Assembly: GCA_965263355.1 (NCBI GenBank) | Contig: CBDHHL010000048.1 | Coordinates: 230,017-294,016 of the forward strand | Origin: Leptolyngbyaceae cyanobacterium | GTDB lineage: Bacteria > Cyanobacteriota > Cyanobacteriia > Phormidesmidales > Phormidesmidaceae | DNA length: 64,000 nt | Reading direction: 5' to 3' | The notes under the pieces: model-generated | Told to the model about the DNA's origin: nothing | Database searches by the model: none | What the model saw: the letters and a program-made list of their open reading frames with translations, nothing else | Program-made: the position numbers and the translations under genes | In this document: one piece after another, positions 1 through 64,000 of the stretch | Position numbering within the stretch: position 1 is the stretch's first letter | How the letters are laid out: every line of letters starts with the position of its first letter

Positions 1-925
1 CACCTTTATCCACAGCCTGACGGAAACGAGTAAGGACATCCTCAGGAATCTCAAAAGGCGCATGCTCCCAACCCAGATTCTCGCGAGTTAGAGTAATCTC
101 TTCATCACCCAGGGCCGCACCGTGGATGCCAGACGTATCAGCCTTATTGGGAGAACCATAACCAATGGTGGTGGTCACCTTAATCATGGTAGGTTGATCG
201 GTCACTTGCTTAGCTGCTTCGATAGCCTTTGCGATCGCAGCCAAATCAGTATTGCCATCTTCCACATGGAGCACATGCCAACCATAGGCCTCAAAGCGCT
301 TACTCACATCTTCGGTAAAGGCAATATCAGTAGAACCGTCGATAGAAATATGGTTGTCGTCATAAAGGGCAATCAGCTTGCCGAGGCCCAAGTGACCAGC
401 TAAAGAGCAGGCTTCACCAGAGACGCCCTCCATGTTGCAACCGTCACCCAAAATTACGTAGGTGTAGTGGTCAACCACAGTGCAGTCAGGTTTATTAAAC
501 CGGGCTGCTAGATGGGCTTCTGCCATAGCCAGACCAACACCGTTACAGATACCCTGCCCCAAAGGACCAGTAGTCACTTCAACACCGGGAGTTTCAAAAT
601 TCTCAGGGTGCCCAGGTGTGGTTGCCCCCCACTGACGAAAGTTTTTGATGTCCTCAATCTTGACACTGTCGTAACCTGTGAGATGCAGCAGCGCATACTG
701 CAGCATGCAACCATGCCCCGCAGATAGCACAAAGCGATCACGGTTAAACCACTGGGGATTTTTGGGATTAAAGCGCATAAATTGATCCCAAAGAACAAAC
801 GCCATTGGCGCGGCTCCCATGGGTAAACCGGGATGACCAGATTTAGCCTTTTCAACGGCATCAATGGCCAAGAACCGAATGGCATTTATACACTGCGTTT
901 CAAGAGATTGGGTTGCAACAGCCAT
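1..925 (-). CDS. tkt: Transketolase (5' part; runs off the left edge of the window)
   Basis: Manual translation from ATG at 925: [42 protein letters not shown]; later TTGPLGQG and the TPP-binding GDG motif. Absent from the ORF track because it has no stop in the window. Confidence 0.96.
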
Positions 926-1402
926 AGTCTTCCAAGTAGTTAACGACGGTACATTCCAGGTGTGAACAAGCACGAACGCACCTTTGTTGATGGTGATAGC
1001 AGATTAGACGGTCTCAAACGGGTAGCCCCTAACACGCCAAAGCATGAAGGCAAAAACAGACAGGTACATAATCCACATAGCTGTGTGTTGCAGGTAAAAG
1101 CCCCTGAGCACAGAACCATGTGGCAGAAACATATTCCCACAGACAACAGGTTGGAGCAGGCACACAGCCACTCACCGACAAACTCTGATTGCGACAGAAA
1201 ACCACAGCCCCCCATAGAGTGCGCGAACTAACTACCCCAACCTGGTCAAAGGAGAGCTACCGGCCTAAGCCTATACCGTAACTTGTGAGCACATTTACTA
1301 ATTTGAACATGCTCATGTGCAAACAGTCACCCAAAAAGTAGAGCAACTTTCCGTTTTATTTAATGTTTTCTGTTAGGTTATTATACCTATCAAGCTGTAG
1401 CA

Positions 1403-2668
1403 CTAGCTACGATACTTACGAAAAACCAAAGTAACGTTATGGCCACCAAAGCCAAATGAGTTAGACATTGCCACATCGACGGTATGGGTACGACTCTGAT
1501 TGGGTACATAGTCTAAATCACAATCATCATCTGGCTCTTGCAGATTAATGGTGGGGGGGACATGGTCATTTGCTACTGCCATACAGGCTGCCACCCCTTC
1601 AATGCCACCAGAGCCACCTAACAGATGCCCTGTCATTGACTTAGTAGAACTTACGGGAATCTGTTTTGCATGCTCTCCTAAAACCGTTTTAATCGCCGCC
1701 GTTTCGGTTGGATCATTGGCCGGCGTACTGGTGCCGTGGGCATTGATATAACTGACATCTGTTGGAGACACATCCGCATCTTTGAGGGCCAGCTCCATAG
1801 AACGGGCGGCCCCTGCTCCACCAGGGACAGGGGCAGTCATGTGATAAGCATCGCAAGTCATGCCATAGCCCACCATCTCCGCATAAATATGGGCTCCACG
1901 GCTGAGGGCATGTTCTAGTTCTTCCAAGATCAAAATACCAACACCTTCGCCCATAACAAAACCGTCACGACCTTTATCAAAGGGTCGACTGGCATGAGCG
2001 GGGTCATCATTTCGAGTAGACAATGCTCGAGCTGACGCAAATCCAGCCAATGATAACGGGGTAATGGCTGCTTCGGTCCCACCAGAAATCATGGCTTGGG
2101 CATAGCCATTCTGCACAATGCGAAAGGCATCGCCAATGGCATTAGAACCAGCTGCACAAGCTGTAACTGCACAGGAGTTAGGGCCTTTTGCCCCCGTATG
2201 AATTGCCGTGAGACCTGCTGCCATGTTAGCAATCATCATGGGCACCATGAATGGACTGCAGCGGTTAGGCCCTTTGTTTATGTAGACGGACTGTTGATCT
2301 TCCATTACCTTGAGACCGCCCACACCAGTGCCGATCATGACACCAACTTGTTCTGCGTTGAGGTCGGTAATAGTGAGATTGGCATTGGCCAGGGCTTGTT
2401 TGCTAGCTGCGATCGCAAACTGAGCAAATCGATCAGTCCGCTTAGCATCTTTAGCATCCATGTACTCTAACGGATCAAACCCTTTAACCTCACCCGCAAT
2501 GCGACATTTATGCTGCGATGCATCAAAAAATGTAATCGGCCCAATGCCGCTTTTGCCAGCCAGCAATCCCTGCCAATAGGTCTCTAAGGTATTGCCGATG
2601 GGGGTAATGGCCCCCATTCCAGTAATCACAACGCGCTTTTTTTCAGTACTTGTCATGGTCATCGACAC
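1403..2668 (-). CDS. fabF: 3-oxoacyl-ACP synthase II
   Basis: RVVITGMG N-terminus, TACAAG active-site Cys, NAHGTST, KSMTGHLLG, SNSFGFGGHN; adjacent to acpP. Confidence 0.97.
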   Translation of the reverse strand: MSMTMTSTEKKRVVITGMGAITPIGNTLETYWQGLLAGKSGIGPITFFDASQHKCRIAGEVKGFDPLEYMDAKDAKRTDRFAQFAIAASKQALANANLTITDLNAEQVGVMIGTGVGGLKVMEDQQSVYINKGPNRCSPFMVPMMIANMAAGLTAIHTGAKGPNSCAVTACAAGSNAIGDAFRIVQNGYAQAMISGGTEAAITPLSLAGFASARALSTRNDDPAHASRPFDKGRDGFVMGEGVGILILEELEHALSRGAHIYAEMVGYGMTCDAYHMTAPVPGGAGAARSMELALKDADVSPTDVSYINAHGTSTPANDPTETAAIKTVLGEHAKQIPVSSTKSMTGHLLGGSGGIEGVAACMAVANDHVPPTINLQEPDDDCDLDYVPNQSRTHTVDVAMSNSFGFGGHNVTLVFRKYRS

Positions 2669-2722
2669 AAGGGGAACGATCCCAAGGCATTAAAAAACAG
2701 ATTTTCAAACAGGCAGGGGGGG

Positions 2723-2965
2723 TTATGCAGCTGACTTTTCTGTAATGAAGTCAACGGCTGCCTGCACTGTACCAATGGATTCAGCTGCCTCGTCTGGGAT
2801 CTCAATATCAAACTCTTCCTCAAGGGCCATGACCAGCTCTACTGTATCCAGGGAATCAGCCCCCAGATCGTCGGTAAAACTAGCTTCAGGCTTAACTTCA
2901 GCTACCTCAACACCCAGCTGCTCGGATACGATCTTTTGAACCTTTCCTAAAATGTCTTCAGCCAT
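2723..2965 (-). CDS. acpP: Acyl carrier protein
   Basis: [20 protein letters not shown] phosphopantetheine motif; ATG at 2965 preferred over the upstream TTG. Confidence 0.97.
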
Positions 2966-3485
2966 AATCTCCAAATTTCCTTTTCAGCGGCAGCAAAGAA
3001 CATGTCCTAAATCCAGTTTGGAACAGTCCAACTAATATCCTATTTGGAACGAACCAACTAATATTCGGTTTGGAACGGTCCAAAACGTTAGAACGTCTGT
3101 CCAGATTTAGGCATTTTTTCATCTTATAGGAAAGCGTGCGCCCTACATGGGCGCACAACAGTCACATTTTGAGCAACCCGCCACGGCCAACACCGACAAT
3201 ATTACAATCCATAAACTTTTGACACGTTGCTCCGTTCCCTAAAAACGGCACTGATAGACTAAATCTTGATTGGAGAACTCTTTTGGCTAATTTTGGCTAA
3301 TGTAAACAGGTTACGTCGGTTGTGATCTAAACCACATCTAAGTTGAAACCCGTAGGTCCTTCTAGGGATAAAGTTTCAGTACTGGACGTGGATAAGGTTT
3401 TATGTATCCTTCGGAACACATTCTAAGAATTTGTTTACGGGTCAAGCTATAGTCAAGCCACCATATAGCTGAAACCGTTTAATAA

Positions 3486-3749
<264 letters not shown>

Positions 3750-3789
3750 ACTTTAAGATTCAATAACAGCTTTCACTCGAAACGTTTAC

Positions 3790-3823
3790 AACTCCTAGCC
3801 TGTACAGGTTGGGAGTTTTTTTT
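3790..3823 (+). terminator. Intrinsic terminator after psaC
   Basis: AACTCCTAGCCT-loop-AGGTTGGGAGTT stem running into a T tract. Confidence 0.8.
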
Positions 3824-3872
3824 AATGGACTGACATAGGGTTACAGGCTGACTGTCACCGTTTTGGTCAGCC

Positions 3873-4778
3873 TCAAGCACGCACGGCAAACTTACGTACA
3901 GCGACCAAACTGCCTAACAGGCCCACCAAACCACCTAAGGCAAACAGGGCTGTCGGCAGTAATATCAATTGTTTAGGTGTAAACTGCAAACCCACTGCCA
4001 AAAACTGTAAAAATTCAGGCTGCTGGGCAGATAACCGCTGGAGTGATTGATGGGTGCCAACCAATAAGGCCCAAGCAATAAACGCCCCCATCAGACCAAA
4101 GGTAATACCCTGCAAAATAAAGGGCATATAGATCCACACGGAGGTCGCCCCGACTAACTGCATCACCTCGATTTCCCGCCGCCGTGCCATCACAATCAGG
4201 CGAATGGTAGTTGTAATCACTGCGATCGCAGTCAAACTCAAAATTGCCAGCACCCCTAAACTGACGTACTGTAACCCTTGATTGAGTTCAGTTAAACGCT
4301 GAACCGCTTCCGTGATGTAAAGTACCTCGTCTACCCCTGGCAAATTCTCTAACTGAGCAGCCACAGCAGGAACAGCTTCAGACGTTTTAACCTTGACCTT
4401 GATTTCATCCACCAGTGGATTACCTTTAAGCTGCTCAGTGGCACCGGGTAAATCAGCAATGCCCAGTTCCTCACTCAGCTGGGTCCAGGCTTGTTCTTTT
4501 GTAACAGTTTCCACTTGAGCTACTTGAGCTAGGCTGCTAATGCGATCGCTCAGACTATCAGCCGCCACACCACTGTCTAAATAAACTGCTATTTCTAGCT
4601 GACTACCAAACTGATTAAGTAAACTTTCCACCTGCCAAGTGGCTTGTAAACTCATCCCAAACAAAAATAGCAGCACCATAATCGTGCTCACAGCGGCCCA
4701 ATTCATCCAACCACCGCGTTGCAGCCCTAACAAAGTTTCCCGCAATAAATAGCTTGCCTTAGTAAAAAATTTACCCAT
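3873..4778 (-). CDS. ftsX: Cell division permease FtsX
   Basis: Four TM segments with a periplasmic loop; RRREIEVMQLVGAT..IYMPFILQG FtsX signature. Confidence 0.9.
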   Translation of the reverse strand: MGKFFTKASYLLRETLLGLQRGGWMNWAAVSTIMVLLFLFGMSLQATWQVESLLNQFGSQLEIAVYLDSGVAADSLSDRISSLAQVAQVETVTKEQAWTQLSEELGIADLPGATEQLKGNPLVDEIKVKVKTSEAVPAVAAQLENLPGVDEVLYITEAVQRLTELNQGLQYVSLGVLAILSLTAIAVITTTIRLIVMARRREIEVMQLVGATSVWIYMPFILQGITFGLMGAFIAWALLVGTHQSLQRLSAQQPEFLQFLAVGLQFTPKQLILLPTALFALGGLVGLLGSLVAVRKFAVRA

Positions 4779-4968
4779 GCTGGCTTACACAACGAGCGAA
4801 TGACGATAACAGCACAGAAAACACAAGCAGCCTGATGAAATAGTATCCTAGAGCATCATCCAGACGCTTTTATGGACAGCCTCTGCGACCCTAAAGAGAG
4901 TTAGCCTGCGCGAGATGAAGCCTAGTTGCTAGGATAGGGTTAGATTCATCAGCCTAATCAATTTAACC

Positions 4969-5526
4969 GTGGGTATTTCAGTCAGCAAAGAAAAGTTAAA
5001 AAAGCCGCCTCTTGAGCTGCACTATTTGGGGGATCGGGTGCTCAGAAAAGCAACTAAACGTATCGCCAAAGTGGATGATGGCATCCGCGAGCTTGCCCAC
5101 AAAATGCTCCAGACCATGTATAGCGAAGACGGTATTGGTCTAGCTGCCCCTCAAGTTGGCATTCATAAACAGATTTTAGTAGTTGACACGGATCCTGAAG
5201 AAGCGGCCAATCAGCCCTTGGTATTAATCAATCCGAAAATTGTACGTCACAGTAAAGAAATGGCCTGCGGTCAGGAAGGATGCCTGAGCATTCCCAATGT
5301 ATTTCTGGATGTGATTCGTCCAGCTGCCATTGAGGTCAGCTACAAAGATGAAAACGGTCGTCCTCAAAAGCTCAAAGCTGATGACCTCTTAGCCCGTGTG
5401 ATTCAGCATGAAATGGACCACCTCAATGGTGTAATGTTCGTCGATCGGGTTGATAATGCGATCGCCTTGGCCCAAGAACTTCAAAAAGGCGGATTTTCTG
5501 CTAATGATGTTAAGAAGGTTGCCTAA
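4969..5526 (+). CDS. def: Peptide deformylase
   Basis: GIGLAAPQVG, EGCLS and QHEMDHLNG motifs. Confidence 0.97.
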   Translation: MGISVSKEKLKKPPLELHYLGDRVLRKATKRIAKVDDGIRELAHKMLQTMYSEDGIGLAAPQVGIHKQILVVDTDPEEAANQPLVLINPKIVRHSKEMACGQEGCLSIPNVFLDVIRPAAIEVSYKDENGRPQKLKADDLLARVIQHEMDHLNGVMFVDRVDNAIALAQELQKGGFSANDVKKVA

Positions 5527-5530
5527 TATT

Positions 5531-5564
5531 TTTGCAGGGGCGTTGCATGCAATGCCCCTGCAAA
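5531..5564. repeat. REP-like palindrome, copy 1
   Basis: TTTGCAGGGGCGTTGCATGCAATGCCCCTGCAAA, a near-perfect palindrome; a near-identical copy lies at 32011-32040. Confidence 0.75.
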
Positions 5565-5657
5565 GGGGTATGTAGCGTCTGTATAGACCAAAATATCCTT
5601 TACAAATCAAGATTTAGTAGTCCAGTTTCCCATTTTTTTCATTACTAGGAGAATATT

Positions 5658-5858
5658 GTGACCCCTAAGAGTGGTTTATTTTTAGCCGGTACTTGTATTG
5701 CTGCCATCGCAGGTGTCGGTTCAGTGTTTGAACTCGCCTATGGTGAGCCCGACTTGGGTGTCTTGCCCACCAGTATTGTGTTGGCCTTGAGTATTCCCAT
5801 GACCGTTATTTTCTTTATGGCCGCTGTTAAGGACACTCGGGAAAATCAGCAGTGGTAA
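5658..5858 (+). CDS. Small two-TM hypothetical membrane protein
   Basis: AGGAG RBS before a GTG start; 66 aa with two hydrophobic segments. Confidence 0.75.
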   Translation: MTPKSGLFLAGTCIAAIAGVGSVFELAYGEPDLGVLPTSIVLALSIPMTVIFFMAAVKDTRENQQW

Positions 5859-5990
5859 GCGATTGGTGTAACCCTGAACCGTTTTAAAGCTCAACACCAA
5901 TCACTATTAATCCCCTCACACCAAAATTAGAACTTGACGTAATACTAACGGCGTACCAGCAAAGCTATATCTATCTTCCCACTTGCCCTA

Positions 5991-6980
5991 ATGAATCTAT
6001 TGTTTTTACTCAAACTGCTTTTAGCGTTATCAGTGGTTGGCATTGTTGTTTATTTAGTGACAGCCCGTCGCTATCAGTCTTCGGCATCAGTAGCAAATTC
6101 CTATGACCAATGGACTGAAGACGGCATATTAGAGTTTTATTGGGGCGAGCATATTCATTTGGGGCATTATGGCTCACCACCACGTACTAAGAATTTTCTT
6201 CAGGCAAAAGCTGATTTTGTCCATGAGATGGTCAAGTGGGGCGGTTTGGATCGATTATCCCCTGGCACTACCCTGTTAGATGTGGGCTGCGGCATTGGTG
6301 GCAGCAGCCGGATTTTAGCCAGGGAATACCAGTTTGATGTCACGGGTGTAACTATTAGTCCCCAACAGGTTCAGCGAGCCCAGCAGCTTACCCCAGCAGG
6401 AGTAACTGCGCAGTTTAAAGTGGATGATGCTATGGCCCTCTCCTATGCTGACAATAGCTTTGACGTGGTGTGGTCAGTAGAAGCGGGTCCCCATATGCCC
6501 AATAAAGCGGTATTTGCACGGGAGCTAATGCGGGTGCTCAAACCCGGCGGTATATTGGTGCTGGCAGATTGGAATCAGCGAGATGATCGTCAGATCCGCT
6601 TAAATTTCTGGGAAAAACCAGTCATGCGTCAGCTACTGGACCAGTGGTCCCATCCTGCCTTTGCCAGCATTGAAGGTTTTGCTGAGAATCTAGAGGCAAC
6701 CGGTTTGGTGCAAGGTACCGTTGTGACTGCAGATTGGACCCAAGAAACCTTACCCTCCTGGTTAGATTCAATTTGGCAAGGTGTGGTGCGCCCCAAAGGT
6801 CTGATCCGCTTCGGAATTTCTGGTCTGATTAAGTCTTTACGTGAAGTTCCCACTCTCTTATTAATGCGTCTAGCCTTTGGTGCAGGCTTGTGTCGCTTTG
6901 GCATGTTTCGCGCCGTCAGAGCCGAGGTAATCTCCTCATCTACCGTGCAAGAACCCCAAACACTAGCAGCTAGTCATTAA
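5991..6980 (+). CDS. SAM-dependent methyltransferase, MPBQ/MSBQ (tocopherol/plastoquinone) type
   Basis: N-terminal TM anchor; WGEHIHLGHY, LLDVGCGIGGS and VWSVEAGPHM motifs of the gamma-TMT/MPBQ-MT family. Confidence 0.85.
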   Translation: MNLLFLLKLLLALSVVGIVVYLVTARRYQSSASVANSYDQWTEDGILEFYWGEHIHLGHYGSPPRTKNFLQAKADFVHEMVKWGGLDRLSPGTTLLDVGCGIGGSSRILAREYQFDVTGVTISPQQVQRAQQLTPAGVTAQFKVDDAMALSYADNSFDVVWSVEAGPHMPNKAVFARELMRVLKPGGILVLADWNQRDDRQIRLNFWEKPVMRQLLDQWSHPAFASIEGFAENLEATGLVQGTVVTADWTQETLPSWLDSIWQGVVRPKGLIRFGISGLIKSLREVPTLLLMRLAFGAGLCRFGMFRAVRAEVISSSTVQEPQTLAASH

Positions 6981-7033
6981 TTATTGCCCATACAATGTGG
7001 GGTAAGAACTCGAACGTTTTTGGGTGAAAATCC

Positions 7034-7477
7034 ATGGGAGAATCAACCCTTTACAGTCAAGATTTTCTGCAATGGACGCAAGGCCAAATTGACTCATTGC
7101 GCCATGGTCGCTGGTCAGACTTAGATATTGAAAACCTGATAGAGGAACTGGAAGATTTGGGGCGTAGTGAACAACGAGAATTGGGTAGTTATCTTAGGGT
7201 ACTCATGATGCATTTGCTGAAATGGCAGTATCAACCCGAACGTCGCACTGCTAGCTGGCAAATAACCATCACAAATTGCCGAGATAGCATCCAAGATTGC
7301 CTAGAGGATGCGCCAAGCTTGCAGCAGTTTCTCAATGATGCTGACTGGCGTCAGAAGTATTACCGACGAGCCCATCGAGATGCGGCCAAAGAAACTCAAA
7401 AGGCATTAACGACATTTCCAGAAGAATGTCCCTACCTACTCGAACACCTGGTATCTGCCAACTGGTTACCCGAATAA
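7034..7477 (+). CDS. DUF29 family protein
   Basis: LYSQDFLQW, DIENLIEELEDLGRSE, HLLKWQYQP and FPEECPY motifs. Confidence 0.9.
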   Translation: MGESTLYSQDFLQWTQGQIDSLRHGRWSDLDIENLIEELEDLGRSEQRELGSYLRVLMMHLLKWQYQPERRTASWQITITNCRDSIQDCLEDAPSLQQFLNDADWRQKYYRRAHRDAAKETQKALTTFPEECPYLLEHLVSANWLPE

Positions 7478-7516
7478 AGTTCTATCTCATCATTACAGCA
7501 CAATATCCCATCCACT

Positions 7517-8761
7517 ATGAAGGATATGACTAAGCGCGTCATTATTGTTGGGGCTGGACCGGCAGGTACAAGTCTAGGACTGTTATTAGCTCGCTCTGGC
7601 ATAGCTGTAACGCTGATCGAACAGGAACTGACGTTCGAACGGGTTTTTCGGGGTGAAGGCCTAATGCCTGCAGGGATGGAGGCGCTTTCCCAAATGGGCT
7701 TACAGACCTTACTCAGCAGGGTACCTCACTGCAGACTGGAGTCGTGGAATATTCATCTGGGCGGTAATCAGGTTTTTGTTATTCCTGAACCGGATCTGGG
7801 TGAAATGTCCCTCAGTATTGTTTCTCAACCAGCGTTACTCCAGGGCATCGTGGATGAAGCCAGCCAGTATGAGAATTTTGATTTTCAGACTGGCTGCCAG
7901 GTACAGGATTTGCTGTGGGACGACCATCAAGTTGTTGGCGTTAAGGTTAAGACAGCTAACGAAATATCAGACATTCGGGCTGATTTAGTGGTGGGTTGTG
8001 ACGGTCGGGGTTCATTAGTGCGGCGAAAAGCTGGTTTGGCTATTGATTTACAGCCTGACCAATACGATGTGTTGTGGTTTAAGCTGCCAGCGCCAGAACG
8101 TCTGCAATCCACCTGCCAGTTTTACCTGATGGCTAAAGCTCGCCAACATCCCGCTAGCTGTTATACCTCATGGGACGGTTGGCTGCAGTATGGGCTGATT
8201 TTGCCCAAGGGTGGCCTGGGAAAATTGGGCAATGCCGATTGGCTCAGTGTCGCTACTAGTTCTGCCCCCGATTGGCTGGCCAAGCATGTGTTGGCCCAAC
8301 GCGAGGCAGTCACAGAACCGGTGCGGTTAAATGTGGTGGTTGGCCAATGTCAGCAGTGGTGGGTACCTGGAGCATTGCTGCTAGGAGATGCGGCCCACCC
8401 CATGTCTCCAGTAAGGGCTCAAGGCATTAATTTAGCGCTACGAGATGCCATTGTGGCCACAAATCATTTGGTACCAGCTCTGAACAGCAATTTAGCAAAT
8501 ATTGAGACCGCCTTACTCGCCATTCAGCAGGAACGGATGCCGGAAGTGGTGCGATCGCAAACCCTACAACTGCGTGAAGCCAATGGGCTCAAGGTGATCC
8601 GCTCATCTCCCTGGAAATTAGCCATTGCCCAACAGATTTTACCCATAGTTGGCAAGCTTTCTTGGGTGCAACAGACTTGGTTAAATCGCCAGCACGACCT
8701 ACGGCATGGCTCTCAACCAGTACAGTTAAATGTATGCTACCTGCCCCCAACAATGGTTTGA
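7517..8761 (+). CDS. FAD-dependent monooxygenase/oxidoreductase
   Basis: GAGPAG Rossmann motif, DG motif (VGCDG) and LLGDAAHPMSP..AQGIN. Confidence 0.9.
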   Translation: MKDMTKRVIIVGAGPAGTSLGLLLARSGIAVTLIEQELTFERVFRGEGLMPAGMEALSQMGLQTLLSRVPHCRLESWNIHLGGNQVFVIPEPDLGEMSLSIVSQPALLQGIVDEASQYENFDFQTGCQVQDLLWDDHQVVGVKVKTANEISDIRADLVVGCDGRGSLVRRKAGLAIDLQPDQYDVLWFKLPAPERLQSTCQFYLMAKARQHPASCYTSWDGWLQYGLILPKGGLGKLGNADWLSVATSSAPDWLAKHVLAQREAVTEPVRLNVVVGQCQQWWVPGALLLGDAAHPMSPVRAQGINLALRDAIVATNHLVPALNSNLANIETALLAIQQERMPEVVRSQTLQLREANGLKVIRSSPWKLAIAQQILPIVGKLSWVQQTWLNRQHDLRHGSQPVQLNVCYLPPTMV

Positions 8762-8845
8762 TGTCAGGTCAGTACCAGAACATATGCAGGGTTCACAACC
8801 AGTCTGTGTTTATTCAACCGGCATCCACGGTGTATCCGCTATATA

Positions 8846-10585
8846 TCAGCGTAAATAATCGATAATCCCCTGGGCAATCGCATCGGCAATCTGCTCACGG
8901 GCAGCCATACTTTGAAACCGGGTCGCATCTTCGCTACCGGTCACAAATCCGGTTTCTACTAAAACCGCAGGCATAGACGTATTGCGAAGCACATAGAACC
9001 GAGCTTGACGAACACCGCGATCGCGTAGGTCTGTACTACGCAATACACTGCTGTGAATAGCCCGAGCCAGATTGCGGCCTGACGAATAATAGTAAGTCTC
9101 TAGACCATTCACTTCAGGACGGCTAAGACTAATGGCATTGGCATGGATACTCACAAAGACGGTGGCATTAGCACGTTCCGCAATATCAACCCGAGGCTGT
9201 AGATCTAGCTCCACATCTTGAGTACGGGTCAGTGCGGCTCGATAGCCCCGCTGCTCCAGCGTACGCTGAAGACGGCGAGAAATCGACATATTGATTTCCT
9301 TCTCCAGCAAACCGCTACGCCCGACTGCACCTGGATCGCGGCCACCATGCCCTGGATCGATCATCACCAGAATTTCTCCTTGGCCAGCCGATGGTCTGGG
9401 AATATTGGGAGAAGGGCTAGGACTAGCAACTGTCTCAGTAGTTTGGACAATGCTGGCATTGAGTCCAGCATCTTGCAAACGTCCCTGCAGCTGATTGGCG
9501 CGGGATTGTTCACGAAAGCGACCTGCCTGAATCACAGCTTGACCATTAACCGTGGTACGAAATGCACCTGGTTCTACCGCATTTACTCGCGATCTCAACA
9601 GCGCGGAACTCCCCGGTACAATCACCTGATACACTACCGCTGCCGATGGTGTAGAGGGTGCTGGGGTACTCACCCGAGCTGTTTCCACAATCTGCGCCGA
9701 GAGACCAGCCTGCACTAACCGCTGACGTAATTCATTAGCCCGAGCTTGCTCACGAAAGCGGCCCGCCTGAATCACAGTCTGACCATTAACCGTGGTACGA
9801 AATGCACCTGGTTCTACCGCATTTACTCGCGATCGCAACAGCGCAGAACTCCCCGGTACAATCACTTGATAGTCAACATCATCCCTTGACCCTGGCGAGG
9901 GACTACCCGGACGTGGTAAGGGATTACCACTGCTAGGGGGAGTAGGTAAGGGTCTGGGGGATGGTCTGGGGGTTGTCGGCGCAGGACTTGCCGGTCTACT
10001 GGTGCCTGACGCTGCGATCACAGCATCCAGAGACTGATTATTAGTTAAGTAAATATGTCCCAGGGACTGACCGTTGTATACGCGCCGGGTCATGGACCAA
10101 CCCGCATCTAACTCAATTTTGACAAAGTCATTAGTAATCCCATTGGAGCGGCCTAGTTCTAATTTCGGCAAGCCTCGCTGTAATGGGCTAGGAGACGCCA
10201 CCAACACTAAAACATCTCCTTGCTTTTCCACCTGAAGACGATAGCGTGAGCCGAGATCTTCTCCATCGATACGGACAGAATAACCATTACTGTCCGAACT
10301 GCGGCCACAAATACCTGAGAAGTCAAACGTCAGCAGCAAAGGATTAATTGTCGTCGGATTATTGCCTTGCTCTTCCCAACAACGTCGGACTGAGCTTAAT
10401 TGCTCGATAATCAACAGTTTATAAAATCGGCCATTGCTAACGGGTTCTGCTACGGCAACGACGCGATCGTCTGATATGGGCTGCTGGCCAAATTGAGCTG
10501 CCAGCACATTAGAGGGTAACGCCATAACTGCGCTAGCAGCAGCTACAGCCGACAGTGTGGTGAGTTGACGAAGAAATGATTTCAT
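8846..10585 (-). CDS. N-acetylmuramoyl-L-alanine amidase (signal peptide, DUF3747-like domain, two SPOR-like repeats, Amidase_3)
   Basis: IDPGHGG, LEKEIN, FVSIHAN and AVLVETGF amidase motifs; Pro-rich linkers; duplicated QAGRFREQ.RAN.L domain; ATG at 10585 precedes a signal peptide. Confidence 0.9.
   Translation of the reverse strand: MKSFLRQLTTLSAVAAASAVMALPSNVLAAQFGQQPISDDRVVAVAEPVSNGRFYKLLIIEQLSSVRRCWEEQGNNPTTINPLLLTFDFSGICGRSSDSNGYSVRIDGEDLGSRYRLQVEKQGDVLVLVASPSPLQRGLPKLELGRSNGITNDFVKIELDAGWSMTRRVYNGQSLGHIYLTNNQSLDAVIAASGTSRPASPAPTTPRPSPRPLPTPPSSGNPLPRPGSPSPGSRDDVDYQVIVPGSSALLRSRVNAVEPGAFRTTVNGQTVIQAGRFREQARANELRQRLVQAGLSAQIVETARVSTPAPSTPSAAVVYQVIVPGSSALLRSRVNAVEPGAFRTTVNGQAVIQAGRFREQSRANQLQGRLQDAGLNASIVQTTETVASPSPSPNIPRPSAGQGEILVMIDPGHGGRDPGAVGRSGLLEKEINMSISRRLQRTLEQRGYRAALTRTQDVELDLQPRVDIAERANATVFVSIHANAISLSRPEVNGLETYYYSSGRNLARAIHSSVLRSTDLRDRGVRQARFYVLRNTSMPAVLVETGFVTGSEDATRFQSMAAREQIADAIAQGIIDYLR
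9506..9871. repeat. Intragenic direct repeat (~126 bp, offset 240 bp)
   Basis: 9506-9631 and 9746-9871 are near-identical at the DNA level. Confidence 0.9.
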
Positions 10586-11175
10586 ATCCCTGAGGGTCGC
10601 GGGTAGGAGATAGATTGTCAAAAGGTGACATTACAGGAAACACAAGGTTAGCGTCTAACTGGTGTTTACGTAGTTTTCCGGGAAAGGATGCCCATTCGGT
10701 AAGAAACTATATCAGTTCATCAGGTGTCCGTGATGAGATTTGACTGTGAAGGGCTCAAAGCCGTCCTATGGGTGTGTATCTACAAACACTGAGATGTGGA
10801 GCTTTCAGGGTTGGCACAACTCAATCTTAAGAACCGGTGTCTGAGTCCTAGGGGTCCGTCAAGCCTAAGACTTAGGATAAGGCTAGTAAAGAGTCAAACG
10901 GAATGAAGAGTGACGCTTTACCCTTTACTCTTCCTCAATACAGAATCCTAATTTTTAGCGTTGACGCTGCACGAGTATCTGCCCCGAGGTACCATCTTGC
11001 CTCAGGTGAGTTAGCCGCATCGTCCTCATCAAGGGTTCATTAAGTTTTTAAGATAAGTCCTCTGAAGAAAACAGATTTCTTTTGTAGCACTACTCAGGAT
11101 ATGTACGTAAACTCATCCTTTACGAGCTATACATCCACAGGGGACGTCACTGTTACACATAAAAGGAGAATAAAC

Positions 11176-11571
11176 ATGGGTCTGGCAGAAAGACGTGCGG
11201 TTAAACAGTTTGAAACTGAAAAACTACCCACACTTCAGGCTGATATTGATCACGTGGCTGGCTTTAACGTCCCAATCGAGATTAATTGGGATGCGATCGC
11301 AGCAAACGGTTATGCTGATCAGTACAATGAGTTTTTTTATAAGGTTTACTTCCTGCCTCTGCTCGAAGCTCTTAAAAGTATATGCATTGACGATCTGGGT
11401 AAAGAAGCCCTTAAAGACGGCCTTAAGAAGGTCATTGTTACCAATGAAAGTAGCTCCCATCCTAACTTTACGTCCGGCATACTAAAGCTACCCTACAATT
11501 CAGTCGCCAATATTGACTACTGGATGGAACGCAAAAAAAATATCCAAACCGTTTTAGAAAACGGACTGTAA
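11176..11571 (+). CDS. Hypothetical protein
   Basis: AGGAG RBS before ATG 11176 (MGLAERRAVKQFE); shares motifs with the C-terminal half of the next gene. Confidence 0.8.
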   Translation: MGLAERRAVKQFETEKLPTLQADIDHVAGFNVPIEINWDAIAANGYADQYNEFFYKVYFLPLLEALKSICIDDLGKEALKDGLKKVIVTNESSSHPNFTSGILKLPYNSVANIDYWMERKKNIQTVLENGL

Positions 11572-11575
11572 ACCC

Positions 11576-12277
11576 ATGGGGCAAATTATAGACCTGCTTA
11601 GACGACTGCCAACAAAGTCGCCATCACAAATCTTAAACCAATTAAGTAACCTCCATGATCGCGTGCTCAGTGGAGAAACCATAGAATTGCCCGCAGTTAC
11701 TATCATACTGTCATCGGGCCAGTCCCTGCGAGGGATCGTTTTAAAACTAGAGCAACCAACAGACTGCCAAGACAATATTCTACTATTACAATCTGCAAAC
11801 CAGGATGTCTTATACTTACTGCAGTCTGCTGTGGTCGGTGTTACTATCCACTACAATCAAGAGAATCTAAATCTTTTGACAGCCGAAAGCAGTACTTATA
11901 AACCTCCACAAAAAGATATTGTCTCTCGTTTAGATTTAAATCGCCAGGCCCAAACATTAACGACAAACTTAGCAACATCTGATATTGACTGTGCCATTCG
12001 TCTAAACTGGGATTTATTGCCCACAACAGAACCATCCATGCAGGTATTGACAAATAGCCTACAAGATCTGGAAACAATTTTAATGGACATTCAGGCAGAA
12101 ACGATTGGCCGTATCGCCCTTGCCACACAGGTAAGGTCCATTGAGCTACAGGCAGGCACCGAGGCCAACATTCGATTAGCAGAACAAACATTGATGCTAT
12201 GTTTTGCAAGACTAGGCAATGATCTTGTTCCGTGGCCCAAAGCTCGCTTACATCAGACTATCGAACAACATTTATAG
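11576..12277 (+). CDS. Hypothetical protein; C-terminal domain appears paralogous to the upstream gene
   Basis: 233-aa ORF starting 4 nt after the previous stop. Confidence 0.75.
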   Translation: MGQIIDLLRRLPTKSPSQILNQLSNLHDRVLSGETIELPAVTIILSSGQSLRGIVLKLEQPTDCQDNILLLQSANQDVLYLLQSAVVGVTIHYNQENLNLLTAESSTYKPPQKDIVSRLDLNRQAQTLTTNLATSDIDCAIRLNWDLLPTTEPSMQVLTNSLQDLETILMDIQAETIGRIALATQVRSIELQAGTEANIRLAEQTLMLCFARLGNDLVPWPKARLHQTIEQHL

Positions 12278-12289
12278 AACAACCAACGG

Positions 12290-14902
12290 TTAGCACCACA
12301 AAGATGGACGACTAATGCCATACCCTTGGACAAAGTCGACGCCAATAGATTGCATTTTAGCCAGAATTGACTCATTTTCTACGGATTCAGCAATGGTCTG
12401 TAAACCCATAACACTGCCAACTCGATGGATCGACTCAACAATAGCCTCGGTTGTAGAGTCTGTTGTTATATCTTGGATAAAATCACCATCAATTTTGAGA
12501 AAATCAACGGGTAATGCCTTTAAATAGGCAAATGAAGACATACCACTGCCAAAATCGTCTAAAGCAAAGCGACATCCTAATCGACTCAGCGCTCGAATAA
12601 ATGACGTCGCCCCTTTAAAGTCAGAGATAGCAGCTGTTTCCGTAATTTCAAAACAAATCACGTCAGGCGGCACACTAAACCGCTGAAATTGAGCAATCAC
12701 AAACTCAAGAAACTGCTCATCATTAAGGCTATCACCAGAGAGATTAATACTATAAAGGATATTTCCAACACCTTCTTTGAGCAATTTTTCTAAATTTAAT
12801 AAACAAGTTTGTATAATCCAGCGATCTAACATAGGCATCAAACCATATCGTTCAGCTGCTGGGATAAATTCTGCTGGAGAGATGCTCTCTCCAGATTCCT
12901 TCAGCATACGCACAAGCACCTCGTAAAAATCAATCAATGACCGTTCAGAATTCAGCGTTTGTACAATTTTCTGACGATAGAGACAAAAGCGATTATTCTC
13001 AAGTGCTTGACGGATAACAACACTCCAATGCCGTTCTTGTCGCTGTTGGCTCAGCTCAGCATTATCTTTTTGATAAATCTGAATGCGATTACGGCCTCGA
13101 TACTTAGCGGCATAACAGGCAGCATCGGCAGCACTCATGACAGCTATAGCATCTGTACTATTAGTGTCTACAGCCACTAGACCAATACTCACACCAATCC
13201 GAAAAACTTGATCCTGCCAAACAAATGGATAATCTGCTATCGCCTGACGTAGGTTTTCAGCAATGTTCACAGCCTGCTCCATCGGGCATTGCGTGAGTAA
13301 AATACCAAACTCGTCCCCTCCAAGCCGAGCCACCGTATCTGCAGCTCGCGTGTGACATTTTAGCAAGCGGGCTAACTGCCGCAATAGTTCATCCCCTGCT
13401 AGATGACCACTCGTGTCATTCACCACCTTAAATTGATCAAGATCTAAATAACAAAATACATGGTGCTGATTTTGTTGCACTGCCGTTAGCACCATCTCCT
13501 CCAATTCAGCTTCAAAATAGCGACGATTATACAATTCTGTTAATGCGTCATGGCTGGCTTGCCAACTCAGCTGTCTTGCCATAGCACGAGACTGGGTAAC
13601 ATCGTGAAACACCATAACAACGCCAATCATTTTTTGTTGTCGGTTCAGGATAGGCGCAGCTGAATCCTCGATACTAAATTCGTGACCATCACGACGAACC
13701 AAAACTGTATGATTCGCCAAACCTGTCACCAAGCCATTTGCTAGGACCTGCTCTACAGGATTCACAGCAGGCTCTCGCGTCGTTTCATGAATAACATTGA
13801 AAACTTCAGAAAGGGGATGCCCGTGGGCTGCCTGGGTTGACCACCCTGTCATAACTTCGGCAACAGGATTTAGATAATTCACTCGACCAACAGAATCGGT
13901 CGTAATAACAGCATCACCAATGGAATCGAGGGTGACTTGAGCAATTTCTTTTTCGGTTTCTAGGGCCACTTCCAACAGCTTACGGTTGGTGATATCGGTA
14001 ATGGTACCAACATAGCCACTTAAATCACCACTAGTGTCGTACTCAGCAACAGCCTGACCAACCACCCAGGTCACTTCACCCGCTGGTGTCTGAAATCGAT
14101 ATTCGGATTCAAACGGTTGGTTAGTTTGAGCGGCATGGTACCAGTCATGGGACACCCGGGCTCGATCACCAGAATGAATAGCGCTCACCCAACCTGAGCC
14201 TAACGCTTGCTCAATTGAGAGACCTGCAATATCGCACCAGTGTTGATTAACATAGACACAATCACCTTGAGAATCAGTTCGAAAGATTCCTACAGGTACA
14301 GCTGCTGCCAGATTAGCATAGTGATTTCGACTTTCCTTAAATTGAGATGTTTGCGATTTAAGTAGTGATAAATTTTCATCTTGCAGGCAAGTCAGCTCCT
14401 CCCTAAGAATTTGAATAGTTTGATACATATCTGATGGCTCTAGCATTGACAGGATACTGGTTTGGGTAACAACCCCCAGTAATTTTCCCTGGCTATCTAA
14501 TACCGGTAAATAGCGAATACGGTGCCGCTTGAAAAGGGCAATGACATCAAATGGATGCGCTAAGTCTTTGGCCGTAATCGCGATAACATTAGTTGCCATG
14601 ACGTCAGCAACCGTAAAAGCCTGCAAATCTCTGGCCTGAGAAATAACCTTAACAACATCATGTTCAGTGAAAATACCGAGTAACTGCTCCCCTGACATAA
14701 CAAGACAGTAACTAGTTGCAATGGGGGGTCTACCGACTAGGGTTCCAGGGGAATTCACATGCCCCTGCGACATCCACTGTATAACCTGACGTAAGGAAGC
14801 ATTAGGTTCTACAACTAAAGGGAATTGATCAATATCAACTCGCTTAACAAACCCATCCATTATTTGGATAGAGAACTTATTATTTTCAGGCTCCATGGGC
14901 AC
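12290..14902 (-). CDS. CBS-PAS-PAS-GGDEF-EAL c-di-GMP signalling protein
   Basis: CBS pair (GIFTEHDVV), two PAS/PAC domains, intact RLGGDEF, EVL and LDDFGSG motifs. Confidence 0.93.
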   Translation of the reverse strand: MPMEPENNKFSIQIMDGFVKRVDIDQFPLVVEPNASLRQVIQWMSQGHVNSPGTLVGRPPIATSYCLVMSGEQLLGIFTEHDVVKVISQARDLQAFTVADVMATNVIAITAKDLAHPFDVIALFKRHRIRYLPVLDSQGKLLGVVTQTSILSMLEPSDMYQTIQILREELTCLQDENLSLLKSQTSQFKESRNHYANLAAAVPVGIFRTDSQGDCVYVNQHWCDIAGLSIEQALGSGWVSAIHSGDRARVSHDWYHAAQTNQPFESEYRFQTPAGEVTWVVGQAVAEYDTSGDLSGYVGTITDITNRKLLEVALETEKEIAQVTLDSIGDAVITTDSVGRVNYLNPVAEVMTGWSTQAAHGHPLSEVFNVIHETTREPAVNPVEQVLANGLVTGLANHTVLVRRDGHEFSIEDSAAPILNRQQKMIGVVMVFHDVTQSRAMARQLSWQASHDALTELYNRRYFEAELEEMVLTAVQQNQHHVFCYLDLDQFKVVNDTSGHLAGDELLRQLARLLKCHTRAADTVARLGGDEFGILLTQCPMEQAVNIAENLRQAIADYPFVWQDQVFRIGVSIGLVAVDTNSTDAIAVMSAADAACYAAKYRGRNRIQIYQKDNAELSQQRQERHWSVVIRQALENNRFCLYRQKIVQTLNSERSLIDFYEVLVRMLKESGESISPAEFIPAAERYGLMPMLDRWIIQTCLLNLEKLLKEGVGNILYSINLSGDSLNDEQFLEFVIAQFQRFSVPPDVICFEITETAAISDFKGATSFIRALSRLGCRFALDDFGSGMSSFAYLKALPVDFLKIDGDFIQDITTDSTTEAIVESIHRVGSVMGLQTIAESVENESILAKMQSIGVDFVQGYGISRPSLWC

Positions 14903-15360
14903 TAAATATTGCCATCAAACATAAAAGTACGAATAGTATTAGCAGGCTATAAACCAAACGGTTTAGCCACAAATAGGTTCATAGACAAGTACTACATTCC
15001 AAACCCAAGAAGATAAATTAATGGTGAACATGTTACTACGTGAGAAGCTTAAATCACCAGCAAAATCATGTTATTGATCAAAAAAAAGACCGAACACAAC
15101 CTTAACCTTATTGATTAAAACCAATGTGTTCAAGGAGTTCTTTGGATATTGAAATTGCTGCAAAATTGACCTTTAAAATATAAAAATTCGCGTATCGCAT
15201 TTAACATAAGATACACCATATTTTATGAAGGTCACAGGATAACGGTTGCTACAACAGAAACCTCAACAGCCTGAATCAATCTTTATAAGGGTAATTGAAG
15301 GATTTTTCCGTTACAAAAGTGTATTTATTTTGCTTATGTTGGTTATCTAGCTAGCCTAAG

Positions 15361-18300
15361 TTAGACTTCACTCATCAACTTTAATAACTCATTAGTAGAA
15401 AGCTTACCGCTCATATCAGAACCTTCTAGTAAGCTATCGGCAAGATCACGTTTTTTATTGTGCAGGTCGACGATTTTCTCTTCGATCGTACCCTTCGTAA
15501 CTAGGCGATAAATGGTCACTGGACGAACTTGTCCAATGCGATGGGCCCGATCTGAGGCCTGGTCTTCCACAGCTGGATTCCACCAAGGATCCATGTGAAT
15601 AACATAGTCAGCAGCTGTCAAATTTAGACCAGTACCACCGGCTTTCAGGCTAATTAGAAATACATTACCCTGACCAGACTGAAACGCATCTACACGCTGC
15701 TTACGTTGTTTAGCGGGCGTACTACCATCTAGATACTGATAGGCAATCGTCTGTTCATCTAAGTACTGCTTTAAAATTGTTAAATGATCAACGAACTGAC
15801 TAAATACCAACGCTTTATGGCGGTTGCTGAGCAATTCGTCTAAGATTTCTCCAAAAAGTTGTAGCTTGGCGCTTGTCGGGGCCATATCCGGCACGACCAA
15901 CTTAGGATTGCAACACATACGCCGTAGTCGGGTAATTTCGGCCAGGACCTGTAGGTGCTTGGTACCGGCTTTGGCATCGGTGGTAGTGAGTTTTGCGATC
16001 GCATCCCGTCGCAGGGCTTCATACAATGCCTTTTCTTCGGTACTCAGCTCTACATGGAGGGTAATCTCAGTACGCGAAGGCAGCTCATCCAACACCTGGG
16101 CTTTTGTACGCCGCAGCATAAAGGGTTGAATCAGTTTCTTAAGCCGCAGACGGGCCTGTTTATCTTGATGACGTTCAATGGGAATGGCAAACCGCTCGTT
16201 AAACTTATCTAACGACCCCAACAAACCAGGATTAATAAATCGGAACAAATTCCATAGCTCTCCCAAATGGTTTTCAATCGGGGTCCCTGTGGTCACCACC
16301 TTAAACCTCCCTTGAAGCCTCATCGCTGCCTGGGAGCGTTTAGTCGCACTATTTTTAATCGCTTGAGCCTCATCTAGAACAATGGTTTGCCAGTCCACTT
16401 CAGCTAATAATTCTGCCACTTCTGGCTGTTGCAATAGGCCATAGCTACACACCAGTAAATCAAACCCACTCAGCTGATCCACCAAGGCCTGACGGTTACT
16501 ACTCCCAAACTGCACAACATTCAAAGTAGGGGCAAACCGTTGAGCTTCACTTATCCAGTTAGCGCCAACACTAGTAGGAGCCACCACCAATGTCGGGCCG
16601 TTGGGAGCCCGTAATAAAATGACGGCCAACGCCTGGAGAGTTTTACCTAAGCCCATATCATCGGCTAAACAAGCTCCTACCCCCCAATGGGCCAACTGAG
16701 CCAACCAATGAAATCCCTCCTGCTGATAGTCTCGCAGTTCAGCCTGCAGCGTCGAAGGCACCTCAGGGGTAATTGTTTTAGACTCTTTTAGCCTCTTAAT
16801 ATGAGACTTCCAGGTTTTATCTGCCTTCAGCTGTCCCACTTCATCCAGCGTTTCTTCAAGGGCTAGAGCAGCCAGGGGATGAAACCGAGCCCCCTTACCA
16901 TGGCGCTCTGAATAAGCCCGAAACTCATCCAACCGTTTACGGAAAGCCTGGGTCAATGCTAAAAATTGACCATCTCCAATGGGTACGAACCGACTTGATG
17001 TTTGCTCCAACAACGATAGGAGTGCCTGCATATCCATCACACTACCATCATCTAACTCCAGCTCCCCGCTGACAGAAAACCAGTCTTTTTCTTGTTTAAT
17101 TTGCAACCGCCAACCATCAATACCGGCTTTATTGCGAATCTTGAGTTTCTCTCCCTCGGGCCATTCTAAAACAATATTTTCTTCTAAAGCTTCCAGCTGT
17201 AGTAACAATTCTAGACAGATTTCTGGCTCATCTAATATCCATTCACTCCCTGACTCTTCTCCAGACTGCAGTGCTGGACAAGCTTGTTGTACATCTTGAG
17301 CAAGCCGTATTTCCATAGAGAGATCGCGGGTCGCTTGGGAGCGCTTGCCGTCAATTTCAGCAATTACCGTTTTACGGCCAGCACCTGGCGGATAATAGGC
17401 CCCAGAGTTGGGAAAGGGGCGGGTCAACATCGATAACTTGAGACCATCACCTGCAGGCATCAAATGTACATGAGGTTTAGCATCCGCTTCGATGGTTTCC
17501 ACATCGGTCATGTCGCCACCGATATCGGAATGAATGGTCACCATGCTCGACATTGATTGAATCGCTGCCAACACTTGACCTTGACCTGCAGCAGGCACCG
17601 TCAGTTGATTCCGTTTACCCAAAACCTCAGCAATGCGCTGATGTTCTACATTGATTTCCAACACTTTGATCCGAGTCGGTGTTTCTTTCACCAATGTGAT
17701 GCCTTCACTAGGAGTAATTTCCGGCTCCATGCGCAGCGTTAAAGTACCGTCACCTGACTGCTCAATCACCAGTTCTGGAGTAGCCGCAACAATCTCTAAA
17801 CGAACAGTAGGAGACTCTTCCCAAAATACAAACGGGTGACCCACCAACACTTTAATGGCATCGCGACTAAGGGCATATTGAGTACCCGAATAGTAATCAT
17901 ACTTAATGTAATTGCAGGCTTGCAGATCTTGAGCTGTCAGATAATCAAATTCTGTCGCGTTCTTAGCTAACCGACTAAGTGCGATGACACGCCCCTTGGT
18001 CCAGATGCCTTTAGCCGTGAGTTTTTGTTCTCTGGGTTGGAGTAACCAGTGCTTTGTATATAAGGTCAAAAACCAGGCTAACCGTCGCTCTGTTTTAGGA
18101 TTATTACTCGTTGTTACAGTAGCCAGGTTGGTTAATGCTTTTAGGCTTAGTTCCCAAGTACTCTGTGGCTCTAGGGTATCGGCAATAGAGACTTGCAGTT
18201 GCTGACCGCCCCAATGAGCATAATCACTGGCAGGAACCAGACGCCCTAAAATCTCAACCGCCTCTGCCGCCAGCCAATATAGTCCAGCATCATCTGCCAG

Positions 18301-19563
18301 TTCTGCAAACAAGGCTAAGGGACGCGGCACAGCAGCCTTAGCCTCATCTAAGTCAAGCCAGTAAAGACAGAGCATGCTAAAAAACATACCAAAACTATCG
18401 TCTTCATCGTCGCCGTAACATTCAATCAGCTCCAATAACCTTTGACGGGCAGAGAGCTGCCCCTGATGCAGTACGGCAAGTTCATGCAATAGATGATAAG
18501 CATTACTCAAATAGCCAGCGCTTTGCATCAGCGGTTTACTCAATGCCACCGCTTCTTTAAGCTGGTTTGGCTGCCCTGATTTGAGCAATGCCAACATGTA
18601 AAACAATCCAGCGATGCCTCCAATAACCGCTTTTTTACCCAACTGTTTACGGGCCAGCTTGTTGGCGCTTGTGTAGTAGTTCAGAGAGAGTGTTAGGTCT
18701 CCTTGCAACATCGCTAAGGCACCACGCAACGCAGTTGCATAAGCTTGAGACTGCTCGTCAATGGTGTTATCGAGAATGGTTTCGACATCGGCAAAGCGAT
18801 GACGCAATAAATACTGTTCTCCTAACAAAACATTAAACTCGCCGCCAGTCCCCTGATTTTCTTCTAATAGTTCTAATAGTTCATCTGCAGGCTCTAATCG
18901 GGCAGTGGCACTAGTCAGCAGAATTTTTAGTACACTACCGTAATGTTCAGGGGGGAGTTTAGGCAGCCAGCTGGCATCAAATGGATTGCTGGCAACATCC
19001 ATCAGAAAATTTTCTAGGGCAACAGGCGTGGCATAGTAGTTGTAATTGCTATAGTCGAGAAACAGCTGGGGGAGCATCTCATAGTCTCCCTCGTATAGAG
19101 CTAGACGGGCTTCACGATAGAGTTCGTCTTTAGAGCGACAAATATGACGGATGCGATTTATTCGACCACTTTGGCGACGGGGATGAAAGATCGATTTAAC
19201 AGCCTGAAACATGGGCTCAAAGTGGTCCGATTCCACTACCTCCCGTGTCACCATTTCCACAATCAAAGGATGGCATTGGGGCAGATGCCCTGCACCGTAG
19301 ATGAGAATCTGATGCTCCATCAAATTCGTAATCTGGGGCCTTAGATTACTGGGTGTAATCGTTTTTCCAGTGGCAGTAGTGACCTTAATATGATTGAGAG
19401 CTGCAGCGATGTTAGCCAGACTGGTAGGCCCGTAAAAAACGGAGAGCAGTTGGACAATGTTTTGACGTAATGGCGTTTGCTGCTGATAAATTTCAAAGAG
19501 CTGCGATCGCAACTCCTCAAAATCAAAATCAAACTCGGCCTCGTCATCTATCCAGCTATCCAT
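15361..19563 (-). CDS. SNF2/SWI2-family helicase
   Basis: LADDMGLGKT (Walker A), LDEAQAIKN, TGTPIEN, SLKAGGTGLNL and QASDRAHRIGQ motifs. Confidence 0.95.
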   Translation of the reverse strand: MDSWIDDEAEFDFDFEELRSQLFEIYQQQTPLRQNIVQLLSVFYGPTSLANIAAALNHIKVTTATGKTITPSNLRPQITNLMEHQILIYGAGHLPQCHPLIVEMVTREVVESDHFEPMFQAVKSIFHPRRQSGRINRIRHICRSKDELYREARLALYEGDYEMLPQLFLDYSNYNYYATPVALENFLMDVASNPFDASWLPKLPPEHYGSVLKILLTSATARLEPADELLELLEENQGTGGEFNVLLGEQYLLRHRFADVETILDNTIDEQSQAYATALRGALAMLQGDLTLSLNYYTSANKLARKQLGKKAVIGGIAGLFYMLALLKSGQPNQLKEAVALSKPLMQSAGYLSNAYHLLHELAVLHQGQLSARQRLLELIECYGDDEDDSFGMFFSMLCLYWLDLDEAKAAVPRPLALFAELADDAGLYWLAAEAVEILGRLVPASDYAHWGGQQLQVSIADTLEPQSTWELSLKALTNLATVTTSNNPKTERRLAWFLTLYTKHWLLQPREQKLTAKGIWTKGRVIALSRLAKNATEFDYLTAQDLQACNYIKYDYYSGTQYALSRDAIKVLVGHPFVFWEESPTVRLEIVAATPELVIEQSGDGTLTLRMEPEITPSEGITLVKETPTRIKVLEINVEHQRIAEVLGKRNQLTVPAAGQGQVLAAIQSMSSMVTIHSDIGGDMTDVETIEADAKPHVHLMPAGDGLKLSMLTRPFPNSGAYYPPGAGRKTVIAEIDGKRSQATRDLSMEIRLAQDVQQACPALQSGEESGSEWILDEPEICLELLLQLEALEENIVLEWPEGEKLKIRNKAGIDGWRLQIKQEKDWFSVSGELELDDGSVMDMQALLSLLEQTSSRFVPIGDGQFLALTQAFRKRLDEFRAYSERHGKGARFHPLAALALEETLDEVGQLKADKTWKSHIKRLKESKTITPEVPSTLQAELRDYQQEGFHWLAQLAHWGVGACLADDMGLGKTLQALAVILLRAPNGPTLVVAPTSVGANWISEAQRFAPTLNVVQFGSSNRQALVDQLSGFDLLVCSYGLLQQPEVAELLAEVDWQTIVLDEAQAIKNSATKRSQAAMRLQGRFKVVTTGTPIENHLGELWNLFRFINPGLLGSLDKFNERFAIPIERHQDKQARLRLKKLIQPFMLRRTKAQVLDELPSRTEITLHVELSTEEKALYEALRRDAIAKLTTTDAKAGTKHLQVLAEITRLRRMCCNPKLVVPDMAPTSAKLQLFGEILDELLSNRHKALVFSQFVDHLTILKQYLDEQTIAYQYLDGSTPAKQRKQRVDAFQSGQGNVFLISLKAGGTGLNLTAADYVIHMDPWWNPAVEDQASDRAHRIGQVRPVTIYRLVTKGTIEEKIVDLHNKKRDLADSLLEGSDMSGKLSTNELLKLMSEV

Positions 19564-19759
19564 CTAAATCACCCATCTGAGCGCCTAAATGCTTAATTAT
19601 ATAAGTTTTAGCTGATGAATAGGTACTTTCAAGAATAGTTTAAGGTCTACAGAAAAGGGTGGGGAGCGTCAAAGCTAAAAAGTTCGGATTAGTTACTGAT
19701 AAAGAGTAGAGGGTAAAGATTAGACCAGTTTTACCCAAAATCCTAGGTTTGACAGACCA

Positions 19760-20824
19760 CTAGGCCGCAAAACGACGGTTGGTGGATGCAGCCACATATT
19801 TACTCTGGCGGCATGAGGGAGGTACCTGCCGCAGGCGATGGAGCAGAATCAGGGACTTGAATTCTAAGTCCCGACAGTTCAAGGGCTGAATAAACTTATC
19901 TAACGGGTTGAGATCCACCACAAACTGGCCTAATTGCATACCAATGGGCTCTAAATGGTTGCCCTTGAGTAACCGTCGGCGAATGTGGGGTTGTTCTTGC
20001 ATAAGCTGTTGACAGGTATTAGCAGTTTTGCGATCGCGAGCAAATTGGATTAACCCCGTCAATCGGAATAACTGACTATGCTCAATGAGCTGATGGGTCT
20101 GTTCAACAGTCGGAGACACCAGCTGGAGATTACCTACGGACAGTTGCAGCAACTTGACCAGGATAGGGTCTGTTAGCGTCGGAGCCAACAACAGAGAAGC
20201 CTGATGCGTAATCGATGGTTGACCCTCATCAAGGGGATGGCCAGTCAGCCGTTGGATATGTTTTTCTATCAGTTTTACACGATTGCTCAGACAGGACAAT
20301 CCCCGTTGAATTACCTGCAGCTGACGATGACCAGCCCCATTCTGACCATACTCTTGACAGTTCCCTGCTAAGCCATCCATGGGAGAACTCAACAGTTCTA
20401 ACAGCATGATGTACTTACACCCCAGGCCATGACCTATCCATGTATAGTTAGCCGCGTCTAAATAAACCGCTGGATCGTAGCCTTTAGCCATCGCCATCTC
20501 AATCATGGCAGCCCGTAGCGTATAGTGCTGGTCTAAAAGATCAATGGCAATGGCCCAATGGTGAAGGGTAAACCGAAACGGCAAGGCTACAATTGTATAG
20601 CCCGCATCAAAGAGACTTTTGAGAAAGTGACGATAGGAGAGTGTGGGGAATATGCCGAATAAAGCCTCACCCACAAATTGAATGATACCTTTGGGTTGAG
20701 GATGCAGGGCTACCCAGCTATGGGAACAGGGTAGAAATTGAAATTCAGCGGCCATACTAGGTAACGATAAAACCATAGTGAAATAATGTATAAAAAGACT
20801 CCTAGAGCCGCAGTAGATATTCAA
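19760..20824 (-). CDS. DUF1350-like alpha/beta hydrolase-fold protein
   Basis: HPQPKGIIQFVG, FTLHHW and WIGHGLGCK motifs (the nucleophile-elbow Ser is replaced by Gly); start codon uncertain. Confidence 0.7.
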   Translation of the reverse strand: MNIYCGSRSLFIHYFTMVLSLPSMAAEFQFLPCSHSWVALHPQPKGIIQFVGEALFGIFPTLSYRHFLKSLFDAGYTIVALPFRFTLHHWAIAIDLLDQHYTLRAAMIEMAMAKGYDPAVYLDAANYTWIGHGLGCKYIMLLELLSSPMDGLAGNCQEYGQNGAGHRQLQVIQRGLSCLSNRVKLIEKHIQRLTGHPLDEGQPSITHQASLLLAPTLTDPILVKLLQLSVGNLQLVSPTVEQTHQLIEHSQLFRLTGLIQFARDRKTANTCQQLMQEQPHIRRRLLKGNHLEPIGMQLGQFVVDLNPLDKFIQPLNCRDLEFKSLILLHRLRQVPPSCRQSKYVAASTNRRFAA

Positions 20825-21111
20825 TACTTCTGATGTTTACTCCAGTACTATTGAGCATTCCGGATAGTCCACTAAAACCATACAGAACGAGACAAGTCAG
20901 CCCCAAAAGTACACAAACGGGTACTAGTCACAGGCACTGTTTCTAAGCCACGGTAGCAACAGCTCGCATCGTGAGTAAAACAGTACATGACTGGTTCAAT
21001 ATCCGAGTCAACCTATGTACTTGCATCAGGGTTGGGGAGTTATCGTTCTCCCCCAGTGATTCTCGCAGTGCGAGAATCTGTGTCTTCCACAGTGGGAATA
21101 AGTCTCTAAGT

Positions 21112-21147
21112 GAGGGGTTGTTTATTTTTAGCGACTCCTCTTTTTTT
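21112..21147 (+). terminator. Plus-strand intrinsic terminator with no plus-strand CDS upstream
   Basis: GAGGGGTTGTT-loop-AGCGACTCCTC stem with G:U pairs, followed by T7. Confidence 0.65.
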
Positions 21148-21209
21148 AGTTTTTATCAAACTTACTAAGTAGACAGAATTGCAATGCCCTACCTGCTCAA
21201 TAAAGAATT

Positions 21210-22184
21210 TTAATCCGTCTGGATCAACCCCGTTGATTCAGGTAGCCCCAACATAATGTTCAGATTTTGCACAGCAGCCCCTGAGGCCCCTTTACCTAAG
21301 TTATCCAACCGTGCAATCACAACAGCCTCACAAGTATCGTCGTTAGCAAAGACGAACAACTGAACCTGATTTGTTCCATTAACCGCTTTGGTATCAAGGA
21401 ATTTGCCATCTCGCAATCCATCATTAGCATCCCCTAAGGTATGCACCTGCACAAACGACTCCTTGGCATAGTAATCGGCCAATGCATCCCTCAACTGCTG
21501 ACCAGTAGGGGAGGGCTCTAAAGTCCACAGAGGCAGCGGAATTTGCACTAACATACCCTGCTCAAAGGCCCCTACTGCTGGTAGAAATAAGGGCCCATGG
21601 ACCAAGCCAGAGTATTGGTGCATTTCCTTAACGTGTTTGTGGCCAAACGTCAGACCATAGATGCCATAGGGATATTTAGGTTCGGACTCCCCCCGATACT
21701 CACTGTAGGTCTCGATCAGCTGTCGTCCGCCCCCGGAATACCCAGAAATGGCATTAATAGTCACTGGAAAATCGGCAGGAATCAACCCAGAGGCCACTAG
21801 TGGTTTCATGGCCGCTAAAAATCCGGTGGGATAACAGCCTGGATTACTCACTCGCTGGGCTTTTGCGATCGCATCCCGCTGCCCCGGTGCTAGCTCTGGA
21901 AATCCATAAACCCAATTTGGATCAGTGCGGTGGGCCGTACTGGCATCCAAAATTTTGACGCTGGGACTAGAAACCAATCCAACTACCTCGCGGGCCGCTG
22001 CATCCGGCAAACATAAAATCGCCACATCAACAGCATCAATCATGTGGGCTCGTTCTACCACGTCTTTACGCTTAGCAGGGTCAATGCTGACAACGGTGAG
22101 ATCGTCTCGCTGGGCTAGACGGGTATAAATTTGTAGCCCGGTTGTACCCGCTTCACCATCAATAAAAACCCTGGGCTGAACCAT
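21210..22184 (-). CDS. argC: N-acetyl-gamma-glutamyl-phosphate reductase (type 2)
   Basis: VFIDGEAGTTG, DASTAHR, NPGCYPT and DNLGKGASGAAVQN motifs. Confidence 0.95.
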   Translation of the reverse strand: MVQPRVFIDGEAGTTGLQIYTRLAQRDDLTVVSIDPAKRKDVVERAHMIDAVDVAILCLPDAAAREVVGLVSSPSVKILDASTAHRTDPNWVYGFPELAPGQRDAIAKAQRVSNPGCYPTGFLAAMKPLVASGLIPADFPVTINAISGYSGGGRQLIETYSEYRGESEPKYPYGIYGLTFGHKHVKEMHQYSGLVHGPLFLPAVGAFEQGMLVQIPLPLWTLEPSPTGQQLRDALADYYAKESFVQVHTLGDANDGLRDGKFLDTKAVNGTNQVQLFVFANDDTCEAVVIARLDNLGKGASGAAVQNLNIMLGLPESTGLIQTD

Positions 22185-22352
22185 GGGACAACTCCTGATC
22201 AATCAATTAAAACCTATCTGTGCATTTTATCGGGCTATGCTTCCAATAAAGCAACCCATATGAGGGCGTTAGCCTATAGAGGCAGTGCCTGTGAGGGTTT
22301 CAATTGTCTGATTCGCTACCTGAGCTATGCAATCGGGCATTCTGATGAATGA

Positions 22353-23867
22353 TTGCCACACCATCGATATGAAATGGTTTCCCCTAGGGTTTTACAGACG
22401 GTTCCTCGACTGCTCAATCGCTATAGTATTCACGAAAATCTGGGAGCACGATTGGGCCGTAGAACACTACTAGGCTACGATCACGGCCAAAAAGACTGGG
22501 TCATCATCAAATATTTATGTTTTGACGATCCCATCCAGACCCACGATATCAAACGTTTTTGTGCAGAGATTGCCGTGATCAAAAGCCTGGATCATCCTGC
22601 GATTCCAGCTTACCAAGACAATTTTGAGATCCATGACCATGGTTACCACGGTCTCATGTTGGTGCAAGAGTATATTGAGGGACAATCTCTGTATGCGCTG
22701 ATCAGCTCAGAAAAAGTCTTTACTGAGACAGAGCTGCGCGACCTCGCCTGCCAAATCCTGGAAATTCTTGACTATCTTCACAAGCAACAACCAACGATTA
22801 TTCACCGAGATATTAAACCCAGTAGTTTTGTCCTGGGTTCTTACCTGAACCAAAATCCGGGACAGGTTTATTTAGTAGACTTTGGCTTAGTACAGTGTTC
22901 GGATAATACAGAAAACACCCGTGAGACTACTCCAGATACCCCTATTCTCATATCAGGCACCCCCGGCTATCGCCCACCAGAACAGTTAGGGGATCGGGCA
23001 TTACCCGCTACCGATCTCTATAGTCTTGGGGCCACCCTGGTACATCTTGCCACGGGGCAACACCCTAATACATTACCCCAACGTGGTCTACGCATATTGT
23101 TTAGCCAAGAACTGGGGCACATAAGCCGCCCACTAAAGTCTTGGCTGCGTTGGCTAACCCAGCCTAAACAACATAAGCGTCCCCGGTCTGCCCAAGCTGC
23201 TCTCCAGGGGTTAAAGCAGGCCGATAAAATTTTTGAGTCGCCCTATTCGCCAACAAACCTGGGGCATCGCCTACATCGAGCCCTAGCGGAAGCTATGGCT
23301 CCAGCAAATACTCAGTTGAAAATTTTTGAGTACAGTCAAACCTTAGAGGTGCTATTCCCACCCTTAGGTTGGAAAAATAAACTCTTTTTTCAAGCGCTCT
23401 TTCAAATCGGAGTGAGCGCCATCGGCATCGGGTTAGTTTTGCAAGGAATGCCTCATTTATGGCCAAAGCTATCGGGTTTTGGACCAAAGCTATCGGCCAT
23501 TGTCATTAGTCTCGGATGGACTTACCTGCATCTTCGCTCTGGCTGCAAAGGCTTGAAAGCTATGGCAACCACCCTGTTTCAACAGGTGAGTATTCAACTC
23601 TTACCAGACATTATTTTATTGGGATATCGATTTCCTCATCGCCCCGTCGATTATCAGATTAATACCTACAAACAAGATATTGAAGATATCGATCTCCAGC
23701 CGGACACCTCCACAATTACAGTCCATCTACAGCACAATCGTACTATCACTGGCGAACTGGAACATATGCTTTCGTCCAAAGCATTGGGAGTAACCCCATC
23801 AGAAATTAGGTGGGTCAATGATATTTTGCAGCTCTGGCTCAAGCAGCGATCATCTAAACTGATTTAA
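22353..23867 (+). CDS. Membrane-associated Ser/Thr protein kinase (Hanks type)
   Basis: VIIK Lys, HRDIKPS, VDFG, GTPGY.PPEQ and DLYSLG motifs; two C-terminal hydrophobic segments. Confidence 0.88.
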   Translation: MPHHRYEMVSPRVLQTVPRLLNRYSIHENLGARLGRRTLLGYDHGQKDWVIIKYLCFDDPIQTHDIKRFCAEIAVIKSLDHPAIPAYQDNFEIHDHGYHGLMLVQEYIEGQSLYALISSEKVFTETELRDLACQILEILDYLHKQQPTIIHRDIKPSSFVLGSYLNQNPGQVYLVDFGLVQCSDNTENTRETTPDTPILISGTPGYRPPEQLGDRALPATDLYSLGATLVHLATGQHPNTLPQRGLRILFSQELGHISRPLKSWLRWLTQPKQHKRPRSAQAALQGLKQADKIFESPYSPTNLGHRLHRALAEAMAPANTQLKIFEYSQTLEVLFPPLGWKNKLFFQALFQIGVSAIGIGLVLQGMPHLWPKLSGFGPKLSAIVISLGWTYLHLRSGCKGLKAMATTLFQQVSIQLLPDIILLGYRFPHRPVDYQINTYKQDIEDIDLQPDTSTITVHLQHNRTITGELEHMLSSKALGVTPSEIRWVNDILQLWLKQRSSKLI

Positions 23868-23890
23868 TCTCCATATGACATTGGTCTCCT

Positions 23891-24370
23891 ATGCCCCAGT
23901 TTGCCACTGCCCAGGATCAGCGCTACGCCCAAGTGCTGATGCAGCCCGCACTGATTCGCATTATTGACAATATTCGTAAACAGCTAGATGCATCTGACTG
24001 GACAGGCTCTTATCGGGATGACATAAACTGGCCGCCAGAGGCCACAGCTGACCAAAAACAACAATATTTAGCACTGCAGGACATGCTTGAAACGGCAACT
24101 CCAGAGGAGCACGACCAAATTCAAGCCGCCCTTTCTCAGCTGCCATCCCCCGCACATATGTATGTCCTATGTCTCAAAAAGCAAGACCAGCAACAGGAAA
24201 TTGACATTTGGCAACTGTGCTATCGACTCTGCAGTTCTGTCGATGCTAGCGATGGACCGATCACCATAGACACTAGCTTGCTTGATCTGGACATTGGCGA
24301 TGTGGATTGGATTGCCCTAGACCAAAAAGCACAGCAATTAGTGGAACAGGAATTTCGGACTTTGACATAA
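23891..24370 (+). CDS. Conserved hypothetical protein
   Basis: 159-aa ORF; LMQPALIRIIDNIRKQL, IWQLCY and VDWIALDQKA blocks look like a conserved cyanobacterial family. Confidence 0.75.
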   Translation: MPQFATAQDQRYAQVLMQPALIRIIDNIRKQLDASDWTGSYRDDINWPPEATADQKQQYLALQDMLETATPEEHDQIQAALSQLPSPAHMYVLCLKKQDQQQEIDIWQLCYRLCSSVDASDGPITIDTSLLDLDIGDVDWIALDQKAQQLVEQEFRTLT

Positions 24371-24378
24371 TGGACCAT

Positions 24379-25188
24379 TTATTGTCCCTTTGTCTCCATC
24401 ATGTCAGGCAAGCATGCACCGCACCGCCGACAATAAATCGCATCGCTTTCATGCCCTGACAAACTACAGTTATTACATTGAACAGCATTAACCGTCTGCA
24501 TACGATTAATATTTTGAATCAAAATGCCAACTTGCGTAGGAATCAGGGCAATACCAGTCAAAATCATCATGACGGTGAGGATACGCCCAGCGTCGGAAAC
24601 CGGGGTGACATCGCCATAGCCGACGGTGGTCATGGTCACCACAGCAAAATACATCGCGTCTAGGAACGACCCGAAAACATTAGGGTCAACGGGATGCTCT
24701 ACCTGATAAATGGCCCCTGAATATATCAATATGATGGAAATCAGCGTAAAAATGATCCGGGCGACGATCAACCCTTCACGGCCTAGCCAGCGATCTTCCT
24801 CTAAGAAGCGGGCCAGCTTAAGAATACGTAGCCAACGGATCAGCCTGAGGGCACGCGTATCAAAAACCCCTGCCAGTACGGGCAAAATCGCCACCAAATC
24901 GACAATGGCGTAGGGGCTAATGGCATAGCGCAGGGGGCGTTCCGCCGCCCACAGCCGCACCCCATACTCCAACACAAAGACCAGTAAAATCAGCCAGTCC
25001 AGTAATTTCAGCGCTTGGCGAAGAGGGGCGGAGAGGGGATAGGTCTCAGCAATAAATAAACCTGCCGAGAGCAAAATCAGGACTGCGATCGCAATATTAA
25101 CCCCTAAGCCTAATGCGGTTTCAGCCTCTTCTAGCTCAGCTCGTACACGTACCCTCAGCTCTATATTTAGTAACGCTGTTAACATCAA
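24379..25188 (-). CDS. Voltage-gated-type potassium channel with C-terminal Zn ribbon
   Basis: S4-like RALRLIRWLRILKLAR, selectivity filter TTVGYGD, C-terminal CNNC...CRRC. Confidence 0.92.
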   Translation of the reverse strand: MMLTALLNIELRVRVRAELEEAETALGLGVNIAIAVLILLSAGLFIAETYPLSAPLRQALKLLDWLILLVFVLEYGVRLWAAERPLRYAISPYAIVDLVAILPVLAGVFDTRALRLIRWLRILKLARFLEEDRWLGREGLIVARIIFTLISIILIYSGAIYQVEHPVDPNVFGSFLDAMYFAVVTMTTVGYGDVTPVSDAGRILTVMMILTGIALIPTQVGILIQNINRMQTVNAVQCNNCSLSGHESDAIYCRRCGACLPDMMETKGQ

Positions 25189-25432
25189 ATACCGATATTA
25201 AATAATCAGATTTTATTGACAAGCGACTAATCCAAAAAATCACCTTATAAAAGAGCGATTAAAATAAAAGACTTAAATCAATAGTTAAACCATAATATTG
25301 TTATCAACATAGTAGTTAGCACTTACACCAGAGCATACATTAATCCCTGAAACCCTTACAAGAAGGTTATTGAGAAAACTCAGTTATTATTTTGAAATAT
25401 TTCATGAGTATTTACCCTCAATCTAAACATAC

Positions 25433-25470
25433 TTTTGTAAAGACGGTTAACTTATGCAACACAGTTAAGC
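25433..25470. promoter_or_regulatory. Possible HLR1-like (RpaB) direct repeats upstream of psaA
   Basis: TGTAA, GTTAA, TGCAA and GTTAA spaced 9-10 bp apart; only a partial match to the HLR1 consensus. Confidence 0.3.
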
Positions 25471-25934
25471 TTCTGCCATTGCTAACCCTGTAAGTTAATT
25501 CCAATCAGATCTGTAAGGCTCCGTTCTTGTTTCTATCTTGGAGCCAGCGAGATTCTTGGATAAGCCAAGAATGGAGCTTTTTTTCTCATCACGTCGAACA
25601 TTATCAATCTCTGAAACTCAATTGAATGACTAAATTGCAGATGCGCTTAGATAGGTGCGTCTGAGTTATTTAAAAATTCGCCCTTAACTTGTAGAAGCAG
25701 GTATTGCTTTTGCTAGATCACCTATTTATATAGGCTCTAGCTAAAAGCACTTGTAAGCTTTTGCTAGTTTCTCTTGCTTGCAAAAGTCTTCTTTTGTTGA
25801 GGTTTTTCTCTTTGTGCAGTTCCTGCGCAGAGATTGTTTCACAAAAGTCTTCTTTTGTGCAGTTCTTGTGCAGAGATTACTTAGGAGATTGTTTTTTTCA
25901 TGTTTTCTTAGAAAACAAAAGGAGAGGAGTTCGG

Positions 25935-28229
25935 ATGACCATAAGTCCCCCGGAAACGGGGAGCAAAGCAAAGGTTGTGGTCGATGATGCCCCTACCCCC
26001 GCTACGTTTGAAAAGTGGGGTCAGCCGGGTCATTTTAGTCGAGCGTTGGCAAAAGGTCCTAAGACAACAACTTGGATTTGGGATCTCCATGCTGATGCCC
26101 ATGACTTTGACAGCCATACTAGCGATCTAGAGGATATCTCCCGAAAGATATTCAGTGCTCATTTTGGCCATTTAGCAGTTGTGTTTATCTGGCTAAGTGG
26201 CATGTATTTTCACGGTGCCAAGTTCTCAAATTTTGAAGCCTGGCTCACCAATCCCACCGCTATTAAGCCCAGTGCACAGGTGGTTTGGCCAATTTTTGGT
26301 CAAGAGATTTTAAATGGTAACGTGGGCGGTGGCTTTCAGGGGATTCAGATCACCTCCGGTCTGTTCCAAATGTGGCGCGCCAATGGTATTACCAATTCAT
26401 TCCAGCTTTACTGCACGGCCATCGGAGCCCTGGTAATGGCTGGATTAATGCTGTTTGCTGGTTGGTTTCACTACCATCGAAAAGCTCCCAAGCTGGAGTG
26501 GTTCCAAAATGTGGAATCGATGATGAACCACCACCTGGCAGGATTACTGGGATTGGGTTGTCTTGGCTATGCCGGACAGCAAATCCATGTGTCTTTGCCC
26601 ATTAATGCTTGTTTAGATGCCATTGATGCAGGCGAGCCGTTGACCGTAGGTGGGAAGCTCATTGATTCGGTAGCAGCCATTCCACTCCCCCATGAGTGGA
26701 TTCTGAATTCTGCTCTGATGCCGGATATTTACCCCGGTTTTGCCAAGGGGGTAATGCCCTTCTTCACTCTGAATTGGAGTGCCTATACGGACTTTCTTAC
26801 CTTTAAAGGTGGGTTAAACCCGGTGACAGGGGGACTGTGGCTGACGGATACAGCGCACCATCATCTAGCGTTGGCGGTGCTATTTATTATTGCGGGCCAT
26901 TTCTACCGTACAAATTGGGGGATTGGCCACACCTTTAGGGAAGTGTTAGAAGCTCACAAGGGTCCCTTTACTGGCCAAGGTCATAAGGGGATGACTGAGA
27001 TCTTCACTAATTCCTGGCACTGTAATCTTTCCTGGCACTTGGCTTGGATGGGCTCCTTGTCAATCTTGGTGGCTCACCATATGTATTCCATGCCGCCCTA
27101 TCCCTACATTGCAACGGACTATCCAACACAGTTGGGGTTATTTACCCACCATATGTGGATCGGTGGTTTCTTGATTGTAGGTGCAGGCGCTCACGCGGCT
27201 ATCTTTATGGTGCGCGACTATGAGCCATCTACCCATGTTGATAACTTGTTAGACCGAGTGCTGCGTCACCGGGATGCAATTATCTCCCATCTAAACTGGG
27301 TATGTATTTTCCTTGGCTTCCACAGCTTCGGGCTCTATGTTCATAACGACACCATGCGAGCCTTTGGCAGACCGCAGGATATGTTCTCGGATATGGGAAT
27401 TCAGCTGCAGCCAATTTTTGCCCAGTGGATTCAGCACATCCATAGCGTTGCGGCAGGAGGTACGGCTCCTAATGCCTTAGCAGGTGTGAGTCCAGCCTTT
27501 GGTGGCGATATTGTTGCTGTCGGTGGCAAAGTGGCCATGATGCCCATTCAGCTGGGGACAGCGGACTTTATGGTGCATCATATTCATGCGTTCACCATCC
27601 ATGTAACTGCCCTGATTCTGTTAAAGGGTGTTCTGTTTGCCCGCAATTCTCGCCTTATCCCCGATAAGAGTGAGCTAGGTTTCCGCTTCCCTTGCGACGG
27701 TCCAGGTCGTGGTGGCACTTGCCAGGTATCTGGTTGGGACCATGTCTTCCTTGGATTGTTCTGGATGTATAACTCCCTGTCTATTGTTATTTTCCACTTT
27801 AGTTGGAAGATGCAGTCGGATGTGTGGGGGACTGTTGCTGATGACGGCACGATTAGCCACATTACGGCAGGTAATTTTGCCCAAAGTGCTATCACCATTA
27901 ATGGCTGGCTCAGAGACTTCTTGTGGGCTCAGGCTGCCCAAGTGTTGAACTCTTATGGGTCATCACTATCGGCCTATGGTCTGATGTTCCTCGGTGCTCA
28001 CTTTGTATGGGCCTTTAGTCTAATGTTCCTGTTCAGTGGCAGAGGCTACTGGCAAGAACTGATTGAGTCTATTGTTTGGGCTCATAACAAACTGAAAGTA
28101 GCCCCAGCCATCCAACCACGGGCTCTGAGTATTACTCAGGGACGGGCTGTTGGCGTTGCGCACTACCTGCTTGGTGGCATTGCAACAACCTGGGCGTTCT
28201 TCCATGCTCGGATACTTTCACTCGGATGA
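25935..28229 (+). CDS. psaA: Photosystem I P700 apoprotein A1
   Basis: GGAGAGGAG RBS then [24 protein letters not shown]-binding motif. Confidence 0.99.
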
Positions 28230-28251
28230 CGGGGAGGACTTGATAAAAACT

Positions 28252-30474
28252 ATGGCAACGAAGTTTCCAAAATTTAGTCAAGACCTTGCTCAAGACCCGA
28301 CTACACGTCGGTTATGGTACGGGATTGCAACCGCCCATGATTTTGAAAGTCACGATGGCATGACGGAAGAGAATCTTTACCAAAAGATTTTCGCCTCCCA
28401 TTTTGGCCATTTGGCAATCATTTTCCTGTGGACTTCCGGTAATCTCTTCCATGTTGCTTGGCAAGGCAATTTTGAACAGTGGGTTAAAGATCCGCTGAAT
28501 GTTAAACCCATTGCCCATGCAATTTGGGATCCTCAATTTGGTGCTGCCGCGGTAGATGCTTATACCCAGGCAGGGGCAAACTATCCGGTAGATATCTCCT
28601 TCTCGGGGGTTTACCATTGGTGGTATACCATCGGTATGCGCACCAACAATCAGCTCCATGGCGGTGCCATGTTTATGCTGATTCTGGCGACGGTGATGCT
28701 GTTTGCTGGCTGGCTACACCTACAGCCCAAGTTTAGACCAGGGTTGGCCTGGTTTAAGAATGCGGAATCCCGTATGAACCACCACTTGGCTGGCTTGTTT
28801 GGTGTGAGTTCTCTGGCCTGGGCTGGACACTTGATCCACGTAGCGATTCCGGCAGCACGGGGTCAAGAGGTTACCTGGAGTAATCTGTTGTCATCACCGC
28901 CCCACCCGGCAGGTCTGGCTCCGTTCTTTACGGGACAGTGGGGAGTATATGCCCAAAACCCAGATACAGCGGGTCATATTTTTGGCACGTCTGAGGGAGC
29001 AGGCACAGCTATTCTGACGTTCTTGGGTGGCTTTCATCCTCAAACTGAGGCTCTGTGGCTGACGGACATTGCCCACCACCACCTTGCGATCGCAGTAATT
29101 TTCATCATAGCTGGCCACATGTACCGTACTAACTTCGGTATCGGCCACAGCATGAAGGAAATTATGGAGGCTCACAATCCCCCTCCAGGTACTCCTGGTG
29201 ATTTGGGTGCAGGACACAAGGGTATGTACGATACCTATAACAACTCACTGCACTTCCAACTTGGCTGGCACTTAGCCTGCTTGGGTGTGATCACCTCCCT
29301 GGTGGCGCAGCACATGTACTCCATGCCGTCCTATGCCTTTATCGCCAAGGACTTTACCACCCAGGCTGCACTTTATACCCATCACCAGTACATTGCTGGA
29401 TTCCTGATGGTTGGGGCATTTTCCCACGGTGCTATCTTCCTTGTGCGAGATTATGATCCAGTAGCGAATGAGAACAATGTTCTCGCCCGTGTACTAGAAC
29501 ATAAAGAGGCTATTATCTCTCACCTAAGTTGGGCATCTTTATTCTTGGGGTTCCATACCCTCGGTCTGTATGTCCATAACGATGTAGTAGTCGCCTTTGG
29601 TACGCCAGAAAAGCAAATCCTTGTCGAGCCTGTGTTTGCCCAATGGGTTCAGGCGGTCAACGGTAAGATGCTCTATGGGTTTGACACCCTACTATCCAAC
29701 GCAGATAGTATAGCCACTACGGCTTGGCCCAACCATGCTAACGTATGGCTACCAGGCTGGTTAGAGGCCATCAACAGTGGTACCAACTCCCTGTTCTTAA
29801 CGATTGGACCAGGAGACTTTTTAGTGCACCATGCCATTGCACTGGGTCTGCACACAACTACCCTAATCTTGGTTAAGGGAGCCTTGGACGCGCGCGGTTC
29901 GAAGCTTATGCCAGACAAAAAAGACTTTGGCTATAGCTTCCCTTGCGATGGACCTGGTCGTGGCGGTACCTGCGATATTTCTGCTTGGGATGCCTCCTAT
30001 CTAGCTATGTTCTGGATGCTCAATACCGTTGCCTGGTTGACCTTCTACTGGCACTGGAAACACTTAGCCATATGGAGTGGCAATGTGGCCCAGTTTAATG
30101 AGTCATCTACATACTTAATGGGATGGTTCCGAGATTATCTCTGGCTTAACTCTGCTCAGTTGATCAACGGATATAACGTCTATGGCATGGACAATCTGGC
30201 CATTTGGGCTTGGATCTTTCTAGCCGCTCACCTGTGTTGGGCCGTTGGATTTATGTTCTTGATCTCCTGGCGAGGTTACTGGCAAGAACTAATCGAGACA
30301 TTAGTTTGGGCACACGAACGTACGCCACTGGCTAACTTGGTGCAATGGAAAGATAAGCCCGTAGCTCTCTCCATTGTTCAAGCCCGCCTGGTGGGCCTCA
30401 CTCATTTTGCAGTTGGGTTTGTCTTTACCTACGCTGCATTCCTGATTGCTTCAACCTCCAGTCGATTTGGTTGA
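28252..30474 (+). CDS. psaB: Photosystem I P700 apoprotein A2
   Basis: [20 protein letters not shown] start; [15 protein letters not shown] motif. Confidence 0.99.
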
Positions 30475-30625
30475 AGTCAGGGGACAGTTTTCGTCCATGG
30501 CTCACACCATCAGGTGTCTCAGTCGTGGGCGGCTTAGGAAAGGAGTCCTCTCAAGGACAGTCGGGGACTCTTTTCCTAATCAACGTTGAGACGGCCTGAG
30601 ACTCTCCTCTCCTCCCGTCTCTTAA

Positions 30626-30666
30626 AAGTCCTGGCCATACGGGTAGTTGGGTCAGGGCTTTTTTTA
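30626..30666 (+). terminator. Terminator or processing hairpin between psaB and psaL
   Basis: AAGTCCTGGCC...GGTCAGGGCTT stem running into a T tract. Confidence 0.6.
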
Positions 30667-30709
30667 ATCCTTACACTGTTTTATTCCATTAGTTGGAGAC
30701 TATTCATCA

Positions 30710-31189
30710 ATGGCTAATGACCTAATTAAGCCGTATAACAACGATCCAGAACTCGGACATCTATCTACACCCATTAGCGATTCCGCCTTTGTTCGCGTCC
30801 TTATTCAAAACTTACCTGCTTACCGTAAAGGGTTATCTCCCCTCATGCGTGGGCTAGAAGTCGGTCTGGCCCATGGCTATTTTTTGGTCGGTCCAGAAAT
30901 TATTTATGGTGCTCTTCGAGATTATGAACAAGCCCCATACTTTGCTGGGCTTGTCACCGCTGTTAGTCTTGTCTTACTTGGCACCATTGGCATGAGTGTT
31001 TATGGCGTGGTCAACTGCAAGAGTGCAGATGAGAGCCCTGCTGGCACTGATCGCCTCAAAACCTCAGAAGGCTGGAGTGAATTTACCGCTGGCTTCTTTA
31101 TCGGCGGTACTGGTGGTGCCTACATGGCCTACCTGTTGCTAGACCATTTCACCACCGTTGATGCTATTTTCCGTGGCTTTGTAAATTAG
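30710..31189 (+). CDS. psaL: Photosystem I subunit XI
   Basis: GHLSTPISDS, NLPAYRKGLSP..RGLEVGLAHGYFLVGP and GWSEFTAGFFIGG motifs. Confidence 0.97.
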   Translation: MANDLIKPYNNDPELGHLSTPISDSAFVRVLIQNLPAYRKGLSPLMRGLEVGLAHGYFLVGPEIIYGALRDYEQAPYFAGLVTAVSLVLLGTIGMSVYGVVNCKSADESPAGTDRLKTSEGWSEFTAGFFIGGTGGAYMAYLLLDHFTTVDAIFRGFVN

Positions 31190-31245
31190 CACATAGCATT
31201 CAGCTGAAAAATTATTGCCCTGACTATTAACTAAAGGAGTTGACT

Positions 31246-31365
31246 ATGGATGGAACGTACCCCCTATCTTGGCTACCGTGGATTTTAATCCCTGCCATTG
31301 GTTGGCTATTTCCGTTGGTTTCGATGGTGCTGCTTATGTTTTACGTCGAAAGCGACGCTGCCTAG
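31246..31365 (+). CDS. psaI: Photosystem I subunit VIII
   Basis: Not in the ORF track (39 aa). AAGGAG RBS; MDGTYPLSWLPWILIPAIGWLFPLVSMVLLMFYVESDAA, a single TM helix next to psaL. Confidence 0.93.
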   Translation: MDGTYPLSWLPWILIPAIGWLFPLVSMVLLMFYVESDAA

Positions 31366-31467
31366 CCCCTAGACACTTATCTTCCAAAGTAGGTCTATTA
31401 CTGGCTTACTTTGGAAGCTTGTATGGAGCTATGGGTTAATCTGAACAAAGTGCATAGCTTCTATCCC

Positions 31468-31692
31468 ATGGCCGATAAATTATTTTCGGTGGGCGATCGT
31501 ATCACCGTTACCACCCATCCCCCCTACCTTAAAACAACTGACCCTATGCCTATGCTGCGCCCTCCAGATCTCGTCACCCTGGGCGAAGAAGGGGTCATTC
31601 TTGAGCAAAAACTTGGCGGTTACTGGGCTGTGCGGTTTGAGCGAGGCTCATTTCTAATTGATGGGCGATATATTGACCACATTACCGAGTAA
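31468..31692 (+). CDS. sipA: NblS-interacting regulatory protein SipA (DUF3148)
   Basis: PPYLKTTDPMPMLRPPDLV and YWAVRFERGSFLID motifs. Confidence 0.88.
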   Translation: MADKLFSVGDRITVTTHPPYLKTTDPMPMLRPPDLVTLGEEGVILEQKLGGYWAVRFERGSFLIDGRYIDHITE

Positions 31693-31919
31693 TATAAGCT
31701 CCTGACTGCTGGCCCCCAATATCGCAAAGCAAGCACAGGGGGTTACCGCCTTAAAGACCGATGCAGTTTTTAACCGGATTAACGTATTTGGGCTGGGTAT
31801 AGCTTTTTGAAACTCTTTTGCCAATATCACTCTCAATAAAAAATTATTTTCCACCCAAACACGGGAACCTTCTGTTATACTGGTTAACTGTGTTTGATAA
31901 AATTTTCTCAAACGTACAC

Positions 31920-31991
31920 GGGTTGCTAGCTCAGCGGTAGAGCACTCGGCTTTTAACCGATTGGTCCTGGGTTCGAATCCCAGGCGACCCA
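31920..31991 (+). tRNA. tRNA-Lys (anticodon TTT)
   Basis: Acceptor stem GGGTTGC/GCGACCC, D-arm AGCTCAGCGGTAGAGC, anticodon loop CT-TTT-AA, T-loop GGTTCGAATCC. Confidence 0.97.
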
Positions 31992-32010
31992 TTCAATAAT
32001 ATTTTTTCTT

Positions 32011-32040
32011 TGTAGGGGCGTTGCATGCAAAGCCCCTACA
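32011..32040. repeat. REP-like palindrome, copy 2
   Basis: TGTAGGGGCGTTGCATGCAAAGCCCCTACA; matches 5533-5562 with a compensatory C-G to T-A change in the stem. Confidence 0.75.
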
Positions 32041-32252
32041 GGAGTAAGTAATTTTTCCTTGAGAAATGAATTAGCAAAGTCATCTATTTCACACAGCCAT
32101 AACATGGATACTGTTATCCTTAATAAAATAAACAGGTTTCAGAAACAACTCGTCATAAGTTCGGGGTTGTGACCTAATATTAATGAGTAGGGATACCTAT
32201 TCGACCCTTTAATTAAAGCTGCCAAAACGGCGAAAAGTACTAGGAGGATTAT

Positions 32253-33326
32253 ATGGCGCTTGTACCTATGCGGCTGTTGCTGGACCATGCCGCTGAGAAC
32301 GGCTACGGCATTCCCGCTTACAACGTAAACAACATGGAGCAGATCCTGGCAATTATGCAGGCTGCTGATGAGACTGATAGTCCTGTAATTTTGCAGGCTT
32401 CCCGCGGTGCCCGTAAGTACGCTGGTGAAAACTTCTTGCGCCACCTGGTTTTGGCGGCCATTGAGACGTATCCACACATTCCTGTGGTAATGCACCAGGA
32501 CCACGGTAATAGCCCTGCGACTTGCTACTCTGCGATCCGCAATGGCTTTACTAGCGTAATGATGGACGGCTCCTTAGAAGCTGATGCCAAAACTCCCGCT
32601 AGCTTTGAGTACAACGTTAACGTTACTGCTGAAGTGGTTAAGGTTGCTCACTCCATCGGTGCTAGTGTTGAAGGTGAACTAGGCTGCCTGGGCTCCTTAG
32701 AGACTGGTGCAGGTGAAGCTGAAGATGGCCATGGTTTCGAAGGTACTCTTAGCCACGACCAACTCCTAACTGATCCTGATGAAGCTGTCCAATTTGTAGA
32801 GCAAACTCAGGTTGATGCCCTAGCGGTTGCTATCGGTACTAGCCACGGTGCTTACAAGTTCACCCGTAAGCCCACTGGTGAAATTCTAGCCATTAGCCGC
32901 ATTGAAGAGATTCATAAGCGTCTGCCCAACACTCACCTGGTAATGCACGGTTCTTCCTCCGTTCCCCAGAAGTGGTTGGATATGATTAACGCCCATGGTG
33001 GTCAGATTCCTGAGACCTATGGTGTACCCGTTGAAGAGATCCAAAAGGGTATCAAGAGCGGTGTTCGCAAGGTGAACATTGATACTGATAACCGTTTGGC
33101 TATCACTGCTGCTATTCGTGAAGCAGCGCAGAAGGATCCTTCCAACTTTGATCCTCGTCACTTCCTCAAGCCTTCCATCAAGTACATGAAGCAAGTGTGC
33201 TCTGACCGCTACACTGCTTTCGGTACTGCTGGTAACGCATCTAAGATCAAGCAGGCGGGTGTTGAAATCTTTGCTGCTAAGTACGAAGCTGGTGAGCTTG
33301 ACGCTAAGGTTGCTGTTGCGGTTTAG
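32253..33326 (+). CDS. fbaA: Fructose-bisphosphate aldolase class II (Calvin-cycle subtype)
   Basis: [32 protein letters not shown] and KVNIDTD motifs. Confidence 0.97.
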
Positions 33327-33372
33327 GTTTCAGTAGCGCTTCAGTCTGGCTGAACGCATAGATATATAAGTT

Positions 33373-33407
33373 AAAAAAGGTGATGACAATAGTCATCACC
33401 TTTTTTT
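33373..33407. terminator. Bidirectional intrinsic terminator
   Basis: A6-GGTGATGAC-aata-GTCATCACC-T7, between convergent genes. Confidence 0.9.
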
Positions 33408-33461
33408 AATCGACTAGAAGGCACTAGTGGTTAACGCAAGTAACCAATCCCCATGCAAATA

Positions 33462-34538
33462 TCACTCTTTCTTCGCCACCCAGTACTTACTCATAAAGTG
33501 GTTCGACACTTCTATATCATGGAACCCTGCTGACTCTAAACGAGCTGTAATGTCATCCGTACTGTAATGGCGATAATAAGGCTCATGGAAAATCGTTTGA
33601 AAGTTTTCCATCATGGGTGCAAACTCAGGTGCATCCAGCTGTTGAATTGAGTCACAAATGACAAACACCCCACCGGGCTTAGTCACACGATAGCATTCAT
33701 CAATTACCGTTTGGCGTACCTCTGCAGGCAACTCATGGAATAAAAAGACACTGACGGTGGCTTCAAAATAATTATCCAAGTAAGGCAAAGCCTCAGCATT
33801 TGCCTGAATTAGCTGAGGCAGAGTACCCACGTCTTTGCTAAGCAGCTCATTGGCTTTGCACAGATAAGTTGGGGATAGGTCTACGCCATGCAGTGACGCC
33901 TGGGGCAAGGTATCGCGAATCATTTTAAGAGTACGACCAGTACCACAGGCAACATCCAACACCTTCGGCATTGGCACTCTCCCATCAATATGCTGCTTAA
34001 GAGGAGCCAAAATACGCCGCCGCATGGGGTCTGCCGACCCATTAAATAAAAGCTCCACCTGCAGATCATAGAGATTAGCCGACATCTCACTCAGGTAGCC
34101 ATCGGTCTGGTGGTGAAAGTTCTGAACGTAATAGCTGGGATAGCCTTCAGTGTTAACTTCAGATCCAAAGTCTTGATAACGCTTCTTGTTTGAACGCTCC
34201 CACACACTGGGGATATCTAACACAACCATGGGATAGTACTTAAAAAAGTCATCCCAAGGATTATCAAACAACAACTCCTTGGGATATATCCCAGCTTCAG
34301 CATCCTGCCAGTCCACTTCAAGCAGTTCATCTACCCGCTGCTTTAGCAGCGCCAGAGTAGTAGCAGGAACTTCAGATGTGCGGCCCGGCTTAACTGGATA
34401 CACAACTTCACGCAGTCGGTTAATGAGAGTTTTATGGGTATATCCAAAGGCTTGTTTGCCTTGCTGAAAGGTTTGGTAAGCAAATTTGGTCAATGTGTCT
34501 GGCATAACTCTGAGCTGTTTTCGATTAGCACTGGCCAC
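33462..34538 (-). CDS. Class I SAM-dependent methyltransferase
   Basis: YYVQNFHHQTDGYLS, VLDVACGTG and VFLFHELP motifs. Confidence 0.88.
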   Translation of the reverse strand: MASANRKQLRVMPDTLTKFAYQTFQQGKQAFGYTHKTLINRLREVVYPVKPGRTSEVPATTLALLKQRVDELLEVDWQDAEAGIYPKELLFDNPWDDFFKYYPMVVLDIPSVWERSNKKRYQDFGSEVNTEGYPSYYVQNFHHQTDGYLSEMSANLYDLQVELLFNGSADPMRRRILAPLKQHIDGRVPMPKVLDVACGTGRTLKMIRDTLPQASLHGVDLSPTYLCKANELLSKDVGTLPQLIQANAEALPYLDNYFEATVSVFLFHELPAEVRQTVIDECYRVTKPGGVFVICDSIQQLDAPEFAPMMENFQTIFHEPYYRHYSTDDITARLESAGFHDIEVSNHFMSKYWVAKKE

Positions 34539-34669
34539 AAAATAATCGTGTGCTAATCATTGTAAAAGTTTATGAAGAATACGGTGGAGGCAAACGGAGG
34601 ATTACGGTCTTATTACTTACGGGAAGCTGCGCTAGTATGTATGGGTTATGAGCAACCACCCTAGAGGAC

Positions 34670-34900
34670 TTGTTAATGAAGCGTCTGGCAATCGATTCCA
34701 CTCAGATGATGCGTCGTACTGAAGACTTGATCAGTGCAGCATCCAATCGCTATCGCATCACTGTCCAGGTGGCAAATCGGGCACAGCGTCGTCGTTTTGA
34801 AGAGTTTGACAACATTGACGAATCCCGCATGAAACCTGTACTGAGGGCGATTGTGGAAATGTCAGATGAACTCACTCAACCTGAAATTATCGGTGAATAA
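34670..34900 (+). CDS. rpoZ: RNA polymerase omega subunit
   Basis: [19 protein letters not shown] and [20 protein letters not shown], the cyanobacterial RpoZ/Ycf61 pattern. Confidence 0.93.
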
Positions 34901-34916
34901 TAGTAGAGTCTGAGGC

Positions 34917-34951
34917 AAACTGGCCTACTGAGCCGATGGGCCAGTTTTTTT
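34917..34951 (+). terminator. Terminator after rpoZ
   Basis: AAACTGGCCTA-loop-TGGGCCAGTTT stem with a T tail. Confidence 0.75.
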
Positions 34952-35007
34952 CAGTATAAATAATTAGCAATCTTTTAATTTATTACTTCGTATTCCTACT
35001 CACTGGT

Positions 35008-35421
35008 ATGGGTAAGCAGATTAAGTTTTGGTTTTTAGCCACCTTAACCACCCTGATGGTCTTGGCTGGCAGTATTTTGCAATTGGGTGAGCCCTTAATA
35101 GCTGCCCAGACTATGCCTACTATTGAAATTGCCAATCAGCTGTATTTAGAATATCCAGACATTCCCAGAGTTCCGTTAGCAAACACGACGTTGCTCAGTC
35201 GATTTATTTATTATCATCTTGAGACTCAAGCGCGTCCGGCCCAGTATCATCTAGATTGGGAGCTTTCTGTAGCTGATTATCTGGATGTCCCTTACGACAA
35301 CAGCAAATTAAATAAATCTGATGTAAGTCTTGTGGACAAGCAAGCGATGAAAGCATTAAGTCTTCAGCAACGTCATGCTCTTGTGCGCAGCCTGGAAAAA
35401 CAGTTCACTCAATGGCGGTAA
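35008..35421 (+). CDS. Hypothetical exported protein
   Basis: N-terminal hydrophobic segment; TLLSRFIYYH and LDWELSVADYL blocks. Confidence 0.7.
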   Translation: MGKQIKFWFLATLTTLMVLAGSILQLGEPLIAAQTMPTIEIANQLYLEYPDIPRVPLANTTLLSRFIYYHLETQARPAQYHLDWELSVADYLDVPYDNSKLNKSDVSLVDKQAMKALSLQQRHALVRSLEKQFTQWR

Positions 35422-35777
35422 TGCTGCGGGAAGGTAAGGGCTGGCGGCTAGGCTGGGACGACCAGCGTGCTCACTTTAAAGGCTTAGTTGGTGGCGAGCA
35501 TTGGTCTTTAGAACTTACCCAAGATGAATTTACAGCGTTATGTCGTCTGGCGCAGCAATTGGCTGAAACTATGGCCAGTATGGCAACCGAACTGATGCCC
35601 GATGAGCACATCACCTGTGAGCAGGAAACCCCTCAGCTTTGGATGGAAGCTGAGGGGTTTCCTCATAGTTACAGTCTGCGATTTATTTTATTGAATGGTC
35701 GAGGCGGAGAAGGCGCATGGCCTTCTAATATCGTGCCAGAGGTGCTGGGGGGATTAGATCGTATCAACGTATTTTGA
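35412..35777 (+). CDS. DUF1818 family protein
   Basis: REGKGWRLGWD, LVGGEHWSLELT and GRGGEGAWP motifs. Confidence 0.8.
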   Translation: MAVMLREGKGWRLGWDDQRAHFKGLVGGEHWSLELTQDEFTALCRLAQQLAETMASMATELMPDEHITCEQETPQLWMEAEGFPHSYSLRFILLNGRGGEGAWPSNIVPEVLGGLDRINVF

Positions 35778-35871
35778 TATCGACGTTGGCCCCTTGCTTT
35801 ACACTGGGCAAATGCATGGGAAATCTACTGAATACTATTGTTTCCTACTTTAGCTATCAGGGTAAAAATGT

Positions 35872-37050
35872 ATGAAAAAACTCAAGGTCGTTAGCGACAC
35901 ACAATTTAAACAACGTCCTGTTCTATCCAGTGATTTATCGAGGCAGGAAAAAGTATTCGTTGCTAACGGAACAGAATTTGATTTAAGTAAGTTAGACATT
36001 GTCCGCAATGGCCATTTTAAGGTAACTCTAGCGAAACCACTGGGGCCAGAGATGCAAACGGATTGGTACGTCTATAAACCGGATGCCAGGGTCTATGACA
36101 CTAAAATTAAGCTGACGGTACAGAGCGATACGCTGTTTAAACAGCGACCTGTGTTGTCTAATCAGCTCAGCGATCGCGAAAAGGTATTTGTACCAAATAG
36201 TACTGAGTATTATCTGCAGTCCTATTTACCGGCAGAGGGGCAACATATTAAGGTTGCGATCGCAAACGCCTTTCTCGGTCCTGAAAACCGCACCGTCTGG
36301 TACGTCTACAAGCCTGATATCCGCATTATTGGCGACACCATTACCCTCACCGTTGCCAGCGACACCCTGTTCAAAACATCGCCCAAAATGTCGTCCCAGC
36401 TGGGCAGTCAGGATAAAGTCTTCGTTAAAAACACTACTGAACTAGAGCTAGTTAGTCATGAACTCGCCCCAGCCAACCATGTCAAAATAGAGCTGGCAGA
36501 ACCCAATTTTAACAATCGTCCTGAACTGATCTGGTATGCCTACAAACCAGACATTGAAATTGAGGGTAATGAAGCAGATAACCAGCCCAAAAATGAAACG
36601 CCACGGCCAAAACCGAGTGGTCCTTATATTAAACTGCCAGGGTTTCGAGGAAACTTCTACCTGTCAAACCCGATTATTCCCAACGGTCACTTTACCTGGG
36701 GCGAAGCCACCCACGGCGGCAGTCGAATTCCTGTCAATCGAAATGTAGTCTATGGCATCATACGCATCGCCCGCGTGATGGAAGAAGTCCGTAACCAACT
36801 AGGCGGAAGGCCGATTACAATTAACTCCTGGTATCGTGATCCAGTTACCAATCGCCGCGTTGGCGGGGCCAGTCGTTCAAGACACCTATCCGGCGATGCA
36901 GTTGATTTTGTCGCCCCAGGTATTCATCCCTACGATGTATATGATCGGCTAAATCGCTGGTGGGGCTCTAAGGGTGGCTTGGCCAGCGCTACGGTGTTTA
37001 CCCACATCGATACCCGTGGCTACTATGCCCGCTGGAGCTATGGTTTTTAA
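35872..37050 (+). CDS. Peptidase M15A (D-Ala-D-Ala peptidase) with three N-terminal ~77-aa repeats
   Basis: Three SDT.FK..P..S..L....KVFV repeats; INSWYR, SRHLSGDAVD and FTHIDTR zinc-peptidase motifs. Confidence 0.88.
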   Translation: MKKLKVVSDTQFKQRPVLSSDLSRQEKVFVANGTEFDLSKLDIVRNGHFKVTLAKPLGPEMQTDWYVYKPDARVYDTKIKLTVQSDTLFKQRPVLSNQLSDREKVFVPNSTEYYLQSYLPAEGQHIKVAIANAFLGPENRTVWYVYKPDIRIIGDTITLTVASDTLFKTSPKMSSQLGSQDKVFVKNTTELELVSHELAPANHVKIELAEPNFNNRPELIWYAYKPDIEIEGNEADNQPKNETPRPKPSGPYIKLPGFRGNFYLSNPIIPNGHFTWGEATHGGSRIPVNRNVVYGIIRIARVMEEVRNQLGGRPITINSWYRDPVTNRRVGGASRSRHLSGDAVDFVAPGIHPYDVYDRLNRWWGSKGGLASATVFTHIDTRGYYARWSYGF

Positions 37051-37179
37051 GGTTCTTCTGCCAACATGATGCGTCAGCTGAACCTATAGTTACCCTGTGA
37101 TTAGGGTGTTCGATTACACCAAATACAGGGTAGCGATACTCTAAGCTTATGCTATGCTAGTCAAGCGTTAAAAACGCAT

Positions 37180-37253
37180 CGGGGCGTAGCGCAGCTTGGT
37201 AGCGCACTACTTTGGGGTAGTAGGGGTCGTGGGTTCAAATCCCGCCGCTCCGA
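37180..37253 (+). tRNA. tRNA-Pro (anticodon GGG); probable integration site
   Basis: Acceptor stem CGGGGCG/CGCTCCG, anticodon arm CTACT-TTGGGGT-AGTAG, T-loop GGTTCAAATCC; an integrase gene follows. Confidence 0.97.
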
Positions 37254-37398
37254 TTGATTGAAAACCGCTAGTTACAGCGGTTTTCGCGTTTTAAACCCCA
37301 GGCCATTCAGTGGGGATGACGTGGGTAGTAACGTGACTGAAAGTGTCATTTACACGTCAGAATATGACATCATAAGGCCGGAATTTGATAGGACAAAA

Positions 37399-38493
37399 AT
37401 GGCCAGAGCACTCAGAGGGAGCGTTCAAACTGAATTAGATCGCGGTTGGTTGCGTTTGCGATGGACGTACAAAAAACAGCGATATTATTTGTCTCTTGGC
37501 TTGCCCGATAGCGTGGTGAACCGTCGATTAGCTCAAGCAAAAGCTGATGTCATTCAGGCTGACATTAATGCAGGTCACTTCGATCCATCCCTACTCCGTT
37601 ACAAGGGCGAAGAAATTACCGCGATCACAGTCGTTGAACTATTTGAAAAATACATTGCCTGGAAACGACGACAAATATCAAAGCGCTCCCTTGATAAATA
37701 TCTAGGTTTAACACCCCGACTATCCCAGTATTTCAAAGCTCGCAAGGCTTCCGCCATTACCGAAGACCAGGCCCTAGACTTTCGAGACTGGCTTTTAACC
37801 CTAGTGGCCACGGCCACGGCCAGGGAACGACTCGGCATGATTCGCTCTTGCTGGACATGGGCCATCAATAAGAAAGTATTGACCGACAACCCTTGGGAGA
37901 ACGTCAGAATCAAGGCAGCACCACGACCACGGCCACGGCCATTCACTCAAGAAGAATACGCCCAAATACTTGACGGATTTCAAAAACTTCATCCTGACTA
38001 TGCCGATTTTGTGGCCTTTGTTATGAGCATTGGGTGTCGACTCGGTGAAGCTGCAGGCCTTCGATGGGGACACTTATCAGATGACTGCTCAAAAATTTGG
38101 ATCGGTGAAAGCTGGGGAAGAGGGGAGCGTAAACCGACCAAAACCTATAAAGATAGGGCGTTTCAGCTATCTGCAGAGTTAACAGCAATGTTACACCGGC
38201 GCAAACCTGCCAGCGCTGGCAATGATGATCTAGTATTCACGGCTGCCAATGGTGGCCCTATCGATGATCACAATTTTCGCCGTCGTTATTGGACTCCGGT
38301 ACTGGAATCAGTCGGGGTACCCTACCGAAAGCCATACAGTATGAGGCATTCATTTATTTCTCAAGCTGTTGATCAGGGATGGAGTATTAGCGAAATATCT
38401 AGCATTACCGGCAACAGTGAAGAGACTATCTTGAGAAACTATACAGGAGGGGTAAAAGGAACAACAAAATTACGGTCTGTTTGGGCTCAGTAA
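37399..38493 (+). CDS. Tyrosine recombinase/integrase with N-terminal arm-binding domain
   Basis: GWLRLRW...RYYLSLGL arm domain; catalytic GCRLGE (R), PTKT (K), YSMRH and RNY (Y); ATG 37399 preferred over TTG 37258. Confidence 0.93.
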   Translation: MARALRGSVQTELDRGWLRLRWTYKKQRYYLSLGLPDSVVNRRLAQAKADVIQADINAGHFDPSLLRYKGEEITAITVVELFEKYIAWKRRQISKRSLDKYLGLTPRLSQYFKARKASAITEDQALDFRDWLLTLVATATARERLGMIRSCWTWAINKKVLTDNPWENVRIKAAPRPRPRPFTQEEYAQILDGFQKLHPDYADFVAFVMSIGCRLGEAAGLRWGHLSDDCSKIWIGESWGRGERKPTKTYKDRAFQLSAELTAMLHRRKPASAGNDDLVFTAANGGPIDDHNFRRRYWTPVLESVGVPYRKPYSMRHSFISQAVDQGWSISEISSITGNSEETILRNYTGGVKGTTKLRSVWAQ

Positions 38494-38507
38494 ATGTAAC
38501 AGTCATC

Positions 38508-38852
38508 TTATGCACTGCGCTTTTGCTGAGTACTAGGCAACGTCTTACACCATTTTTCAATAGCTCGTTGATGGGCGCGTGGATCTTGTTTATTAACTTG
38601 CCAATCCCTGATAAGAGAAAGGTTATAGGTTACTCTACGTCCTTCACGATGGTAATGAACCCCCTCGATCCAATCCTCATGATGACGGGCAACAGTTCGA
38701 GCCGACACACCTAAGACAGCAGCTGCAGCTTTTTGATCACCCTTTTCGGGTAACTGCTGTTCTTCCAGAGCCGTCGCAATCCTCTCCTGAGCGAGAGCCT
38801 GTCTTTCTAGTGCAGTTGCCACCCTCACCAACACATCCAACAGCTTAAGCAT
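38508..38852 (-). CDS. Excisionase-like HTH protein
   Basis: AAAAVLGVSARTVARH HTH followed by WIEGVHY..EGRRVTYNL wing; convergent with the integrase. Confidence 0.65.
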   Translation of the reverse strand: MLKLLDVLVRVATALERQALAQERIATALEEQQLPEKGDQKAAAAVLGVSARTVARHHEDWIEGVHYHREGRRVTYNLSLIRDWQVNKQDPRAHQRAIEKWCKTLPSTQQKRSA

Positions 38853-39081
38853 ATGGTCCCCCCCGTGTTAGTTCCTCTGTCAACAATCGCCCTAATGAGA
38901 GCAACCTTTCATCATCAAGCATCGTCAGTAACTGGTAGGTGGTCGCCATCTGCTCATAGTCAAACCCCGTTGCCGTCAGCCAACTGCACAAACGCTGATG
39001 AAACACATCAGGATTGGCCCGCTGAAAGATTGAAGTTAAGACTATGGGCTCTGATAAGTCGAAAACAGGCAAGTTATCCAC
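38845..39081 (-). CDS. Hypothetical protein
   Basis: 78-aa ORF tightly coupled to both neighbours (2-nt gap upstream, 8-nt overlap downstream). Confidence 0.65.
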   Translation of the reverse strand: MDNLPVFDLSEPIVLTSIFQRANPDVFHQRLCSWLTATGFDYEQMATTYQLLTMLDDERLLSLGRLLTEELTRGGPYA

Positions 39082-39083
39082 AG

Positions 39084-40475
39084 CTACACCCCCTCAAATC
39101 CCTGTGGATATCCCCTCTCTCCCCCTGGAACCCCCTCTACTCCCCTGGGTAATAGATTTTTGGGGAGGTCCGTCACGGGTACACACCTCAGTAATGGGGG
39201 CAAGGTGTGTAATGCTCCATTTAGCAAAGGGTTCAGCGGATCGTGTTGCCTTTCGTTACAATCCGATTTGATGGGTGAAACCGGCTCTGGCTGAGGCATT
39301 ACACACCATTGGTCAGGATGCCAGAGATCTAAATTTTTATACAAAGTTTGGGCGCTGGTATGGGCCAACTTGCACAATTGGGCTAGCCGGTGCGATACCG
39401 TATCCGCTAACTCCCCCAACTTGGCTAGGTGCGTAACCGCCTGTTGGATCCTCCGTCTGGCATCGTCGCGGCGTTCTCCGTTGATGTCATGAGTAGTGTT
39501 GACTTTCCGATTGGGTTCGGTGCCCAGTGGCCAATAAAACTTGGTTGCCCACCGAGCCCAACTTTTTGCCTTTTTGGGTATCTCTAACTGGTGGTTGCAA
39601 TGTTCCTGATAGCCATCACGGCTATAGGCCATTTGCTCGATGTAGATGGAAAGCTCATCATCACCGAGCCCCTCAAAGACGCGGCCATAGGTGGCGATCG
39701 CACGCAATAACGAGTTAGTTTGTCCGGCCCCTGTCCATCCAGACTCCAACTCATGACGTAGGTCATTGAGCCATAACTCAACCTTGCCGGTTCGTTGTCG
39801 CCGTCGTTTACGCTGTAACTCTCTACCCTGCTCTAACGCTGGTTGCAACAACTCCATATCTTGAGCCTTGCAACAAAAATCCCACTGCCAAAAGAACCGC
39901 TCCAAACTTCCAGCCGTGGGATTTAAGTTGTGGTCCAGTAGGCAGCTGCCCGAGCCAGGCTGCAAGGGTAGCCGGTGGCCATTGTATTCCGTGATCTCCC
40001 ACGGCCTAGCATATGGCTTGATATTCGGAAAAAGTTCACACTGACCGGGCTTGATCGCGATTCCCTGAGAGTCTAGGGTATGTTTCAGTGAACAAGCCAA
40101 CGAAAACGATGACACTAAATCAGGTAACGGATAGTAAAGATGCCATCCTCCCGACCAGGATGATCGGACCAGTACGCTACGGACCAGGCCGATCATCTCC
40201 AGAGCATCCTGGATAGCTTTTAATCCATCAGGGGTGTGATAATCACTGCCCACATCGATGTCAATCATGGCGTAGTTAGTTTGGTTGCCAAACCGCACGC
40301 CGATGATGGTTGCTGCATCCTGCCACCTGGCCCATAAAGACCGAGGGCGCATTGGGTATTTATTGGTTTGCCAATCACCTCCTGACTCTGGACGTTCTAT
40401 GGTTTGCCATTTGTAACTAAAGGTTGAGGTGAGCCGTCTGCCCTGAGCGTTTTCTGGATGTGGGTCGATAAGCAT
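39084..40475 (-). CDS. Putative primase-polymerase (AEP superfamily) replication protein
   Basis: hhhDhD motif (YAMIDID), SxxGxH motif (SSWSGGWHLY), ELFP and RLP blocks; PriCT-like helical region (GQTNSLL); C-terminal HTH-like TSAQTLYK. Confidence 0.7.
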   Translation of the reverse strand: MLIDPHPENAQGRRLTSTFSYKWQTIERPESGGDWQTNKYPMRPRSLWARWQDAATIIGVRFGNQTNYAMIDIDVGSDYHTPDGLKAIQDALEMIGLVRSVLVRSSWSGGWHLYYPLPDLVSSFSLACSLKHTLDSQGIAIKPGQCELFPNIKPYARPWEITEYNGHRLPLQPGSGSCLLDHNLNPTAGSLERFFWQWDFCCKAQDMELLQPALEQGRELQRKRRRQRTGKVELWLNDLRHELESGWTGAGQTNSLLRAIATYGRVFEGLGDDELSIYIEQMAYSRDGYQEHCNHQLEIPKKAKSWARWATKFYWPLGTEPNRKVNTTHDINGERRDDARRRIQQAVTHLAKLGELADTVSHRLAQLCKLAHTSAQTLYKNLDLWHPDQWCVMPQPEPVSPIKSDCNERQHDPLNPLLNGALHTLPPLLRCVPVTDLPKNLLPRGVEGVPGGERGYPQGFEGV

Positions 40476-40647
40476 TGTAGATACACATAAAAAGTCCTCG
40501 GCACCATGGGGTGAATGGTACGTATGTATGTTCGGAAGCCTTTACACACGGGGGTTGTGTGAATTGAGACAATAGACATGTAGCCGGAACGCTTGGAACC
40601 CGACCCGCCTACATGCCGTTATTGGAGAGCTAGCTCTCGCAAAAAAA

Positions 40648-40688
40648 AGAATACAGACGTTGACGTCCGACGTCAACGTCTGTATTCT
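40648..40688. promoter_or_regulatory. Perfect 20-bp inverted repeat (operator or origin candidate)
   Basis: AGAATACAGACGTTGACGTC-C-GACGTCAACGTCTGTATTCT, between the divergent rep and HTH genes. Confidence 0.7.
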
Positions 40689-40745
40689 GAGTTTTAATTA
40701 GCTGAGTAAAATCAACTAAGCGAGAGTTGGCTTCTATAGAAGCCA

Positions 40746-40973
40746 ATGAAATCAACAAAAAACGAAAAATTCGTGAATAAGCTAAAGGAGCTGAATGTAA
40801 AACCTGAAGTTATTGCTGTTGCTTTAAATAAAACCGCTGATTCAGTTCGGCGTTGGCAAAGTGGAAAACATAAGCCCAGGCTTACACCAGAAGAATCAGC
40901 TACTCTCTGTGATTTGCTTGAGGTTTCAATCCATGAATTAGCGGATCTTTTCCGTTCTACAGAAGATTCGTAG
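40746..40973 (+). CDS. XRE/Cro-family HTH regulator
   Basis: IAVALNKTADSVRRWQSGKHKPRLT motif. Confidence 0.85.
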   Translation: MKSTKNEKFVNKLKELNVKPEVIAVALNKTADSVRRWQSGKHKPRLTPEESATLCDLLEVSIHELADLFRSTEDS

Positions 40974-40980
40974 TTATGCC

Positions 40981-41238
40981 ATGACAAGTTCAAAGAACAA
41001 GCAAACATTCGTGAGGTTACGAATCAATGCCGGACTAACTCAAAGGCAAGTTGCTAAAGCTTTAGGAGTTACCGAGACAACTATAAGAAATTGGGAATCC
41101 GGTCTCAGAGAGCCAAAGCCTTCCTTTTCTGTAACCGAAAAATTAATGGAGCTATATAACTGCTCCATTAATGATTTGGTGAAAGCAGTAGAGGAAGCAC
41201 AAGTCGAAAGAAAGCAAAAAGCTCAGTCAATAAAATAG
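40981..41238 (+). CDS. XRE-family HTH regulator
   Basis: LRINAGLTQRQVAKALGVTETTIRNWESGLREP motif. Confidence 0.92.
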   Translation: MTSSKNKQTFVRLRINAGLTQRQVAKALGVTETTIRNWESGLREPKPSFSVTEKLMELYNCSINDLVKAVEEAQVERKQKAQSIK

Positions 41239-41469
41239 CTACAAGGGCTGTTGAGCGACACGTATAACTATCTCTTACATCTCACTAAAACAGGTTGCAC
41301 ATAGTTGCAACACTGTTTTTGATGTCAATTTTTGACGTGGGCACAGGGCTCAACCCACGAGACCCTGCACCCACCTAGTACGTTGCACCAACAACGCACC
41401 AGCCCCATCACCATTATGCCACCTTAAACCAAAACCATACATCCAAATTCACGTACAGATCGCACCCCC

Positions 41470-41766
41470 GTGTGGTCACTGTTTCTAGTGCCAATTTTTC
41501 AAACTATGCAACAACAATTAACAACCATCGCATCACCACGCTTTAGCCAAGCCCTTAAGCGGATCTGGGAACCGCTCAAAACCAAACGCCATGAACTAAA
41601 AGCCATCGAGGGTATGGACATTCTGTTTATCCCAGAGAAACAACTCGCCTTTGTAGCCGTGGGTAACAATCCCGTCAAACGCTACTCAGTCAGTAGTGCA
41701 GACGCTGCATTAAATGCCCACAAAGCACAGCTGTTAATAACCCCATTGCTTCAACCAGCCACCTAA
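41470..41766 (+). CDS. Hypothetical protein
   Basis: ORF track; the real start may be the downstream ATG (MQQQLTT). Confidence 0.55.
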   Translation: MWSLFLVPIFQTMQQQLTTIASPRFSQALKRIWEPLKTKRHELKAIEGMDILFIPEKQLAFVAVGNNPVKRYSVSSADAALNAHKAQLLITPLLQPAT

Positions 41767-41774
41767 TCTCTCAC

Positions 41775-41904
41775 GGGCGTTCAGCTTCTGAACAGTTCCT
41801 GAACGCCCCAGAACGCCCAAATGACAAGCATCTGAACAAAATAAGCGTTCACAGACCCGTTCAAACTGTTCAAACTCTGTTCTAGTACTGTTCAGGAGTG
41901 TTCA
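41775..41904. repeat. Array of GTTCA/TGAAC pentamers
   Basis: Nine exact copies (41779, 41789, 41800, 41833, 41847, 41859, 41868, 41890, 41900) plus three GTTC variants in ~130 bp. Confidence 0.8.
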
Positions 41905-41906
41905 CA

Positions 41907-42461
41907 ATGCCTCAATCACTCAGTTCTTGGGCCAAAGACAATAAAATAGCCAAAGGAACCGTTCACGCCAAAGCAAAAGACCTCGGTATAGATACCAGCA
42001 ACGGCCTTTCAGACGATGCTATTGAGCAGCTATCAGAAGCCTTTAACCTGGTCACATCAACCAATGACTTACCTGATCAACAAATAACCATCAATACTGG
42101 TAACCATCGGATTCCAGGGCAGCTGGCCACAGTCAAGAGCCACGTTGATCTAGGTTATTTGCGCGAAGGCTCAGAAATGACCACCTTCACGACTCAGGAT
42201 CTCGACAAAGTGGATGCAGCTATAGAGCTAATTGGCGGTGTGCTGGATAAAGTAGACCAGGATGTAAATTACCAAATAGAGCACTTACAAAAGACTCAGC
42301 AAGCCAGCAACAACTTAAACCGAAAAGTAGATACCCTAAAGCGTCGTAGCGACCAGTACAAGACCGAATCGAAAATGATCGGACTCATGCAGGGAAACGC
42401 AGCAAAGGACCTACAACAAGCAATGCAAGATCTACAAAATCTCGTAAATCCAGACTCTTAA
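41907..42461 (+). CDS. HTH plus coiled-coil protein
   Basis: AGGAG RBS then ATG 41907; SLSSWAKDNKIAKGTVHAKAKDLG HTH-like N-terminus and a Q/K/L-rich heptad C-terminus. Confidence 0.7.
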   Translation: MPQSLSSWAKDNKIAKGTVHAKAKDLGIDTSNGLSDDAIEQLSEAFNLVTSTNDLPDQQITINTGNHRIPGQLATVKSHVDLGYLREGSEMTTFTTQDLDKVDAAIELIGGVLDKVDQDVNYQIEHLQKTQQASNNLNRKVDTLKRRSDQYKTESKMIGLMQGNAAKDLQQAMQDLQNLVNPDS

Positions 42462-42492
42462 CCTTTCTGCTCACATTTTTGTTTAGGCGACA

Positions 42493-42909
42493 ATGACAAC
42501 AAAACTTAAACTCCTCAAAACAGTTCCCTTAGATCTGGCCCTACTGCTCAGCCTTACCAGCTGCACCGACGTCATAACCGATGTCATCAATGACATCACC
42601 AACGCGTTTACTAGTGAAGCGATCGCCGTAGGCCAGCAAACCGGCCTAGTCGCCCACGGCCAGGGACCAGGCCCTGACGCCTTCCATATGGTAGGCAGCG
42701 CTGGTCAGCTCAGCACCGCCCAAACCACAACGCTATTGCATCTCAGTTGGCCCCAATCCCATCAGGCCATCGAGAGCGCCCTAGGGTATCCACATACCCG
42801 CGCTACCTACGCGGACTATTACACCCTACCCAACGGCCACACAGCAACGATTTATTACTCCGGTGGAAACGCCACCGGCTATTCATTAGGTGACTCAGGA
42901 GTTGAATAA
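42493..42909 (+). CDS. Putative lipoprotein
   Basis: Basic N-terminus, hydrophobic stretch and lipobox-like LTSC. Confidence 0.6.
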   Translation: MTTKLKLLKTVPLDLALLLSLTSCTDVITDVINDITNAFTSEAIAVGQQTGLVAHGQGPGPDAFHMVGSAGQLSTAQTTTLLHLSWPQSHQAIESALGYPHTRATYADYYTLPNGHTATIYYSGGNATGYSLGDSGVE

Positions 42910-42912
42910 AAC

Positions 42913-43293
42913 ATGGGTTTATTTGATTGGTTTCAGCCTCAAGAGCCAGACACTACCACATTTGAAGTCAGCAACGACGACGGCGATCAGATTGTTTTTA
43001 CCATCCCGACTAAGGGCTCTAATAAAATACGTCAAGCGTTGCGTAATGCTGGGTTAGCTCGCGATAAAGACTATGTCAGTAAAGAATCATTGAAAGATTT
43101 CATCAGGCGTGATCACGGTGACCATCGTTGGTGGGCTCAACGTGATGTTGATGAGCAGGAAGATATAGAATGGCAAGGGGACCAGGAAGGAGGACCGGCA
43201 GACGACGAGGATGATGATACGGAGGGCTGTGATTATGCCGTCGATGATGAAGCGTCAGAGCAAACAGCGCTTAGGTTTTGGCCTAAGTGGTAG
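42913..43293 (+). CDS. Hypothetical acidic protein
   Basis: GGAG RBS; D/E-rich C-terminal half. Confidence 0.65.
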   Translation: MGLFDWFQPQEPDTTTFEVSNDDGDQIVFTIPTKGSNKIRQALRNAGLARDKDYVSKESLKDFIRRDHGDHRWWAQRDVDEQEDIEWQGDQEGGPADDEDDDTEGCDYAVDDEASEQTALRFWPKW

Positions 43294-43308
43294 TTACTAA
43301 ACCTAGCC

Positions 43309-43701
43309 ATGACTGAAATTCAAGTTGAAAATTGTCAGGAAAATTTATCACTTTATCTAGAGCATGATAGTGGTTATACGCCTGAATTTCTGAAAGACCA
43401 TCAAGAGGTTGATGAGGAACTTAGCCGTATTGTTTTGGTTTTCAATGGGGGTGATAATTTTGAGGGGATAGCGGGTGTTGAGGCGTACAGTATATCTGTA
43501 GAGACTGACTATCCTTGGAATTTATCACCGGGGCAACAGAAGGCTTACGAGTTGTTGTTGCCTTTGCAAACTGGCTCTGTTTACGCGCTAACAACTATTG
43601 GTAAACTGGCTGAGGCTATGGATCTAAAGTGTATTAGGGCAGCCTGTAAGCGCTTGGAAAATCTTCAAAGTTTAGGTGTGATTAAAGGTCTTAAGCTTTA
43701 A
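43309..43701 (+). CDS. Hypothetical protein with C-terminal LexA-like winged HTH
   Basis: LSPGQQKAYELL...TIGKLAEAMDLKCIRAACKRLENLQSLGVIK parallels the LexA DNA-binding-domain pattern. Confidence 0.55.
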   Translation: MTEIQVENCQENLSLYLEHDSGYTPEFLKDHQEVDEELSRIVLVFNGGDNFEGIAGVEAYSISVETDYPWNLSPGQQKAYELLLPLQTGSVYALTTIGKLAEAMDLKCIRAACKRLENLQSLGVIKGLKL

Positions 43702-43755
43702 TCGGGAATCTTTGATGAGTAGTCTATGGCTAGACTAACTATCTTCTATGGATTT

Positions 43756-43787
43756 TCCCCAGTTGTTGTTTACAACTGGGGATTTTT
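43756..43787. terminator. Terminator between the early genes and the convergent DGR target
   Basis: TCCCCAGTTGT-loop-ACAACTGGGGA stem followed by T5. Confidence 0.75.
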
Positions 43788-43904
43788 AGGTTTGGGCTCA
43801 AAACTGCGAAGACTGTTTTACAGCTACAGGCATGCGCTAACAAATTAAACACTGCAACGTACTCTTCTCTCGAAAAAGGTTAAAAGAGCAAGAAGGGTAA
43901 AGGG

Positions 43905-44727
43905 CTACGGAAGAGAGCCTGGGGGCGCACTCACAACTCGAAAACCGATAATGAGGTAGCGGTCGCCGGGCAGATTGTAGTTGCGACGGGCGGAGCGGCA
44001 ATCCTCTGGATAGTCTGGCCCAGGAGCCGCCGCGCAGGATGCGTCTAGAGTCATTACCATCAGTCATCCAAGCACTGCCATCTGTGGGTGCATTGTTGTA
44101 ATTCTCATGCCAGATATCTTGACACCATTCCAAAACATTTCCATGCATGTCACATAGCCCAAAATCATTGGCAATATCAAAATAATCGACATGGGTGGTT
44201 TCTTTTATATAGTCACCTTCAGGACCATCACCATAGGCAACCGTTCCACGATAATTGGCCACATAAGTCGTCAGGGTTTTGCCAAAATGAAAGGGGGTTG
44301 TTGTTCTAGCTCGACAGGCATATTCCCACTCCGCTTCGCTGGGTAATCGATAGGGACGGCCTGTATGGACTGATAGCCGTTTACAGAACTCCACAGCGTC
44401 ATACCAGGTTACTTGCTCCACAGGTCGATCAGCGCCTTTGTATTCAGAGGGGTCTGTCTCTAACTCGCGATCTACCGCTGGCATCGCCGCCACGGCTCGC
44501 CATTGAGCCTGGGTAACCGGATAGCGTCCCATAAAAAACTGAGGCACCGTCACGTCATGCAGGGGGCCTTCAGACTTCTGTCGTTTCAGCTCATCCTCTG
44601 GGGAGCCCATGGTAAATGTGCCGCCAGGAATTAACAGCATCTGCAGTGGGATGGCATCCCCCAGGGCCTCTAAGGGCTCGGTATAGTACTGAGTCGTAGC
44701 GGTCGTCCGCCGAAGAGTAAACGCCAT
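43905..44727 (-). CDS. DGR target 1: stand-alone FGE-sulfatase/C-type-lectin-fold protein (+1 frameshift inside its VR as sequenced)
   Basis: IPGGTFTMGSP, YPVTQAQW, RLPSEAEWEYACRA, DMHGNV.EWC and RGGSW motifs. Removing one base at ~44016 restores ...[14 protein letters not shown] with the stop at 43905. Confidence 0.9.
43919..44033 (-). repeat. DGR variable repeat VR1
   Basis: 115 nt against the 114-nt TR: 10-11 substitutions at TR adenines (depending on gap placement), two T>C changes and one insertion. Confidence 0.93.
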
Positions 44728-44850
44728 AGAGCAGCAGGTAACTTATTAGCCCCCAGTCTAGCCGCTCCCAGTCCCTAGTTCCCAGTCTCCGGCTGGGAAC
44801 CCCAACCAGGCTCCGCCTGCATCAGTAGGTTAATCTCTCAATTCTAAATA

Positions 44851-45033
44851 GGGCCAGCTAAGTCGTCGGTTTCCCTACCAAAGTAGCTGGCCCAGGGTTA
44901 TTTTTGGATACCTCGACGGGTATCGCCGGAATAGGCTCTGGACTCTTCTGAGGCACACCCGACAGATTCCCATCTGCCAGTTCTGACCAGCCAGGTACCC
45001 AGCCATAGGCAAGGCACCAGCAATAGAAGAGTG
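44851..45033 (-). ncRNA. Structured 3' spacer of the DGR template RNA
   Basis: Directly 3' of TR on the minus strand; stems CAGAT/ATCTG, GATACC/GGTATC and a 10-bp GGGCCAGCTA/TAGCTGGCCC (44851-44860 with 44884-44893). Confidence 0.6.
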
Positions 45034-45147
45034 CTGGGGGCGCACTCACAACTCGAAAACCGATATTGTTGTTGCGGTTGCCGGGCTGATTGTTGTTGCG
45101 ACAGGCGGAGCGGCAATTCTCTGGATTGTTGATCCAGGAGCCGCCGC
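45034..45147 (-). repeat. DGR template repeat (TR)
   Basis: Reads [37 protein letters not shown] with ten AAY codons; not part of a CLec gene; lies next to avd. Confidence 0.96.
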
Positions 45148-45257
45148 TTCGCGGCCTACCCCACATCTAGCATACACAAAACACGAGCCCACCCAACAAG
45201 GCCATCCTGCCGTTAGCTGGGCATTCTGAGCTAACTGGTTACATCTACCCCACATCC

Positions 45258-45647
45258 ATGGCTGTTGAGCTGCCCATCCTGCAAAAAACCTATGACTTAA
45301 TTAAGTGGTACGTCCCTTTACTCAACAAACTACCCCGTGATCAACGGTTTCTATTGGGAAACCGCATCATCACCGGCCTCTACGAACTACTAGAAGGCCT
45401 GATCGTAGCCCGCTATCAGCGCGATAAACTCCCCCAACTACGACAACTCAACAGCAAGCTAGAAATCCTACGCTATCAAACCCGACTGCTGTTAGATTTT
45501 GACCTACTTTCCCACCGCCGCTACCAATACGTCAGCCAACTCATCAATGCCATTGGTACAGACCTTGGTGGCTGGATACGCCAGCAAGAGCAGAAACCAA
45601 AGGTCAGAAATCAGCCCCCAGAAACCACAGCCATTACTAACCGCTGA
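45258..45647 (+). CDS. avd: DGR accessory variability determinant (four-helix bundle)
   Basis: [11 protein letters not shown]...[13 protein letters not shown]...[10 protein letters not shown]; basic 129-aa protein ending 2 nt before the RT. Confidence 0.92.
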
Positions 45648-45649
45648 CT

Positions 45650-46711
45650 ATGCAACGCCATGGGAACCTTTGGCCCCAGGTCATCGACTTTGAGAACCTA
45701 TTGCTGGCCTCACGGCTTGCCCAGAAAGGCAAACGCTTTCGGCCCAATGTCCTCGCCTTTAATGACCGGCTAGGGGCAGAGCTTTTACAGCTCCAGACCG
45801 AACTCACCCACTTTACCTATCGCCCCGGCAACTACCGCACCTTTAGAATCCGCGATCCAAAACCACGCATGATTTCGGCAGCACCCTATCGAGATCGGGT
45901 GGTTCACCATGCCCTATGCAATGTGATCGTGCCATTGCTAGACCGCACGTTAATTAACCACACCTATGCCAATCGTCTGGGCTATGGCACCCATCGGGCA
46001 CTCACCCAGTTTACTGACTGGGCACGGTGTTATCCCTACTGCCTGCAATGCGATATCCAAACCTACTTTCCATCAATCGATCATGAAATCCTCAAGTCCA
46101 TCATCCGGCAACGGCTCAAGTGCCCAGACACCCTATGGCTCATTGACACCATCATCGATGCCAGTAACGACCAGTTCCCCGTTCTCGAATACTTTCCAGG
46201 GGATAACCTGCTCACGCCCGTAGAGCGACGACGAGGGCTGCCCATCGGCAACCTCACCAGCCAGTTCTTTGCCAATTTGTACCTCAGCCCCTTCGACCAC
46301 TTCGTTAAACGCCAGCTCAAGCTCAAACACTACCTGCGCTATGTGGACGACTTTGCCGCCTTCTCAGATGACCAGCAGGAACTGGCCGATGCTCGATTGG
46401 CCATGGAAGATTATCTGGCTACCCTGCGGCTAAAAATGCACCCCATAAAAAGCCAGCTATTTGAACCTCGATATGGGGCCAACTTTGTCGGTTTTCGCAT
46501 TCTGCCTGATCGCATCCGTGTCCGTAATGATAATGTGCGCCGAGCCCGGCGACGGCTCAAGTACTTGCAACGTCGTTATGCCGCTGGAGCAATTGAGCTA
46601 GAGCCGCTGGTCCAGCGCCTGCAGAGCTGGGAAGCCCACCTGAAGCATGGCAATACCTATCGCCTGCGGCAAAAGGTATTTGAACGCCATACGTTTATTA
46701 GACACGAATAA
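45650..46711 (+). CDS. DGR reverse transcriptase
   Basis: [33 protein letters not shown]-type [10 protein letters not shown] and catalytic YVDD; 353 aa with no maturase or endonuclease extension. Confidence 0.96.
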
Positions 46712-46741
46712 GAGGAATGAATTTAGAGGGTAAGAGGGTAA

Positions 46742-46768
46742 TGGTTCCAGGCAGAGCCTGGGAACCAG
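46742..46768. repeat. REP-like hairpin downstream of VR2
   Basis: TGGTTCCAGGCAGAGCCTGGGAACCA; a related hairpin GTTCCCAGTCTCCGGCTGGGAAC lies at 44778-44800. Confidence 0.7.
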
Positions 46769-46781
46769 AAAGGGTAAAGGG

Positions 46782-47633
46782 TTACACAAGAGAGCCTGGG
46801 GGCGCACTCACAACTCGAAAACCGATATAGTTGTCGCGGTGGCCGGGCGGATGGTTGAAGCGACAGGCGGAGCGGCAAAACTCAGGAAAGTTGATCCAGG
46901 AGCCGCCGCGCAGGATGCGGATATTCGTCATTACCGTCAGTCATCCAGGCACTTCCATCTGTAGGCGCATTTCTTATAAGTTGTCATGCGAAATATCCTG
47001 GCACCATTCCCATACATTGCCATGCATGTCGCATAGGCCAAAGGCATTAGCTACATCAAAGTGATCAACTACAGTAGTTTCTTCTCGATATTCGCCTTTG
47101 GGGCCAGAACCATAGGAACCTGACCAGTTGTATTCTTCGCTGTCAGTGCCTCGGTAATTTGCTAAATCCGTCGTAATCGTTTCGCCAAAATGAAAGGGTG
47201 TTTTTGTACCTGCCCGACAAGCATATTCCCACTCGGCTTCGGTAGGGAGCCGGTAAGGACGGCCTGTATGGGCTGAGAGCCTTGCACAGAACTCCACAGC
47301 ATCGTCCCAAGATACCTTCTCCACAGGCCGATTAGCCCCCTTGAAACTGGATGGATCAACATCTAATTCCCGTTCCACCGGGGACATCTCCGCCACAGCT
47401 CGCCACTGGGCCTGAGTCACCAGATACCGCGCCATAAAGAACTGAGACACCCTCACCTCGTGCTGAGGGCCTTCGTTAGACTCACGCTTTAACTCATTCT
47501 CTGGAGACCCCATTAAAAACGTCCCTGCCGGGATACTCATCATCTCCAGGGGGCTCACCCCTGAGGCAATAGACTCTTCGTAATACTGGTTTTGCCCCTG
47601 ACTTTTGTTGATGGTGACAGCTTGAGCCTGCAT
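46782..47633 (-). pseudogene. DGR target 2: stand-alone FGE-sulfatase/CLec protein, interrupted as sequenced by three single-base duplications
   Basis: The ORF stops at WCQDISHDNL*. Removing an extra T, A and C in 46920-46980 restores HDNYKNAPTDGSAWMTDGNDEYRILRGGSW...[14 protein letters not shown]. May be intact in vivo. Confidence 0.8.
46796..46909 (-). repeat. DGR variable repeat VR2
   Basis: 114 nt; 12 substitutions against TR, all at adenines, with no indel. Confidence 0.95.
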
Positions 47634-47669
47634 AGTTGCAAAGGGTAAGAGGGTAAGAAGGGTAAAGGG

Positions 47670-50379
47670 CTACGGAAGAGAGCCTGGGGGCGCACTCACA
47701 ACTCGAAAACCGATATAGTTGAAGCGGTAGCCGGGCCGATCGTAGTATGCGACAGGCGGAGCGGCAAAACTCTGGAAGGCTGATCCAGGAGCCGCCGCGT
47801 AGGACACGTCTAGAGTTATTACCATCAACCATCCAGGCACTGCCATCCGTGGGCGCACCCCTGTAATTGTCATGCCAAATATCCTGACACCATTCCCAAA
47901 CATTGCCATGCATATCTGATAAACCAAAGGCATTGGCAATCTTGAATTCCGTTACTGAAGTCGTTTGCTCGCGATATTTTCCCTTAGGACCATTGCCGTA
48001 GGTATAGCCGCCATTGTAATTAGCAACTTCAGTCGTTAGGGTTTCGCCAACGTGAAACGGCGTTTTTGTCCCTGCCCGACAGGCATATTCCCACTCCGCT
48101 TCGCTGGGCAAACGATACAGACGTCCAGTGTCATTCGATAACCGTTTGCAAAACTCCACAGCATCTTCCCAAGAAACATTCTCCACAGGCCGATCAGCCC
48201 CTTTAAAGCCGGATGGCTCAGCCTTTAGCTCACAGTCCACCTGGGGCATCGCCGCCACCACTCGCCACTGAGCCTGAGTCACCGGATAGCGCCCCATCAA
48301 AAAGCCAGCAACCGTCACTTCATGCTGTGGCCCTTCACTGTCGATTCGGCTAAGCTCATCCTCTGGAGACCCCATCAAAAAGCGACCACTGGGAATCGCC
48401 ACCATCTCCAGCGAGATATCTGCCCCCAACTCTTCCAGAAATCGATAAGCCTGACCACGGGTCTTGGTCACCACCCAGCGCTGCCGCCGTAAAAAGCCTG
48501 TACGTTTACGCTCTAACGTCGCCACCTGACACTCAAACAGCTCCAGACCATCCCCAGGCAAACTCACCGTCGCAATCTCAAAGGTAGCCGTCTTTAACGA
48601 TGGATACTCAACCGTCGGCTCAGCCTCTGAGTCTACAAGCGTCCCTTTGGTAAACTCCAGTACCTCCAACGGTGGATAGTCAACCTTATTATCTGGAGCT
48701 AAAGACTGCACAACGGTTTCCGTCTCCACAGCTGCCACCAACTCTGCATACTGCCCCCCCAACCGCCGCAGGGCCTGCTTCGTCACATTGGCAAATTCCA
48801 AAAACTCACTGCCTGCGGTCTTCAGCTCCTCCTTCAGCCGCAGCAGCGCCATAAAGCTATAGATCGACTTACCCAGCTTGCTGCCAATATAGGCTGACAC
48901 TTCGTTCAGCACCTCCTCTGCCGAGTCTGTCCTGACCGTATCCACCAGCAGTTCCCGCACACCCTCCACAAACCGATAATGCCGTTGCTGATCAAACAAA
49001 CTCCCCTGAGAAACTCCCTTGGATCTATCGACTTCCCCAGCCTCAGGCTTTACCCGCTCAATCAGCCCACTTAAAAACACCTCCGCCACATGCAACGGCG
49101 ACGACTCTGGCAACAGCTTGGCCTGAATGATATACACCAGTGACAGCTCCACCGGCACCAACGCCATTAACGACGCCAACTCTCGGGCCGTTTGCGATGC
49201 CGTTTGACTAAATTGATTTACCAGCTGCTCAGCATAGTCTGGCTCAGTCTGGGTAGCCACGGGGCCAGCAGCCACCAGCTCTGGATCATCTACCTCATCC
49301 TCCAGTTCATCCAACGGATACCAAATGCCCGCCGTTTGGGTATCACCAAACCCAGCCAACACCCTAGCCCACTGAGCCATGGACGACGGTTCTAACGTAA
49401 TGATCGGCAGCTTTAGCCCTGGGCCATACTCCCGATGAAACTCCTGAGGTAGTGGGTCCACTAGCTGGGCATTGGTCCCCCCTGGCCCCCGTGCCGAGAA
49501 TGTGGTTTGTAACCCAGCCTCTAGGGCTGTACGGGACCACATGCGCGACGGCAGCATCTGCAAAATCGCCACGGGGCCATGTTTTGCCCATGGGTCCAGA
49601 TAGTAAGTCTGCAATTTTCCCCGCTGCCATGCGGTCGAAATGCAATCGCTAACCACCACGATCAACCGTCGCCCAGATGCATCGATCAGCCCCTTTGGAT
49701 CGCGGGGGCGAGGCATGGCTTCTGGCATCGGACGCTTAGCATACAGCGCTGTGGCACCACCGGCAGAGGTTTGCAAATACCACACCGTCACGGTACGAAA
49801 CGCTCCCTGCCGTTCTAACACCTGCTGAAAGTCACGAATCGTATCGCGCCACAAAAAGCTAGAGGCAGAATCTTCGACCACCAGGGCCAGTTCTAACCAT
49901 CGTTCTCGGGCAGGCTGCACCATGGTCATACAAAACTGACGCTCAGCCGTCTGTTCCGCCGTCGCCTCTTCATCCAACTCCGTTTGGGTGTAGGAGTCCA
50001 CTCGCCGCATCAAGGGCCGTAGTGAACGCCCCAAGGCCAACGTTCTGCGTAGGGCCGGAGACGTTGGTGTGGCAAACGGGATGCCCTTGTTAGGGGCTTT
50101 AGTTTTCTGAGTCTGAGTCTGTTGGGTTGTTTGACTGTAGAGAGAAAACTCAGCAGCTGAAGGCGGCGGCGCTGGCGGCGTATTATCGATCTCAATTTCG
50201 ACAGTCTCGTCAGGCTCTGACCTTGAGTCTGGTTCCTGCCTTTCCCCTGCTTCCGGAGCGTCAATGTAGCTCGTCAACCACAATAAGTCAGCAATATTCT
50301 CCCCATCCCAATCGATACCCGCATTTTTCACACGGGCAATCACTGTCGCCAAATTAGAAGAGAAATCCTGCTGTACCAA
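47670..50379 (-). CDS. DGR target 3: vWA-like (SAV_2336-type) N-terminal domain plus C-terminal FGE-sulfatase/CLec domain (+1 frameshift in its VR as sequenced)
   Basis: LGRSLRPL, LDEEATAE, LELALVVEDSAS (degenerate MIDAS) and IVVVSDCIS..W; full CLec motifs. Removing one base at ~47748 restores [14 protein letters not shown] at 47670. Confidence 0.9.
47684..47798 (-). repeat. DGR variable repeat VR3
   Basis: 115 nt; 12 substitutions, all at TR adenines, plus one insertion (AAC to ATAC). Confidence 0.95.
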
Positions 50380-50383
50380 TGGC

Positions 50384-51388
50384 CTAAGCCCCCGGCCCTG
50401 ACAATGGCTTCAGAATTTTTTGCAGCAGGTCACTATCAGCGGATAGATCCGGTGTCCCCTCTTGAAGTAATAAATAAATGGCATTGAGCAGTTGATCTGT
50501 CGCCAACGACTCACGATCTCGCTTCTCCACAAAGGCTTTGATCACCGGCTCCGCCTTCGTCAGCACGTCACCGTCTAATTTCGCCAAATGCCGTTGCACA
50601 ATATCCGCCAGTTCAGCCTCTGTCGGCTCACCCATATCCAACCGAATACAGCGCCGCAAAAACGGTGGTGGAAAATCCCGCTCACCATTGCTGGTTAAAA
50701 TCACAAACGGAAACGCATTACACTGCACCTGCCCCTTTTCAATGGTGGCCGTTTCATCCTCTTCAGCATAGGAGGTCCCCACATCCACTGTAGGTAGTAC
50801 TTCCTTAATGCGCTCCAGCTCATCAATCCGAAAGCGCCCTTCCTCAAAGGTATGGAGCAAATCATTGGGCAAATCAATATCGCTCTTGTCAATTTCATCA
50901 ATCAGCAACACCCGAGGTTTTTGGCTCCCTTTAGGCACCGGCAACAGTGCCGTACCCAACGGCCCCAAACGAATATATTTACCAATGGCCTTTAGCGCAT
51001 CGGCCCGATCTTTGGGTAGCTTATTAGTCTGGTCAAACTGAGAGTCTTGCAAGCGACCAATGGCATCGTAACTGTATAGGCCCTGCTTTAGGGTAGTACG
51101 TGTCGTAATTGGCCAGTAAAGCACTTCCCCCAGCTTTAGCTCATGGGCCACCGCATAGGCCAGCGACGTTTTACCCGTCCCCGGCTTCCCCGTAATCAAC
51201 AATGGCCGCCGTAGATAGAGCGCCGCATTAACCAGCTCTATCTGAGCCTCATGGGCCTTAAACGTGGTCCCCTTTTGCTCCTGATACTGATTTACATCCT
51301 GAAACGCTCGCCACCCTGGTGGAGGCGGCAAACGCTCTAGATCATCGTGGGGCTCTCCAGTCCCCTGATAGATTTTCCAAGAAGTCAT
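50384..51388 (-). CDS. MoxR-family AAA+ ATPase
   Basis: LPPPPGWR, AALYLRRPLL, Walker A GKPGTGKT, Walker B LLIDEIDK, TSNGER and FLRRC. Confidence 0.93.
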   Translation of the reverse strand: MTSWKIYQGTGEPHDDLERLPPPPGWRAFQDVNQYQEQKGTTFKAHEAQIELVNAALYLRRPLLITGKPGTGKTSLAYAVAHELKLGEVLYWPITTRTTLKQGLYSYDAIGRLQDSQFDQTNKLPKDRADALKAIGKYIRLGPLGTALLPVPKGSQKPRVLLIDEIDKSDIDLPNDLLHTFEEGRFRIDELERIKEVLPTVDVGTSYAEEDETATIEKGQVQCNAFPFVILTSNGERDFPPPFLRRCIRLDMGEPTEAELADIVQRHLAKLDGDVLTKAEPVIKAFVEKRDRESLATDQLLNAIYLLLQEGTPDLSADSDLLQKILKPLSGPGA

Positions 51389-53205
51389 AGTCTGGCAGCA
51401 GATAACTTAACATTTGGCGGCACTCGATTGGGATCATCCCACAAGATTGCTAAATGATGACCCAACTTTGGCGATTGAGCATATTCTGTCTCGGATTCTA
51501 AAGGAGGTGTATTACGCCGTATTTCTAACACTTTCTCAGGCACATCTTTTAGCGGATGAGAAAGTACCTGATTAAGCAGCTTTGGACTCCAGTCCTCTTC
51601 AGACTGGTTATTCCTCACCCAAACAGCTACAGGAATACCTTGCTTCGCCAGTAGTTGAGGATCGCTCTGGGAATTTAATGAACTTAACTTTTGAAACCCC
51701 ACAATCCCAGCATCTTTAAGGTTATCACTATCGGCAAACACCTTATGGGCGGACACCGTCGCTTTAGCGGACTTTAATTTCCATGTCTTTTTCCATCGAG
51801 CATTGGCCTTGAAACCACCCAGGTTAGAACGCTTTTGCAATGCCAAAATCACCCGCTGACAATCGTCACTGCCAATGCCTAATGGTTCATCTTCTAGCAT
51901 TAATCGCTCCCAAGGTTCATTGAGTAGTGAAGTTGGCAACACAAAGTACACAGTTAATTCACCCGGATCACACTCATCGTCTAACCCTCCACATAGTTGC
52001 ATTAGATAGCTTTCCAGCAAAATCGGTAAGTCACCATAAGCAACCTGATGCTCTGAAAGATGACCATAATTGTCATCTTCCGGAGAAAACAGGAGCCGAC
52101 GACTACCCTGCAAGGTCTGAGTGCTATATTTTTCAGGATCTAAAACAGCCCATGCTTCAACCGATAGGCTTTCTCGACTCGCATCCTCTTGAATATTGAC
52201 CAACAGCATCGGATCACGGGGTTCAACCTGTTGCTCTTGCCGCTTTGCTTTTTGTGCCTGCATCGCCGCTTTGGCAGATTCCAAGTCCTTCGCATATCGA
52301 CTGCCCCATTGATACAACCGCTCTCTTGGCTCTGCTAGTTGCTCTATCTGTTGGGCCTCTAGCTCTAGCACCAGGGCCGCTACAAATTGGACTAACTTAT
52401 CTTCTTCCTGATCAGCACCCGCCGTTGCATTCGCTAGCTCATCGATAATCTTGTGGGTTTCTCGCTGAACCGGAGTCACAGCATTTTGAGACCGACACAG
52501 ACCATAAGCCCGCTGAATAAAATTTAGAATATTTACCTCAGCAGCATCCAAGATATCCGTAAGAGTCTTACGCCGCAAGTAGTTCAGAGGCTCACGGAGT
52601 ACATCCTTAGGCATCATGTAAGCCAAGGTTACAGACTGCTGCTTATCCTTTTCAGCTGCAACTGTCATCCCCACGACAGCATTTAACTGTTCATCCCAGA
52701 TAGGTGAACCACTAAAACCCTGTTCCAGTGAACGATCTTGGCCCATTTTTGCATCTAACTGAACCCATCGTTTCCCAGTTTCACCCCGCAAGGTAGCCGT
52801 TGCCCAAACTCCGTCAGTATGACCTTTAGGAAAACCAAACACTCTTAGGGGATGTCCCCAAGCATCTGACGATGAAACTATTCCAACAGGCTCAGCATTA
52901 GCAGGTGCCGATGCCAATAACTTGAGCACAGCCATATCTTCTGAAAAGGCTGTCTTTGAAACTGGCAACCAGAAAACAACGGATGCCTCTACTTTTTGTC
53001 CTGGTGCTAGCAACGGCAAATCAAGCTGTACCGACTGATCAGGTATGGCCTCTGTATTCTCAGACAACGACAAAGCTGCCGCCACCACATGGGCACAAGT
53101 GAGCACATAACTCTCAGCTACCAAAAAGCCAGCACCGACGACATTGCCATTAGCGTGATACAACCTAACAACGGAAGACTTTAGCGGTTCTAAACGATCG
53201 GACAT
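51385..53205 (-). CDS. Trypsin-like protease fused to a vWA-MoxR-associated (VMAP-type) C-terminal domain
   Basis: Intact triad TCAHV / EDMAVL / GFSGSP; C-terminal FVLPTSLLNEPWE, GIPVAVWVR and LAILWDDPNRVPP; its stop overlaps the MoxR start (ATGA). Confidence 0.85.
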   Translation of the reverse strand: MSDRLEPLKSSVVRLYHANGNVVGAGFLVAESYVLTCAHVVAAALSLSENTEAIPDQSVQLDLPLLAPGQKVEASVVFWLPVSKTAFSEDMAVLKLLASAPANAEPVGIVSSSDAWGHPLRVFGFPKGHTDGVWATATLRGETGKRWVQLDAKMGQDRSLEQGFSGSPIWDEQLNAVVGMTVAAEKDKQQSVTLAYMMPKDVLREPLNYLRRKTLTDILDAAEVNILNFIQRAYGLCRSQNAVTPVQRETHKIIDELANATAGADQEEDKLVQFVAALVLELEAQQIEQLAEPRERLYQWGSRYAKDLESAKAAMQAQKAKRQEQQVEPRDPMLLVNIQEDASRESLSVEAWAVLDPEKYSTQTLQGSRRLLFSPEDDNYGHLSEHQVAYGDLPILLESYLMQLCGGLDDECDPGELTVYFVLPTSLLNEPWERLMLEDEPLGIGSDDCQRVILALQKRSNLGGFKANARWKKTWKLKSAKATVSAHKVFADSDNLKDAGIVGFQKLSSLNSQSDPQLLAKQGIPVAVWVRNNQSEEDWSPKLLNQVLSHPLKDVPEKVLEIRRNTPPLESETEYAQSPKLGHHLAILWDDPNRVPPNVKLSAARL

Positions 53206-53213
53206 CAGTCAGC

Positions 53214-53549
53214 CTACGACTGCCCTCCCCACTTAAGCGTCACCTCAAAAGTGACCTCACTACCCACGGAGCTAAATACTACACCCGCTTCTGCGCTTAA
53301 CTTCAAGCCAAAGGTAACCTCGACTTCATCAGCAGGCGTCGTTAAACCATCCTTCAACTTTGAAACCACCGTTGACGCAACAGGCTTAATCGCATCCAGG
53401 GCCTCATTTAAGTTTTTCTTGGCCTTATAGACCATTTCGGTCGTTTCGGTCAATGCTACGCGCTCAATAGCATTGGAGTTAGGCTCATCAATCTCAACGA
53501 GAAAAGGGGTCCCGTCTTCTAACGTGAACTGAGCTAAAGCTTTATCCAT
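53214..53549 (-). CDS. Trypsin co-occurring (Trypco1 / CU044_2847-like) protein
   Basis: FTLEDGTPFLVE, DEVEVTFGLKLSAEAGVV and FEVTLKW motifs; GAGGAG RBS; directly upstream of the trypsin gene. Confidence 0.82.
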   Translation of the reverse strand: MDKALAQFTLEDGTPFLVEIDEPNSNAIERVALTETTEMVYKAKKNLNEALDAIKPVASTVVSKLKDGLTTPADEVEVTFGLKLSAEAGVVFSSVGSEVTFEVTLKWGGQS

Positions 53550-53864
53550 GGATCTCCTCAGATGTCTACGTAGTCACACTAAAAGTATCAACAAGTATTA
53601 TCCGAAAAATTCCGGAAAAATTGAGCCTTTTATCAGCTAAAACTTTATCACTCTGCCCCAGGAACTGAAATCAGGCGTAAGCATAGCAGCCAGAGAAATT
53701 CCTAGCTGTAAATCGGGTAAAATAACGCTTCACTAATAGATTTCTAATTTCTTAAAAGCCAAAATTATTTTAACAAATCGCCACAAACCTTATCTATGCA
53801 AACAATAGGCAATGTGCAAACTCACAATCGGCTTAACTCTACAGGCAATCCCCACTGACTATTC

Positions 53865-54203
53865 TCACTCACCAAAGTTTTTGTCAATCTCAAATCCTTT
53901 AGATTGAGCCAAAAACACCTGATTAATTCCCCTCACAGTAGCGATGTCTTTTTCTACTGAGTCAAGGCGTCTCTCTAACTCTTTAAGCAGAATATTAGTG
54001 TGGTTACTCAGTGATTTATAATCTCGCTTGAGATGATTAATATCACGCTCTAACCCATAGCTATGACGAACCCTAGCAACAAAGAAGCCAATCACACCGG
54101 CTGCCGTTGAAAAAACTGTTATCGCTAACGGTAGATTCTCTATCAAAAATTTGTTCATGATGACTAAACGTAAAGGGCGATCCAAGATCGCCCTTTTTTC
54201 CAT
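53865..54203 (-). CDS. Single-TM plus coiled-coil protein (holin-like architecture)
   Basis: TM segment LPLAITVFSTAAGVIGFFVA followed by heptad repeats. Confidence 0.6.
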   Translation of the reverse strand: MEKRAILDRPLRLVIMNKFLIENLPLAITVFSTAAGVIGFFVARVRHSYGLERDINHLKRDYKSLSNHTNILLKELERRLDSVEKDIATVRGINQVFLAQSKGFEIDKNFGE

Positions 54204-54222
54204 GGGAGTTTCAAGGAATCAA

Positions 54223-54597
54223 CTATGCCGCGTGTTCTTCAGATTTGCTGGGGTGGACAAACCCGATTGAACAAATGTTGGCAGTCCCCTTGTTGTCTAT
54301 CTCAGACTTACAGGCTGGATAAACAACCGCCATCGGCGGAATACCCGATACATCATCTGTGAGCTTCCATCCTTCATGGGGTTGACAGCTCTCGACTTTG
54401 CAAGCTTCCGAATAAATGACGTTCCCACTGCTAACCTCTAGAATGCCCCATTTTCTATCTCCAACTGGCCTATCTTGCGAATGAATCAAAACATACTGGT
54501 CATAGGGCAGCTTTTCAAGCCACTGGCTAAAGTCAAGCTTTAATAGGTGACCCGGTTTTGGAATCGTGACCACGCCATTAACAATAGGTCTAATCAT
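54223..54597 (-). CDS. Hypothetical protein
   Basis: GGAGG RBS; part of a co-oriented gene string. Confidence 0.7.
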   Translation of the reverse strand: MIRPIVNGVVTIPKPGHLLKLDFSQWLEKLPYDQYVLIHSQDRPVGDRKWGILEVSSGNVIYSEACKVESCQPHEGWKLTDDVSGIPPMAVVYPACKSEIDNKGTANICSIGFVHPSKSEEHAA

Positions 54598-54611
54598 CGG
54601 CTATGGCCTCC

Positions 54612-55319
54612 TTACAGGGTATCAGGTACGTCTTCACCGTCACCACCACTGTCACCGGCTGGAGGTTCTGCAGGAGGCTGATCGCCAGATTCAGCATTAA
54701 CCTGATCTAAGGATGTTGGCAACACACAGTTAATCTGCAACCGTTGCTGAAAGGCCATATAGCCTGCCTGAACCGCATTATAGATATCGGTAACCGCTTC
54801 ACAGCGAATGGCATCCGCATCAAGGCCCAGGGAGTCCAGATCAATAGTCTCAAGCTGACCTTGCAAGGCAGCAATTTGTTGCCCTTGGGTCGCTTGAGTA
54901 GTCTGAATATTAGTCTGGTTAGTCTGCAAATTGGTGATCAGATCACCATGCTGATTAATTTGTTGTTGCTGGCTGTTATAGCTGCTTTCCAGCGCATCAA
55001 GGCGATCTTTAACCTGTTGCAGGTCATTAACGCCGTCGCCATCCTGGTCTTGCAGCGATTCAATCAGTTGTTGTAACTGTTGAACCTGAGCCGTAAACCC
55101 ATCCTGGTTAACCAGCGTATCTAGAACCGTTTGCATCGCTGCAAATTGTTCTAAGACGAATACGCGATCCGCCACCCGACCATCACAGATGGCCGTCTGT
55201 AAGGCTTCACCCATTTGGTCAAAGAATTGAGCAATATATGCCGGGTTCACACAGTCACCGTCTGGTGTGGTGTATCCTGTAAACCCTTGTGTGCCTTCAC
55301 CGTTCTGAACAGTAACCAT
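54612..55319 (-). CDS. Acidic Gln-rich coiled-coil (fibre-like) protein
   Basis: Long heptad region with a DQDGDGVND Ca-binding-like loop. Confidence 0.7.
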   Translation of the reverse strand: MVTVQNGEGTQGFTGYTTPDGDCVNPAYIAQFFDQMGEALQTAICDGRVADRVFVLEQFAAMQTVLDTLVNQDGFTAQVQQLQQLIESLQDQDGDGVNDLQQVKDRLDALESSYNSQQQQINQHGDLITNLQTNQTNIQTTQATQGQQIAALQGQLETIDLDSLGLDADAIRCEAVTDIYNAVQAGYMAFQQRLQINCVLPTSLDQVNAESGDQPPAEPPAGDSGGDGEDVPDTL

Positions 55320-55331
55320 AGGTCAAATTAG

Positions 55332-55925
55332 CTAAGTTTTCTTAAGAAACAAAAGTGAGCCATAGATCTCAGGCTCTACATTGGTGCGATAACCGAAACC
55401 CCACGATTTTGAGCGGTCTCGGTCACACCGCATCTCAGCCACAAACTGAGTCGGCTCAGTAACCGCCAGTAGTCCGCCCATGGGGATGTGCCAGCTGTAA
55501 TGCTCGGAATAAGTGCTGGCCCCATAAATCGGGGTGAGCGAGCCGCCCAGGGGTCTCAGACGGCATCGCATCCCCGAGTTTTCCATTCCCGTTAGCCAGC
55601 CGTTCACGACATAACGGCCCGATGGCAGTTCAATCCGGCCAGCGCTGGGGAATGGCGTAATGGAACCAAATTCATTTAACGGATCGGCATAATTAAACGG
55701 TCGTTCAATCCAGGTATTGGGTGGGTGAAAACTTCCCCCACTCTGGCCAGATGGCCGACGGATTTGAAAACTCGCCCAACTCACCGCCGCTAACGAATTA
55801 GCCCCATTGATGGACTCATGGGGAAACGCTCGATAGGAGGTGCCCCCACGAGCAACAAAGAATTGATCGCTTGCCTGAAACGGCATAGGTAACAACGGCA
55901 AGTCTGAGAAGTCAGTCCCACTCAT
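55332..55925 (-). CDS. Putative receptor-binding/spike protein (beta-sandwich, C1q/TNF-like)
   Basis: N-terminal FSDLP...DQFFVARGGTSYR resembles fibre attachment motifs; SGGSF...W..R..N, IELPSGRY and GFG....EIYGSL resemble phage fibre-tip domains (recognised from memory). Confidence 0.55.
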   Translation of the reverse strand: MSGTDFSDLPLLPMPFQASDQFFVARGGTSYRAFPHESINGANSLAAVSWASFQIRRPSGQSGGSFHPPNTWIERPFNYADPLNEFGSITPFPSAGRIELPSGRYVVNGWLTGMENSGMRCRLRPLGGSLTPIYGASTYSEHYSWHIPMGGLLAVTEPTQFVAEMRCDRDRSKSWGFGYRTNVEPEIYGSLLFLKKT

Positions 55926-56428
55926 GGAAAAACGATCAAGTCTCCGAAAAATGTAAACTCTTCTGTTGGTAAAGAATCCCCAACTCCAAACAAAATCAAC
56001 CCCGTCTCTTGTTCGTTTGCGTCTGAGAACACGTCTGGTAATTGTTTAGCCCATATCTCGATTTGATAATCCGTTAGCCAGGTATGGGGCCAAAACTCAA
56101 AGTAGTAGCTAAACCCATCACCCGTAAACGAAAAATACTGATTATCTAGATAGACCCGTTCTACTTGCTTGCGTGGTGATGCAATCGGCGTACCACGCAA
56201 GCTTTGAACAAAATATCCCGCCCGCTTCCAGCCACGGTCAGCCCCTATGCGTGAACTAATTTTCACCAGCACACTGGCTGATAAAGACAGCTCAAACGTG
56301 AACAACTTCCCCCTAGCTGCATTGGTGTAGTAAGTCGTTAATCGCTCAAACGTATCTGATAACAACGTTGAGGTAAATACACCGAAGTAAGACGATGGAT
56401 ACAAGACCGGACCATAACGGCCAGACAT
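55922..56428 (-). CDS. Hypothetical beta-rich protein
   Basis: Coupled to both neighbours (ATGA and TAATG overlaps); WKRAGY...YYFEFWPHTW...IEIW. Confidence 0.7.
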   Translation of the reverse strand: MSGRYGPVLYPSSYFGVFTSTLLSDTFERLTTYYTNAARGKLFTFELSLSASVLVKISSRIGADRGWKRAGYFVQSLRGTPIASPRKQVERVYLDNQYFSFTGDGFSYYFEFWPHTWLTDYQIEIWAKQLPDVFSDANEQETGLILFGVGDSLPTEEFTFFGDLIVFP

Positions 56429-56763
56429 TAGTTATAGGAACGATTGAGAACACGGTACACGTATTCCACTTTGCCGAGTCCCGTAACATTTTTACCGACA
56501 ATAGACTTTAAAGCATTATCCACTTTGCCAGCAGCACAATAAACATAGCCTCTAGCCTTGCGCCTCTTGGTATCCCGCTTAGACCCCCGTAGCCCTAGCT
56601 TGATAACCGCTCGTTTTGCAGCTTCCCCAGTCAGAATATTATTTTTACTGGTTGTTGTTTTTGCACCAACAATAGACCCTAGGGTCTTGTAAATATCTGG
56701 CTTAAGTGACAATGCAGCTGCCGAATTGTTGAAATCGAAATAATACGTTTTAAGTTCTGCCAT
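56428..56763 (-). CDS. Small basic protein
   Basis: K/R-rich (RGSKRDTKRRKAR), 111 aa. Confidence 0.7.
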   Translation of the reverse strand: MAELKTYYFDFNNSAAALSLKPDIYKTLGSIVGAKTTTSKNNILTGEAAKRAVIKLGLRGSKRDTKRRKARGYVYCAAGKVDNALKSIVGKNVTGLGKVEYVYRVLNRSYN

Positions 56764-56797
56764 CGTTCATCATCTCAATAAAATTGTTCAAACTGAC

Positions 56798-57031
56798 TTA
56801 AGACAGATACTCATCAGCTGTATACGTGATAGCCCCTGCTGCTCCCGATAGTGTGGTGGGCAGCGTCAGGGCAACGGCCACCGTACTCGCTTCGGTGTCT
56901 GGAGTAATCGTGATGTTATTCAACGGAATTTCATCAGTCGATTGAGTCGCCTCAGCTGCCTGAATCGCTAAGGCAATTTCTAGGGCCTGACCTTCTAGGG
57001 TCGTTGCTGTGGTTGTAATTGCAGCCGCCAT
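56798..57031 (-). CDS. Small Ala/Thr-rich protein (candidate virion subunit)
   Basis: Strong AAGGAG RBS; helix (TLEGQALEIALAIQAAE) followed by beta-strands. Confidence 0.7.
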   Translation of the reverse strand: MAAAITTTATTLEGQALEIALAIQAAEATQSTDEIPLNNITITPDTEASTVAVALTLPTTLSGAAGAITYTADEYLS

Positions 57032-57162
57032 AAGTCTCCTTGATAAGTAATCGTTGATTCAAAAAAATTGGCTGCTTTATCAATGCCCCAAATGGTTATC
57101 AGACTGGGCATTCTGGCAATACGTTTGTCCCTTCCACCCTAGGGTAGAAGGGTATATGAAAC

Positions 57163-57378
57163 ATGTCCAAAAAAATTGCTCGATTGTGGATAGATGAGCA
57201 TCATTCAATCCGTAGCTTGAATGATGCCAGAAAGGCCGGATTAATGTTTATCAACACAAAAGAATATGCTAGACGTGAGCATATTCACGTACGCACGGCA
57301 CGCCATAGAGCTAAGCAAGGCAAGGTCAGAGCCGAGAAATTTAAGGGTGAATGGTTTTTTTTAGTTAAAGGCGTTTGA
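57163..57378 (+). CDS. Excisionase-like HTH DNA-binding protein
   Basis: INTKEYARREHIHVRTARHRAKQGKVRAEK..GEWF pattern. Confidence 0.7.
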   Translation: MSKKIARLWIDEHHSIRSLNDARKAGLMFINTKEYARREHIHVRTARHRAKQGKVRAEKFKGEWFFLVKGV

Positions 57379-58029
57379 TCCACTTGGGAATAGTATCTAG
57401 ATCTTCGTCAAATTTTTTCACCAACTTAGCTTCAACCCTAATCACTTTAAGGTTTCTATTACTGTTCTCTGTATAAACTGGCTGACTACCCGGAATAAGG
57501 TAGCGACTATCAATGAGAGTCTCACAGTAGTTTAAAACCTTGCGCCCCTCAGCTTTGCTGTTAGCATTGAGCACTACGCTAGATCCATCTCGTAGCGTTA
57601 GCGTACAAGTCACATTTCCCTTAGTGAATTGAGGAAAGCGAAAATTATAATTATCTCTAATTCCATCTTTTGGATGAGGAATATACATCTTCCATCGAGA
57701 ATATCGCTTGGTGCCCGATACAGGCCCCCACTGAACAAGTAATTGACTTTGATCCCGTAGCTTGTAAGTCCCCTTTTTAACTCCCATATCATGGGGATTG
57801 ATGGCTCTTCTAGCCCACGACCACGGACCAAAAAATATAAAAACATACGGCATAGCGCCATCGGTGCCGTGTCGTTGTCTTTGATCAAGCAGGCATACCG
57901 TAAAGCACTTTCAGGGGTGCTAATGGTATCGTCTGGGATGCCATCTCTAAAATCGTCACGAACAACCCGGTTATACAGTCGCATTAACACCGACTGCAAA
58001 AATTCCCATTCATTCCCCGGTGCTGGCAT
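57365..58029 (-). CDS. Hypothetical protein split by a single frameshift
   Basis: ORFs 57610-58029 and 57365-57853 join into one ~221-aa protein if one base is added near 57785 (...IPMIWGVKKGTYKLR...). Confidence 0.6.
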
Positions 58030-60839
58030 TTACGCGCCCCCCACAGATGGATCATCTAGGTTGTGGGGAGCTTGAGACGCTGCCTTACTAACCGCCTCTG
58101 CCTCCGTCAACGGCTCAGACCATGGATCATCGACTAATTCACCTTCGGTCTTGATAGCGGCCCTCAGCTCGGCTCTCTGCTCCTGTAGCTCATTTGAAAC
58201 CTCTTGGATGCTGACTAGCTCATCAGCGACCAGGCCAACGGCGCTAACCGCCTCGTCCGCTCGGTCAATGCGATTACTGAGTGCTTCCCAGCGCTTGCCC
58301 GTTTGATACACCCGATCAAACCGCTCAGACATCGCCCCATAGGCATTTTCTAACACCGTGCCAGACCGCCGCAAAGCATTACCGATCCTAGCCACATTCT
58401 GGCCGATGGTTTCTACAATCATTTGACCACTATCAAAAATTGACCACATCGACCAGTAGAGGTTGCTAGCCGCCTGGTAGATTCGATTTGCCCGTGTCAA
58501 CGTTGCCGCTATCTCTTCCCGTTTGGCTTCCCCAATTGCCCGATCAATCGCCGATGTAATTAACTCAGAGATTTTCTCACTAACTCCAATTGGGTTTCCT
58601 TCAGAGTCTTCTAAGTGTAGCCCAAACAATCTCATAACAGAATCAATCGCCCATCCTGCCGTTTCTGCCAGCTCTCGGCTCAGAAAATACGCATTGTGCA
58701 AATTCATCGCAAAGTTTGCCACCGCTAACAGTCGATCAATCTGCAAAAAGTCCCAGGTCTTTTTAGTCAGCGTTTGGATCGTGTTTACAACAGTCGCTGT
58801 AGTTGTCACAATGCCTGCTGTTGCCGTCGTCGTCGTATCAATTTTAGCAAGCAAGCTTAGATCAGGAATATCATTAAGCTTGTCTGATAGCCGTTTTTCT
58901 AATCCACTAAGCGCATTATCAGTATGGGCATTTATTCCCCCATTGCAACCACAACCAGATCCTTTAGTTGTTACTGGGGGATTCGTTTTAACACCTTGTT
59001 TTGGTGGATTTAATGCATTGGTACGATTTGGCAAAGCTGGCATAGCTAATGCCGGTATAAAATTAGAAAAACTTACAGAATCTGTACCTGAGTTCTGTAA
59101 ACGTTGCAGTAATTTGTCATGAATAGAATCGCCTGAATCAGAAGCATTCCCTAATTTTCTTTCGCTTTGTTTACTAGGGTTAGTAGGATCAGGAGTATCA
59201 AAAAAGTCAGGATTAATTCTATTATCTTGAGCTGTGTTATTACTTGGAGGGGGTGATGTTTTGTTGTTATTTAATCCATGCTTATTCGGGCTATTAGAAT
59301 TTTGATTATCCCCACTAGAATTTCCCCCAGATTGTAAACCAGCTTTTCTTGCATTATTTCTATCTTGATTATTTATATTATCTGCTTGGTCTTGAGTTGG
59401 TAAATTGTTGGGTGCATCATTTGGAGATTTATCTAAATCTTTTGCAGGATCATAACCGGTAGGTTCGTCTTTACCATCACCATCTTTATCTGGATTTGGT
59501 GATAAATCTGGCAAATCGCTAGGTGGTGGAAACCTTGCAGGATTACCGTCTTTTTCATTTGGATCTACACTACCGTTGTTATCACCTTCGTTATCTAACT
59601 CAATTACGTCTTCAATCTCTAAACGCATATCAATACGTTCACTGTTACTTGTTCCTGTTCCCGCAATAATATTTCTAATCGCAAAAGGCTCAAAGTGATT
59701 ACTAGCTCCATCGGGGGATGTAACGCCTATATATTTATGATTACCACCACTTGAATATGTAACAGTACCAATAGGGCCTCTTGCAACAATACTATCTGTT
59801 CCTAAATCAATCCAACCTTCATCTGCCCTTGAATGGGGCTCCATATATCTTCTATGTGTACGATATAGAACATAATAATGTTTGCTATCGTCACCGTAAG
59901 TATCATCACCAACAATATCTCCCGGTTGTTTTTTAGCAGAAGATTTAGGAGCAACTGCTTTAGTATCGTTTCCTGGATTTCTACCTAATAAACTATTTAA
60001 GTGGTCCCCAACACTAGGGCCAAAAGGTTTACCAATAGCCCCATAGATTTTATCTCCTAAAAATAAACCACCACCTAATGCAGCTGTACCTAAAGCAGCA
60101 ACTACACCAGCTGGATTTGCTGCAACAGGAGCAAACAAACCACCCCCAGCACCGGCAGCACCAGCACCGGCAGCACCGGCAGCACCTGCTCCTTTAGTTT
60201 TTGCCAATATAACTGTACCCGTAGCTTGAGTTATAGCTTGAGCACCTTGCTGTTTTGCAAATTGACCAGGACTTGTTGTTGTTCTAGGTGCTGATGTTGT
60301 TTTATTGGCTGCAGCATTCCACCGTTGAATTGCTGAACTTCTTTGTCCTGGTGTATAAGCATTATTTACTGTTGCCGTTCCTGAGTTACTAGCTACATTT
60401 CCTCTTGTACTACCAAAATTATTTATATTCTTAGCAGCTTGTGTTGTTCCTCTTGGGCCAGAGGTTGACGTTCTATTTCCAGAGGAAGCCTGTTGTTGTC
60501 GGTGAAAATTAAGACTTCTATTTAATGCATTAGATATCCCACCTTGTTGTGTTTGTGCTGGGGAAGGCGGTTTTAAGTTTAAAGGTTTCCTTATATTTAG
60601 TTGTTGTGGATTCCTAGTTCTTAAAGTTAAGGAACCTGATTCTTTATAAGGTAAAGGATTACTTGTATTTGTGCTAGGAGATCTTTGTAACTGGAACCCC
60701 CTCCTCCTCTAGATTGCACACCATAATTAGGACTGCTTAAATCCCCTGAAGTAATTCCAGAATTACTATTTTTATAGTACTTAGCTGCGTATTCATTCAA
60801 AAGAGTAGTTGCATTACCGGGGGAATAAAGAGTAGGCAT
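58030..60839 (-). CDS. Large (~936 aa) low-complexity/helical protein, candidate adsorption or DNA-pilot protein; one frameshift near 60700
   Basis: The frame of ORF 58030-60207 is open back to 60708, and one extra base in the C5 run 60697-60701 joins it to ATG 60839. Contains a Gly/Ala hydrophobic segment, a Pro/Asp/Asn spacer, GCGC and a helical C-terminus. Confidence 0.7.
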
Positions 60840-60880
60840 AGCGTATAACTAAATAGTAGTAACAAATAAGGAAGCAAGTT

Positions 60881-60979
60881 ATGTATTTCTTATTTGGCGC
60901 GTTATTTTACACGGCACTGTTTTTAGTCTTGCAACTATGGGCACGTCGTTTATGGAATTGGCATAAAAAAGACAAATAA
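60881..60979 (+). CDS. 32-aa hydrophobic peptide
   Basis: Not in the ORF track. TAAGGA RBS, MYFLFGALFYTALFLVLQLWARRLWNWHKKDK*, followed by a hairpin at 60982-61010. Confidence 0.6.
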   Translation: MYFLFGALFYTALFLVLQLWARRLWNWHKKDK

Positions 60980-61022
60980 AAAGTAGGGGGCATTTGTTGC
61001 TTCCCCTACTGAATCTGCTTAT

Positions 61023-61337
61023 TTAAGTTGGTTGTAAATACTCTGGGGGAATAACTCCGGAATAGTAAGGTTTTGTTGCACTCCAAAGATTGTCATAAGA
61101 TCCCGTAGAATAGTCTGGTTGTAACCTTAAGTTTGCTCGAATTGAAGCAAACATTTCTTTATCGTAATTTCTAAAAACTGATTGTTGAACACGCTCTACG
61201 CGTATTCCCTCTGCCTCATTGTAAGTTTCACCGTTGTTCATATATTCCAAAGTGAACATAGCCCAAGCAGTTAAACTTTCTAAGCCGTTTACAAAAGCAC
61301 TATCAGGGATCTGTTCGCGGGTGATGACGATGGTCAT
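61023..61337 (-). CDS. Hypothetical protein (candidate virion subunit)
   Basis: 104 aa; IP...LESLTAWA..L...N...RV.Q...R..L.L..DY....LW...IP; co-oriented with the structural-like block. Confidence 0.7.
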   Translation of the reverse strand: MTIVITREQIPDSAFVNGLESLTAWAMFTLEYMNNGETYNEAEGIRVERVQQSVFRNYDKEMFASIRANLRLQPDYSTGSYDNLWSATKPYYSGVIPPEYLQPT

Positions 61338-61643
61338 ATTTAATCAATGAGCAATACTGCGATCCGCAGCATGCCCAAACCGCCCATATCAATATCGATT
61401 GATTGCAATGCTCGCACCTAATCAAGTCATACTCACCTACAGAGTGAGCGCGCAATGTTATTGAATTTAGGTCATACTATGACTTCATGGGCTTGATGGT
61501 CCGTGAAAAAGAATATCTAAACAAAGCCTCTGTGATTGTGCAGGGGCTTTTTATTGCGTTGATAACTCATCAAGGGGACTTGCTGAATCTGGGGTGAATA
61601 GGCCATAACAGGGGTAGATATTCTTTATTCAGTTCCTGGATCC

Positions 61644-62072
61644 ATGACAGACCCTTTAACGGCAGCATCAATTGCAACGCTCATCTTTACGACAGCGGTT
61701 GGCAAGCTTACTGAAGCGTTGACTGAGGATGCACGTAAGCAACTAGGTCAAAAGTTACAGGCCTTGAAACAGCTCATTGGTAATAAGTTTCAAGGTAAGG
61801 CTAAATCGGCGCTAGCCAGTGCTGAAACAGGTGACAAGCAGGCTATTGATAGGTTTTCCAACCATCTGGGTGTAGCGATGGATCTTGATGATGAGTTTGA
61901 CCAGCAGGTGAGGACACTGGCGCAGGATATCCAACAGATGCTCATCAGCATCGATCAGTCGCAAGGGCAAAATATTCAGAATGTATTTGACGGTGGCAAA
62001 GGAACCCAGGTAAATCACTCGACGGGAACTACGATCACGGGTGACAACAATACAATCCACGTTGGCCCTTGA
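61644..62072 (+). CDS. Bell-like helical protein with C-terminal N/Q/G/T-rich amyloid-like motif
   Basis: MTDPLTAASIATLIF hydrophobic first helix, helical body, tail QGQNIQNVFDGGKGTQVNHSTGTTITGDNNTIHVG; directly upstream of an NB-ARC gene. Confidence 0.65.
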   Translation: MTDPLTAASIATLIFTTAVGKLTEALTEDARKQLGQKLQALKQLIGNKFQGKAKSALASAETGDKQAIDRFSNHLGVAMDLDDEFDQQVRTLAQDIQQMLISIDQSQGQNIQNVFDGGKGTQVNHSTGTTITGDNNTIHVGP

Positions 62073-62108
62073 CCAGAGTCGCCGAGTGCAGGCTCGTCAA
62101 AGTCAACC

Positions 62109-64000
62109 TTGCAAAGGGGGGTACCCCGTCAGGCAGAAAAGCTGCCCCCTAACTACATCCCTCGGCCAAGGCCGTTTAATGCGGTCAAGACTCTTCTACT
62201 AAATGGCACAGACACCGCCACCAGTACCCTGGTGGTGAGCGCTATTTATGGTTTAGGCGGCATTGGTAAATCAGTCTTAGCCGCTGCCCTCGCTGCCGAT
62301 ATCGAGATTCAAGAGCGATTCCCTGACGGCACTCTCTGGATCACCCCTCGGGCAAAACCCTGACCTACTGCCGATGCTGGGCAGCTGGATCCAGGCACTG
62401 GGGGACTATAAATATCAGCCGCTAACACCGGATGCAGCGTCATCCCATCTGCGGACTCTGCTCTACGACCGTCAGATGCTGCTGATCGTCGATGATGTCT
62501 GGAATCCGGCCCATCTGGAACCGTTTCGGGTGGGCAATCAGAATAGCTGTGTCCTGGTCACCACGCGGGGGGCTCCGATTTCTGGGGCGAAAAAGTATGA
62601 CCTGGATGTGATGACGCCAGACCAGGCGATGGAGCTACTCACACACCAGCTCTCAACGCCACTCACCCCAGAAGACCAGCAGCTGGCCGCTGCCTTTGCC
62701 AAACGGGTGGGCTATTTACCCCTGGCGTTAGAGCTGGCCACCGCTCAAATTGAAGAAGACCTGTCTTGGGACGAACTACTCACCGACTACCAGACTGAGG
62801 TAGAACGCTTGGACGTCCTTGATAAGGTGTGTAAAGACGACATCCCCGACGATGAAATTCGACGAAAGTATAGCCTGATTGCCTGCTTTAATCTCAGTCT
62901 CAAAAGTCTCACCCCAGACCAACAAACTTACTTTGCTTGGCTGGGAGTGCTGCCTGAGGATGCTGATATTACCAAGCGTATGGCAAAGACCCTCTGGCAA
63001 CTCACAGCGCGGCAGGCGGGCAATGTATTAAAGGCATTTCGCACTAAAGGACTGCTTAAAGGAGAACGACCCACTTACCGACTCCATGACTTGATGCATG
63101 ATCTGGCTGTGCAGCTATTAAGGGGGCCTGTACACCCCGATGGAGAGGCCTTAAAAGGGTTAGGTAAACCCTTGCCCGATGCCCATCAGCACTTATTAGC
63201 ACTCTATCAACAACAAACCAATAATCACCAATGGCACACCCTGGAGGATGACGGTCACATCTATGACTATCTCACCTGGCACATAGAACAATCTGAGTGT
63301 CCACACCTCATCCATCAACTCTTTCAAGAAACCACTGATAAGGGGCGTAATGGCTGGTACGAAGCCTGTGAGCGTGTTGGTAAACCCGGTCTCTTTGCCA
63401 GCGATTTGGCCCGTGCATGGCAACTCACGCTCAACACCCCATTAACGGCCAACGACATTATTCCCCTACAGGTCCGCTATGCCTTTATTCGGGCGTCTCT
63501 GAATAGTCTGGCCGACAATATTCCGGCCCCGATGGTCAGTGGTTTACTGAAAGTCGGCCTATGGCAACCGGCCCAGGCCCTAGCCTATGCGCAACAAACC
63601 TACAATCCCTGGCGACGGGCTGAATATCTCATGGCGTTGGTGCCCCATATGCCTCGGGCGCTATTGCCTGAAGTTTTGGCACTGTTAGAACAGATTAATT
63701 CTCCGGCCTATACCAGTATTGTTTTATCGAAACTTGCCCCCGACTTTCCTGAATTATGGCCCAGGGTGCTAGAAACCATTGCCCAGATTCGTGATGTGAT
63801 CGGTGACTTCAACAGATCCAGAGCAAAGGGGTTTTCCTATCGGGCCTTGGCATTAACTAAAATACTCTCTGATTTACCCGCTAACTATCTTCCCGACGCT
63901 ATCGAGATCACACGAACCATTCAATCTGACTATGACCGCGCCAGAGCCCTGAGTGCGATGGCCCAACACCTGCCTGAACTCTGGGAGCAAGCCATCGACA
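62109..64000 (+). CDS. NB-ARC (STAND) NLR-like protein with helical repeats; +1 frameshift near 62345; truncated by the window end
   Basis: Walker A GLGGIGKS. After removing one C from the C4 run the frame continues WITLGQNP...LLIVDDVW (Walker B), VLVTTR, GYLPLAL, YRLHDLMHD and stays open to 64000. Confidence 0.88.

Follow-up and report, generated by a model that had tools for sequence, protein, structure and literature searches.

The stretch between positions 43905 and 50379 of the analysed window (64,000 nt of contig CBDHHL010000048.1 from a Leptolyngbyaceae cyanobacterium) raises the question of whether one template rewrites the tips of three lectin-fold genes, and what these genes may serve. 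A first-pass annotation read it as a complete diversity-generating retroelement (DGR) recently active on all three targets. As a whole, the locus is, with good likelihood, best explained as a three-target DGR rewriting lectin tips, one of them encoded in a predicted anti-invader operon.

Retroelement, targets and adenine-specific changes

The components are as follows.

43905-44727, minus strand: Target 1 (T1), stand-alone FGE/C-type-lectin-fold gene (Pfam FGE-sulfatase, 4e-50)
43919-44033, minus strand: variable repeat VR1, 115 nt; 10-11 changes at TR adenines, two T>C changes, one extra base near 44014-44016
45034-45147, minus strand: template repeat (TR), 114 nt, 28 A, ten in-frame AAY codons
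45258-45647, plus strand: avd accessory gene, 129 aa (Pfam bAvd PF22296 and NCBIfam DivGenRetAVD NF033474, above cut-off)
45650-46711, plus strand: DGR reverse transcriptase (RT), 353 aa, open frame; RVT_1, YVDD at residue 231
46782-47633, minus strand: Target 2 (T2), stand-alone FGE/C-type-lectin-fold gene (Pfam FGE, 5e-44)
46796-46909, minus strand: VR2, 114 nt; 12 of 12 mismatches at TR adenines, gap-free
47670-50379, minus strand: Target 3 (T3), vWA-type N-terminal domain fused to an FGE/C-type-lectin fold (FGE, 1e-53)
47684-47798, minus strand: VR3, 115 nt; 12 of 12 mismatches at TR adenines, extra base at 47746-47748

The DGR is real: the RT, Avd, the TR with its ten AAY codons and the three VRs claimed at first are all present. 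Avd scored 135 bits against the NF033474 cut-off of 80, and its gene lies on the strand opposite to the TR and targets. In a quick tree built without labelled Doré clade 5E or Wu Lineage 4 references, the RT nested among cyanobacterial DGR RTs and grouped with those of Leptothoe and Leptolyngbya, whose loci carry Avd and TR-VR pairs. The viral-contig scan with the RT gave only RTs of 37-47% identity. The four repeats were the only matches to the TR within the 64-kb window, and the TR 3' flank differs from the 3' tail common to all three VRs. A hairpin downstream of the VR was significant after VR2 only (z -3.5) and not after VR1 or VR3; sigma-70 and terminator scans gave no excess over shuffles (5 vs 8.4 and 12 vs 10.1, respectively).

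DGR mutagenic retrohoming proceeds via a TR transcript and cDNA. In VR2, all 12 substitutions fell on TR adenines, as first read. The same count was obtained for VR3 provided that one extra base was allowed in the TR alignment, and the counts first given for VR1 were also recovered, likewise with one extra base. The hypergeometric chance of such specificity is 5.5e-9 for 12/12 (VR2 and VR3 each) and 9e-6 for 10/12 (VR1). In the pooled VRs, 34 of 36 substitutions lie at TR adenines. The reported excess of A>T (22/36 substitutions) and of Tyr/Phe (12/27 changed residues) was borne out; the A>T bias is nothing special, since this is the commonest change in related loci too (1137 of 2413 A changes). 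Because the template differs from the three gene tips almost only at adenines, the DGR likely rewrites these tips, and the reading of one template serving three targets stands.

Public contigs added evidence on activity. Compared with the window, the X2 contig, from a related strain, showed 15 differences over 413 nt, which indicates recent diversification: every one fell in 112 nt of VR2 sequence and on a TR adenine (p 1.1e-11 and 1.5e-9), the remaining 300 nt being identical. Over VR1, the X1 contig carried one substitution at a TR adenine; this evidence is a single contig at a depth of 4.6, and a single-contig difference under depth 5 may be an error. X1 gave no cover at 46830-46964 at 92% likeness, and runs X3 and X5 yielded short or distant pieces only. 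Adenine-specific variation between individuals was thus seen at 15/15 sites in VR2 and at one site in VR1, no listed contig spanning VR3; the claim of recent activity on all three targets holds for VR2 and extends weakly to VR1.

An origin of the four repeats as ordinary paralogues, drifting or gene-converting without mutagenic retrohoming, would agree with the paralogy of the three FGE genes (71-89% identity upstream of the VRs) and with the two non-adenine changes in VR1. It is refuted by the adenine statistics and sits poorly with the confinement of the X2 differences to the VR and with the adjacent RT and avd genes, so that its probability is close to nil.

Frame shifts in the assembled targets

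The epithet "complete" fits the machinery and fails for the targets, none of which, as assembled, has an open frame through its VR. All three carry Pfam FGE and a C-terminal VR that is out of frame: T1 shifts inside VR1 (ORF 43837-44727, 296 aa), T3 inside VR3 (ORF 47494-50379, 961 aa), and T2, owing to three extra bases shortly ahead of VR2, stops at 46974, before that repeat. These frame shifts were passed over at first, as were the operon containing T3 and the probable integrated element around it. The orthologues in related locus L001 are unbroken (T1, 273 aa; T3, 911 aa).

Five extra bases account for the shifts: one in VR1, one in VR3 and three upstream of VR2. Four of the five are absent from public contigs that span the VR1 and T2 sites (none listed spans VR3), the VR1 base being missing from X1 (the single contig of depth 4.6) and all three T2 bases from X2. 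This makes assembly error likelier than decay, and the targets are probably whole in living cells. X2 comes from another strain, as its avd/RT contigs differ at 6/398, 2/439 and 6/355 letters, and therefore gives no proof of whole targets in the strain of the window. The three T2 bases are doubled letters within 60 nt of a paralogous repeat, as fits unpolished errors; both in-VR bases coincide with TR adenines, positions at which two alleles of a mixed population could end up next to each other.

The alternative is that the frame shifts are real, with RT slippage having broken VR1 and VR3 and ordinary mutation T2, in a decaying DGR of an ageing island. In its favour, no target is intact, whereas the host genes at 1.4-37 kb appear whole by eye (homologues for the host indel comparison cover just 5966 of 37178 host bases), and further island genes appear broken at about 60650 and 62350. 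Real +1 VR alleles may exist: +1 gaps occur in 4/170 related TR-VR pairs, one of the four, L025, having its gap at the same place as VR1, and occasional frameshifting indels are also described by Wu et al. 2018 (PMC5758913). The rarity of such gaps in relatives, set against 2/3 here (p 0.002-0.003), speaks for assembly error instead. Sister loci L001, L002 and L109 have RTs 90-91% identical to the present one; L001 and L002, the two closest named relatives, share the three targets and the operon at about 81% DNA identity, in genomic contexts other than that of the window, and have in common a deletion of about 720 bp that took out the TR, avd and the RT start. Decay is nevertheless regarded as rather unlikely in view of the missing extra bases in the public contigs, the doubled letters in T2 and the open frames of the RT, avd, TR, MoxR, VMAP and Trypco1. 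The five extra bases are probably errors, and the case counsels caution: in an assembly, DGR targets can look like pseudogenes through breaks that probably stem from mistakes at variable or repeated positions.

One further oddity of the island was considered. Reading 57610-58029 and 57365-57853 as one gene split by assembly error was rejected, only the N-terminus matching homologues of 272-278 aa; a search for a longer homologue of the two frames found none. Another contig also carries the 139-aa product of 57610-58029, which counts against a split gene and, on the side of decay, means that this oddity is not private to the assembly.

The operon and the probable tRNA-Pro-integrated element around it

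Upstream of T3, three genes continue on the same strand.

50384-51388, minus strand: MoxR-like AAA+ ATPase, 334 aa (AAA_5; Walker A and B motifs present)
51385-53205, minus strand: VMAP with N-terminal trypsin-like protease, 606 aa (Trypsin_2, VMAP-M1 and VMAP-C above cut-off)
53214-53549, minus strand: Trypco1 adaptor, 111 aa (PF19493, 1e-24)

The N-terminus of T3 matches the SAV_2336 N-terminal domain NF041121 at 415 bits against a cut-off of 200, which we take to be the mark of the vWA gene in VMAP ternary systems. MoxR, the vWA-type T3 and VMAP are adjacent and co-oriented, and the His/Asp/Ser motifs of the protease are present. Avd, RT, the vWA-type domain, VMAP-M1/C, trypsin and Trypco1 all score above curated cut-offs. 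T3 is thus the vWA-FGE gene of a Trypco1, trypsin-VMAP, MoxR and vWA ternary conflict operon. The trypsin-type VMAP comes with Trypco1, as the rule of Kaur et al. 2020 (PMC7159879) expects.

The DGR and this operon form a 9.9-kb cassette, which is flanked by the following features.

37179-37254: tRNA-Pro(ggg), left end of the element
37258-38493, plus strand: tyrosine integrase, adjoining the tRNA-Pro
38508-38852, minus strand: excisionase-like gene
39084-40475, minus strand: primase-polymerase-like gene (match below the Pfam cut-off)
53865-61337, minus strand: block of mostly unknown genes, shared with integrated elements of related cyanobacteria (homologues in L001, L081, L083 and L090)

The left-end site and genes of the element (37179-40475) recur in two named genomes, and the cassette lies between the replication genes and the 53865-61337 block. 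The right attachment site was not found up to base 64000 by exact words, blastn-short or a 22-nt pattern with 3 mismatches. The counterpart in strain PCC 7375 occupies the same tRNA; its two att sites are separated by about 14.7 kb, and it contains homologues of genes from either side of the cassette. The equivalent slot of Leptothoe spongobia, preceded by the same small gene, is occupied by a type III CRISPR-Cas system (Cmr genes, RT-Cas1 and Cas2). Copies of the cassette with about 81% DNA identity lie in two other contexts. Related cassettes adjoin integrases, relaxases and primases, which fits conflict cargo better than housekeeping. The whole cassette is thus probably cargo of a tRNA-Pro-integrated element.

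A bolder reading, possible though on the doubtful side, takes the surrounding element to be an unclassified virus-like one that integrates in Leptothoe-type cyanobacteria and has a hotspot for interchangeable defence genes; the cassette would be such cargo, with type III CRISPR-Cas taking its place in a relative. Against PHROGs, 13 window ORFs of the 53865-61337 block gave weak coiled-coil matches only, and one L001 homologue of the block matched a tail-fibre family (2e-15). No relative of the 725-aa or the primase-like protein turned up in scans of viral contigs. If this reading is true, a cyanobacterial cellular-type DGR would sit on a provirus, and the antigen-sensor idea would be backed directly by genomic context and could be put to the test with a portable unit of 10 kb.

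A capsid candidate was followed separately. A 180-aa L001 protein lay near CRESS/STNV coat proteins in the Atlas (0.84-0.87, a lead only); its model (pLDDT 96) was mixed alpha/beta with a best Z of 3.9, no fold match was found in PDB, BFVD or a wide search, and a search of the window found no member of its family. The lead was dropped because of the missing structural match and the absence of the family from the window.

Predicted role of the diversified tips and known systems

The operon is predicted to act against invaders. The Avd-RT pair likely makes adenine-directed errors as it copies a single template RNA, and likely writes the copies into the C-terminal binding tips of the three FGE/C-type-lectin-fold genes, one of which is the vWA gene of the trypsin-VMAP/MoxR/vWA operon. 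By analogy with the model of Doré et al. 2024 (PMC10907252), as set out in the portion of that paper used here, a variant lectin tip would bind a foreign ligand, the vWA-MoxR pair would relay the binding, and the VMAP protease would be switched on, so that the cell is killed or arrested; T1 and T2 may be extra sensors. Such a chain appears slightly favoured.

Also compatible with an active DGR is a proposal that follows the Vallota-Eastman et al. 2020 (PMC7517822) reading: the diversified proteins would adjust signalling inside the cell, or its differentiation, and would not be sensors of invaders. The targets match no PADLOC family, and defence is only a prediction in the literature too, the sensor model being still a proposal in the text of Doré et al. 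Three points weigh against a signalling role and make it fairly improbable: the operon belongs to the VMAP ternary systems and encodes a protease, the slot is taken by CRISPR-Cas in a relative, and related cassettes have integrases, relaxases and primases as neighbours. For invader sensing by the lectin tips, the slot shared with CRISPR-Cas adds independent context. Among filamentous cyanobacteria, such an element is nothing unusual; the cassette is compact, self-contained and recently diversified.

The architecture has already been published, the DGR-VMAP pairing by Kaur et al. and Doré et al. and the three targets by Wu et al., and the swappable-cargo context is the sole fresh point. The following comparisons refer to the portions of these sources considered here. 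According to Kaur et al., about 80% of the VMAP systems of cyanobacteria and gammaproteobacteria are DGR-associated; their ternary systems share Trypco1, trypsin-VMAP, MoxR, the vWA-FGE/FGS fusion and a nearby TR, and are basically the same as the present one, except that here two more stand-alone FGE targets use the TR as well and avd-RT is encoded on the other strand. Clade 5E DGRs, described as putative antigen sensors by Doré et al., who state that the sensor model awaits testing, are alike in the cyanobacterial RT, MoxR, peptidase, adaptor and vWA-containing target, and both studies show natural VR diversification between populations; their mobility evidence consists of IS elements and MITEs, whereas here the cassette probably lies in a tRNA-integrated element.

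Lineage 4 of Wu et al. is similar in having several targets per TR (a three-target example is figured there) and extra non-adenine changes; at least three VRs were present in 8 of 43 long related loci in our set. That lineage is described as the least phage-associated group, whereas the present copy probably lies in an integrated, possibly viral element. The cyanobacterial DGRs of Vallota-Eastman et al., reported as exchanged horizontally within the phylum, resemble it in C-terminal CLec targets, varied N-termini and several targets per DGR; in the part of that work considered, no DGR was definitively assigned to a prophage and two were on plasmids. Treponema denticola TvpA (PDB 2y3c) shares the FGE-type C-type lectin fold and the C-terminal VR, and the whole L001 orthologue of T1 aligns with it through the VR (E 9e-25); TvpA is an outer-membrane lipoprotein, whereas the present targets belong to an ATPase-protease operon.

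Organization and proposed mechanism of the DGR

Four copies of one repeat were found in the window (about 43.9, 45.0, 46.8, and 47.7 kb). Their alignment, together with open avd and RT frames that passed the family cut-offs in a profile search, confirmed the DGR parts named in the first-pass annotation (RT, Avd, TR, and three VRs). The features are arranged as follows.

From 53549, minus strand: genes for Trypco1, trypsin-VMAP, MoxR, vWA-FGE (target T3), and FGE (target T2), in this order
After T2, other strand: RT and avd
45034-45147, minus strand: TR, with 28 adenines and ten in-frame AAY codons
After the TR: FGE gene (target T1)

All 12 mismatches of VR2 with the TR are at TR adenines, as first counted (alignment; chance 5.5e-9). 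The counts claimed for VR3 (12 of 12 at adenines; chance 5.5e-9) and VR1 (10-11 adenine changes and two T>C; chance 9e-6) held only after one extra base was allowed in each. The described spectrum was also reproduced, with A>T in 22 of 36 substitutions and Tyr/Phe in 12 of 27 changed residues; it is generic among related TR-VR pairs. The computed upper bound of the TR coding capacity is about 6e14 peptide variants per target. One non-adenine T>C in VR1 (window:43989, TR position 45; Cys to Arg) probably did not arise at random but was inherited or selected, since it recurs in three of the five compared VRs of the sister loci L001 and L002. A 102-codon ORF enclosing the TR in the VR reading frame (window:44858-45166, minus strand) is probably a side effect of a template without stop codons. 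Two similar strong hairpins were detected after VR2 (46740-46770, z -3.5) and before T1 (44775-44800, z -2.8); the latter is missing in L001 and L002, so the pair may be a small mobile repeat and not a DGR signal.

The operon matches the DGR-linked VMAP ternary system in the available text of Kaur 2020 (PMC7159879) and Doré 2024 (PMC10907252). The locus is a genuine three-target DGR within a VMAP ternary operon; it has diversified recently and is of a kind already known. According to the accessible parts of PMC10907252 and PMC5758913, reverse transcription of TR RNA introduces errors opposite adenines, and the resulting cDNA replaces a VR. As in TvpA, the VR falls in the C-terminal portion of the FGE-type lectin fold. 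A tip matching a foreign ligand would bind it, the signal might then be relayed by vWA and MoxR, and the VMAP protease would act. The available text of Kaur 2020 (PMC7159879) gives the opposite roles, with VMAP as sensor and FGE as effector; both assignments are predictions.

Recent diversification and target reading frames

Public contigs were compared with the locus in two comparisons (4/5 and 2/5 listed runs), which left VR3 uncovered. The contig of run X2, from a related but different strain, differs from the window by 15 letters, each within the 112 nt of VR2 covered and each at a TR adenine (p 1.1e-11), with no substitutions in the other 300 nt. In VR1, the contig of run X1 differs at one TR adenine. 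These differences document diversification after the strains split, a past event and not activity today. The recent activity proposed for all three targets is backed for VR2 and, by a single adenine, weakly for VR1.

The DGR had been called complete, which applies to the machinery but not to the targets, all three being out of frame as assembled: T1 and T3 lose the frame within their own VR, and T2 has a stop codon ahead of its VR. These breaks are probably assembly errors, judging from sequence comparison. The X1 contig (420 nt) is without the VR1 extra base, the X2 contig (413 nt) is without all three T2 extra bases, each a doubled letter, both in-VR extra bases are at TR adenines, and the L001 orthologues of the targets are whole. 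Among 170 TR-VR pairs from 160 RT-related loci (some in both collections, so that pairs are not all independent), 12 were gapped, eight by multiples of three and four by +1; +1 in two of the three window VRs is unlikely at this rate (p 0.002-0.003). Against assembly error, coverage of the X1 contig is low (depth 4.6), the X2 contig comes from another strain, the VR3 extra base is outside public contig cover, the related locus L025 carries +1 at the same position as in VR1, and the available part of Wu 2018 (PMC5758913) reports indels that shift the frame in DGRs of this type. The accessible text of PMC12875486 mentions 3-nt slippage in AAC repeats, and that of bioRxiv 2024.11.15.621889 mentions no indels.

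Related loci and loss of machinery

Within the available flanks of 80 genome loci with related RT, genes for Avd (76), FGE (69), MoxR (36), vWA-type domain (25), VMAP (14), and Trypco1 (9) were found. At least three VRs were present in 8 of 43 loci (at least 15 kb, with TR). A quick RT tree (99% SH-aLRT) placed the window RT as sister to L001 and L002, followed by Leptolyngbya sp. PCC 7375 and Leptothoe spongobia. The opposite-strand layout with the TR upstream of avd is common to nine close loci (L003-L009, L012, and L013); the sister pair L016/L017 has all parts on one strand.

In the sister loci L001 (9838-10016), L002 (1576-1732), and L109 (1-330), a common deletion of about 720 bp removes the TR, avd, and RT start, while L001 and L002 each keep three targets. 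A search of two sister genome bins, which may be incomplete, gave no better match to the window TR than their own VRs. Comparison of five of the six L001 and L002 VRs with the window TR put 59 of the 66 mismatches at adenines. The cassette DNA is about 81% identical to both copies, of which that in L001 adjoins homologues of the unknown gene block and that in L002 adjoins tRNA-Cys and a lysozyme gene. These loci seem to be a frozen DGR that spread after the loss of its machinery.

Probable integrated element and proposed cargo slot

The window is cyanobacterial: the host genes that border the island share 65-98% identity with their PCC 7375 counterparts. Upstream of the cassette are tRNA-Pro(ggg), an integrase, excisionase-like and primase-polymerase-like genes, and two HTH genes; downstream is an unknown gene block. 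In PCC 7375, an element at the same tRNA carries both att sites, separated by about 14.7 kb, along with homologues of genes from both cassette flanks; it has no DGR gene. L. spongobia shares the left arm, and RAMP, Cmr3, Cmr2, RT-Cas1, and Cas2 directly follow its homologue of 43309-43701; these type III CRISPR-Cas genes (L085:6478-15824) occupy the slot of the DGR cassette and would lie within its element. Only this cargo-slot context is new about the locus. Genes of this element type were near 6 of 170 RT loci searched (5 of 49 loci of at least 15 kb); L064 has a tRNA, integrase, TIR, VMAP, and excisionase, and L073 a TrwC relaxase. A provirus is unproven because no attR was found in the window and no capsid was identified; a literature search of incomplete coverage returned no report of a cyanobacterial DGR in a provirus. 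Beyond attR of the PCC 7375 element, L081:5102-10437 contains a second integrase and SMODS, Cap17-like/CHAT, and QueC genes, an arrangement that resembles CBASS-type defence. Defence islands seem to accumulate at the tRNA-Pro site.

The conserved block (window:53865-61337) recurs in L001:1809-8672, L081, L083, L087, and L090, integrated elements of Leptothoe-type cyanobacteria. It encodes a 700-900-aa Gly/Pro-rich protein, a 272-292-aa protein, and several small proteins, and is possibly an unclassified small virus. A 180-aa protein family at L001:4595-5137, undetected in the window, has 169 members at 50% clustering and a confident fold (pLDDT 96) with no match among solved or predicted viral structures. 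In window:60207-60839, a 725-aa gene apparently extends upstream past a break in the frame at about 60650, within a G-rich run. A small ORF and then a gene with NB-ARC and repeats, which is interrupted near 62350 in a run of C, occupy window:61644-64000; a homologue flanks the DGR in L012 and is also present on the same contig in the L001 genome (L088). The window also contains two copies of a 32-nt palindromic repeat (5531-5565 and 32008-32040) and three copies of a 26-nt tandem repeat (3011-3088).

Follow-up and report, generated by a model that had tools for sequence, protein, structure and literature searches.

The two stand-alone CLec targets of the DGR locus described here, SA1 and SA2, probably plug into spare beta-strands in the linker of the large target and would thus form, according to the structure models, a scaffold with three heads. 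The locus lies in a stretch of 64,000 nucleotides of DNA from a Leptolyngbyaceae cyanobacterium (contig CBDHHL010000048.1), hereafter the window. The preliminary description had proposed that each spare strand docks one free CLec module to give a three-headed receptor, and this proposal is supported by the predicted complex, by the counts over 73 loci, and by the model of SA1 alone. In the proposed mechanism, every FGE-type CLec head of the large-target/SA family would need an N-terminal beta-hairpin (strand 1 and beta2) packing on the domain. The large target would supply its own strand 1 (motif 3) and hold two more copies in the linker upstream, each extra strand preceded by a YPxL/FPPL-type turn. 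The small targets would be CLec heads starting at beta2, with no strand 1, and donor-strand complementation would fasten each of them to the scaffold, with one linker strand taken up by the unpaired beta2 of the head and the groove next to it in its domain: motif 1 (class B) for SA2 (class R) and motif 2 (class C) for SA1 (class Q). If the heads bind in the cell with this stoichiometry, three heads that vary independently, all from the same TR, would share a single signalling scaffold, and the consequence may be wider or multivalent sensing by one MoxR-VMAP-trypsin module.

The gene content identifies the locus as a DGR joined to a ternary conflict system of the vWA-MoxR-VMAP(trypsin) type (Table 1), and both are already known kinds. 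The two adjacent genes avd and RT match bAvd (PF22296, E 2e-20) and RVT_1 (PF00078, E 1.1e-17) in the Pfam scan, and the MoxR-type AAA ATPase, the vWA-type protein, and the VMAP protein belong to one operon. In all three targets the VR is found at the C-terminal end of the CLec-fold domain, and the TR and all VRs have a conserved 3' block in common. The VRs of the large target and of SA1 each differ from the TR by 12 mismatches at the 28 TR adenines and by none at the 74 other bases; for the VR of SA2 the corresponding values are 10 and 2.

Table 1. Positions of the features of the locus, counted from the first letter of the window.
Feature	Position	Strand	Basis or remark
VR of SA2	43893..44014	-	repeat family D2
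SA2 (class R)	43905..44727	-	PF03781; R clade of the SA tree
N-terminal beta2 of SA2	44668..44727		
Template repeat (TR)	45008..45129	-	same sense as the targets, opposite to avd-RT
Avd and DGR reverse transcriptase (RT)	45258..46711 (avd 45258-45647, RT 45650-46711)	+	Pfam
VR of SA1	46770..46891	-	repeat family D2
SA1 (class Q)	46782..47633	-	PF03781; Q clade of the SA tree
Predicted unpaired beta2 of SA1	47574..47633		first ~20 residues
VR of the large target	47658..47779	-	repeat family D2
Large DGR target (SAV_2336/vWA-type N-terminal domain, linker, FGE/CLec domain)	47670..50379	-	Pfam, NF041121, orthologues
Beta2 of the large target, second strand of the hairpin	48436..48480	-	AF2 strand E77-97, alignment
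Cis strand (motif 3), strand 1 of the large target's own hairpin	48511..48546	-	profile, AF2 strand E58-72
Donor strand 2 (motif 2, class C), predicted SA1 docking site	48562..48597	-	profiles, complex model
Donor strand 1 (motif 1, class B), predicted SA2 docking site	48634..48669	-	translation, profiles, complex model
Rest of the ternary system	50384..53549	-	Pfam
MoxR-type AAA ATPase	50384..51388	-	AAA_5 E 1.5e-8; bpMoxR weak
Trypsin-VMAP protein	51385..53205	-	VMAP-C PF20028 E 5.8e-18; VMAP-M1; Trypsin_2
Trypco1	53214..53549	-	Trypco1 PF19493 E 1.2e-24

The ORF of the large target, as called, comprises 961 aa (47494-50379, minus strand), with the real stop at 47670; the intact length is ~900 aa (896-910 aa in the orthologues). 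The SAV_2336 N-terminal domain (NF041121) covers residues 26-504 with 414.6 bits (cut-off 200). The Pfam vWA models give no match to this domain at E ≤ 0.01, and its vWA label is taken from Kaur et al. 2020 (PMC7159879) and Dore et al. 2024 (PMC10907252). The FGE-sulfatase domain (PF03781) is found at residues 658-877 (E 1.1e-53), and the same model matches the two short targets with E 5.2e-44 and 4.4e-50. The FGE-sulfatase/C-type lectin fold is indicated by structure as well as by sequence, the fold matches comprising PvdO (5hha_B; Z 22.1, rmsd 3.0, 241 aligned residues), TvpA (2y3c; Z 21.0, rmsd 2.7, 226 aligned residues), TaqVP (5vf4), and Mtd (1yu0).

Between the two domains of the large target lies the linker stretch. 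The three linker motifs given in the preliminary description are confirmed: the minus strand of 48514-48678 encodes 55 residues with LEVLEFTKGTL, LKTATFEIATV, and LELFECQVATL, and the plus strand of the same segment is interrupted by stops. The third motif, said to lead into the CLec core, is predicted to be the domain's own first strand, based on the AF2 model and the alignment to PvdO. All three segments are kept in 10 aligned orthologues of ~900 aa (55-84% identity overall). The cis-strand profile (built from motif 3 alone in 24 non-redundant relatives, with 18,758 windows from N-terminal domains as controls) scores motif 3 at 25.5 bits and motif 2 at 13.8 bits, against a control maximum of 6.1; motif 1, at 3.7 bits, exceeds the 99.9th percentile (2.3) yet stays within the control range, and is therefore marginal by this profile alone. 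Divergent strand classes are under-detected by the cis-strand profile (motif 1 of the orthologous loci L001-L003 is below its cut-off), which was kept as the conservative count. With the iterated profile, for which all linkers were used and SA information was left out, motifs 1, 2, and 3 reach 21.7, 22.6, and 23.5 bits (control maximum 7.6). The linker boundary was placed behind an LGGxY-type helix; with the original boundary, one helix belonging to the N-terminal domain had wrongly counted as a motif.

Both short targets had been described as devoid of the strand-1 motif and as starting at the segment after it, and their starts are as quoted. The start of SA1 is situated 36 nt past the true stop of the large gene and a stop codon is present five codons ahead of the SA2 Met, therefore neither can hold the motif. 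The arithmetic of two spare strands and two proteins missing one stands: of the three motifs the third is used in cis, and both SA1 and SA2 begin at beta2. The N-termini of the SA proteins are conserved in the orthologues, and within the 73 counted loci none of 97 stand-alone heads has the strand-1 motif at its N-terminus (one motif was flagged in the scan of a single locus, L040, but the flagged stretch precedes the start codon of the head). An incomplete fold of the isolated head is also predicted for SA1: modelled alone with AF2 it shows a mean pLDDT of 86.5, with residues 1-13 below 50 and apparently unstructured, and no strand before residue 17, whereas the equivalent segment of the large target is modelled as a 21-residue strand in cis.

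The complex was modelled as three chains (the linker and CLec part of the large target, and both stand-alone targets), using the intact orthologues from L003. The N-terminus of SA2 is placed on motif 1 and that of SA1 on motif 2: residues 9-14 of SA2 lie on chain-1 residues 23-27, and residues 11-18 of SA1 on chain-1 residues 47-53. The predicted interface comprises chain-1 residues 18, 20-37 (the motif 1 region), and 42-60 (the motif 2 region), residues 4-20 of SA1, residues 1-18 of SA2, and corresponding patches on the two domains; motif 3, the cis strand, is outside this trans interface. The runs share at least 71% of contacts, and the pLDDT of the partners is at least 82. Supply of the strand by another chain is a property of this model, with an ipSAE of 0.62 (runs 0.62, 0.62, 0.63) versus 0.02 for the best of 3 controls, one of the controls being unexplained. 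Among solved complexes 116 of 157 attain such a mark, and among mismatched pairs 2 of 215; these counts apply only roughly here because own alignments and three chains were used. Replacing SA1 in one control gives a score of 0.02 even though SA2 and motif 1 are present, therefore the docking of SA2 has no support of its own. Split domains tend to pass complex modelling, and the score may reflect the completion of a hairpin known in cis, that is, fold likeness; the hairpin of PvdO (5hha_B) exists in cis and aligns from model residue 56. When the linker and head of the large target were modelled as an AF2 monomer, motifs 1 and 2 appeared as strands (E17-22 and E42-50) at a pLDDT of ~40-60, thus an intramolecular sheet may be possible; only one of five models reached a mean pLDDT of 70. 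The monomer was dropped as an arbiter between cis and trans pairing, with a linker pLDDT of 38-60 over residues 1-50.

The number of spare motifs was expected to track the number of short target genes, and it does so in most loci. The counts comprise 73 of 90 loci (one in-ORF FGE domain, at least 4 kb downstream); a metagenome scan gave 15 loci, mostly too short for use. The initial 4 kb upstream missed a third SA gene in 10 loci, and the upstream part was extended for 57 of the 73, the other 16 having either 10 kb upstream already (the window, L001, L002, L004, L005) or little or no contig beyond. With a cut-off above every control window, the SA number equals the motif number minus one in 53 of 73 loci, and with a laxer cut-off of 1 bit (control matches 0.053 per 120 aa) in 59, so that the rule is broken in 14 to 20. 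Among the relatives the SA genes range from 0 to 3 and the strands from one to four, with a Spearman correlation of 0.85 to 0.89 (relatedness ignored). For at least three motifs versus at least two SA genes, 6 independent pairs are available, of which 4.2 go the same way, 0.0 the opposite way, and 1.8 show no difference (median p 0.125); the corresponding values for the cis-strand-only profile are 2.8, 1.0, and 3.2 (p about 0.6). Tests that correct for lineage have low power (p 0.125 to 1). L049, L073, and L085 have their own SA duplication (sister clades, 96% support) together with three strong strands, therefore the state of three strands and two SA genes has arisen at least twice.

The strands and heads co-vary also by class, as surveyed in 34 loci, with the strand classes seeded by position only and the SA classes taken from the domain-core tree. 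(Regular expressions for the SA classes put several Q-type proteins in R and were replaced by the clades of the tree.) For the A-H pair, both members are present in 13 loci, only the strand in 1, only the SA gene in 0, and neither in 19 (Fisher p 2.4e-8); the respective numbers for C-Q are 30, 1, 0, and 3 (p 6.7e-4), and for B-R 25, 3, 2, and 3 (p 0.031). For the six mismatched pairings, p ranges from 0.09 to 1. The independent contrasts are only 2 to 4 per pair (p 0.25 to 1), and for the matched pairs no contrast has the opposite direction. The complex model independently gave the same pairs, B-R and C-Q. Natural variants in agreement with the pairing show strands A and C with heads H and Q (L100), strand C with head Q (L053), or strand B with head R (L090 and L114); the exceptions are C with R (L109), A with R (L087), and all three strands with no head other than H and Q (L098). 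More tentatively, at a little under an even chance in our judgement, the scaffolds of cyanobacterial ternary systems could present, in front of the cis strand, a rack holding as many as three donor strands (A, B, C), every one specific to a class and addressing its own DGR-diversified CLec family (H, R, Q), to form non-covalent sensors with one to four heads, the head number evolving by paired gain or loss of a strand and a small gene.

The extra motifs and the cis hairpin may instead fold into one beta-sheet within the chain, as a stalk connecting the vWA-type domain to the CLec head, with the small CLec proteins acting as independent soluble receptors or spare DGR targets and the co-variation due to shared inheritance; we regard this as unlikely. 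Strands at motifs 1 and 2 are indeed modelled in the AF2 monomer with no partner chain, although at the modest pLDDT given above and with a single model at a mean of 70. Relatedness inflates the raw correlations and the independent contrasts are few and non-significant, but those of the matched class pairs include none in the opposite direction, and the matched loss of a strand class and an SA class in L100, L053, L090, and L114 is not expected of a stalk. CLec-only paralogues are common in cyanobacteria, also away from DGR loci, according to the available part of PMC7517822. In the complex model, trans docking is preferred though the cis option is present in the same chain, and the N-terminus of SA1 is predicted to be unstructured alone, which speaks against a stalk. 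A smaller chance still, and one we consider rather improbable, is that the small heads join mainly by head-to-head contacts, or that the partner of the spare strands is a different one (another scaffold molecule, the VMAP protein, or Trypco1). The collapse of the score upon SA1 replacement hints at cooperativity between heads, and the variable proteins TaqVP (5vf4) and Mtd (1yu0), which are oligomers, are among the fold matches; however, the confident contacts run between the linker strands and the SA N-termini together with one domain patch, and every one of the best-scored pairs joins strand to strand.

Single-base indels interrupt all three targets of the window. An additional base in the VR near 47747 disrupts the frame of the large target, an additional base in the VR at 44016 disrupts that of SA2, and the frame of SA1 is broken twice (near 46919 and 46975-46978). 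These breaks could be read as a sign that nothing here is functional, the short genes being copies of the large gene's 3' part in the course of decay, and the repeated motifs neutral duplications in the linker. Such decay is very improbable in our view: the same three target genes are intact in the orthologous loci L001-L003 and dozens of other loci have intact genes, with conserved N-terminal classes, and the VRs depart from the TR almost solely at adenines. Moreover, a contig of public run X2 lacks the three extra bases of SA1 and a contig of public run X1 lacks the SA2 base at 44016, whereas the VR of the large target is covered by no public-run contig (depth 0.7-1.7 in the bin). The 1-nt indels in the three targets are probably assembly errors.

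Chaperone-usher pili are built by donor-strand complementation or exchange. A likeness to the proposed docking is offered by the DGR-diversified tip adhesins of Bacteroides type V pili, where, in the available part of the report (bioRxiv 10.1101/2024.11.15.621889), a strand from another chain likewise completes the fold and tethers a ligand-binding head, the tethered head being DGR-variable. Unlike in pili, no signal peptide is apparent by eye in the present proteins, and no pilin fold, chaperone/usher, or processing protease is found among the Pfam matches of the eight ORFs scanned. The donor strands here are in tandem on one scaffold (one per subunit in pili), each donor class appears to address its own head family, and the proposed assembly would close at 2-4 heads instead of polymerizing. 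Motif 3 and beta2 of the large target align with the cis hairpin of the FGE family (PvdO 5hha, T. curvata FGE 6s07; start at model residues 54-56, Z 18-22), which is complete in one chain in those two proteins, whereas the small proteins here encode the second strand only.

DGR-diversified vWA-CLec sensors of VMAP ternary systems from a cyanobacterial lineage are described in the available parts of Kaur et al. 2020 (PMC7159879) and Dore et al. 2024 (PMC10907252), where the variable head is read as a sensor or effector. In contrast to the present proposal, those parts contain neither a CLec-only target docking on a vWA protein nor spare linker strands; in the portion of PMC10907252 seen, the words "strand" and "standalone" have 0 occurrences each, and the multi-head targets are tandem CLec domains within one chain. 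Cyanobacterial CLec-only targets (Vallota-Eastman et al. 2020, PMC7517822) are likewise single-domain CLec genes in or near DGR loci, with several targets per TR, but in the available part they are treated as separate paralogues and no assembly with a multidomain target is proposed. The mechanism had been put forward as undescribed, and our literature search also found no description of the spare-strand assembly mode.

In multicellular cyanobacteria, DGR targets are regarded as the antigen sensors of conflict systems, and the many CLec-only targets have so far had no assigned place. If true, the assembly would be an addressable, modular build of a hypervariable immune receptor in bacteria, in which one MoxR-VMAP-protease module reads several independently diversified binding sites. 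It would explain the CLec-only genes, and the address code between strands and heads would offer a simple handle on ligand recognition by these sensors.

The locus around the motif stretch combines a diversity-generating retroelement (DGR) with a ternary system of the vWA-MoxR-VMAP type. The minus strand carries Trypco1, a trypsin-VMAP protein, a MoxR-type ATPase, the large DGR target (SAV_2336/vWA-type N-terminal domain, linker and FGE/CLec head), the small stand-alone CLec target SA1, the template repeat (TR) and a second stand-alone target, SA2, while avd and the reverse transcriptase (RT) gene occupy the plus strand between SA1 and TR. A 122-nt repeat is present in four copies, namely TR and three variable repeats (VRs), the latter showing 10, 12 and 12 mismatches to TR at 28 adenines and 2, 0 and 0 at 74 other bases. 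As TR and avd-RT are arranged head-to-head, the TR RNA would need transcription divergent from avd-RT. In relatives such as loci L004, L033 and L036 the RT is found on the strand of the targets.

Features of the DGR in the window
Feature	Position	Strand	Remark
SA2	43905-44727	minus	one indel, inside VR
TR	45008-45129	minus	same sense as target genes
avd-RT	45258-46711	plus	head-to-head with TR, 128 nt apart
SA1	46782-47633	minus	two indels just upstream of VR
Large target	47670-50379	minus	one indel, inside VR
ORF with motif stretch	47494-50379	minus	961 aa

All three targets are interrupted by single-base indels in this assembly, and the neighbouring genes are intact; the same three genes are unbroken in the close orthologous loci L001-L003. 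The extra base at 44016 (SA2) is absent from a contig of public sequencing run X1, and the bases at 46919, 46975 and 46978 (SA1) are absent from a contig of run X2 (the contigs of these runs do not cover the VR of the large target). The indels probably arose during assembly, the DNA here being hypervariable and paralogous.

The three strand motifs quoted in the preliminary description are present in a 55-residue stretch encoded by 48514-48678 on the minus strand; the plus strand of this interval has stops and no open frame. The stretch is located between the N-terminal domain (NF041121, residues 26-504, 414.6 bits, cut-off 200) and the FGE-sulfatase/CLec domain (PF03781, residues 658-877). The starts proposed earlier for both short targets also hold: SA1 begins 36 nt past the true stop of the large gene and SA2 has an in-frame stop five codons 5' of its start, so neither can be longer. 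A profile built from motif 3 alone, the head's own (cis) strand, in 24 non-redundant relatives gave 25.5 bits for motif 3, 13.8 for motif 2 and only a marginal 3.7 for motif 1 (maximum of 6.1 in control windows, 18,758 in all, from N-terminal domains). Another profile, iterated on linker sequences from 90 relatives with no use of the small genes, gives motifs 1-3 scores of 21.7, 22.6 and 23.5 bits (control maximum 7.6), and all three are conserved in 10 aligned orthologues of roughly 900 aa.

Motif 3 is the usual first strand before FGE domains in many cyanobacterial multidomain proteins, with one copy per domain. Other members of the family (P0002, P0005-P0008, P0012 and locus L058) have between two and four FGE domains on a single chain, every domain with a cis strand of its own, and so represent in covalent form what is proposed here as a non-covalent assembly. 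In L061 (G042:C1) and L011 the large target is split between N-terminal domain and head, by frameshift or fission, and the separate head piece retains its cis strand. In some relatives whole inserts of 85 to more than 250 residues, by appearance helix-turn-helix, repeat or larger domains, separate the cis strand from beta2 or one donor strand from another (L033, L038, L040, L051, L060, L067; L115, L120, L122).

In the AF2 model of the linker plus head of the L003 orthologue (mean pLDDT 70.4; only one of five models above 58) the cis strand (58-72) is followed by a long beta2 (77-97) running into the FGE fold, and motifs 1 and 2 appear as strands of low confidence. The head matches PvdO (5hha_B; Z 22.1, rmsd 3.0 over 241 residues starting at model residue 56) and TvpA (2y3c; Z 21.0, rmsd 2.7 over 226 residues starting at residue 88), and thus the hairpin has cis counterparts in solved relatives. 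SA1 modeled alone has a mean pLDDT of 86.5, but residues 1-13 fall below 50 and the first strand does not begin before residue 17.

The preliminary description had each spare linker strand dock one free CLec module, and modeling of the complex agrees with this. The intact L003 linker and head (354 aa, scored as the partner) together with SA1 (284 aa) and SA2 (273 aa), with alignments of 27 rows per protein, gave ipSAE values of 0.62, 0.62 and 0.63, against 0.00 and 0.00 with the partner swapped out and 0.02, the best control, with SA1 swapped out; the benchmark for the mark (116 of 157 solved complexes vs 2 of 215 mismatched pairs) applies only roughly here. Contacts agree between runs to at least 71%, and the partner pLDDT is 82 or higher. 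The confident interface comprises chain-1 residues 18, 20-37 and 42-60 with SA1 residues 4-20, SA2 residues 1-18 and matching patches of the two domains. Its best contacts place SA2 residues 9-14 on chain-1 23-27 (motif 1) and SA1 residues 11-18 on 47-53 (motif 2); the cis strand lies outside the interface. Replacing SA1 by an unrelated protein lowers the scaffold score to 0.02 despite the presence of SA2, suggesting either that SA2 docking depends on SA1 or that the model is fragile. The high score may itself reflect the model completing a hairpin known to it in cis.

Of 401 cyanobacterial genomes sampled, 61 have an NF041121 match (31 of these above the cut-off), as do 62 of 172 in the order to which the close relatives belong. 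Among 96 places fetched, with 57 upstream extensions, 90 loci have an FGE domain in the large ORF, and the counts use the 73 in which this domain is single and 4 kb or more of downstream sequence is available. These contain 0 to 3 small FGE genes, and the expected tracking of motif number is observed: stand-alone genes equal motifs minus one in 53 of 73 loci at the strict cut-off and 59 of 73 at 1 bit (Spearman 0.85-0.89, uncorrected for relatedness). None of the 97 listed small genes has a strand-1 motif at its N-terminus; one in L040 was flagged, but the flagged stretch precedes its start codon. Since the loci are kin, raw p values are too favourable. Contrasts drawn on the tree of N-terminal domains, of which few are independent, gave for at least three motifs vs at least two stand-alone genes (6 pairs) 4.2 the same way, 0.0 opposite and 1.8 without difference (median p 0.125); the cis-strand-only profile gave 2.8, 1.0 and 3.2, respectively (p about 0.6).

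The tree of stand-alone domain cores separates clades R (27 rows, including SA2 of the window), Q (30 rows, including SA1) and H, and donor strand classes A, B and C were seeded solely by order in five four-strand loci. In the 34 loci with no small gene outside H, Q and R, strand and head co-occur as follows (both/strand only/head only/neither; raw p among kin): A-H 13/1/0/19 (Fisher p 2.4e-8), C-Q 30/1/0/3 (6.7e-4) and B-R 25/3/2/3 (0.031); the six mismatched pairings give p of 0.09 to 1. Class-pair contrasts number 2-4, none opposite for matched pairs (p 0.25-1). In the window, strands B and C stand beside heads R and Q, a pairing at which the complex model arrived independently. A gene of class H, the third kind of small CLec target, is located ~4-5 kb upstream of the large target, upstream of the operon, in 13 relatives (L096-L100, L106, L108, L111, L112, L116-L118, L120), all 13 of which have the extra class A strand at the linker start; the window has neither. 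The variants L100 (A, C with H, Q), L053 (C with Q), and L090 and L114 (B with R) fit the pairing, whereas L109 (C with R), L087 (A with R) and L098 (A, B, C with H, Q only) go against it. Three strong strands are also seen in L049, L073 and L085, where the small gene was duplicated separately, hence the combination of three strands and two heads has at least two origins.

Passages of earlier work describe the link between DGRs and ternary systems and an all-beta region that extends these FGS domains at the N-terminus (Kaur et al. 2020, PMC7159879), the interpretation as sensors together with targets that have CLec domains in tandem (Dore et al. 2024, PMC10907252), CLec-only paralogues (Vallota-Eastman et al. 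2020, PMC7517822) and DGR-variable tip adhesins of type V pili (2024 preprint, bioRxiv 10.1101/2024.11.15.621889), which, according to the reference list of that preprint, assemble by strand exchange. No paper linking a DGR with strand complementation or a donor strand turned up among the full texts searched, and broader searches gave nothing of relevance; the idea may be mentioned elsewhere.

The main rival is a cis stalk accompanied by independent small receptors. The low-confidence strands at motifs 1 and 2 in the AF2 model of linker plus head and the few independent contrasts are compatible with it, and the matched strand and head classes speak against it; we regard it as rather improbable. 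The most likely reading, somewhat favoured overall judging from models and comparative genomics, is the one first proposed, in which donor strands tether the free heads to the scaffold; from the same sources it appears to extend to assemblies of one to four heads, with strands specific to head class.

Follow-up and report, generated by a model that had tools for sequence, protein, structure and literature searches.

Does the operon of protease, ATPase and diversified lectin-type genes at this locus belong to an integrated element as its cargo, and what might it do there? We addressed both questions in a 64,000-nt stretch of a Leptolyngbyaceae cyanobacterium contig (CBDHHL010000048.1), referred to here as the window. 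With moderate confidence, we favour the explanation that a complete DGR-linked VMAP system forms a 9.9-kb cassette between the two gene blocks of a phage-like element at tRNA-Pro. The cassette would likely serve as defence cargo, in which the CLec domain senses and the trypsin domain executes, and the frameshifts seen in the assembled CLec genes would likely be assembly errors. This explanation builds on the observed domains, catalytic motifs, gene order, adenine-specific changes and differing flanks.

Gene content of the DGR-linked VMAP operon

The earlier note had described four closely packed minus-strand genes, and both the coordinates (Table 1) and the spacings agree: Trypco1, VMAP, MoxR and vWA follow one another with a gap of 8 nt, an overlap of 4 nt and a gap of 4 nt. 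The order VMAP, MoxR, vWA is that of VMAP ternary systems. Profile searches resolved a tripartite VMAP protein composed of Trypsin_2 (residues 24-180), VMAP-M1 (229-338) and VMAP-C (385-592), each above its cutoff, and this trypsin-type VMAP is adjoined by Trypco1. The protease triad and Walker motifs had also been called intact, and both were found. All 13 of 13 aligned relatives keep the triad H39/D90/S165 unchanged, and the MoxR protein carries Walker A at residue 67, Walker B at residue 161 and an Arg finger near residue 243. The MoxR N-terminal motifs WxhapG and PsWRxa, as defined in the available text of Kaur et al. 2020 (PMC7159879), are present at residues 4 and 24.

Table 1. Features of the element, the DGR and the VMAP operon, with positions in the window
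Feature	Position	Strand	Basis or remark
3' part of tRNA-Pro(GGG), putative attL core	37210..37254	+	duplicated at both ends of sister locus L006
Tyrosine integrase	37258..38493	+	PF00589; phrog_1 E 1e-52
Excisionase-like HTH	38508..38852	-	phrog_66 E 3e-4
Primase-polymerase-like replication protein (primpol)	39084..40475	-	PF09250 E 5e-4, below cutoff; 405 relatives
Two small repressor-like genes, the second HTH_3	40746..41238	+	profile and PHROG searches
Early block, small genes of no known function	41470..43701	+	followed by 11-bp terminator-like hairpin 43756-43782
Whole DGR and VMAP cassette, 9.9 kb	43875..53750	.	limits set by ~80% DNA identity to copies in other flanks
Stand-alone CLec, DGR target 3	43905..44727	-	one extra base in VR3 as assembled
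VR3 (target 3)	43921-44033	-	versus TR: 10 adenine-position and 2 other changes; one inserted base
Template repeat TR	45036..45147	-	27 adenines, 10 AAY codons; ~6e14 amino-acid variants
Avd accessory protein	45258..45647	+	NF033474, 135 bits versus cutoff 80
DGR reverse transcriptase (RT), intact, 353 aa	45650..46711	+	YVDD at 231
Stand-alone CLec, DGR target 2	46782..47633	-	three extra bases as assembled: 46919, 46975, 46978
VR2 (target 2)	46798..46909	-	versus TR: 12 adenine-position changes, 0 others
vWA (SAV_2336_N) with C-terminal FGE-sulfatase/CLec, DGR target 1, ~902 aa in orthologue frame	47670..50379	-	NF041121, FGE/CLec match
VR1 (target 1)	47685..47797	-	versus TR: 12 adenine-position changes, 0 others; one inserted base
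MoxR AAA+ ATPase, 334 aa	50384..51388	-	both VMAP-system N-terminal motifs, Walker A/B, Arg finger
VMAP: trypsin-like protease, VMAP-M1 and VMAP-C, 606 aa	51385..53205	-	domain profiles; triad H39, D90, S165
Trypco1 (trypsin co-occurring domain 1), 111 aa	53214..53549	-	PF19493 E 1.2e-24; NF041216
Late block, genes of no known function	53865..61337	-	holin-like membrane protein, long Gly/Ala-rich protein, others

The vWA protein matched NF041121 (SAV_2336_NTERM) with 415 bits against a cutoff of 200. When its model (pLDDT 65) was compared with 48,161 chains, the six best structural matches were vWA domains (Z 8.1-8.7); the best of them reached Z 8.7 with an rmsd of 3.2 over 135 aligned residues, and the scores of TIR and other Rossmann folds are tied with these to within 1 Z. 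The pair of strand-end aspartates is conserved, D245 in 16 of 16 sequences and D170 in 5 of 5. In the N-terminal extension, E27 and D31 of the motif [D/E]xxx[D/E]xxxa are present, and the aromatic residue, W34, lies one position early. A PDB sequence search with the vWA alignment gave no match under E 0.27. Searches with the VMAP-C, Trypco1 and SAV_2336_N models all produced matches, and the assignment to the VMAP and vWA families stands.

The operon is a real, complete DGR-linked VMAP system of a known cyanobacterial type with canonical gene order. The VMAP ternary system (vWA-MoxR subsystem 1) was described by Kaur, Burroughs, Iyer & Aravind 2020 (PMC7159879), with a linked TR and RT in about 80% of the cyanobacterial systems according to its available text. 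The window operon has the same composition as the cyanobacterial FGS/DGR subtype set out there, sharing the VMAP-MoxR-vWA order, the tripartite VMAP, the MoxR motifs, Trypco1 beside the trypsin, the FGS-vWA fusion and the linked TR and RT. What is new here is the genomic context, a cassette in an element junction; the operon type has already been described.

Proposed mechanism and direction of signalling

For the sensing mechanism we infer, after Doré et al. 2024, that the DGR would give each cell or filament its own CLec pocket. Binding of an invader ligand to CLec would cause the MoxR hexamer to seize the vWA domain and to restructure the complex of vWA and VMAP, so that the trypsin domain of VMAP is activated; Trypco1 would be a likely adaptor or brake. 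Proteolysis would then kill or arrest the infected cell, and the filament would be spared. The element would gain by excluding competing phages, and the host would gain a receptor repertoire. This scheme, in which CLec senses, MoxR and vWA relay and trypsin executes, is the mechanism of the earlier note and already a published, predicted model (Doré et al. 2024; PMC10907252). As presented in its available text, that study covers clade-5 DGR conflict systems (Thiohalocapsa DGR 4, 5 and 7, and cyanobacterial clade 5E) with the architecture of the window system and adenine-specific diversification in natural samples, a likeness drawn by architecture.

The signal may instead run in the direction proposed by Kaur et al. 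2020 (PMC7159879), which we judge somewhat unlikely. The variable VMAP-M would sense, MoxR would remodel, and trypsin would cut the vWA protein, freeing the hypervariable CLec as a decoy or binder; the reading of the location would be unchanged. VMAP is indeed the core gene that differs most from one close copy to the next (66% versus 92% for MoxR and 87% for vWA), and two CLec genes of the locus already stand alone without vWA. However, the vWA protein here has no fused enzymatic or toxic domain, and the intact trypsin is the only recognisable effector. Hypermutation affects the ligand pocket alone, as would suit a receptor, and element-linked copies swap the VMAP N-terminal domain between trypsin, TIR and EAD1 while retaining CLec.

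The host element and the position of the cassette

The window contains an integrative-element set of a tyrosine integrase beside a tRNA, an excisionase-like gene and a replication gene. The element family is widespread, with 155 loci identified in GTDB representatives by primpol. None of the late-module genes scanned scored above cutoff in Pfam or NCBIfam, and no capsid, portal or terminase PHROG match was obtained for 22 window proteins and 50 sister proteins; homologues of the long Gly/Ala-rich late protein weakly match PHROG tape-measure families. Atlas neighbours at 0.92-0.93 were mostly viral clusters without a family. An ESM Atlas query with 56428-56763 returned no usable match, and a fold search of the 57368-57775 domain returned no capsid fold and no Z >= 5. 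The overlapping ORFs 57365-57853 and 57610-58029 were rejected as two genes, as they are joined in P0003. Six of seven IMG/VR scans were empty, with no relative of MoxR, vWA or three late genes, and the seventh gave a single 31% relative of the primpol; this scarcity may mean no more than that such elements are not being called viral. A scan for promoters did no better than chance (5 versus 8.4).

No attR was detected in 37.3-64.0 kb by tRNA-Pro exact 11-mers or by matches of >=17 nt with <=2 mismatches, nor anywhere in the window with tRNA-Lys and tRNA-Cys sequence. With none before 43.8 kb, the operon is not placed outside the element. The window ends inside an NB-ARC gene with no second att copy before that end, and a metagenome scan with this gene yielded 2 short contigs that did not extend it. 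No excision joint was found among the listed contigs, which do not bridge the left junction. From its gene content, the element appears to be tRNA-Pro-integrated and phage-like, and 'prophage' is an unproven, candidate name. The earlier note had set the module between early and structural-like genes; the cassette does lie between the two blocks, and the structural-like part of that description lacks a capsid, portal or terminase match.

The cassette occupies the site where the early block (ending at 43701) and the late block (last gene ending at 53865) converge. Homology blocks abut at 87 bp on one side (53750/53837) and ~170 bp on the other (43701/43875), with no target-site duplication at the cassette ends, where the best repeats are 8-10 nt. 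Sister elements were compared for the content of this slot. It is empty in L005, where the s53865 and e43309 homologues stand 168 bp apart, and likewise in L029. Other defence genes stand next to the junction elsewhere: Cas10/Cmr3-6 in L003, WYL/Csx3-AAA/HD with arrays in L004, a CRISPR-associated TPR gene with an array in L002 and TIR-VMAP-MoxR-vWA-CLec in L094, while in L113 Trypco1-trypsin-STAND follows a late block of 91-93% identity. The cassette itself recurs in differing flanks, with copies inside a tRNA-Cys element in L029 and, in L101/L102, next to an element and between two repeats derived from tRNA-Cys. In L082/L083 and L099 it adjoins tRNA-Cys, and the fetched stretches contain no integrase.

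Of 37 late-block markers, 6 have a VMAP-type MoxR within 25 kb; once the four training loci are removed the count is 4 of 33, versus 0.26 expected. VMAP systems in or beside such elements fall into at least four lineages of the MoxR tree, which has long branches (L094, L095, L112) and was used for lineage counts only and not for transfer direction. The insertion of the cassette between the two blocks suggests that such integrated elements likely spread predicted VMAP immune clusters. The claim that the module is mobile cargo is supported by the empty junctions, the defence genes at sister junctions and the differing flanks, but not by an attR in the window or an excised form among the listed contigs. 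Because the window has no attR and no capsid gene was recognised, we regard the cassette as likely cargo, short of proven.

We consider it unlikely that the cassette is instead a neighbour in a defence island, not travelling with the element, where a defective tRNA-Pro early block, the cassette, a foreign late-block remnant and an NB-ARC pair have piled up at one hotspot. Such an island would account for the missing attR. It would also fit the three closest early blocks (L002-L004), which are followed by CRISPR genes with no late-block homologue in the available DNA, of which two contigs end after ~6 kb and L003/L084 continues with 24 kb of CRISPR and IS DNA. Conversely, L087, L113 and L119 have a late block without an early block, and the two blocks can be separate, since the late block stands alone in the stretches fetched from G008 and G002. 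The closest cassettes are at tRNA-Cys, two of three without an integrase, and co-location would be expected wherever both kinds of DNA use tRNA hotspots. Yet the blocks of the window face each other exactly as in the empty junctions of L005 and L029, and their homology abuts closely on both sides of the cassette. Furthermore, both blocks occur together in two att-bounded elements: in L006, between 45-bp tRNA-Pro repeats 14.7 kb apart, and in L013, at tRNA-Cys.

Diversification, frameshifts and significance

The DGR unit holds an RT with the YxDD motif, Avd and TR, and the RT is 75-91% identical to other cyanobacterial DGR RTs. Among four close copies compared, only the window copy keeps TR, Avd and RT alongside the operon. 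Adenine-specific diversification is present, between natural samples too: in the target 2 allele of run X2, 15 of 15 substitutions fall on TR adenines (P about 1e-11, given A at 27 of 112 TR positions). The operon had been said to end in a DGR-diversified lectin-fold domain; the changes in VR1 are adenine-specific, but the gene is frameshifted as assembled.

In fact, the assembly shows a frameshift in each of the three CLec targets. The vWA-CLec ORF runs to 47494 (961 aa) through one extra base at ~47748 in VR1, and 47670, the gene end given in the earlier note, corresponds to the stop codon of the reading frame that orthologues use. The ORFs of targets 2 and 3 span 46974-47633 and 43837-44727 as assembled. 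The ends of the 296-aa, 219-aa and 961-aa CLec ORFs were rejected as natural ends. Runs were examined as assembled contigs, and run X3 was left out for its small share. The frameshifts are probably assembly errors at heterogeneous sites, since the second sample, run X2, holds target 2 in frame, without exactly the three extra bases. No listed sequencing contig covers VR1 at 47760-47839, nor VR3, so that for VR1 an assembly error is a candidate reading.

If the frameshifts were real, the sensor genes would be pseudogenes of a decayed system inside a decaying element, which we consider distinctly unlikely. Indels do occur in VR1, VR3, target 2, the 57365-58029 gene and the NB-ARC gene, with none in the host genes compared at 29.6-37.0 kb, and P0001 (99% identical) shares the frame break in 57610-58029. 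However, the extra bases of target 2 are absent in X2, the 57 kb gene is in frame in P0003, and RT, Avd, TR, MoxR, VMAP and Trypco1 are all intact. In both VR1 and VR3 the insertion hits a variable AAC codon, which is what a mixed-allele consensus would give. A regulatory or self-recognition role (signal transduction or filament kin recognition) in place of anti-invader defence is very unlikely: Vallota-Eastman et al. 2020 (PMC7517822), in its available text, reads cyanobacterial DGR targets as signalling proteins, and PADLOC has no model of the VMAP system and gave generic protease and ATPase matches only, but the position is common to type III CRISPR and STAND genes in sister elements, and the system is patchily distributed (49 of 120 genomes) with DGR parts frequently lost.

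In P2- and P4-type prophages and satellites, a fixed site between core gene blocks carries swappable defence systems. The window element differs from these hotspots in belonging to an unrelated, uncharacterised family with no capsid or terminase recognised, and in its ~10 kb, self-diversifying cargo. The available text of Kaur et al. 2020 (PMC7159879) does not assign VMAP systems to prophages, and the word 'prophage' has no occurrence in its main text. The available text of Doré et al. 2024 (PMC10907252) ascribes mobility to IS elements and MITEs, in contrast to the integrase/primpol element here, and reports a location in prophages solely for the unicellular clade 5C DGRs, which lack CLec targets. 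The cyanobacterial DGRs in the available text of Vallota-Eastman et al. 2020 (PMC7517822) resemble that of the window in having multiple targets and CLec/FGE variable domains, but the window DGR is likely internal to an integrase-primpol element.

Our literature search found no anti-phage or other functional test of a DGR-linked VMAP system and no demonstration that the ternary complex forms, and as far as that search extends these systems appear to be predicted only. The window copy is a good candidate for a functional test, because TR, Avd and RT are kept with the operon and one target shows diversification from one natural sample to another. Where it sits provides a way in which VMAP systems could have spread so patchily, and the variable slots of this uncharacterised element family could be searched for more defence systems of cyanobacteria. 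More tentatively, and with less than even confidence, we propose that undescribed small primpol/integrase proviruses (~13-15 kb core) of filamentous cyanobacteria, without recognisable capsid genes, are a recurrent vehicle for DGR-diversified VMAP cassettes, carried in swappable slots common to type III CRISPR and STAND genes and left at tRNA genes. If so, the window would hold a DGR immune receptor that is active and housed in a prophage of a cyanobacterium, a location that the 2020 survey was unable to find. A first test could then draw on an inducible element for the transferable system itself and for candidate ligands of an invader.

Operon domains and retroelement targets

All components of the putative conflict operon were detected, in line with the domain content proposed in the earlier note: Trypco1 (PF19493), trypsin with VMAP-M1 and VMAP-C, MoxR, and SAV_2336_N (vWA) with FGE/CLec, the family-defining domains exceeding curated cutoffs. 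The four genes are spaced by 8, -4 and 4 nt. The protease triad reported as intact (H39, D90 and S165) was invariant in 13/13 aligned proteins, and MoxR retains the claimed Walker A and B motifs, together with the Arg finger and both family motifs of the Kaur et al. definition. For residues 96-375 of the vWA protein, an AlphaFold model (16 sequences, pLDDT 65) was compared with 48,161 chains; its six top structural hits were all vWA domains (Z up to 8.7, with rmsd 3.2 and 135 aligned for the best), with TIR-like folds ranking next, <1 Z behind. The strongest 19-residue hydrophobic windows of the operon proteins scored 0.9-1.8, compared with 2.0 for the holin-like gene, making a cytoplasmic complex likely.

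The diversity-generating retroelement (DGR) comprises Avd (NF033474), an intact reverse transcriptase (RT) with YVDD, and a template repeat (TR) with 27 adenines and a coding capacity of ~6e14 protein variants. The three CLec targets differ from the TR almost exclusively at adenines (A/non-A changes 12/0, 12/0 and 10/2), as expected from the claim that the lectin-fold domain is DGR-diversified. A 413 nt contig (depth 12.5) from a sequencing run on another sample of the same study carries target 2 without precisely the three extra bases of the assembly, and with 15 substitutions, 15/15 at TR adenines. This shows diversification of target 2 between samples or strains, and is not evidence of diversification within one clone. 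No contig covers VR1, the variable region of target 1.

All three CLec targets are frameshifted in the assembly, while four orthologous vWA-CLec proteins (901-969 aa) terminate at the position equivalent to the stop at 47670. Single-base indels also affect a late-block gene at 57 kb and the NB-ARC gene, whose counterparts in close relatives keep their frame; the host genes compared had no such indels. Assembly error over mixed alleles is quite probably the origin of the frameshifts, and real decay is less likely. The system is genuine and complete, is probably active, and belongs to a predicted type that is already known.

An integrative element family and its early/late junction

The layout of the element is given in the table.

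Features of the element and of the host DNA to its left, in window coordinates
Feature	Position	Strand	Remarks
Tandem repeat	3011-3088		host part; three copies of 26 nt
Dispersed palindromic repeat	5531-5562, 32009-32040		host part
Direct repeat pair	9494-9871		host part; 138 nt, 91% identity
tRNA-Pro	37179-37254		precedes the integrase
Integrase, excisionase-like gene, primpol			in this order
Inverted repeat	40641-40695		27-bp arms, 1-nt spacer; candidate operator or origin
Two repressor-like genes			right of the inverted repeat
Early block	end at 43701		
Terminator-like hairpin	43756-43782		
DGR and operon	43875-53750		extent of DNA homology to other copies
Late block	61337-53865	-	homology to L113 starts at 53837
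Conserved domain	57368-57775	-	142 cluster representatives
Two overlapping ORFs	57365-58029	-	one gene, broken at an A-run
Long late gene	58030-60705	-	called start TTG
Small gene and NB-ARC STAND gene	61447-64000	+	right of late block, cut by window edge; one extra base near 62348

The early and late blocks are parts of one integrative element family, because the sister loci L006 and L013 hold both between att-type repeats. Between 45-bp tRNA-Pro repeats 14.7 kb apart, L006 (Leptolyngbya sp. PCC 7375) encodes homologues of the integrase, primpol and xis as well as of two early and three late genes, and L013 has tRNA-Cys repeats at both ends, 12.6 kb apart. A search with a primpol alignment gave 155 loci, of which 80 were kept. 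The element's primpol is most similar to proteins from Leptothoe, Adonisia and Leptolyngbya (80-82% identity), which makes a marine filamentous cyanobacterium from this set of genera the likely host. In some members primpol is exchanged for VapE-type or primase-helicase genes. The integrase/att module takes different places in the same circular gene order (L006, L008, L010 and L121 versus the window and L002-L004): some members have it where the early and late blocks meet, others beside xis. Late modules are of at least two types that share little homology (L005, L008, L010 and L029 versus the window, L006, L087 and L113).

No second copy of the tRNA-Pro att core occurs in the window, either before 43.8 kb, where the earlier note had said an attR would count against its reading, or further right. 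The operon does lie between early and late blocks, as that note proposed, but its description of the latter as structural-like gained no match to capsid, portal or terminase when 22 proteins of the window and 50 from sisters were compared. Virus-like hints are limited to weak matches with tape-measure families, the presence of M15 peptidase genes in some of the sisters, and family-less viral neighbours in the ESM Atlas; the element is at most a putative prophage.

Occupancy of the early/late junction varies. Homologues of the last early and last late genes are opposed and 168 bp apart in L005, and the two blocks are adjacent in L029; in the window they lie 10.1 kb apart. Of the three closest sisters that share the window's tRNA-Pro site, L002 continues after its final early gene with CRISPR-associated TPR genes and an array, L003 with Cas10/Cmr3-6, and L004 with WYL, Csx3-AAA and HD genes plus arrays. 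The final late gene is followed in L094 by an unrelated TIR-VMAP-MoxR-vWA-CLec system and in L113 by one of Trypco1-trypsin-STAND/NB-ARC type; of 18 further late-gene ends listed, several lead to an integrase or straight into host genes. Two observations count against the cassette being cargo: in L002-L004 no late block was seen beyond the CRISPR genes in the DNA examined, and late blocks also occur without early blocks. On balance, we consider it reasonably likely that the cassette is cargo of the element.

The NB-ARC gene may be a second cargo, since a 91% identical in-frame copy (L132) directly follows the late gene of another element. Adonisia turfae (L112/L113) has a late block with 91-93% identity to that of the window in three genes; one of its neighbours is an EAD1-VMAP-DGR locus whose RT is split, and its neighbour at the opposite end is Trypco1-trypsin-STAND. 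At L074, primpol is followed by TIR-EAD9, iSTAND, MoxR and vWA-CLec genes, an iSTAND ternary system adjoining the same element family.

Within the late block, three database proteins have three different frames at the A-run of the 57 kb gene, consistent with assembly errors that recur at this site or with slippage in nature. The conserved domain of this gene, mostly C-terminal in 500-870 aa proteins, yielded an AlphaFold model (pLDDT 93) that weakly resembles 2H phosphoesterases over its full length (Z 3.3-3.9, with about 101-110 residues aligned) and has weak Acb1/HXTX model matches in BFVD (E 0.07-0.9); as a lead only, the domain may be a nuclease fold with a counter-defence role. Upstream of its called start, the long late gene has about 500 nt of open frame with no in-frame ATG, which may reflect a further indel or an atypical start.

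Cassette copies in other genomes

VMAP-type MoxR was found in 49/120 genomes of the family. The three closest cassette copies (92-93%) lie in G001, G086 and contig C173 of G010. Those of G001 and G086 adjoin tRNA-Cys, and no integrase occurs in the stretches examined. That of G010 neighbours a related element whose primase is of VapE type, and lies between two direct 147-bp repeats (L101 10106-10251 and L102 557-703; 88% identical) that are tRNA-Cys-derived and end in the 3' end of that tRNA. These repeats, which flank the closest cassette, suggest that it is able to form an att-bounded unit by itself. The TR-Avd stretch is missing in G086 and G010; G001 has no TR, Avd or RT at the locus and no DGR RT match across the genome. 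A 75% copy (L029) lies between xis and integrase of a tRNA-Cys element. These copies show that the cassette is mobile between flanks.

The late-block marker occurred at 37 places in 27/120 genomes, with a VMAP-type MoxR within 25 kb at 6/37. After removal of the four loci from which the marker had been derived, 4/33 remained against 0.26 expected; two are near-identical, leaving three independent co-locations (P about 0.003) under a null of uniform placement, for which shared use of island hotspots could give the same excess. The element-linked MoxRs belong to at least four lineages (13-row tree, long branches).

Signalling order and prior work

We favour an order in which the CLec would be the receptor, MoxR-vWA the switch and trypsin the executioner, with abortive defence in the filament as the predicted outcome. 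The reverse order, as in Kaur et al., is less favoured because the vWA in the window carries no fused effector, and because the VMAP N-terminus swaps trypsin, TIR and EAD1 while the CLec persists.

Kaur 2020 (PMC7159879) defines the system type, with Trypco1 and the connection to DGRs as part of it, Doré 2024 (PMC10907252 and preprint) proposes the CLec-sensor model favoured here, PMC12691664 reports co-expression and adenine mutation in Nostoc, and Vallota-Eastman 2020 (PMC7517822) could assign no cyanobacterial DGR to a prophage. The papers covered, largely outside the subscription literature and in their main texts, describe neither the element family nor VMAP/DGR systems as cargo of such elements; supplements may contain examples. 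What is moderately new is the cassette's place inside, and repeated association with, an uncharacterised family of integrative elements.

Follow-up and report, generated by a model that had tools for sequence, protein, structure and literature searches.

Within the window analysed here, a stretch of 64,000 nucleotides of cyanobacterial DNA, a module of ten genes is found on the minus strand from 61337 to 53865. These genes encode, in order, a 104-aa protein, a large protein and proteins of about 221, 77, 111, 168, 197, 235, 124 and 112 aa. The gaps from the 104-aa gene to the 112-aa gene are 183, 0, 333, 34, -1, -4, 12, 14 and 19 nt, where the 333-nt gap houses a plus-strand gene. This layout agrees with a previous sequence-only reading, which described ten mostly co-oriented and tightly packed genes. 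The features are as follows.

61023..61337, minus strand: 104-aa protein, first gene of the module and main shell candidate (predicted fold and predicted homo-oligomer)
58030..60839, minus strand: large protein (936 aa if in frame) with a frameshift near 60700, candidate DNA-delivery protein (family HMM c0, E 1e-36)
57365..58029, minus strand: hallmark c1-family gene (about 221 aa) with a one-base frameshift near 57773 (homology of both parts)
57163..57378, plus strand: 71-aa basic HTH-like gene within the module (phrog_66, E 0.06; family k35 in 9 loci)
56798..57031, minus strand: 77-aa acidic Ala/Thr-rich protein, candidate second shell protein (strong ribosome-binding site, AAGGAG, upstream)
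56428..56763, minus strand: 111-aa basic protein (pI 10.2), candidate DNA-condensing nucleoprotein (family k30, profile match 96%)
55922..56428, minus strand: 168-aa conserved beta-rich protein, jelly-roll-like by pattern only (family HMM c2, E 7e-8)
55332..55925, minus strand: 197-aa beta-rich protein, putative variable receptor-binding slot (weak match to family c48, E 0.02)
54612..55319, minus strand: 235-aa acidic coiled-coil protein, putatively fibre-like (weak coiled-coil matches; G055 copy 93% identical, dN/dS 0.08)
54223..54597, minus strand: 124-aa accessory protein, fold unassigned (G055 copy 93% identical, dN/dS 0.13)
53865..54203, minus strand: 112-aa transmembrane and coiled-coil protein, putatively holin-like (family HMM c12, E 9e-18)

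None of the module ORFs was found to have a significant match in Pfam or PHROGs, the best being that of the 235-aa coiled coil to a PHROG listed as unknown (E 9e-4), and the labels 'pilot-like' and 'spike-like' given earlier to module proteins should be read as inferences. The 112-aa protein is the only one in the module with a clear membrane segment (hydropathy peak of 2.0 at residue 24). Its gene usually lies at the end of the module and is followed in L052 by an amidase. The slot of the 197-aa gene carries LamG or F5/8 domains at other loci, and members of family c48 match the tail fibre profile phrog_24210 (E 2e-12 and 2e-15). The 168-aa slot is occupied in 43 of 55 and 36 of 51 loci; from its sequence this family looks like a beta sandwich, and a profile search of PDB sequences returned no match for it. 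A basic gene at the 111-aa position was observed in 45 of 55 and 40 of 51 loci.

The large protein consists of a low-complexity N-terminus, a Gly/Ala hydrophobic segment, a Pro/Asn-rich linker and a conserved helical C-terminus, and its plasmid homologs are 33-34% identical. In the c1-family gene, the N-terminal part shares 43% identity with a 272-aa plasmid protein (P0008) and the C-terminal part aligns to a domain which in G055, L102, L108 and others forms part of the large protein. The protein of about 936 aa reported earlier has that length when in frame and is not a single ORF in the window: 60839..58030 spans 2810 nt, one base below 936 codons plus a stop, where the ATG frame runs for 70 aa before a stop and a frame of 892 aa then continues. 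The c1-family gene (58029..57365, 665 nt) is also one base short, which was missed by the earlier reading. Both frameshifts fall within or beside short base runs. A base is added at 57773 in contigs from three of the four public runs compared (X1, X3 and X4), a frame-restoring indel is found at 60697-60699 in contigs of runs X1 and X3, and in the relative G055 the N-terminal part of the large protein lies in a single frame. Because near-identical public copies lack them, the two frameshifts arose, as far as the sequences tell, either as errors of assembly or as mutations private to this copy.

The surrounding element and its relatives

The remaining features of the element lie on both sides of the module.

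37179..37254, plus strand: tRNA-Pro(GGG), integration site, attL side (att-bounded relatives at the same tRNA)
37258..38493, plus strand: tyrosine integrase with Arm DNA-binding domain (PF00589, E 5e-13; phrog_1, E 8e-53)
38508..38852, minus strand: excisionase-like HTH protein (phrog_66, E 3e-4; L099 homolog, E 2e-8)
39084..40475, minus strand: prim-pol type replication protein (PF09250, E 5e-4, under the curated cut-off)
40746..41238, plus strand: two XRE/HTH regulators (Pfam and PHROG matches)
41470..43701, plus strand: five small early-region genes (98, 187, 138, 126 and 130 aa), four of which recur in related elements
43837..53549, no strand assigned: cargo, with a DGR, three FGE-sulfatase-type target genes, MoxR AAA, trypsin-VMAP and Trypco1 (Pfam)
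Within the cargo, DGR parts: template repeat near 45.0-45.1 kb, bAvd at 45258-45647 and RT at 45650-46711
61644..64000, plus strand: 142-aa gene and an NB-ARC-like gene which exceeds the window, probably more cargo (G055 homologs adjoin the module)

The integrase, primase-type replicase and XRE genes, which the sequence-only reading placed on one element with the module, are present at 37.3-41.2 kb. That they form a single element is inferred from two observations: in G037, att repeats at this tRNA-Pro site enclose the same gene set, and the window has no HIP1 site at all beyond 43.8 kb, whereas 37 kb of host DNA contains 17. The segment 61644..64000 contributes zero sites in 2.4 kb, where about one would be expected. 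A search for attR within the window returned none and the right att site lies outside. The element includes about 10 kb of DGR and conflict genes, and the whole copy holds at least 12 kb of cargo; this cargo-laden copy may be less fit than its smaller relatives. Between the DGR template and its target, 37 of 39 mismatches fall at adenines. The window element places a cyanobacterial DGR on a prophage-like element; in the available text of a DGR survey, no cyanobacterial DGR was assignable to such an element (PMC7517822).

The synteny search across cyanobacteria suggested earlier recovered the module family with conserved gene order in 56 named loci. In one order, 49 of the 172 genomes contain the family, which is also found in many Nostocales. 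Complete att-bounded elements at tRNA genes measure 10,065, 10,243, 10,977, 11,094, 11,912 and 14,714 bp, where those of 11,912 bp (L108) and 14,714 bp (G037) occupy the same tRNA-Pro site as the window copy, and complete relatives overall span 9-18 kb. In G082, one element is found both integrated and as an 18,288-bp contig which is 100% identical, circularly permuted and joined at a 50-bp attP. Excision to a circle was therefore seen in relatives (att repeats and both forms in G082) and not in the window copy; since an excised circle is apparently present in at least one genome, particles can be sought directly. Furthermore, L189 is a 10.4-kb circle bearing the module and a prim-pol gene without an integrase match, and two complete plasmids also bear the module. 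Homologs of the prim-pol protein occur in the complete elements L102, L115, L131 and L099 and in the L189 circle (44% identity). Integration at tRNA 3' ends, circle excision, a primase-type replicase and conserved order are thus shown for the family at the level of sequence. No locus of the family was returned from IMG/VR and no match was found in INPHARED, and therefore standard prophage tools probably miss it.

Relatives carry accessory genes with tail-fibre or minor-tail domains (366 aa in L151, E 2e-11), LamG and F5/8 domains and endolysin-like Amidase_3 genes. The best-supported fibre domains are found in relatives and are absent from the window copy. Only 6 of 55 loci and 3 of 51 have an amidase or M15 peptidase, M15 peptidases adjoining the module in 3 of 51, and no lysin was seen within the window. 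Several early-region genes of the family encode membrane proteins.

The two frameshifts and the absence of attR from the window would fit a decayed piece of a larger tailed prophage, with head and tail genes lost or lying outside the window. However, near-identical copies are free of the frameshifts and, in comparison with G055, five module genes have dN/dS of 0.08-0.17 (the sixth has saturated dS), which shows purifying selection on the module for the family as far as codon comparison goes. Complete att-bounded or circular relatives also share the module and leave no space for head genes; as an example, the only three ORFs of at least 250 aa in L102 are the large protein, prim-pol and integrase. 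Canonical head or tail genes just beyond the window, which the earlier reading named as evidence against a new virus type, are excluded at the family level by the complete 9-18 kb relatives. Decay from a tailed prophage is thus extremely improbable and largely refuted for the family.

Comparison with known viruses and mobile elements

The reported lack of a terminase, portal, HK97 capsid and Zot/pI ATPase was confirmed with PHROGs and Pfam in the window and in complete relatives. Of 140 proteins from 8 complete elements, none matched a head or packaging PHROG at E <= 1e-5. The only head-category matches in the window are cross-matches of XRE/Xis HTH proteins to small-terminase profiles and a coiled coil at E 0.02. 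Tail tube and hub profiles gave no match, and Zot in Pfam gave none. The complete elements share no packaging ATPase, whether of A32/FtsK type or of any other kind. ORFs of at least 120 aa from the window element and from eight repeat-bounded elements were scanned for a Walker-A pattern, which overlooks degenerate motifs, and three carried it (a 423-aa protein in L108, a primase-helicase in L134 and the window MoxR).

With neither capsid nor packaging motor recognised, the element might be a helper-dependent satellite, packaged by the head of a helper cyanophage, where the module would supply its own tail-tip, fibre and ejection parts or block helper assembly. Fibre domains in relatives and weak tape-measure matches of two large proteins (E 9e-5 and E 8e-6) are consistent with this, but the two modelled core proteins returned no tail-tube, hub or baseplate match and the same module occurs on an integrase-free circle and on plasmids. 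At least five orphan genes are ordered alike in members of two orders and are accompanied by holin-like genes and in some cases by lysins, which is more than satellites are known to require. The backbone is of phage-satellite type, and the fibre domains suit a satellite equally. As far as the available text describes tycheposons and PICIs, the family resembles them in its tRNA-targeted tyrosine recombinase, excisionase, primase-type replicase, XRE regulators, small size (9-18 kb) and cyanobacterial host. That text reports a major capsid protein or small terminase in PICI-like tycheposons and extra cargo as never seen (10.1101/2020.12.28.424599); in contrast, neither protein was found with PHROGs in the complete elements of this family, whose orphan operon comprises five to ten genes, and the window copy has cargo. 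A satellite is, on balance, unlikely.

Alternatively, the element could move by cell contact or membrane vesicles, with the module forming a DNA-transfer or surface apparatus and no virion. The hosts are filamentous, the early region of L108 encodes a 423-aa membrane-anchored P-loop protein, several early-region genes of the family are for membrane proteins, and tycheposons are described in the available text as vesicle-enriched (10.1101/2020.12.28.424599). However, most complete elements, such as L102, lack the P-loop gene, and no relaxase or secretion-system family was found with Pfam among 94 proteins from 47 recurring clusters. Phage fibre domains and endolysin-like amidases also point to a free particle and lysis. 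Such transfer is quite improbable.

Filamentous phages (Inoviridae and other Tubulavirales) have small temperate genomes of variable length, a Zot/pI ATPase, a transmembrane major coat and HUH-type replication. The module family is similar in its small variable-length temperate genomes and in its several small, putatively structural genes with one large low-complexity protein. It differs in lacking a conserved Zot/pI ATPase, in its soluble, acidic 104-aa and 77-aa proteins and in its primase-type replication, holin-like and lysin genes. A transmembrane coat protein of inovirus type was rejected, as the peak 19-residue hydropathy is 0.72, 1.44 and 0.67 for the 104-, 77- and 111-aa proteins. Microviridae were also rejected, as the replicases are prim-pol or primase-helicase rather than HUH and no microvirus profile was matched. 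Tailless double-jelly-roll prophages (PM2-like) are temperate, measure 10-18 kb and have variable spike genes, all of which are shared by the family. In contrast to these, no double-jelly-roll capsid was recognised by profile, the predicted model of the 272-aa hallmark protein has three helices and an alpha/beta domain rather than an all-beta double jelly roll, and no packaging ATPase is conserved.

The archaeal Portogloboviridae pack circular dsDNA without an ATPase and have a basic nucleoprotein and small beta-sandwich proteins. By this description they may serve as the nearest working analogy, although the module family is bacterial-hosted, has an integrase and primase backbone and showed no sequence link to them. 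Heterocyst nif-interrupting elements are described in the available text as integrase-bearing, precisely excising, proposed cryptic prophages with many hypothetical genes (10.1101/629832). The family resembles them as integrase-bearing cyanobacterial elements with hypothetical genes, whereas the window copy sits at a tRNA and that text describes no structural module for nif elements.

The 104-aa protein and a possible particle

The opening gene of the operon was observed to be the 104-aa protein or a positional substitute, and 61 of 71 genes of its family, which comprises 490 clusters at 50% identity, have a co-oriented ORF of at least 500 aa within 400 nt downstream. Its predicted fold (pLDDT 92) combines a helix with beta strands, and comparison with the PDB gave nothing above Z 2.6 (rmsd 3.0, 47 aligned). 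Predicted self-association reached a complex score of 0.81 against 0.00 for the best control. In the calibration, which used two copies only, 20 of the 30 solved pairs and 1 of the 23 single chains came up to the mark. At least 90% of contacts are common to the runs, and partner pLDDT is at least 86. The score rests mainly on one large two-fold interface and contacts with the other two copies are small. No module protein could be tied to known capsids by sequence or structure.

Both the 77-aa and the 104-aa proteins had been proposed as capsid candidates. The 104-aa protein is the better of the two, given its operon-opening position, lack of a structural match and predicted self-association; the 77-aa family is not universal, with a 77-aa-like slot occupied in 20 of 51 loci. 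Other elements have a 167-aa version of the 77-aa protein that is duplicated in tandem (profile match 88%).

Capsids with a new fold are seldom found, and descriptions of temperate viruses from filamentous cyanobacteria are few. The ten genes are probably the particle-forming part of a small excising mobile element that filamentous cyanobacteria commonly carry. As to the uncharacterised temperate virus proposed earlier, the analysis recovered a family of elements that is maintained, excises and replicates, that has neither the head genes of tailed phages nor an ATPase of inovirus type, and whose particles are putative. We consider the chances evenly divided that this is a temperate, self-packaging virus of undescribed type, known here from its genes and predicted models. 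A more specific version is possible but somewhat doubtful: a widespread, undescribed autonomous lineage whose coat consists of dimers of a new-fold protein of about 100 aa and forms, with no packaging motor, around circular DNA that proteins have condensed. The particle might be filamentous or flexible, with a size that tracks the genome (9 to >26 kb), and the lineage would also ferry DGR and conflict systems between hosts.

In such a virus, the module would be the late, particle-forming operon of a temperate lineage which infects filamentous cyanobacteria and does without an HK97 head, without a terminase/portal motor and without an extrusion ATPase of inovirus type. An XRE switch would set off excision and replication. 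The 104-aa dimers, together with the 77-aa protein where present, would build a shell or helical coat, and the basic 111-aa protein would condense the DNA, which would let coat and genome assemble together with no need of a motor. The 168-aa beta protein would anchor variable receptor-binding proteins (197 and 235 aa in the window copy), the large protein and the c1 protein would deliver DNA to the next cell, and the 112-aa membrane protein would aid release. A single fixed icosahedral shell is hard to reconcile with the element sizes, because these span a minimum of 9 kb, at least 26.7 kb for the window copy and 37 kb for plasmid pHT582-1. Natural tandem duplicates of the 104-aa family were also observed (P0169, P0262 and P0263).

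Genes of the module and the surrounding element

The ten packed and co-oriented genes described in the sequence-only reading were borne out, as ten minus-strand genes lie between 61337 and 53865 and mostly abut, with a 71-aa plus-strand gene occupying the sole large gap. Pfam and PHROG scans gave no significant match for any module gene. Profiles of relatives were observed to match the window proteins, with E-values of 5e-12 (104-aa), 1e-36 (large), 7e-8 (168-aa) and 9e-18 (112-aa).

Two of the genes are interrupted. The large gene (60839..58030) spans 2810 nt, one base too few for an intact frame, and the gene behind it (58029..57365, family c1, whose hallmark member has 272 aa) likewise lacks one base at 665 nt. 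Of four public runs, three have contigs with an extra base at 57773 and two have contigs with an indel at 60697-60699 which restores the large-gene frame. The 936-aa protein proposed earlier was thus the right reconstruction, but the given sequence holds no such ORF. In the relative from genome G055, the N-terminal half of the large protein is a single frame. In two runs the module had greater contig depth than the cargo, contig depth being no measure of copy number.

The surrounding element, at a tRNA gene, is arranged as follows.

37179-37254: tRNA-Pro(GGG), then genes for a tyrosine integrase, an excisionase-like protein and a prim-pol, and a pair of XRE genes
43.8-53.5 kb: cargo, comprising a DGR with three targets, MoxR, trypsin-VMAP and Trypco1
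61337..53865, minus strand: the module

No attR was found in the window by a 14-mer search with two mismatches and short BLAST. The 37 kb of host DNA contain 17 HIP1 sites and the early region contains 2; from 43.8 kb to the window end there are none. The element size is therefore given as at least 26.7 kb, with the right side open. The tRNA was the only match in an Rfam scan of the window. A 27-bp inverted repeat at 40641-40695, flanked by the prim-pol gene and the two XRE genes, is possibly an operator or origin. Just outside attL, a host M15-type peptidase gene (35872-37050) clusters with the module-adjacent peptidases of three related loci (L125, L136, L141).

The DGR within the element (43837-50379) is complete, and 37 of the 39 mismatches between template and targets fall at adenines. 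Each of its three target genes changes frame in or near its variable region:

43837-44727: DGR target gene
46723-47633: DGR target gene
47494-50379: DGR target gene

The template-target alignments contain one or two gaps each, and the frame changes are either assembly error or a result of retrohoming. Among 51 related loci, 5 have a DGR reverse transcriptase adjoining the module (L091, L138, L140, L142, L144), whereas in PMC7517822 no cyanobacterial DGR could be assigned to a prophage.

Distribution and gene order of the family

The first matches of the large protein were two complete plasmids of Nostocales cyanobacterium HT-58-2 (L001 and L002), both ParA/ParB plasmids with module genes; the 37-kb plasmid has the complete module and the 15.6-kb plasmid only the large and 274-aa genes. 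The 272-aa protein has 348 relatives at E <= 0.001 and yielded 56 loci with exclusively cyanobacterial titles. Synteny across cyanobacteria had been proposed as a check, and clustering revealed one gene order recurring over these loci:

Start: 101-aa gene (or two 110-aa genes), large gene, 272-aa gene, basic 180-195-aa gene
Continued: small acidic gene, 160-aa beta-rich gene, variable beta-domain genes, membrane-plus-coiled-coil gene

The 104-aa family forms 490 clusters at 50% identity. Of 172 genomes from the order that includes genome G001, 49 have a member. In a phylum-wide sample of 401 genomes at least 7 do, a lower bound since no more than 12 candidates were scored in each.

The 77-aa and 111-aa genes of the window belong to a subtype, with ten loci for each, in which the large protein usually carries, as a fusion, the domain that forms the C-terminus in the 272-aa family. 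A profile link (54%, E 1e-4) connects this fused domain with the Nostocales domain. The window copy is a mosaic of a Nostocales-type junction between the large gene and the c1 N-terminus with a subtype-type C-terminal domain. Profile comparisons did not join the 104-aa, c9, c11 and 77-aa families to one another (probability below 3%). They also gave no link from the basic families k22 and k30 to c3/c6 or from the 525-aa family to c1; the terms 'paralogous shell proteins' and 'equivalent slots' rest on position and pattern.

Some elements (L091/L092, L050) have a module divided into divergent halves, with the 104-aa and large genes in one direction and the 77-aa, basic and beta genes in the other; in G055 a small HTH gene lies between the halves. 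In 10 loci (family k32) the module is followed by a protein that has a membrane anchor at its C-terminus and a domain labelled FHA-like from its sequence pattern:

L102:8740-9333: FHA-like protein
L151:505-1119: FHA-like protein

Complete elements, excision and maintenance

Eight relatives are bounded by direct repeats at tRNA ends or by other repeats.

Complete relatives, with length and boundary
L102: 10,065 bp; direct repeats, tRNA-Cys
L134: 10,243 bp; direct repeats, tRNA-Met
L131: 10,977 bp; direct repeats, tRNA-Cys
L115: 11,094 bp; direct repeats, tRNA-Met
L108: 11,912 bp; direct repeats, tRNA-Pro
G037: 14,714 bp; direct repeats, same tRNA-Pro locus as the window element
L050: 8,952 bp; repeats not at a tRNA
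L045: 13,856 bp; repeats not at a tRNA

Canonical head and tail genes just beyond the window had been named as a finding that would speak against a new type of virus. We scanned 141 proteins against PHROGs (E <= 1e-5), namely 117 of 143 element ORFs, 23 from the element of genome G082 and one from L106, leaving out 21 ORFs of L045 and five doubtful short ones. Integrases, primase-helicases and regulators were matched, as were an excisionase, an HNH nuclease, a single unknown family and a single fibre protein, with one weak match to a tape-measure protein; no match was to a head or packaging family. L102 has no space for such genes.

The G082 element occurs in two forms, one integrated in the chromosome at tRNA-Cys and the other a contig of its own of 18,288 bp, 100% identical, circularly permuted and joined at a 50-bp att core (L151/L100/L153). 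This is most simply read as an excised circle that was abundant enough for separate assembly, the alternative being an assembly artefact. Another member, L189, is a 10.4-kb circle with a 123-bp terminal repeat and the whole module, the only one of 30 whole metagenome contigs checked with terminal repeats. Its prim-pol is 44% identical to that of the window, and it gave no match to integrase profiles. The large protein of L189 has collagen repeats, and a 217-aa gene is exonuclease-like by its sequence pattern. Contig G055:C9, considered as a circular copy of an integrated element, proved not to be one.

Integration, excision and a circular form are established for relatives. Against G055, dN/dS was 0.08-0.17 for five module genes, with dS saturated for the 104-aa gene. 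The element family is active and maintained, which together with complete elements free of head genes contradicts descent from a decayed tailed prophage and makes that origin highly improbable. The module is real, maintained and mobile and fits no virus or satellite family tested.

Predicted structures, particle-type genes and a possible life cycle

Structure prediction with Foldseek had been suggested for every ORF; the check was limited to two core proteins, the 104-aa protein and c1, and neither model found a convincing match. The 104-aa model (pLDDT 92) has a long helix, then four strands and a C-terminal arm. Its best PDB match among 48,161 representatives has Z 2.6 (rmsd 3.0, 47 aligned), far under the 7-8 that is typical for unmatched models, and BFVD gave nothing below E 0.5. 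The low PDB Z suggests a new fold but does not prove one. Modelled as four copies, the protein reached a complex score of 0.81 against 0.00 for the best control. In a calibration with two copies only, 20 of 30 solved pairs attained the mark, as did 1 of 23 single chains. The runs share at least 90% of their contacts, with partner pLDDT of 86 or more. The predicted interface is a large two-fold dimer via the helix, strand 62-72 and Trp85, with two more copies touching slightly. Natural tandem duplicates of the 104-aa and 77-aa proteins agree with a predicted dimer as the unit. A tandem form is labelled glucose-6-phosphate dehydrogenase-6-phosphogluconolactonase in one source, which no profile supports.

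The model of the 272-aa c1 member (pLDDT 87) consists of three helices and an alpha/beta domain. Its best PDB match has Z 5.6 (rmsd 3.5, 59 aligned, helices only), Foldseek against PDB gave nothing below E 0.1, and BFVD gave one unnamed match (E 4e-4, rmsd 17). In comparisons with the whole model, its C-terminal domain recurrently matched 2H-phosphoesterase structures (Z 4.4-4.9, rmsd 4.4-6.2, 112-124 aligned), too weakly for an assignment. PDB profile searches with family alignments A1, A2 and A3 (the 168-aa family) gave nothing below E 0.1, and neither the 104-aa protein nor a basic protein of 179 aa had a usable match in ESM Atlas.

In relatives, the variable slot of the module contains LamG, F5/8 and phage fibre domains, and the module usually ends with the membrane-plus-coiled-coil gene. 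In two sets of loci, many of them cut by contig ends and the second selected via the 104-aa gene, a basic protein follows the core in 45/55 and 40/51, and an amidase or M15 peptidase occurs in 6/55 and 3/51, directly behind holin-like genes in L052. The fibre, holin-like, lysin-type and basic genes are accessories of an extracellular host-binding particle, but they leave the shell's owner undecided. The backbone and fibres fit a helper-dependent satellite; PICI-like tycheposons carry capsid or small terminase genes (10.1101/2020.12.28.424599), whereas this family has neither, and we consider a satellite rather unlikely. Transfer by contact or vesicles is less probable still: a P-loop gene in L108 would suit it but is absent elsewhere.

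A temperate virus with a motor-free, co-assembled coat of 104-aa dimers has, in our estimate, an even chance of being correct. An XRE switch would control such a virus and the primase would drive replication; a basic nucleoprotein and the dimer coat would co-assemble without a motor, the variable beta proteins may bind the receptor, the large protein may deliver DNA and the holin-like protein may aid release. Given how widely element size varies, a filament or flexible coat is favoured over a fixed icosahedron, or else large copies are no longer packaged. Virus status of the element family is likely, if unproven.

IMG/VR scans with the large-protein C-terminus and the c1 and 77-aa alignments yielded no locus, including for one C-terminus stretch that passed tblastn, and neither the large protein nor P0008, the 272-aa plasmid member, had a tblastn match in INPHARED. 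Literature searches brought up no description of the module, though supplementary tables of unannotated prophage regions could hold members; passages of PMC12691664 and PMC8597652 concern a sheath-bearing element and lytic podoviruses respectively. In a related element (L013:1445-5053), the primase-helicase was observed to be fused to a DpdA domain (7-deazaguanine DNA modification).

Follow-up and report, generated by a model that had tools for sequence, protein, structure and literature searches.

The window analysed here is a 64,000-nt stretch of DNA from a Leptolyngbyaceae cyanobacterium, and the locus of interest lies close to its end (Table 1). On inspection the window includes photosystem I and further genes characteristic of cyanobacteria. 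An ORF of 142 aa (61644-62072) stops in the context TGA-C (62070-62073), beyond which the same frame continues through the linker PESPSAGSSKSTL into the P-loop of an NB-ARC domain, detected above the Pfam cut-off. The ORF, its stop and the in-frame continuation had been listed in a first-pass annotation of the sequence, and the effector ORF, its N/Q/G/T-rich tail, the TGA-C stop, the in-frame linker and the TTG at 62109 were all reproduced. The in-frame NB-ARC ORF it described stood only in part: continuity of the frame holds through the P-loop, but the ORF from the supposed NLR start at 62109 encodes just 84 aa, and a frameshift at 62344-62347 had been overlooked. Owing to an extra base in this run of Cs, the effector's frame closes at 62363, and the NB-ARC domain continues from its second half onward in the +1 frame. 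A contig from sequencing run X1, matching the window over 61395-62747 with 10 substitutions and one gap, does not contain the extra base, and therefore the frameshift is either an assembly error or a strain-private allele; the relatives L002 and L007 are also unbroken at this site. The C-terminal repeats are visible in the full-length relative P0074. The downstream frame closes within 250 codons in five of 49 loci, the window's included, and the window's NLR is frameshifted, so some copies decay. A scan for promoters and terminators returned matches at chance level only.

Table 1. Features of the effector-NLR locus, in window coordinates
Feature	Coordinates	Strand	Remarks
Bell-like helical effector domain	61644..61964	+	acidic residue 3, hydrophobic N-terminal helix, 5-6 helices
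N/Q/G/T-rich C-terminal motif, putatively for amyloid signalling; resembles BASS9 by eye	61965..62069	+	
In-frame stop TGA, conserved; element positions 1-3	62070..62072	+	
8-nt spacer, consensus CYRSAGYC, element positions 4-11	62073..62080	+	
NLR part 1 (element-encoded linker, NB-ARC N-terminus, P-loop), in the effector's frame, without motif copy	62073..62363	+	
Stem S1 (positions 12-16/17 with 24/25-29) and loop (62087-62092)	62081..62098	+	
A-rich linker AAAGTYAA, positions 30-38; 32-36 (62101-62105) alternatively form P0	62099..62107	+	
Pseudoknot stem S2, 3' strand (positions 39-44), pairs with the S1 loop; contains the supposed TTG start at 62109	62108..62113	+	
Run of Cs, one extra base giving a +1 frameshift in the window's copy	62344..62347	+	
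NLR part 2: remaining NB-ARC, winged-helix, APAF1-like helical region, first C-terminal repeats; continues past the window end	62374..64000	+	

The upstream protein has the features of a Bell effector. It fits the descriptive criteria found in the accessible text of the Dyrka et al. preprint (bioRxiv 10.1101/2020.01.06.895854), namely a protein of 120-140 aa with a helical domain of about 100 aa, whose N-terminal helix is hydrophobic and which has an acidic residue at position 2-3. Across 22 aligned effector proteins D3 is invariant and the C-terminal motif is conserved, and 27 of the last 35 residues of the window's effector are N, Q, G, T, I or V. Excluding the query, 21 of 23 homologues are 140-143 aa long and end directly after the motif, the remaining two being shorter, with unrelated tails. 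An AlphaFold2 model (mean pLDDT 66) places helices at residues 7-107 and predicts beta strands in the tail at low pLDDT. The effector domain matched no Pfam family above the cut-off, the model gave no Foldseek match at E<=0.001, and PADLOC returned nothing meaningful; in a structure comparison the best match was VIA (Z 7.2), with the ZAR1 coiled-coil at Z 6.1 (rmsd 3.1, 75 aligned), neither being significant, and a PDB sequence search found only TAL-repeat matches, none with a passing stretch. The domain is termed Bell-like: its identity rests on features, and neither sequence nor structure comparison linked it significantly to a solved Bell domain. In composition the tail agrees with a BASS motif, a C-terminal stretch of some 25 aa enriched in N, Q, G, V and I. 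Judged by eye, the window's tail resembles the BASS9 (Cya03) entries in the available part of the PMC8086366 supplement, and tails at sister loci match its BASS5 and BASS7 entries. The ESM Atlas gave unnamed cyanobacterial clusters, and one cluster with HetE-N in 18% of its members, which is a lead only.

The stop between the two coding regions is real, and it is conserved. A contig from run X2, which belongs to the same study as X1, has no differences from the window over 61960-62110 and therefore carries the TGA; among the differences listed for the X1 contig, none falls at this codon. Whether homologous loci keep an in-frame stop was the check proposed by the first-pass annotation, and the answer was uniform: the stop is present at 16/16 loci found by protein homology (14 TGA, 2 TAG), four of them from genomes and 12 from metagenomes, which comprise 13 distinct loci besides the window. 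At 15 of these the same frame enters the NB-ARC domain, the sixteenth ending with its contig. The earlier pattern and model searches contained the stop, so the codon was left free in a later search of 151 genomes, in which TGA occupied the position in 40/40 matches to the element, from 26 genomes, with none in the control. Over 71 loci the stop is TGA in 66, TAG in five and TAA in none, whereas TAA ends 16 of the 34 long ORFs in the window. The loci are related, and many were selected by patterns or a model that included the stop and spacer, hence these counts do not represent independent events.

This conservation decides against the first-pass annotation's own alternative, a nonsense-mutated all-in-one NLR, and equally against a sequencing error at the TGA. 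All-in-one fusions do exist, P0074 being one, and the NLR in the window carries its separate frameshift; but the stop is conserved across many genomes, both as TGA and as TAG, and is present in the X2 contig, with no difference at it among those listed for X1. Furthermore, dN/dS is about 0.1 on both sides of the stop, and 0.09 for NLR part 2 when compared with L002 and L007. The reading of the TGA as a pseudogene lesion or an error is thus refuted by the conservation data, and practically untenable.

Beginning at the stop, 44 nt can be aligned across the loci with no gap, comprising the stop itself, the 8-nt spacer, S1, the A-rich linker and the S2 segment. Judged from its base pairing, this 44-nt element is conserved and covarying, and is usually predicted to form an H-type pseudoknot. 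S1 is paired in 346/355 cells and S2 in 238/284 over the 71 loci. In a set of 30 loci, the two stems together were paired in 84% of cells, against 68% in shuffles and 21-44% with slid partners, and two-sided changes occurred in 61 cells, against 20 expected. Such changes affect four of the six S1 pairs, and four of the top five column pairs by mutual information are S1 or S2 pairs. S2 was paired in 80/84 cells of a later set chosen without an S2 term; it is weak in 15 loci found by the covariance model (28/60 cells, the loop-tail duplex being no better than swapped), and L013 lacks it; not every locus can therefore form the pseudoknot. The 53-nt stretch of the window, taken alone, is not unusually stable relative to shuffles (z -0.47). 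Synonymous divergence over ten disjoint locus pairs is pS 0.106 in the element versus 0.52-0.64 in its flanks, an approximately five-fold suppression of synonymous change. An alternative stem, P0, pairs element positions 1-5, which include the stop, with positions 32-36; it is paired in 89% of cells, and shows some compensation through a C at 34 in three of five TAG loci and a G at 32 in four of six loci with a C at 5. On inspection, P0 and S2 look mutually exclusive. Where the first-pass annotation had attributed a leak to the weak UGA-C context, the evidence favours a dedicated 44-nt structured RNA element, which it had overlooked.

The strong constraint at the RNA level, and the apparent exclusivity of P0 and S2, are also what might be expected of an element with some other role, such as stop-hopping or bypass, a switch controlled by a protein or ligand, or an mRNA processing or stability element with an incidental leak. 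However, no hop signature is seen, as the codon before the stop recurs at no fixed offset (best exact match 5/30), and a stability element would need neither constant spacing to the stop nor strict conservation of frame, making this group of explanations distinctly improbable. Rfam covariance models matched nothing over the element in window positions 61400-62400, and gave no match at E<=0.5 at six other loci. No prior description was found in the largely open-access literature covered, and the element is apparently undescribed.

The element recurs in the same gene context when searched for at the DNA level. A pattern containing no protein information matched 42 times in 35 of 401 cyanobacterial genomes, versus 21 in the control; among the 30 pattern loci examined, 17 had both stems and were preceded by an effector ORF and followed, in the same frame, by an NB-ARC or NACHT domain, and 13 were chance matches. 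A covariance model made 17 matches in 13 of 61 genomes of another order, and all 15 that were new had an in-frame stop (12 TGA, 3 TAG) within the same effector/NTPase context. All 21 elements examined from the 40 codon-free matches (20 regions) likewise lie between an effector, Bell-like in 19 cases and CHAT in two, and an in-frame NTPase. Five genomes, picked because they have the element, were surveyed for homologues of the effector, which gave 17 distinct loci. Eleven of these combine the stop, the element and an NLR in frame, the element being 3 nt longer in two of them, and at another locus a variant element precedes a CHASE2 protein. Two more are classical pairs whose genes are out of frame, and the last three are broken copies. 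The element is carried, for example, by Acaryochloris marina MBIC11017, on pREB4 at AM1_RS33645/33650 and on pREB5 at AM1_RS35325/35320, and by Nostoc sp. UHCC 0870 at L6494_RS29305/29310. A BLASTN search with a 66-nt element against 72,556 plasmids returned six matches, all cyanobacterial. Plasmid matches L071 and L072 have no element, and two pattern matches in viral contigs were both outside a matching context.

On the receptor side, there is neither a conserved start nor a motif. Using a loose definition of the NB-ARC entry motif, 46 loci had a recognisable motif, of which 23 had no ATG, GTG or TTG before it and one had an ATG, with the possible starts scattered in position. The distance from stop to motif falls into eight distinct classes, with the frame kept in every one. 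The window's TTG at 62109 is CTG in its closest relatives, and the RefSeq start of the Acaryochloris pREB4 NLR is ATT. From codon 15 to the first ATG, GTG or TTG, pN is 0.123 and pS 0.541 over ten disjoint pairs, hence these codons are under protein-level selection ahead of the first possible start, and the only standard start upstream of them is that of the effector. The earlier observation that the NB-ARC ORF has no amyloid motif of its own proved correct, with a tail-to-head local score of 18 in the window; the NLR head is devoid of a copy of the effector tail in 70/71 loci (median score 19, one above 35), the exception being L111, which has a second motif copy downstream of the element. 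In contrast, the classical out-of-frame pairs L064 and L066, from the same genomes, have their own start and a motif copy (45 and 54), and no element.

These data bear directly on re-initiation or translational coupling, by which ribosomes, having stopped at the UGA, would begin again inside or beyond the element, at a codon other than a standard start, to make a separate NLR lacking both effector and motif. Annotation pipelines do predict a separate NLR gene, some ATG, GTG or TTG precedes the entry motif in 23/46 loci, and CTG directly follows the stop in some. Yet the starts vary in position and half of the loci have none, and the stop is frequently followed by CTA, CCA or ACA. Re-initiation would account neither for purifying selection on codons upstream of the first possible start, nor for retention of the effector's frame in all eight spacing classes, and would leave a motif-less NLR with no evident link to the motif-bearing effector. 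It is consequently considered unlikely.

Some database proteins span the position of the stop. P0034 and P0173 have W exactly at this position, which may reflect a TGG allele or a code-4 gene call, and the fused protein P0148 has E. In P0074, from Adonisia turfae, a single chain contains an NLR together with a related effector and its motif, and there is no element. Among the best 150 profile matches, 14 were at least 199 aa long; 991 candidates contained no longer fused homologue of the window's effector, although this was a weak search, as P0074 shows that fusions exist.

The tryptophans are also compatible with A-to-I RNA editing, in which P0 would serve as a deaminase substrate and UGA or UAG would become a Trp codon. 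Editing of a stop to a Trp codon has a precedent in the amber/W site of hepatitis delta. The only stops found at the loci are those one A-to-G step from TGG (66 TGA, 5 TAG, 0 TAA), P0 is 89% paired with some compensation, and there is an A-C mismatch at the editable A in four of the five TAG loci. However, the editable A lies in different contexts at TGA and TAG loci, neither of which is known to fit the mRNA motif of TadA, and no ADAR is known from bacteria. The fixed 8-nt spacer and pseudoknot are a better match to a signal acting on the ribosome, and near-cognate readthrough predicts the identical bias in stops and towards Trp, leaving editing improbable. A UGA followed by a hairpin might alternatively specify selenocysteine, through a SECIS-like structure. 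Five loci have TAG, though, and in five of five element-bearing genomes SelA was not found while controls were detected; nor did these genomes contain a tRNA-Sec above the gathering score, and no Cys is seen among the fused variants. Selenocysteine recoding was therefore rejected, given the TAG variants and the lack of SelA and tRNA-Sec in five carriers, and is scarcely credible.

The locus is instead probably a programmed stop-codon readthrough cassette within an amyloid-signalling immune system. The data supporting this are the conserved in-frame stop, the covarying element, coding selection past the stop, and the absence of both a conserved start and an NLR-side motif; the readthrough, its rate, the inserted residue, amyloid formation, pore formation and an anti-phage role are inferred. 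Firstly, the majority of ribosomes would terminate at the UGA, releasing the free 142-aa Bell-motif effector. Secondly, with the stop in the A site, the stem or pseudoknot 8 nt downstream would sit at the mRNA entry channel and slow termination, such that a minority of ribosomes would insert a residue, most likely Trp through a near-cognate tRNA at UGA, and continue to a minor product fusing Bell domain, motif, NB-ARC and repeats. Thirdly, on sensing its ligand, the fusion would oligomerise, and its motif copies could adopt an amyloid fold. Fourthly, by analogy with BASS pairs and Bab/Agp, this amyloid would convert the excess free effector, whose N-terminal helix would damage the membrane and so bring about cell death or abortive infection. 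The motifs of receptor and effector would be identical by construction, with the RNA setting the ratio of the two proteins.

A broader version of this proposal seems somewhat better supported than not: that the 44 nt constitute a mobile cassette on cyanobacterial chromosomes and plasmids, situated behind Bell (BASS5/7/9) or CHAT domains and before NB-ARC, NACHT, other STAND or, in a variant of the element, CHASE2 proteins, which acts by structure-stimulated readthrough, convergent on gag-pol, and switches between the P0 hairpin, which would sequester the stop, and an active pseudoknot. If such a switch operates, stress or infection may lead the cell to make more of the receptor. If the cassette reading is true, amyloid signalling has a third architecture in addition to the two-gene pairs and the all-in-one NLRs, one that makes divergence between receptor and effector impossible. 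Readthrough would explain the apparent lack of a partner NLR motif for many of the Bell effectors of cyanobacteria, and would imply that the annotated NLR starts (ATT, TTG or an internal GTG) are wrong. In many filamentous cyanobacteria the element thus links a cell-death effector to an NLR, and some ribosomes probably read on into the receptor, one gene giving both the effector and its trigger.

The accessible parts of PMC7026636 and PMC13517186 report structure-stimulated readthrough in viruses of eukaryotes and in a small number of eukaryotic genes, the bacterial cases being context leaks or selenocysteine. A compact, covarying bacterial element would offer a testable model of an RNA fold competing with RF2 on the 70S ribosome, as well as a tunable tool for fixing protein ratios. 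A close likeness is to the MuLV gag-pol signal, which according to the same portions of these sources consists of a stop, an 8-nt spacer and an H-type pseudoknot, with an alternative pairing towards the stop, spacers of about 8 nt being thought to position the fold at the entry channel. The cyanobacterial element shares the spacer and pseudoknot, the alternative pairing that reaches the stop and, as proposed here, a short abundant product with a long minor fusion. MuLV is nevertheless a eukaryotic virus using UAG, whereas these are bacterial chromosomal and plasmid genes with mostly UGA and shorter stems, and no common ancestry is claimed. Reading of UGA as sense is common to Q-beta, cat-86, bacterial SECIS and the present proposal. 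However, the leaks in the Q-beta coat/A1 (3-5%) and B. subtilis cat-86 (1-6%) genes are, in the text available (PMC7026636, PMC13517186), a matter of codon context and not of a conserved structured element, and bacterial SECIS requires the SelA, SelB and tRNA-Sec machinery, of which SelA and tRNA-Sec were not found in the five carriers. The portion of PMC7918605 available makes no mention of cyanobacteria, NB-ARC, NACHT or pseudoknots, and those of PMC13506858 and PMC9815663 contain no readthrough terms.

Among immune systems, all-in-one effector-NLR fusions such as P0074 have the architecture of the proposed readthrough product, but give no free effector from the same gene. Bab/Agp, an antiphage system of E. 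coli in which a Bell-type executioner is activated via a shared amyloid motif (bioRxiv 10.1101/2024.11.07.622273), is, as far as its accessible text goes, an experimental precedent for the function inferred here, although it consists of two separately translated proteins; that text contains no readthrough terms. The Bell/BASS/NLR pairs of multicellular cyanobacteria are two genes, each with its own copy of the motif, in the accessible account of Dyrka et al. (bioRxiv 10.1101/2020.01.06.895854), the main text of which contains none of 'stop', 'read', 'frame' or 'start codon'. With these pairs, so far as that account describes them, the element loci share a short helical effector with an N/Q/G-rich C-terminal motif, with an NB-ARC or NACHT repeat protein encoded immediately downstream, and the adjoining NB-ARC or NACHT gene is collinear in both; CHAT effectors also occur at element loci, beside the Bell-like ones. 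The difference lies in the NLR, which here has neither a motif nor a conserved start, and continues the effector's frame beyond a stop codon and an RNA element. As the element loci thus lack one defining feature of BASS pairs, a motif copy on a separate NLR, they are not classical pairs, although they would function in the manner of a BASS system.

The conserved 44 nt element, a putative readthrough signal that begins at the in-frame stop between the effector ORF and the NLR frame, is not restricted to Bell-like effectors, as at two loci from other genomes (L108:813 and L109:875) it lies behind CHAT-domain effectors with N/Q-rich tails. The downstream partner also varies, with a variant element at L059:1969-2020, comprising TGA, a changed spacer and a 5 bp stem, separating a Bell-like ORF from an in-frame CHASE2-domain protein that is not an NLR. 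In L106, two effector-element-NLR cassettes are found approximately 5 kb apart on a single contig (G622:C14:2402911 and 2407879). At L111, a second copy of the effector motif is present in the downstream frame too (score 71), and this locus is possibly an intermediate between the putative readthrough loci and classical pairs, in which separate effector and NLR genes each carry their own motif copy, and the element is absent.

In four database proteins related to the window's Bell-like effector (P0148, P0029, P0056 and P0112), other domains are joined directly to the same effector and motif. The fused domain is GUN4 (Pfam) in P0148, which retains the element-encoded peptide, with E occupying the stop position; those in the remaining three appear by eye to be TIR-like, GUN4-like or EAD-like.

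Within the window, the base at 61594 disagrees with the contigs of all four sequencing runs compared, and that at 61212 with those of three; these differences are window-specific alleles or errors. Further frameshifts may be present among the successive minus-strand ORFs at 53865-61337, where ORF 57610-58029 overlaps ORF 57365-57853 in a different frame, and the frame open from 60708 to 58033, which overlaps ORF 60627-60839, has its earliest start codon only at 60207. This run, in which the ORFs scanned had no Pfam matches, looks to be derived from a virus or plasmid.

Elsewhere, a possible integration site lies at 37179-40475, where small ORFs and a weak match to Prim-Pol come after a tRNA-Pro. 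A cassette resembling a diversity-generating retroelement (DGR) is set among three FGE-sulfatase-domain ORFs (43837-50379).

Components of the DGR-like cassette
Feature	Window coordinates
bAvd	45258-45647
Reverse transcriptase	45650-46711

Adjoining it, Trypco1, trypsin-VMAP, MoxR-like AAA and a large FGE-sulfatase-domain gene form a single run (47494-53549), a candidate conflict system of the vWA-MoxR ternary type.
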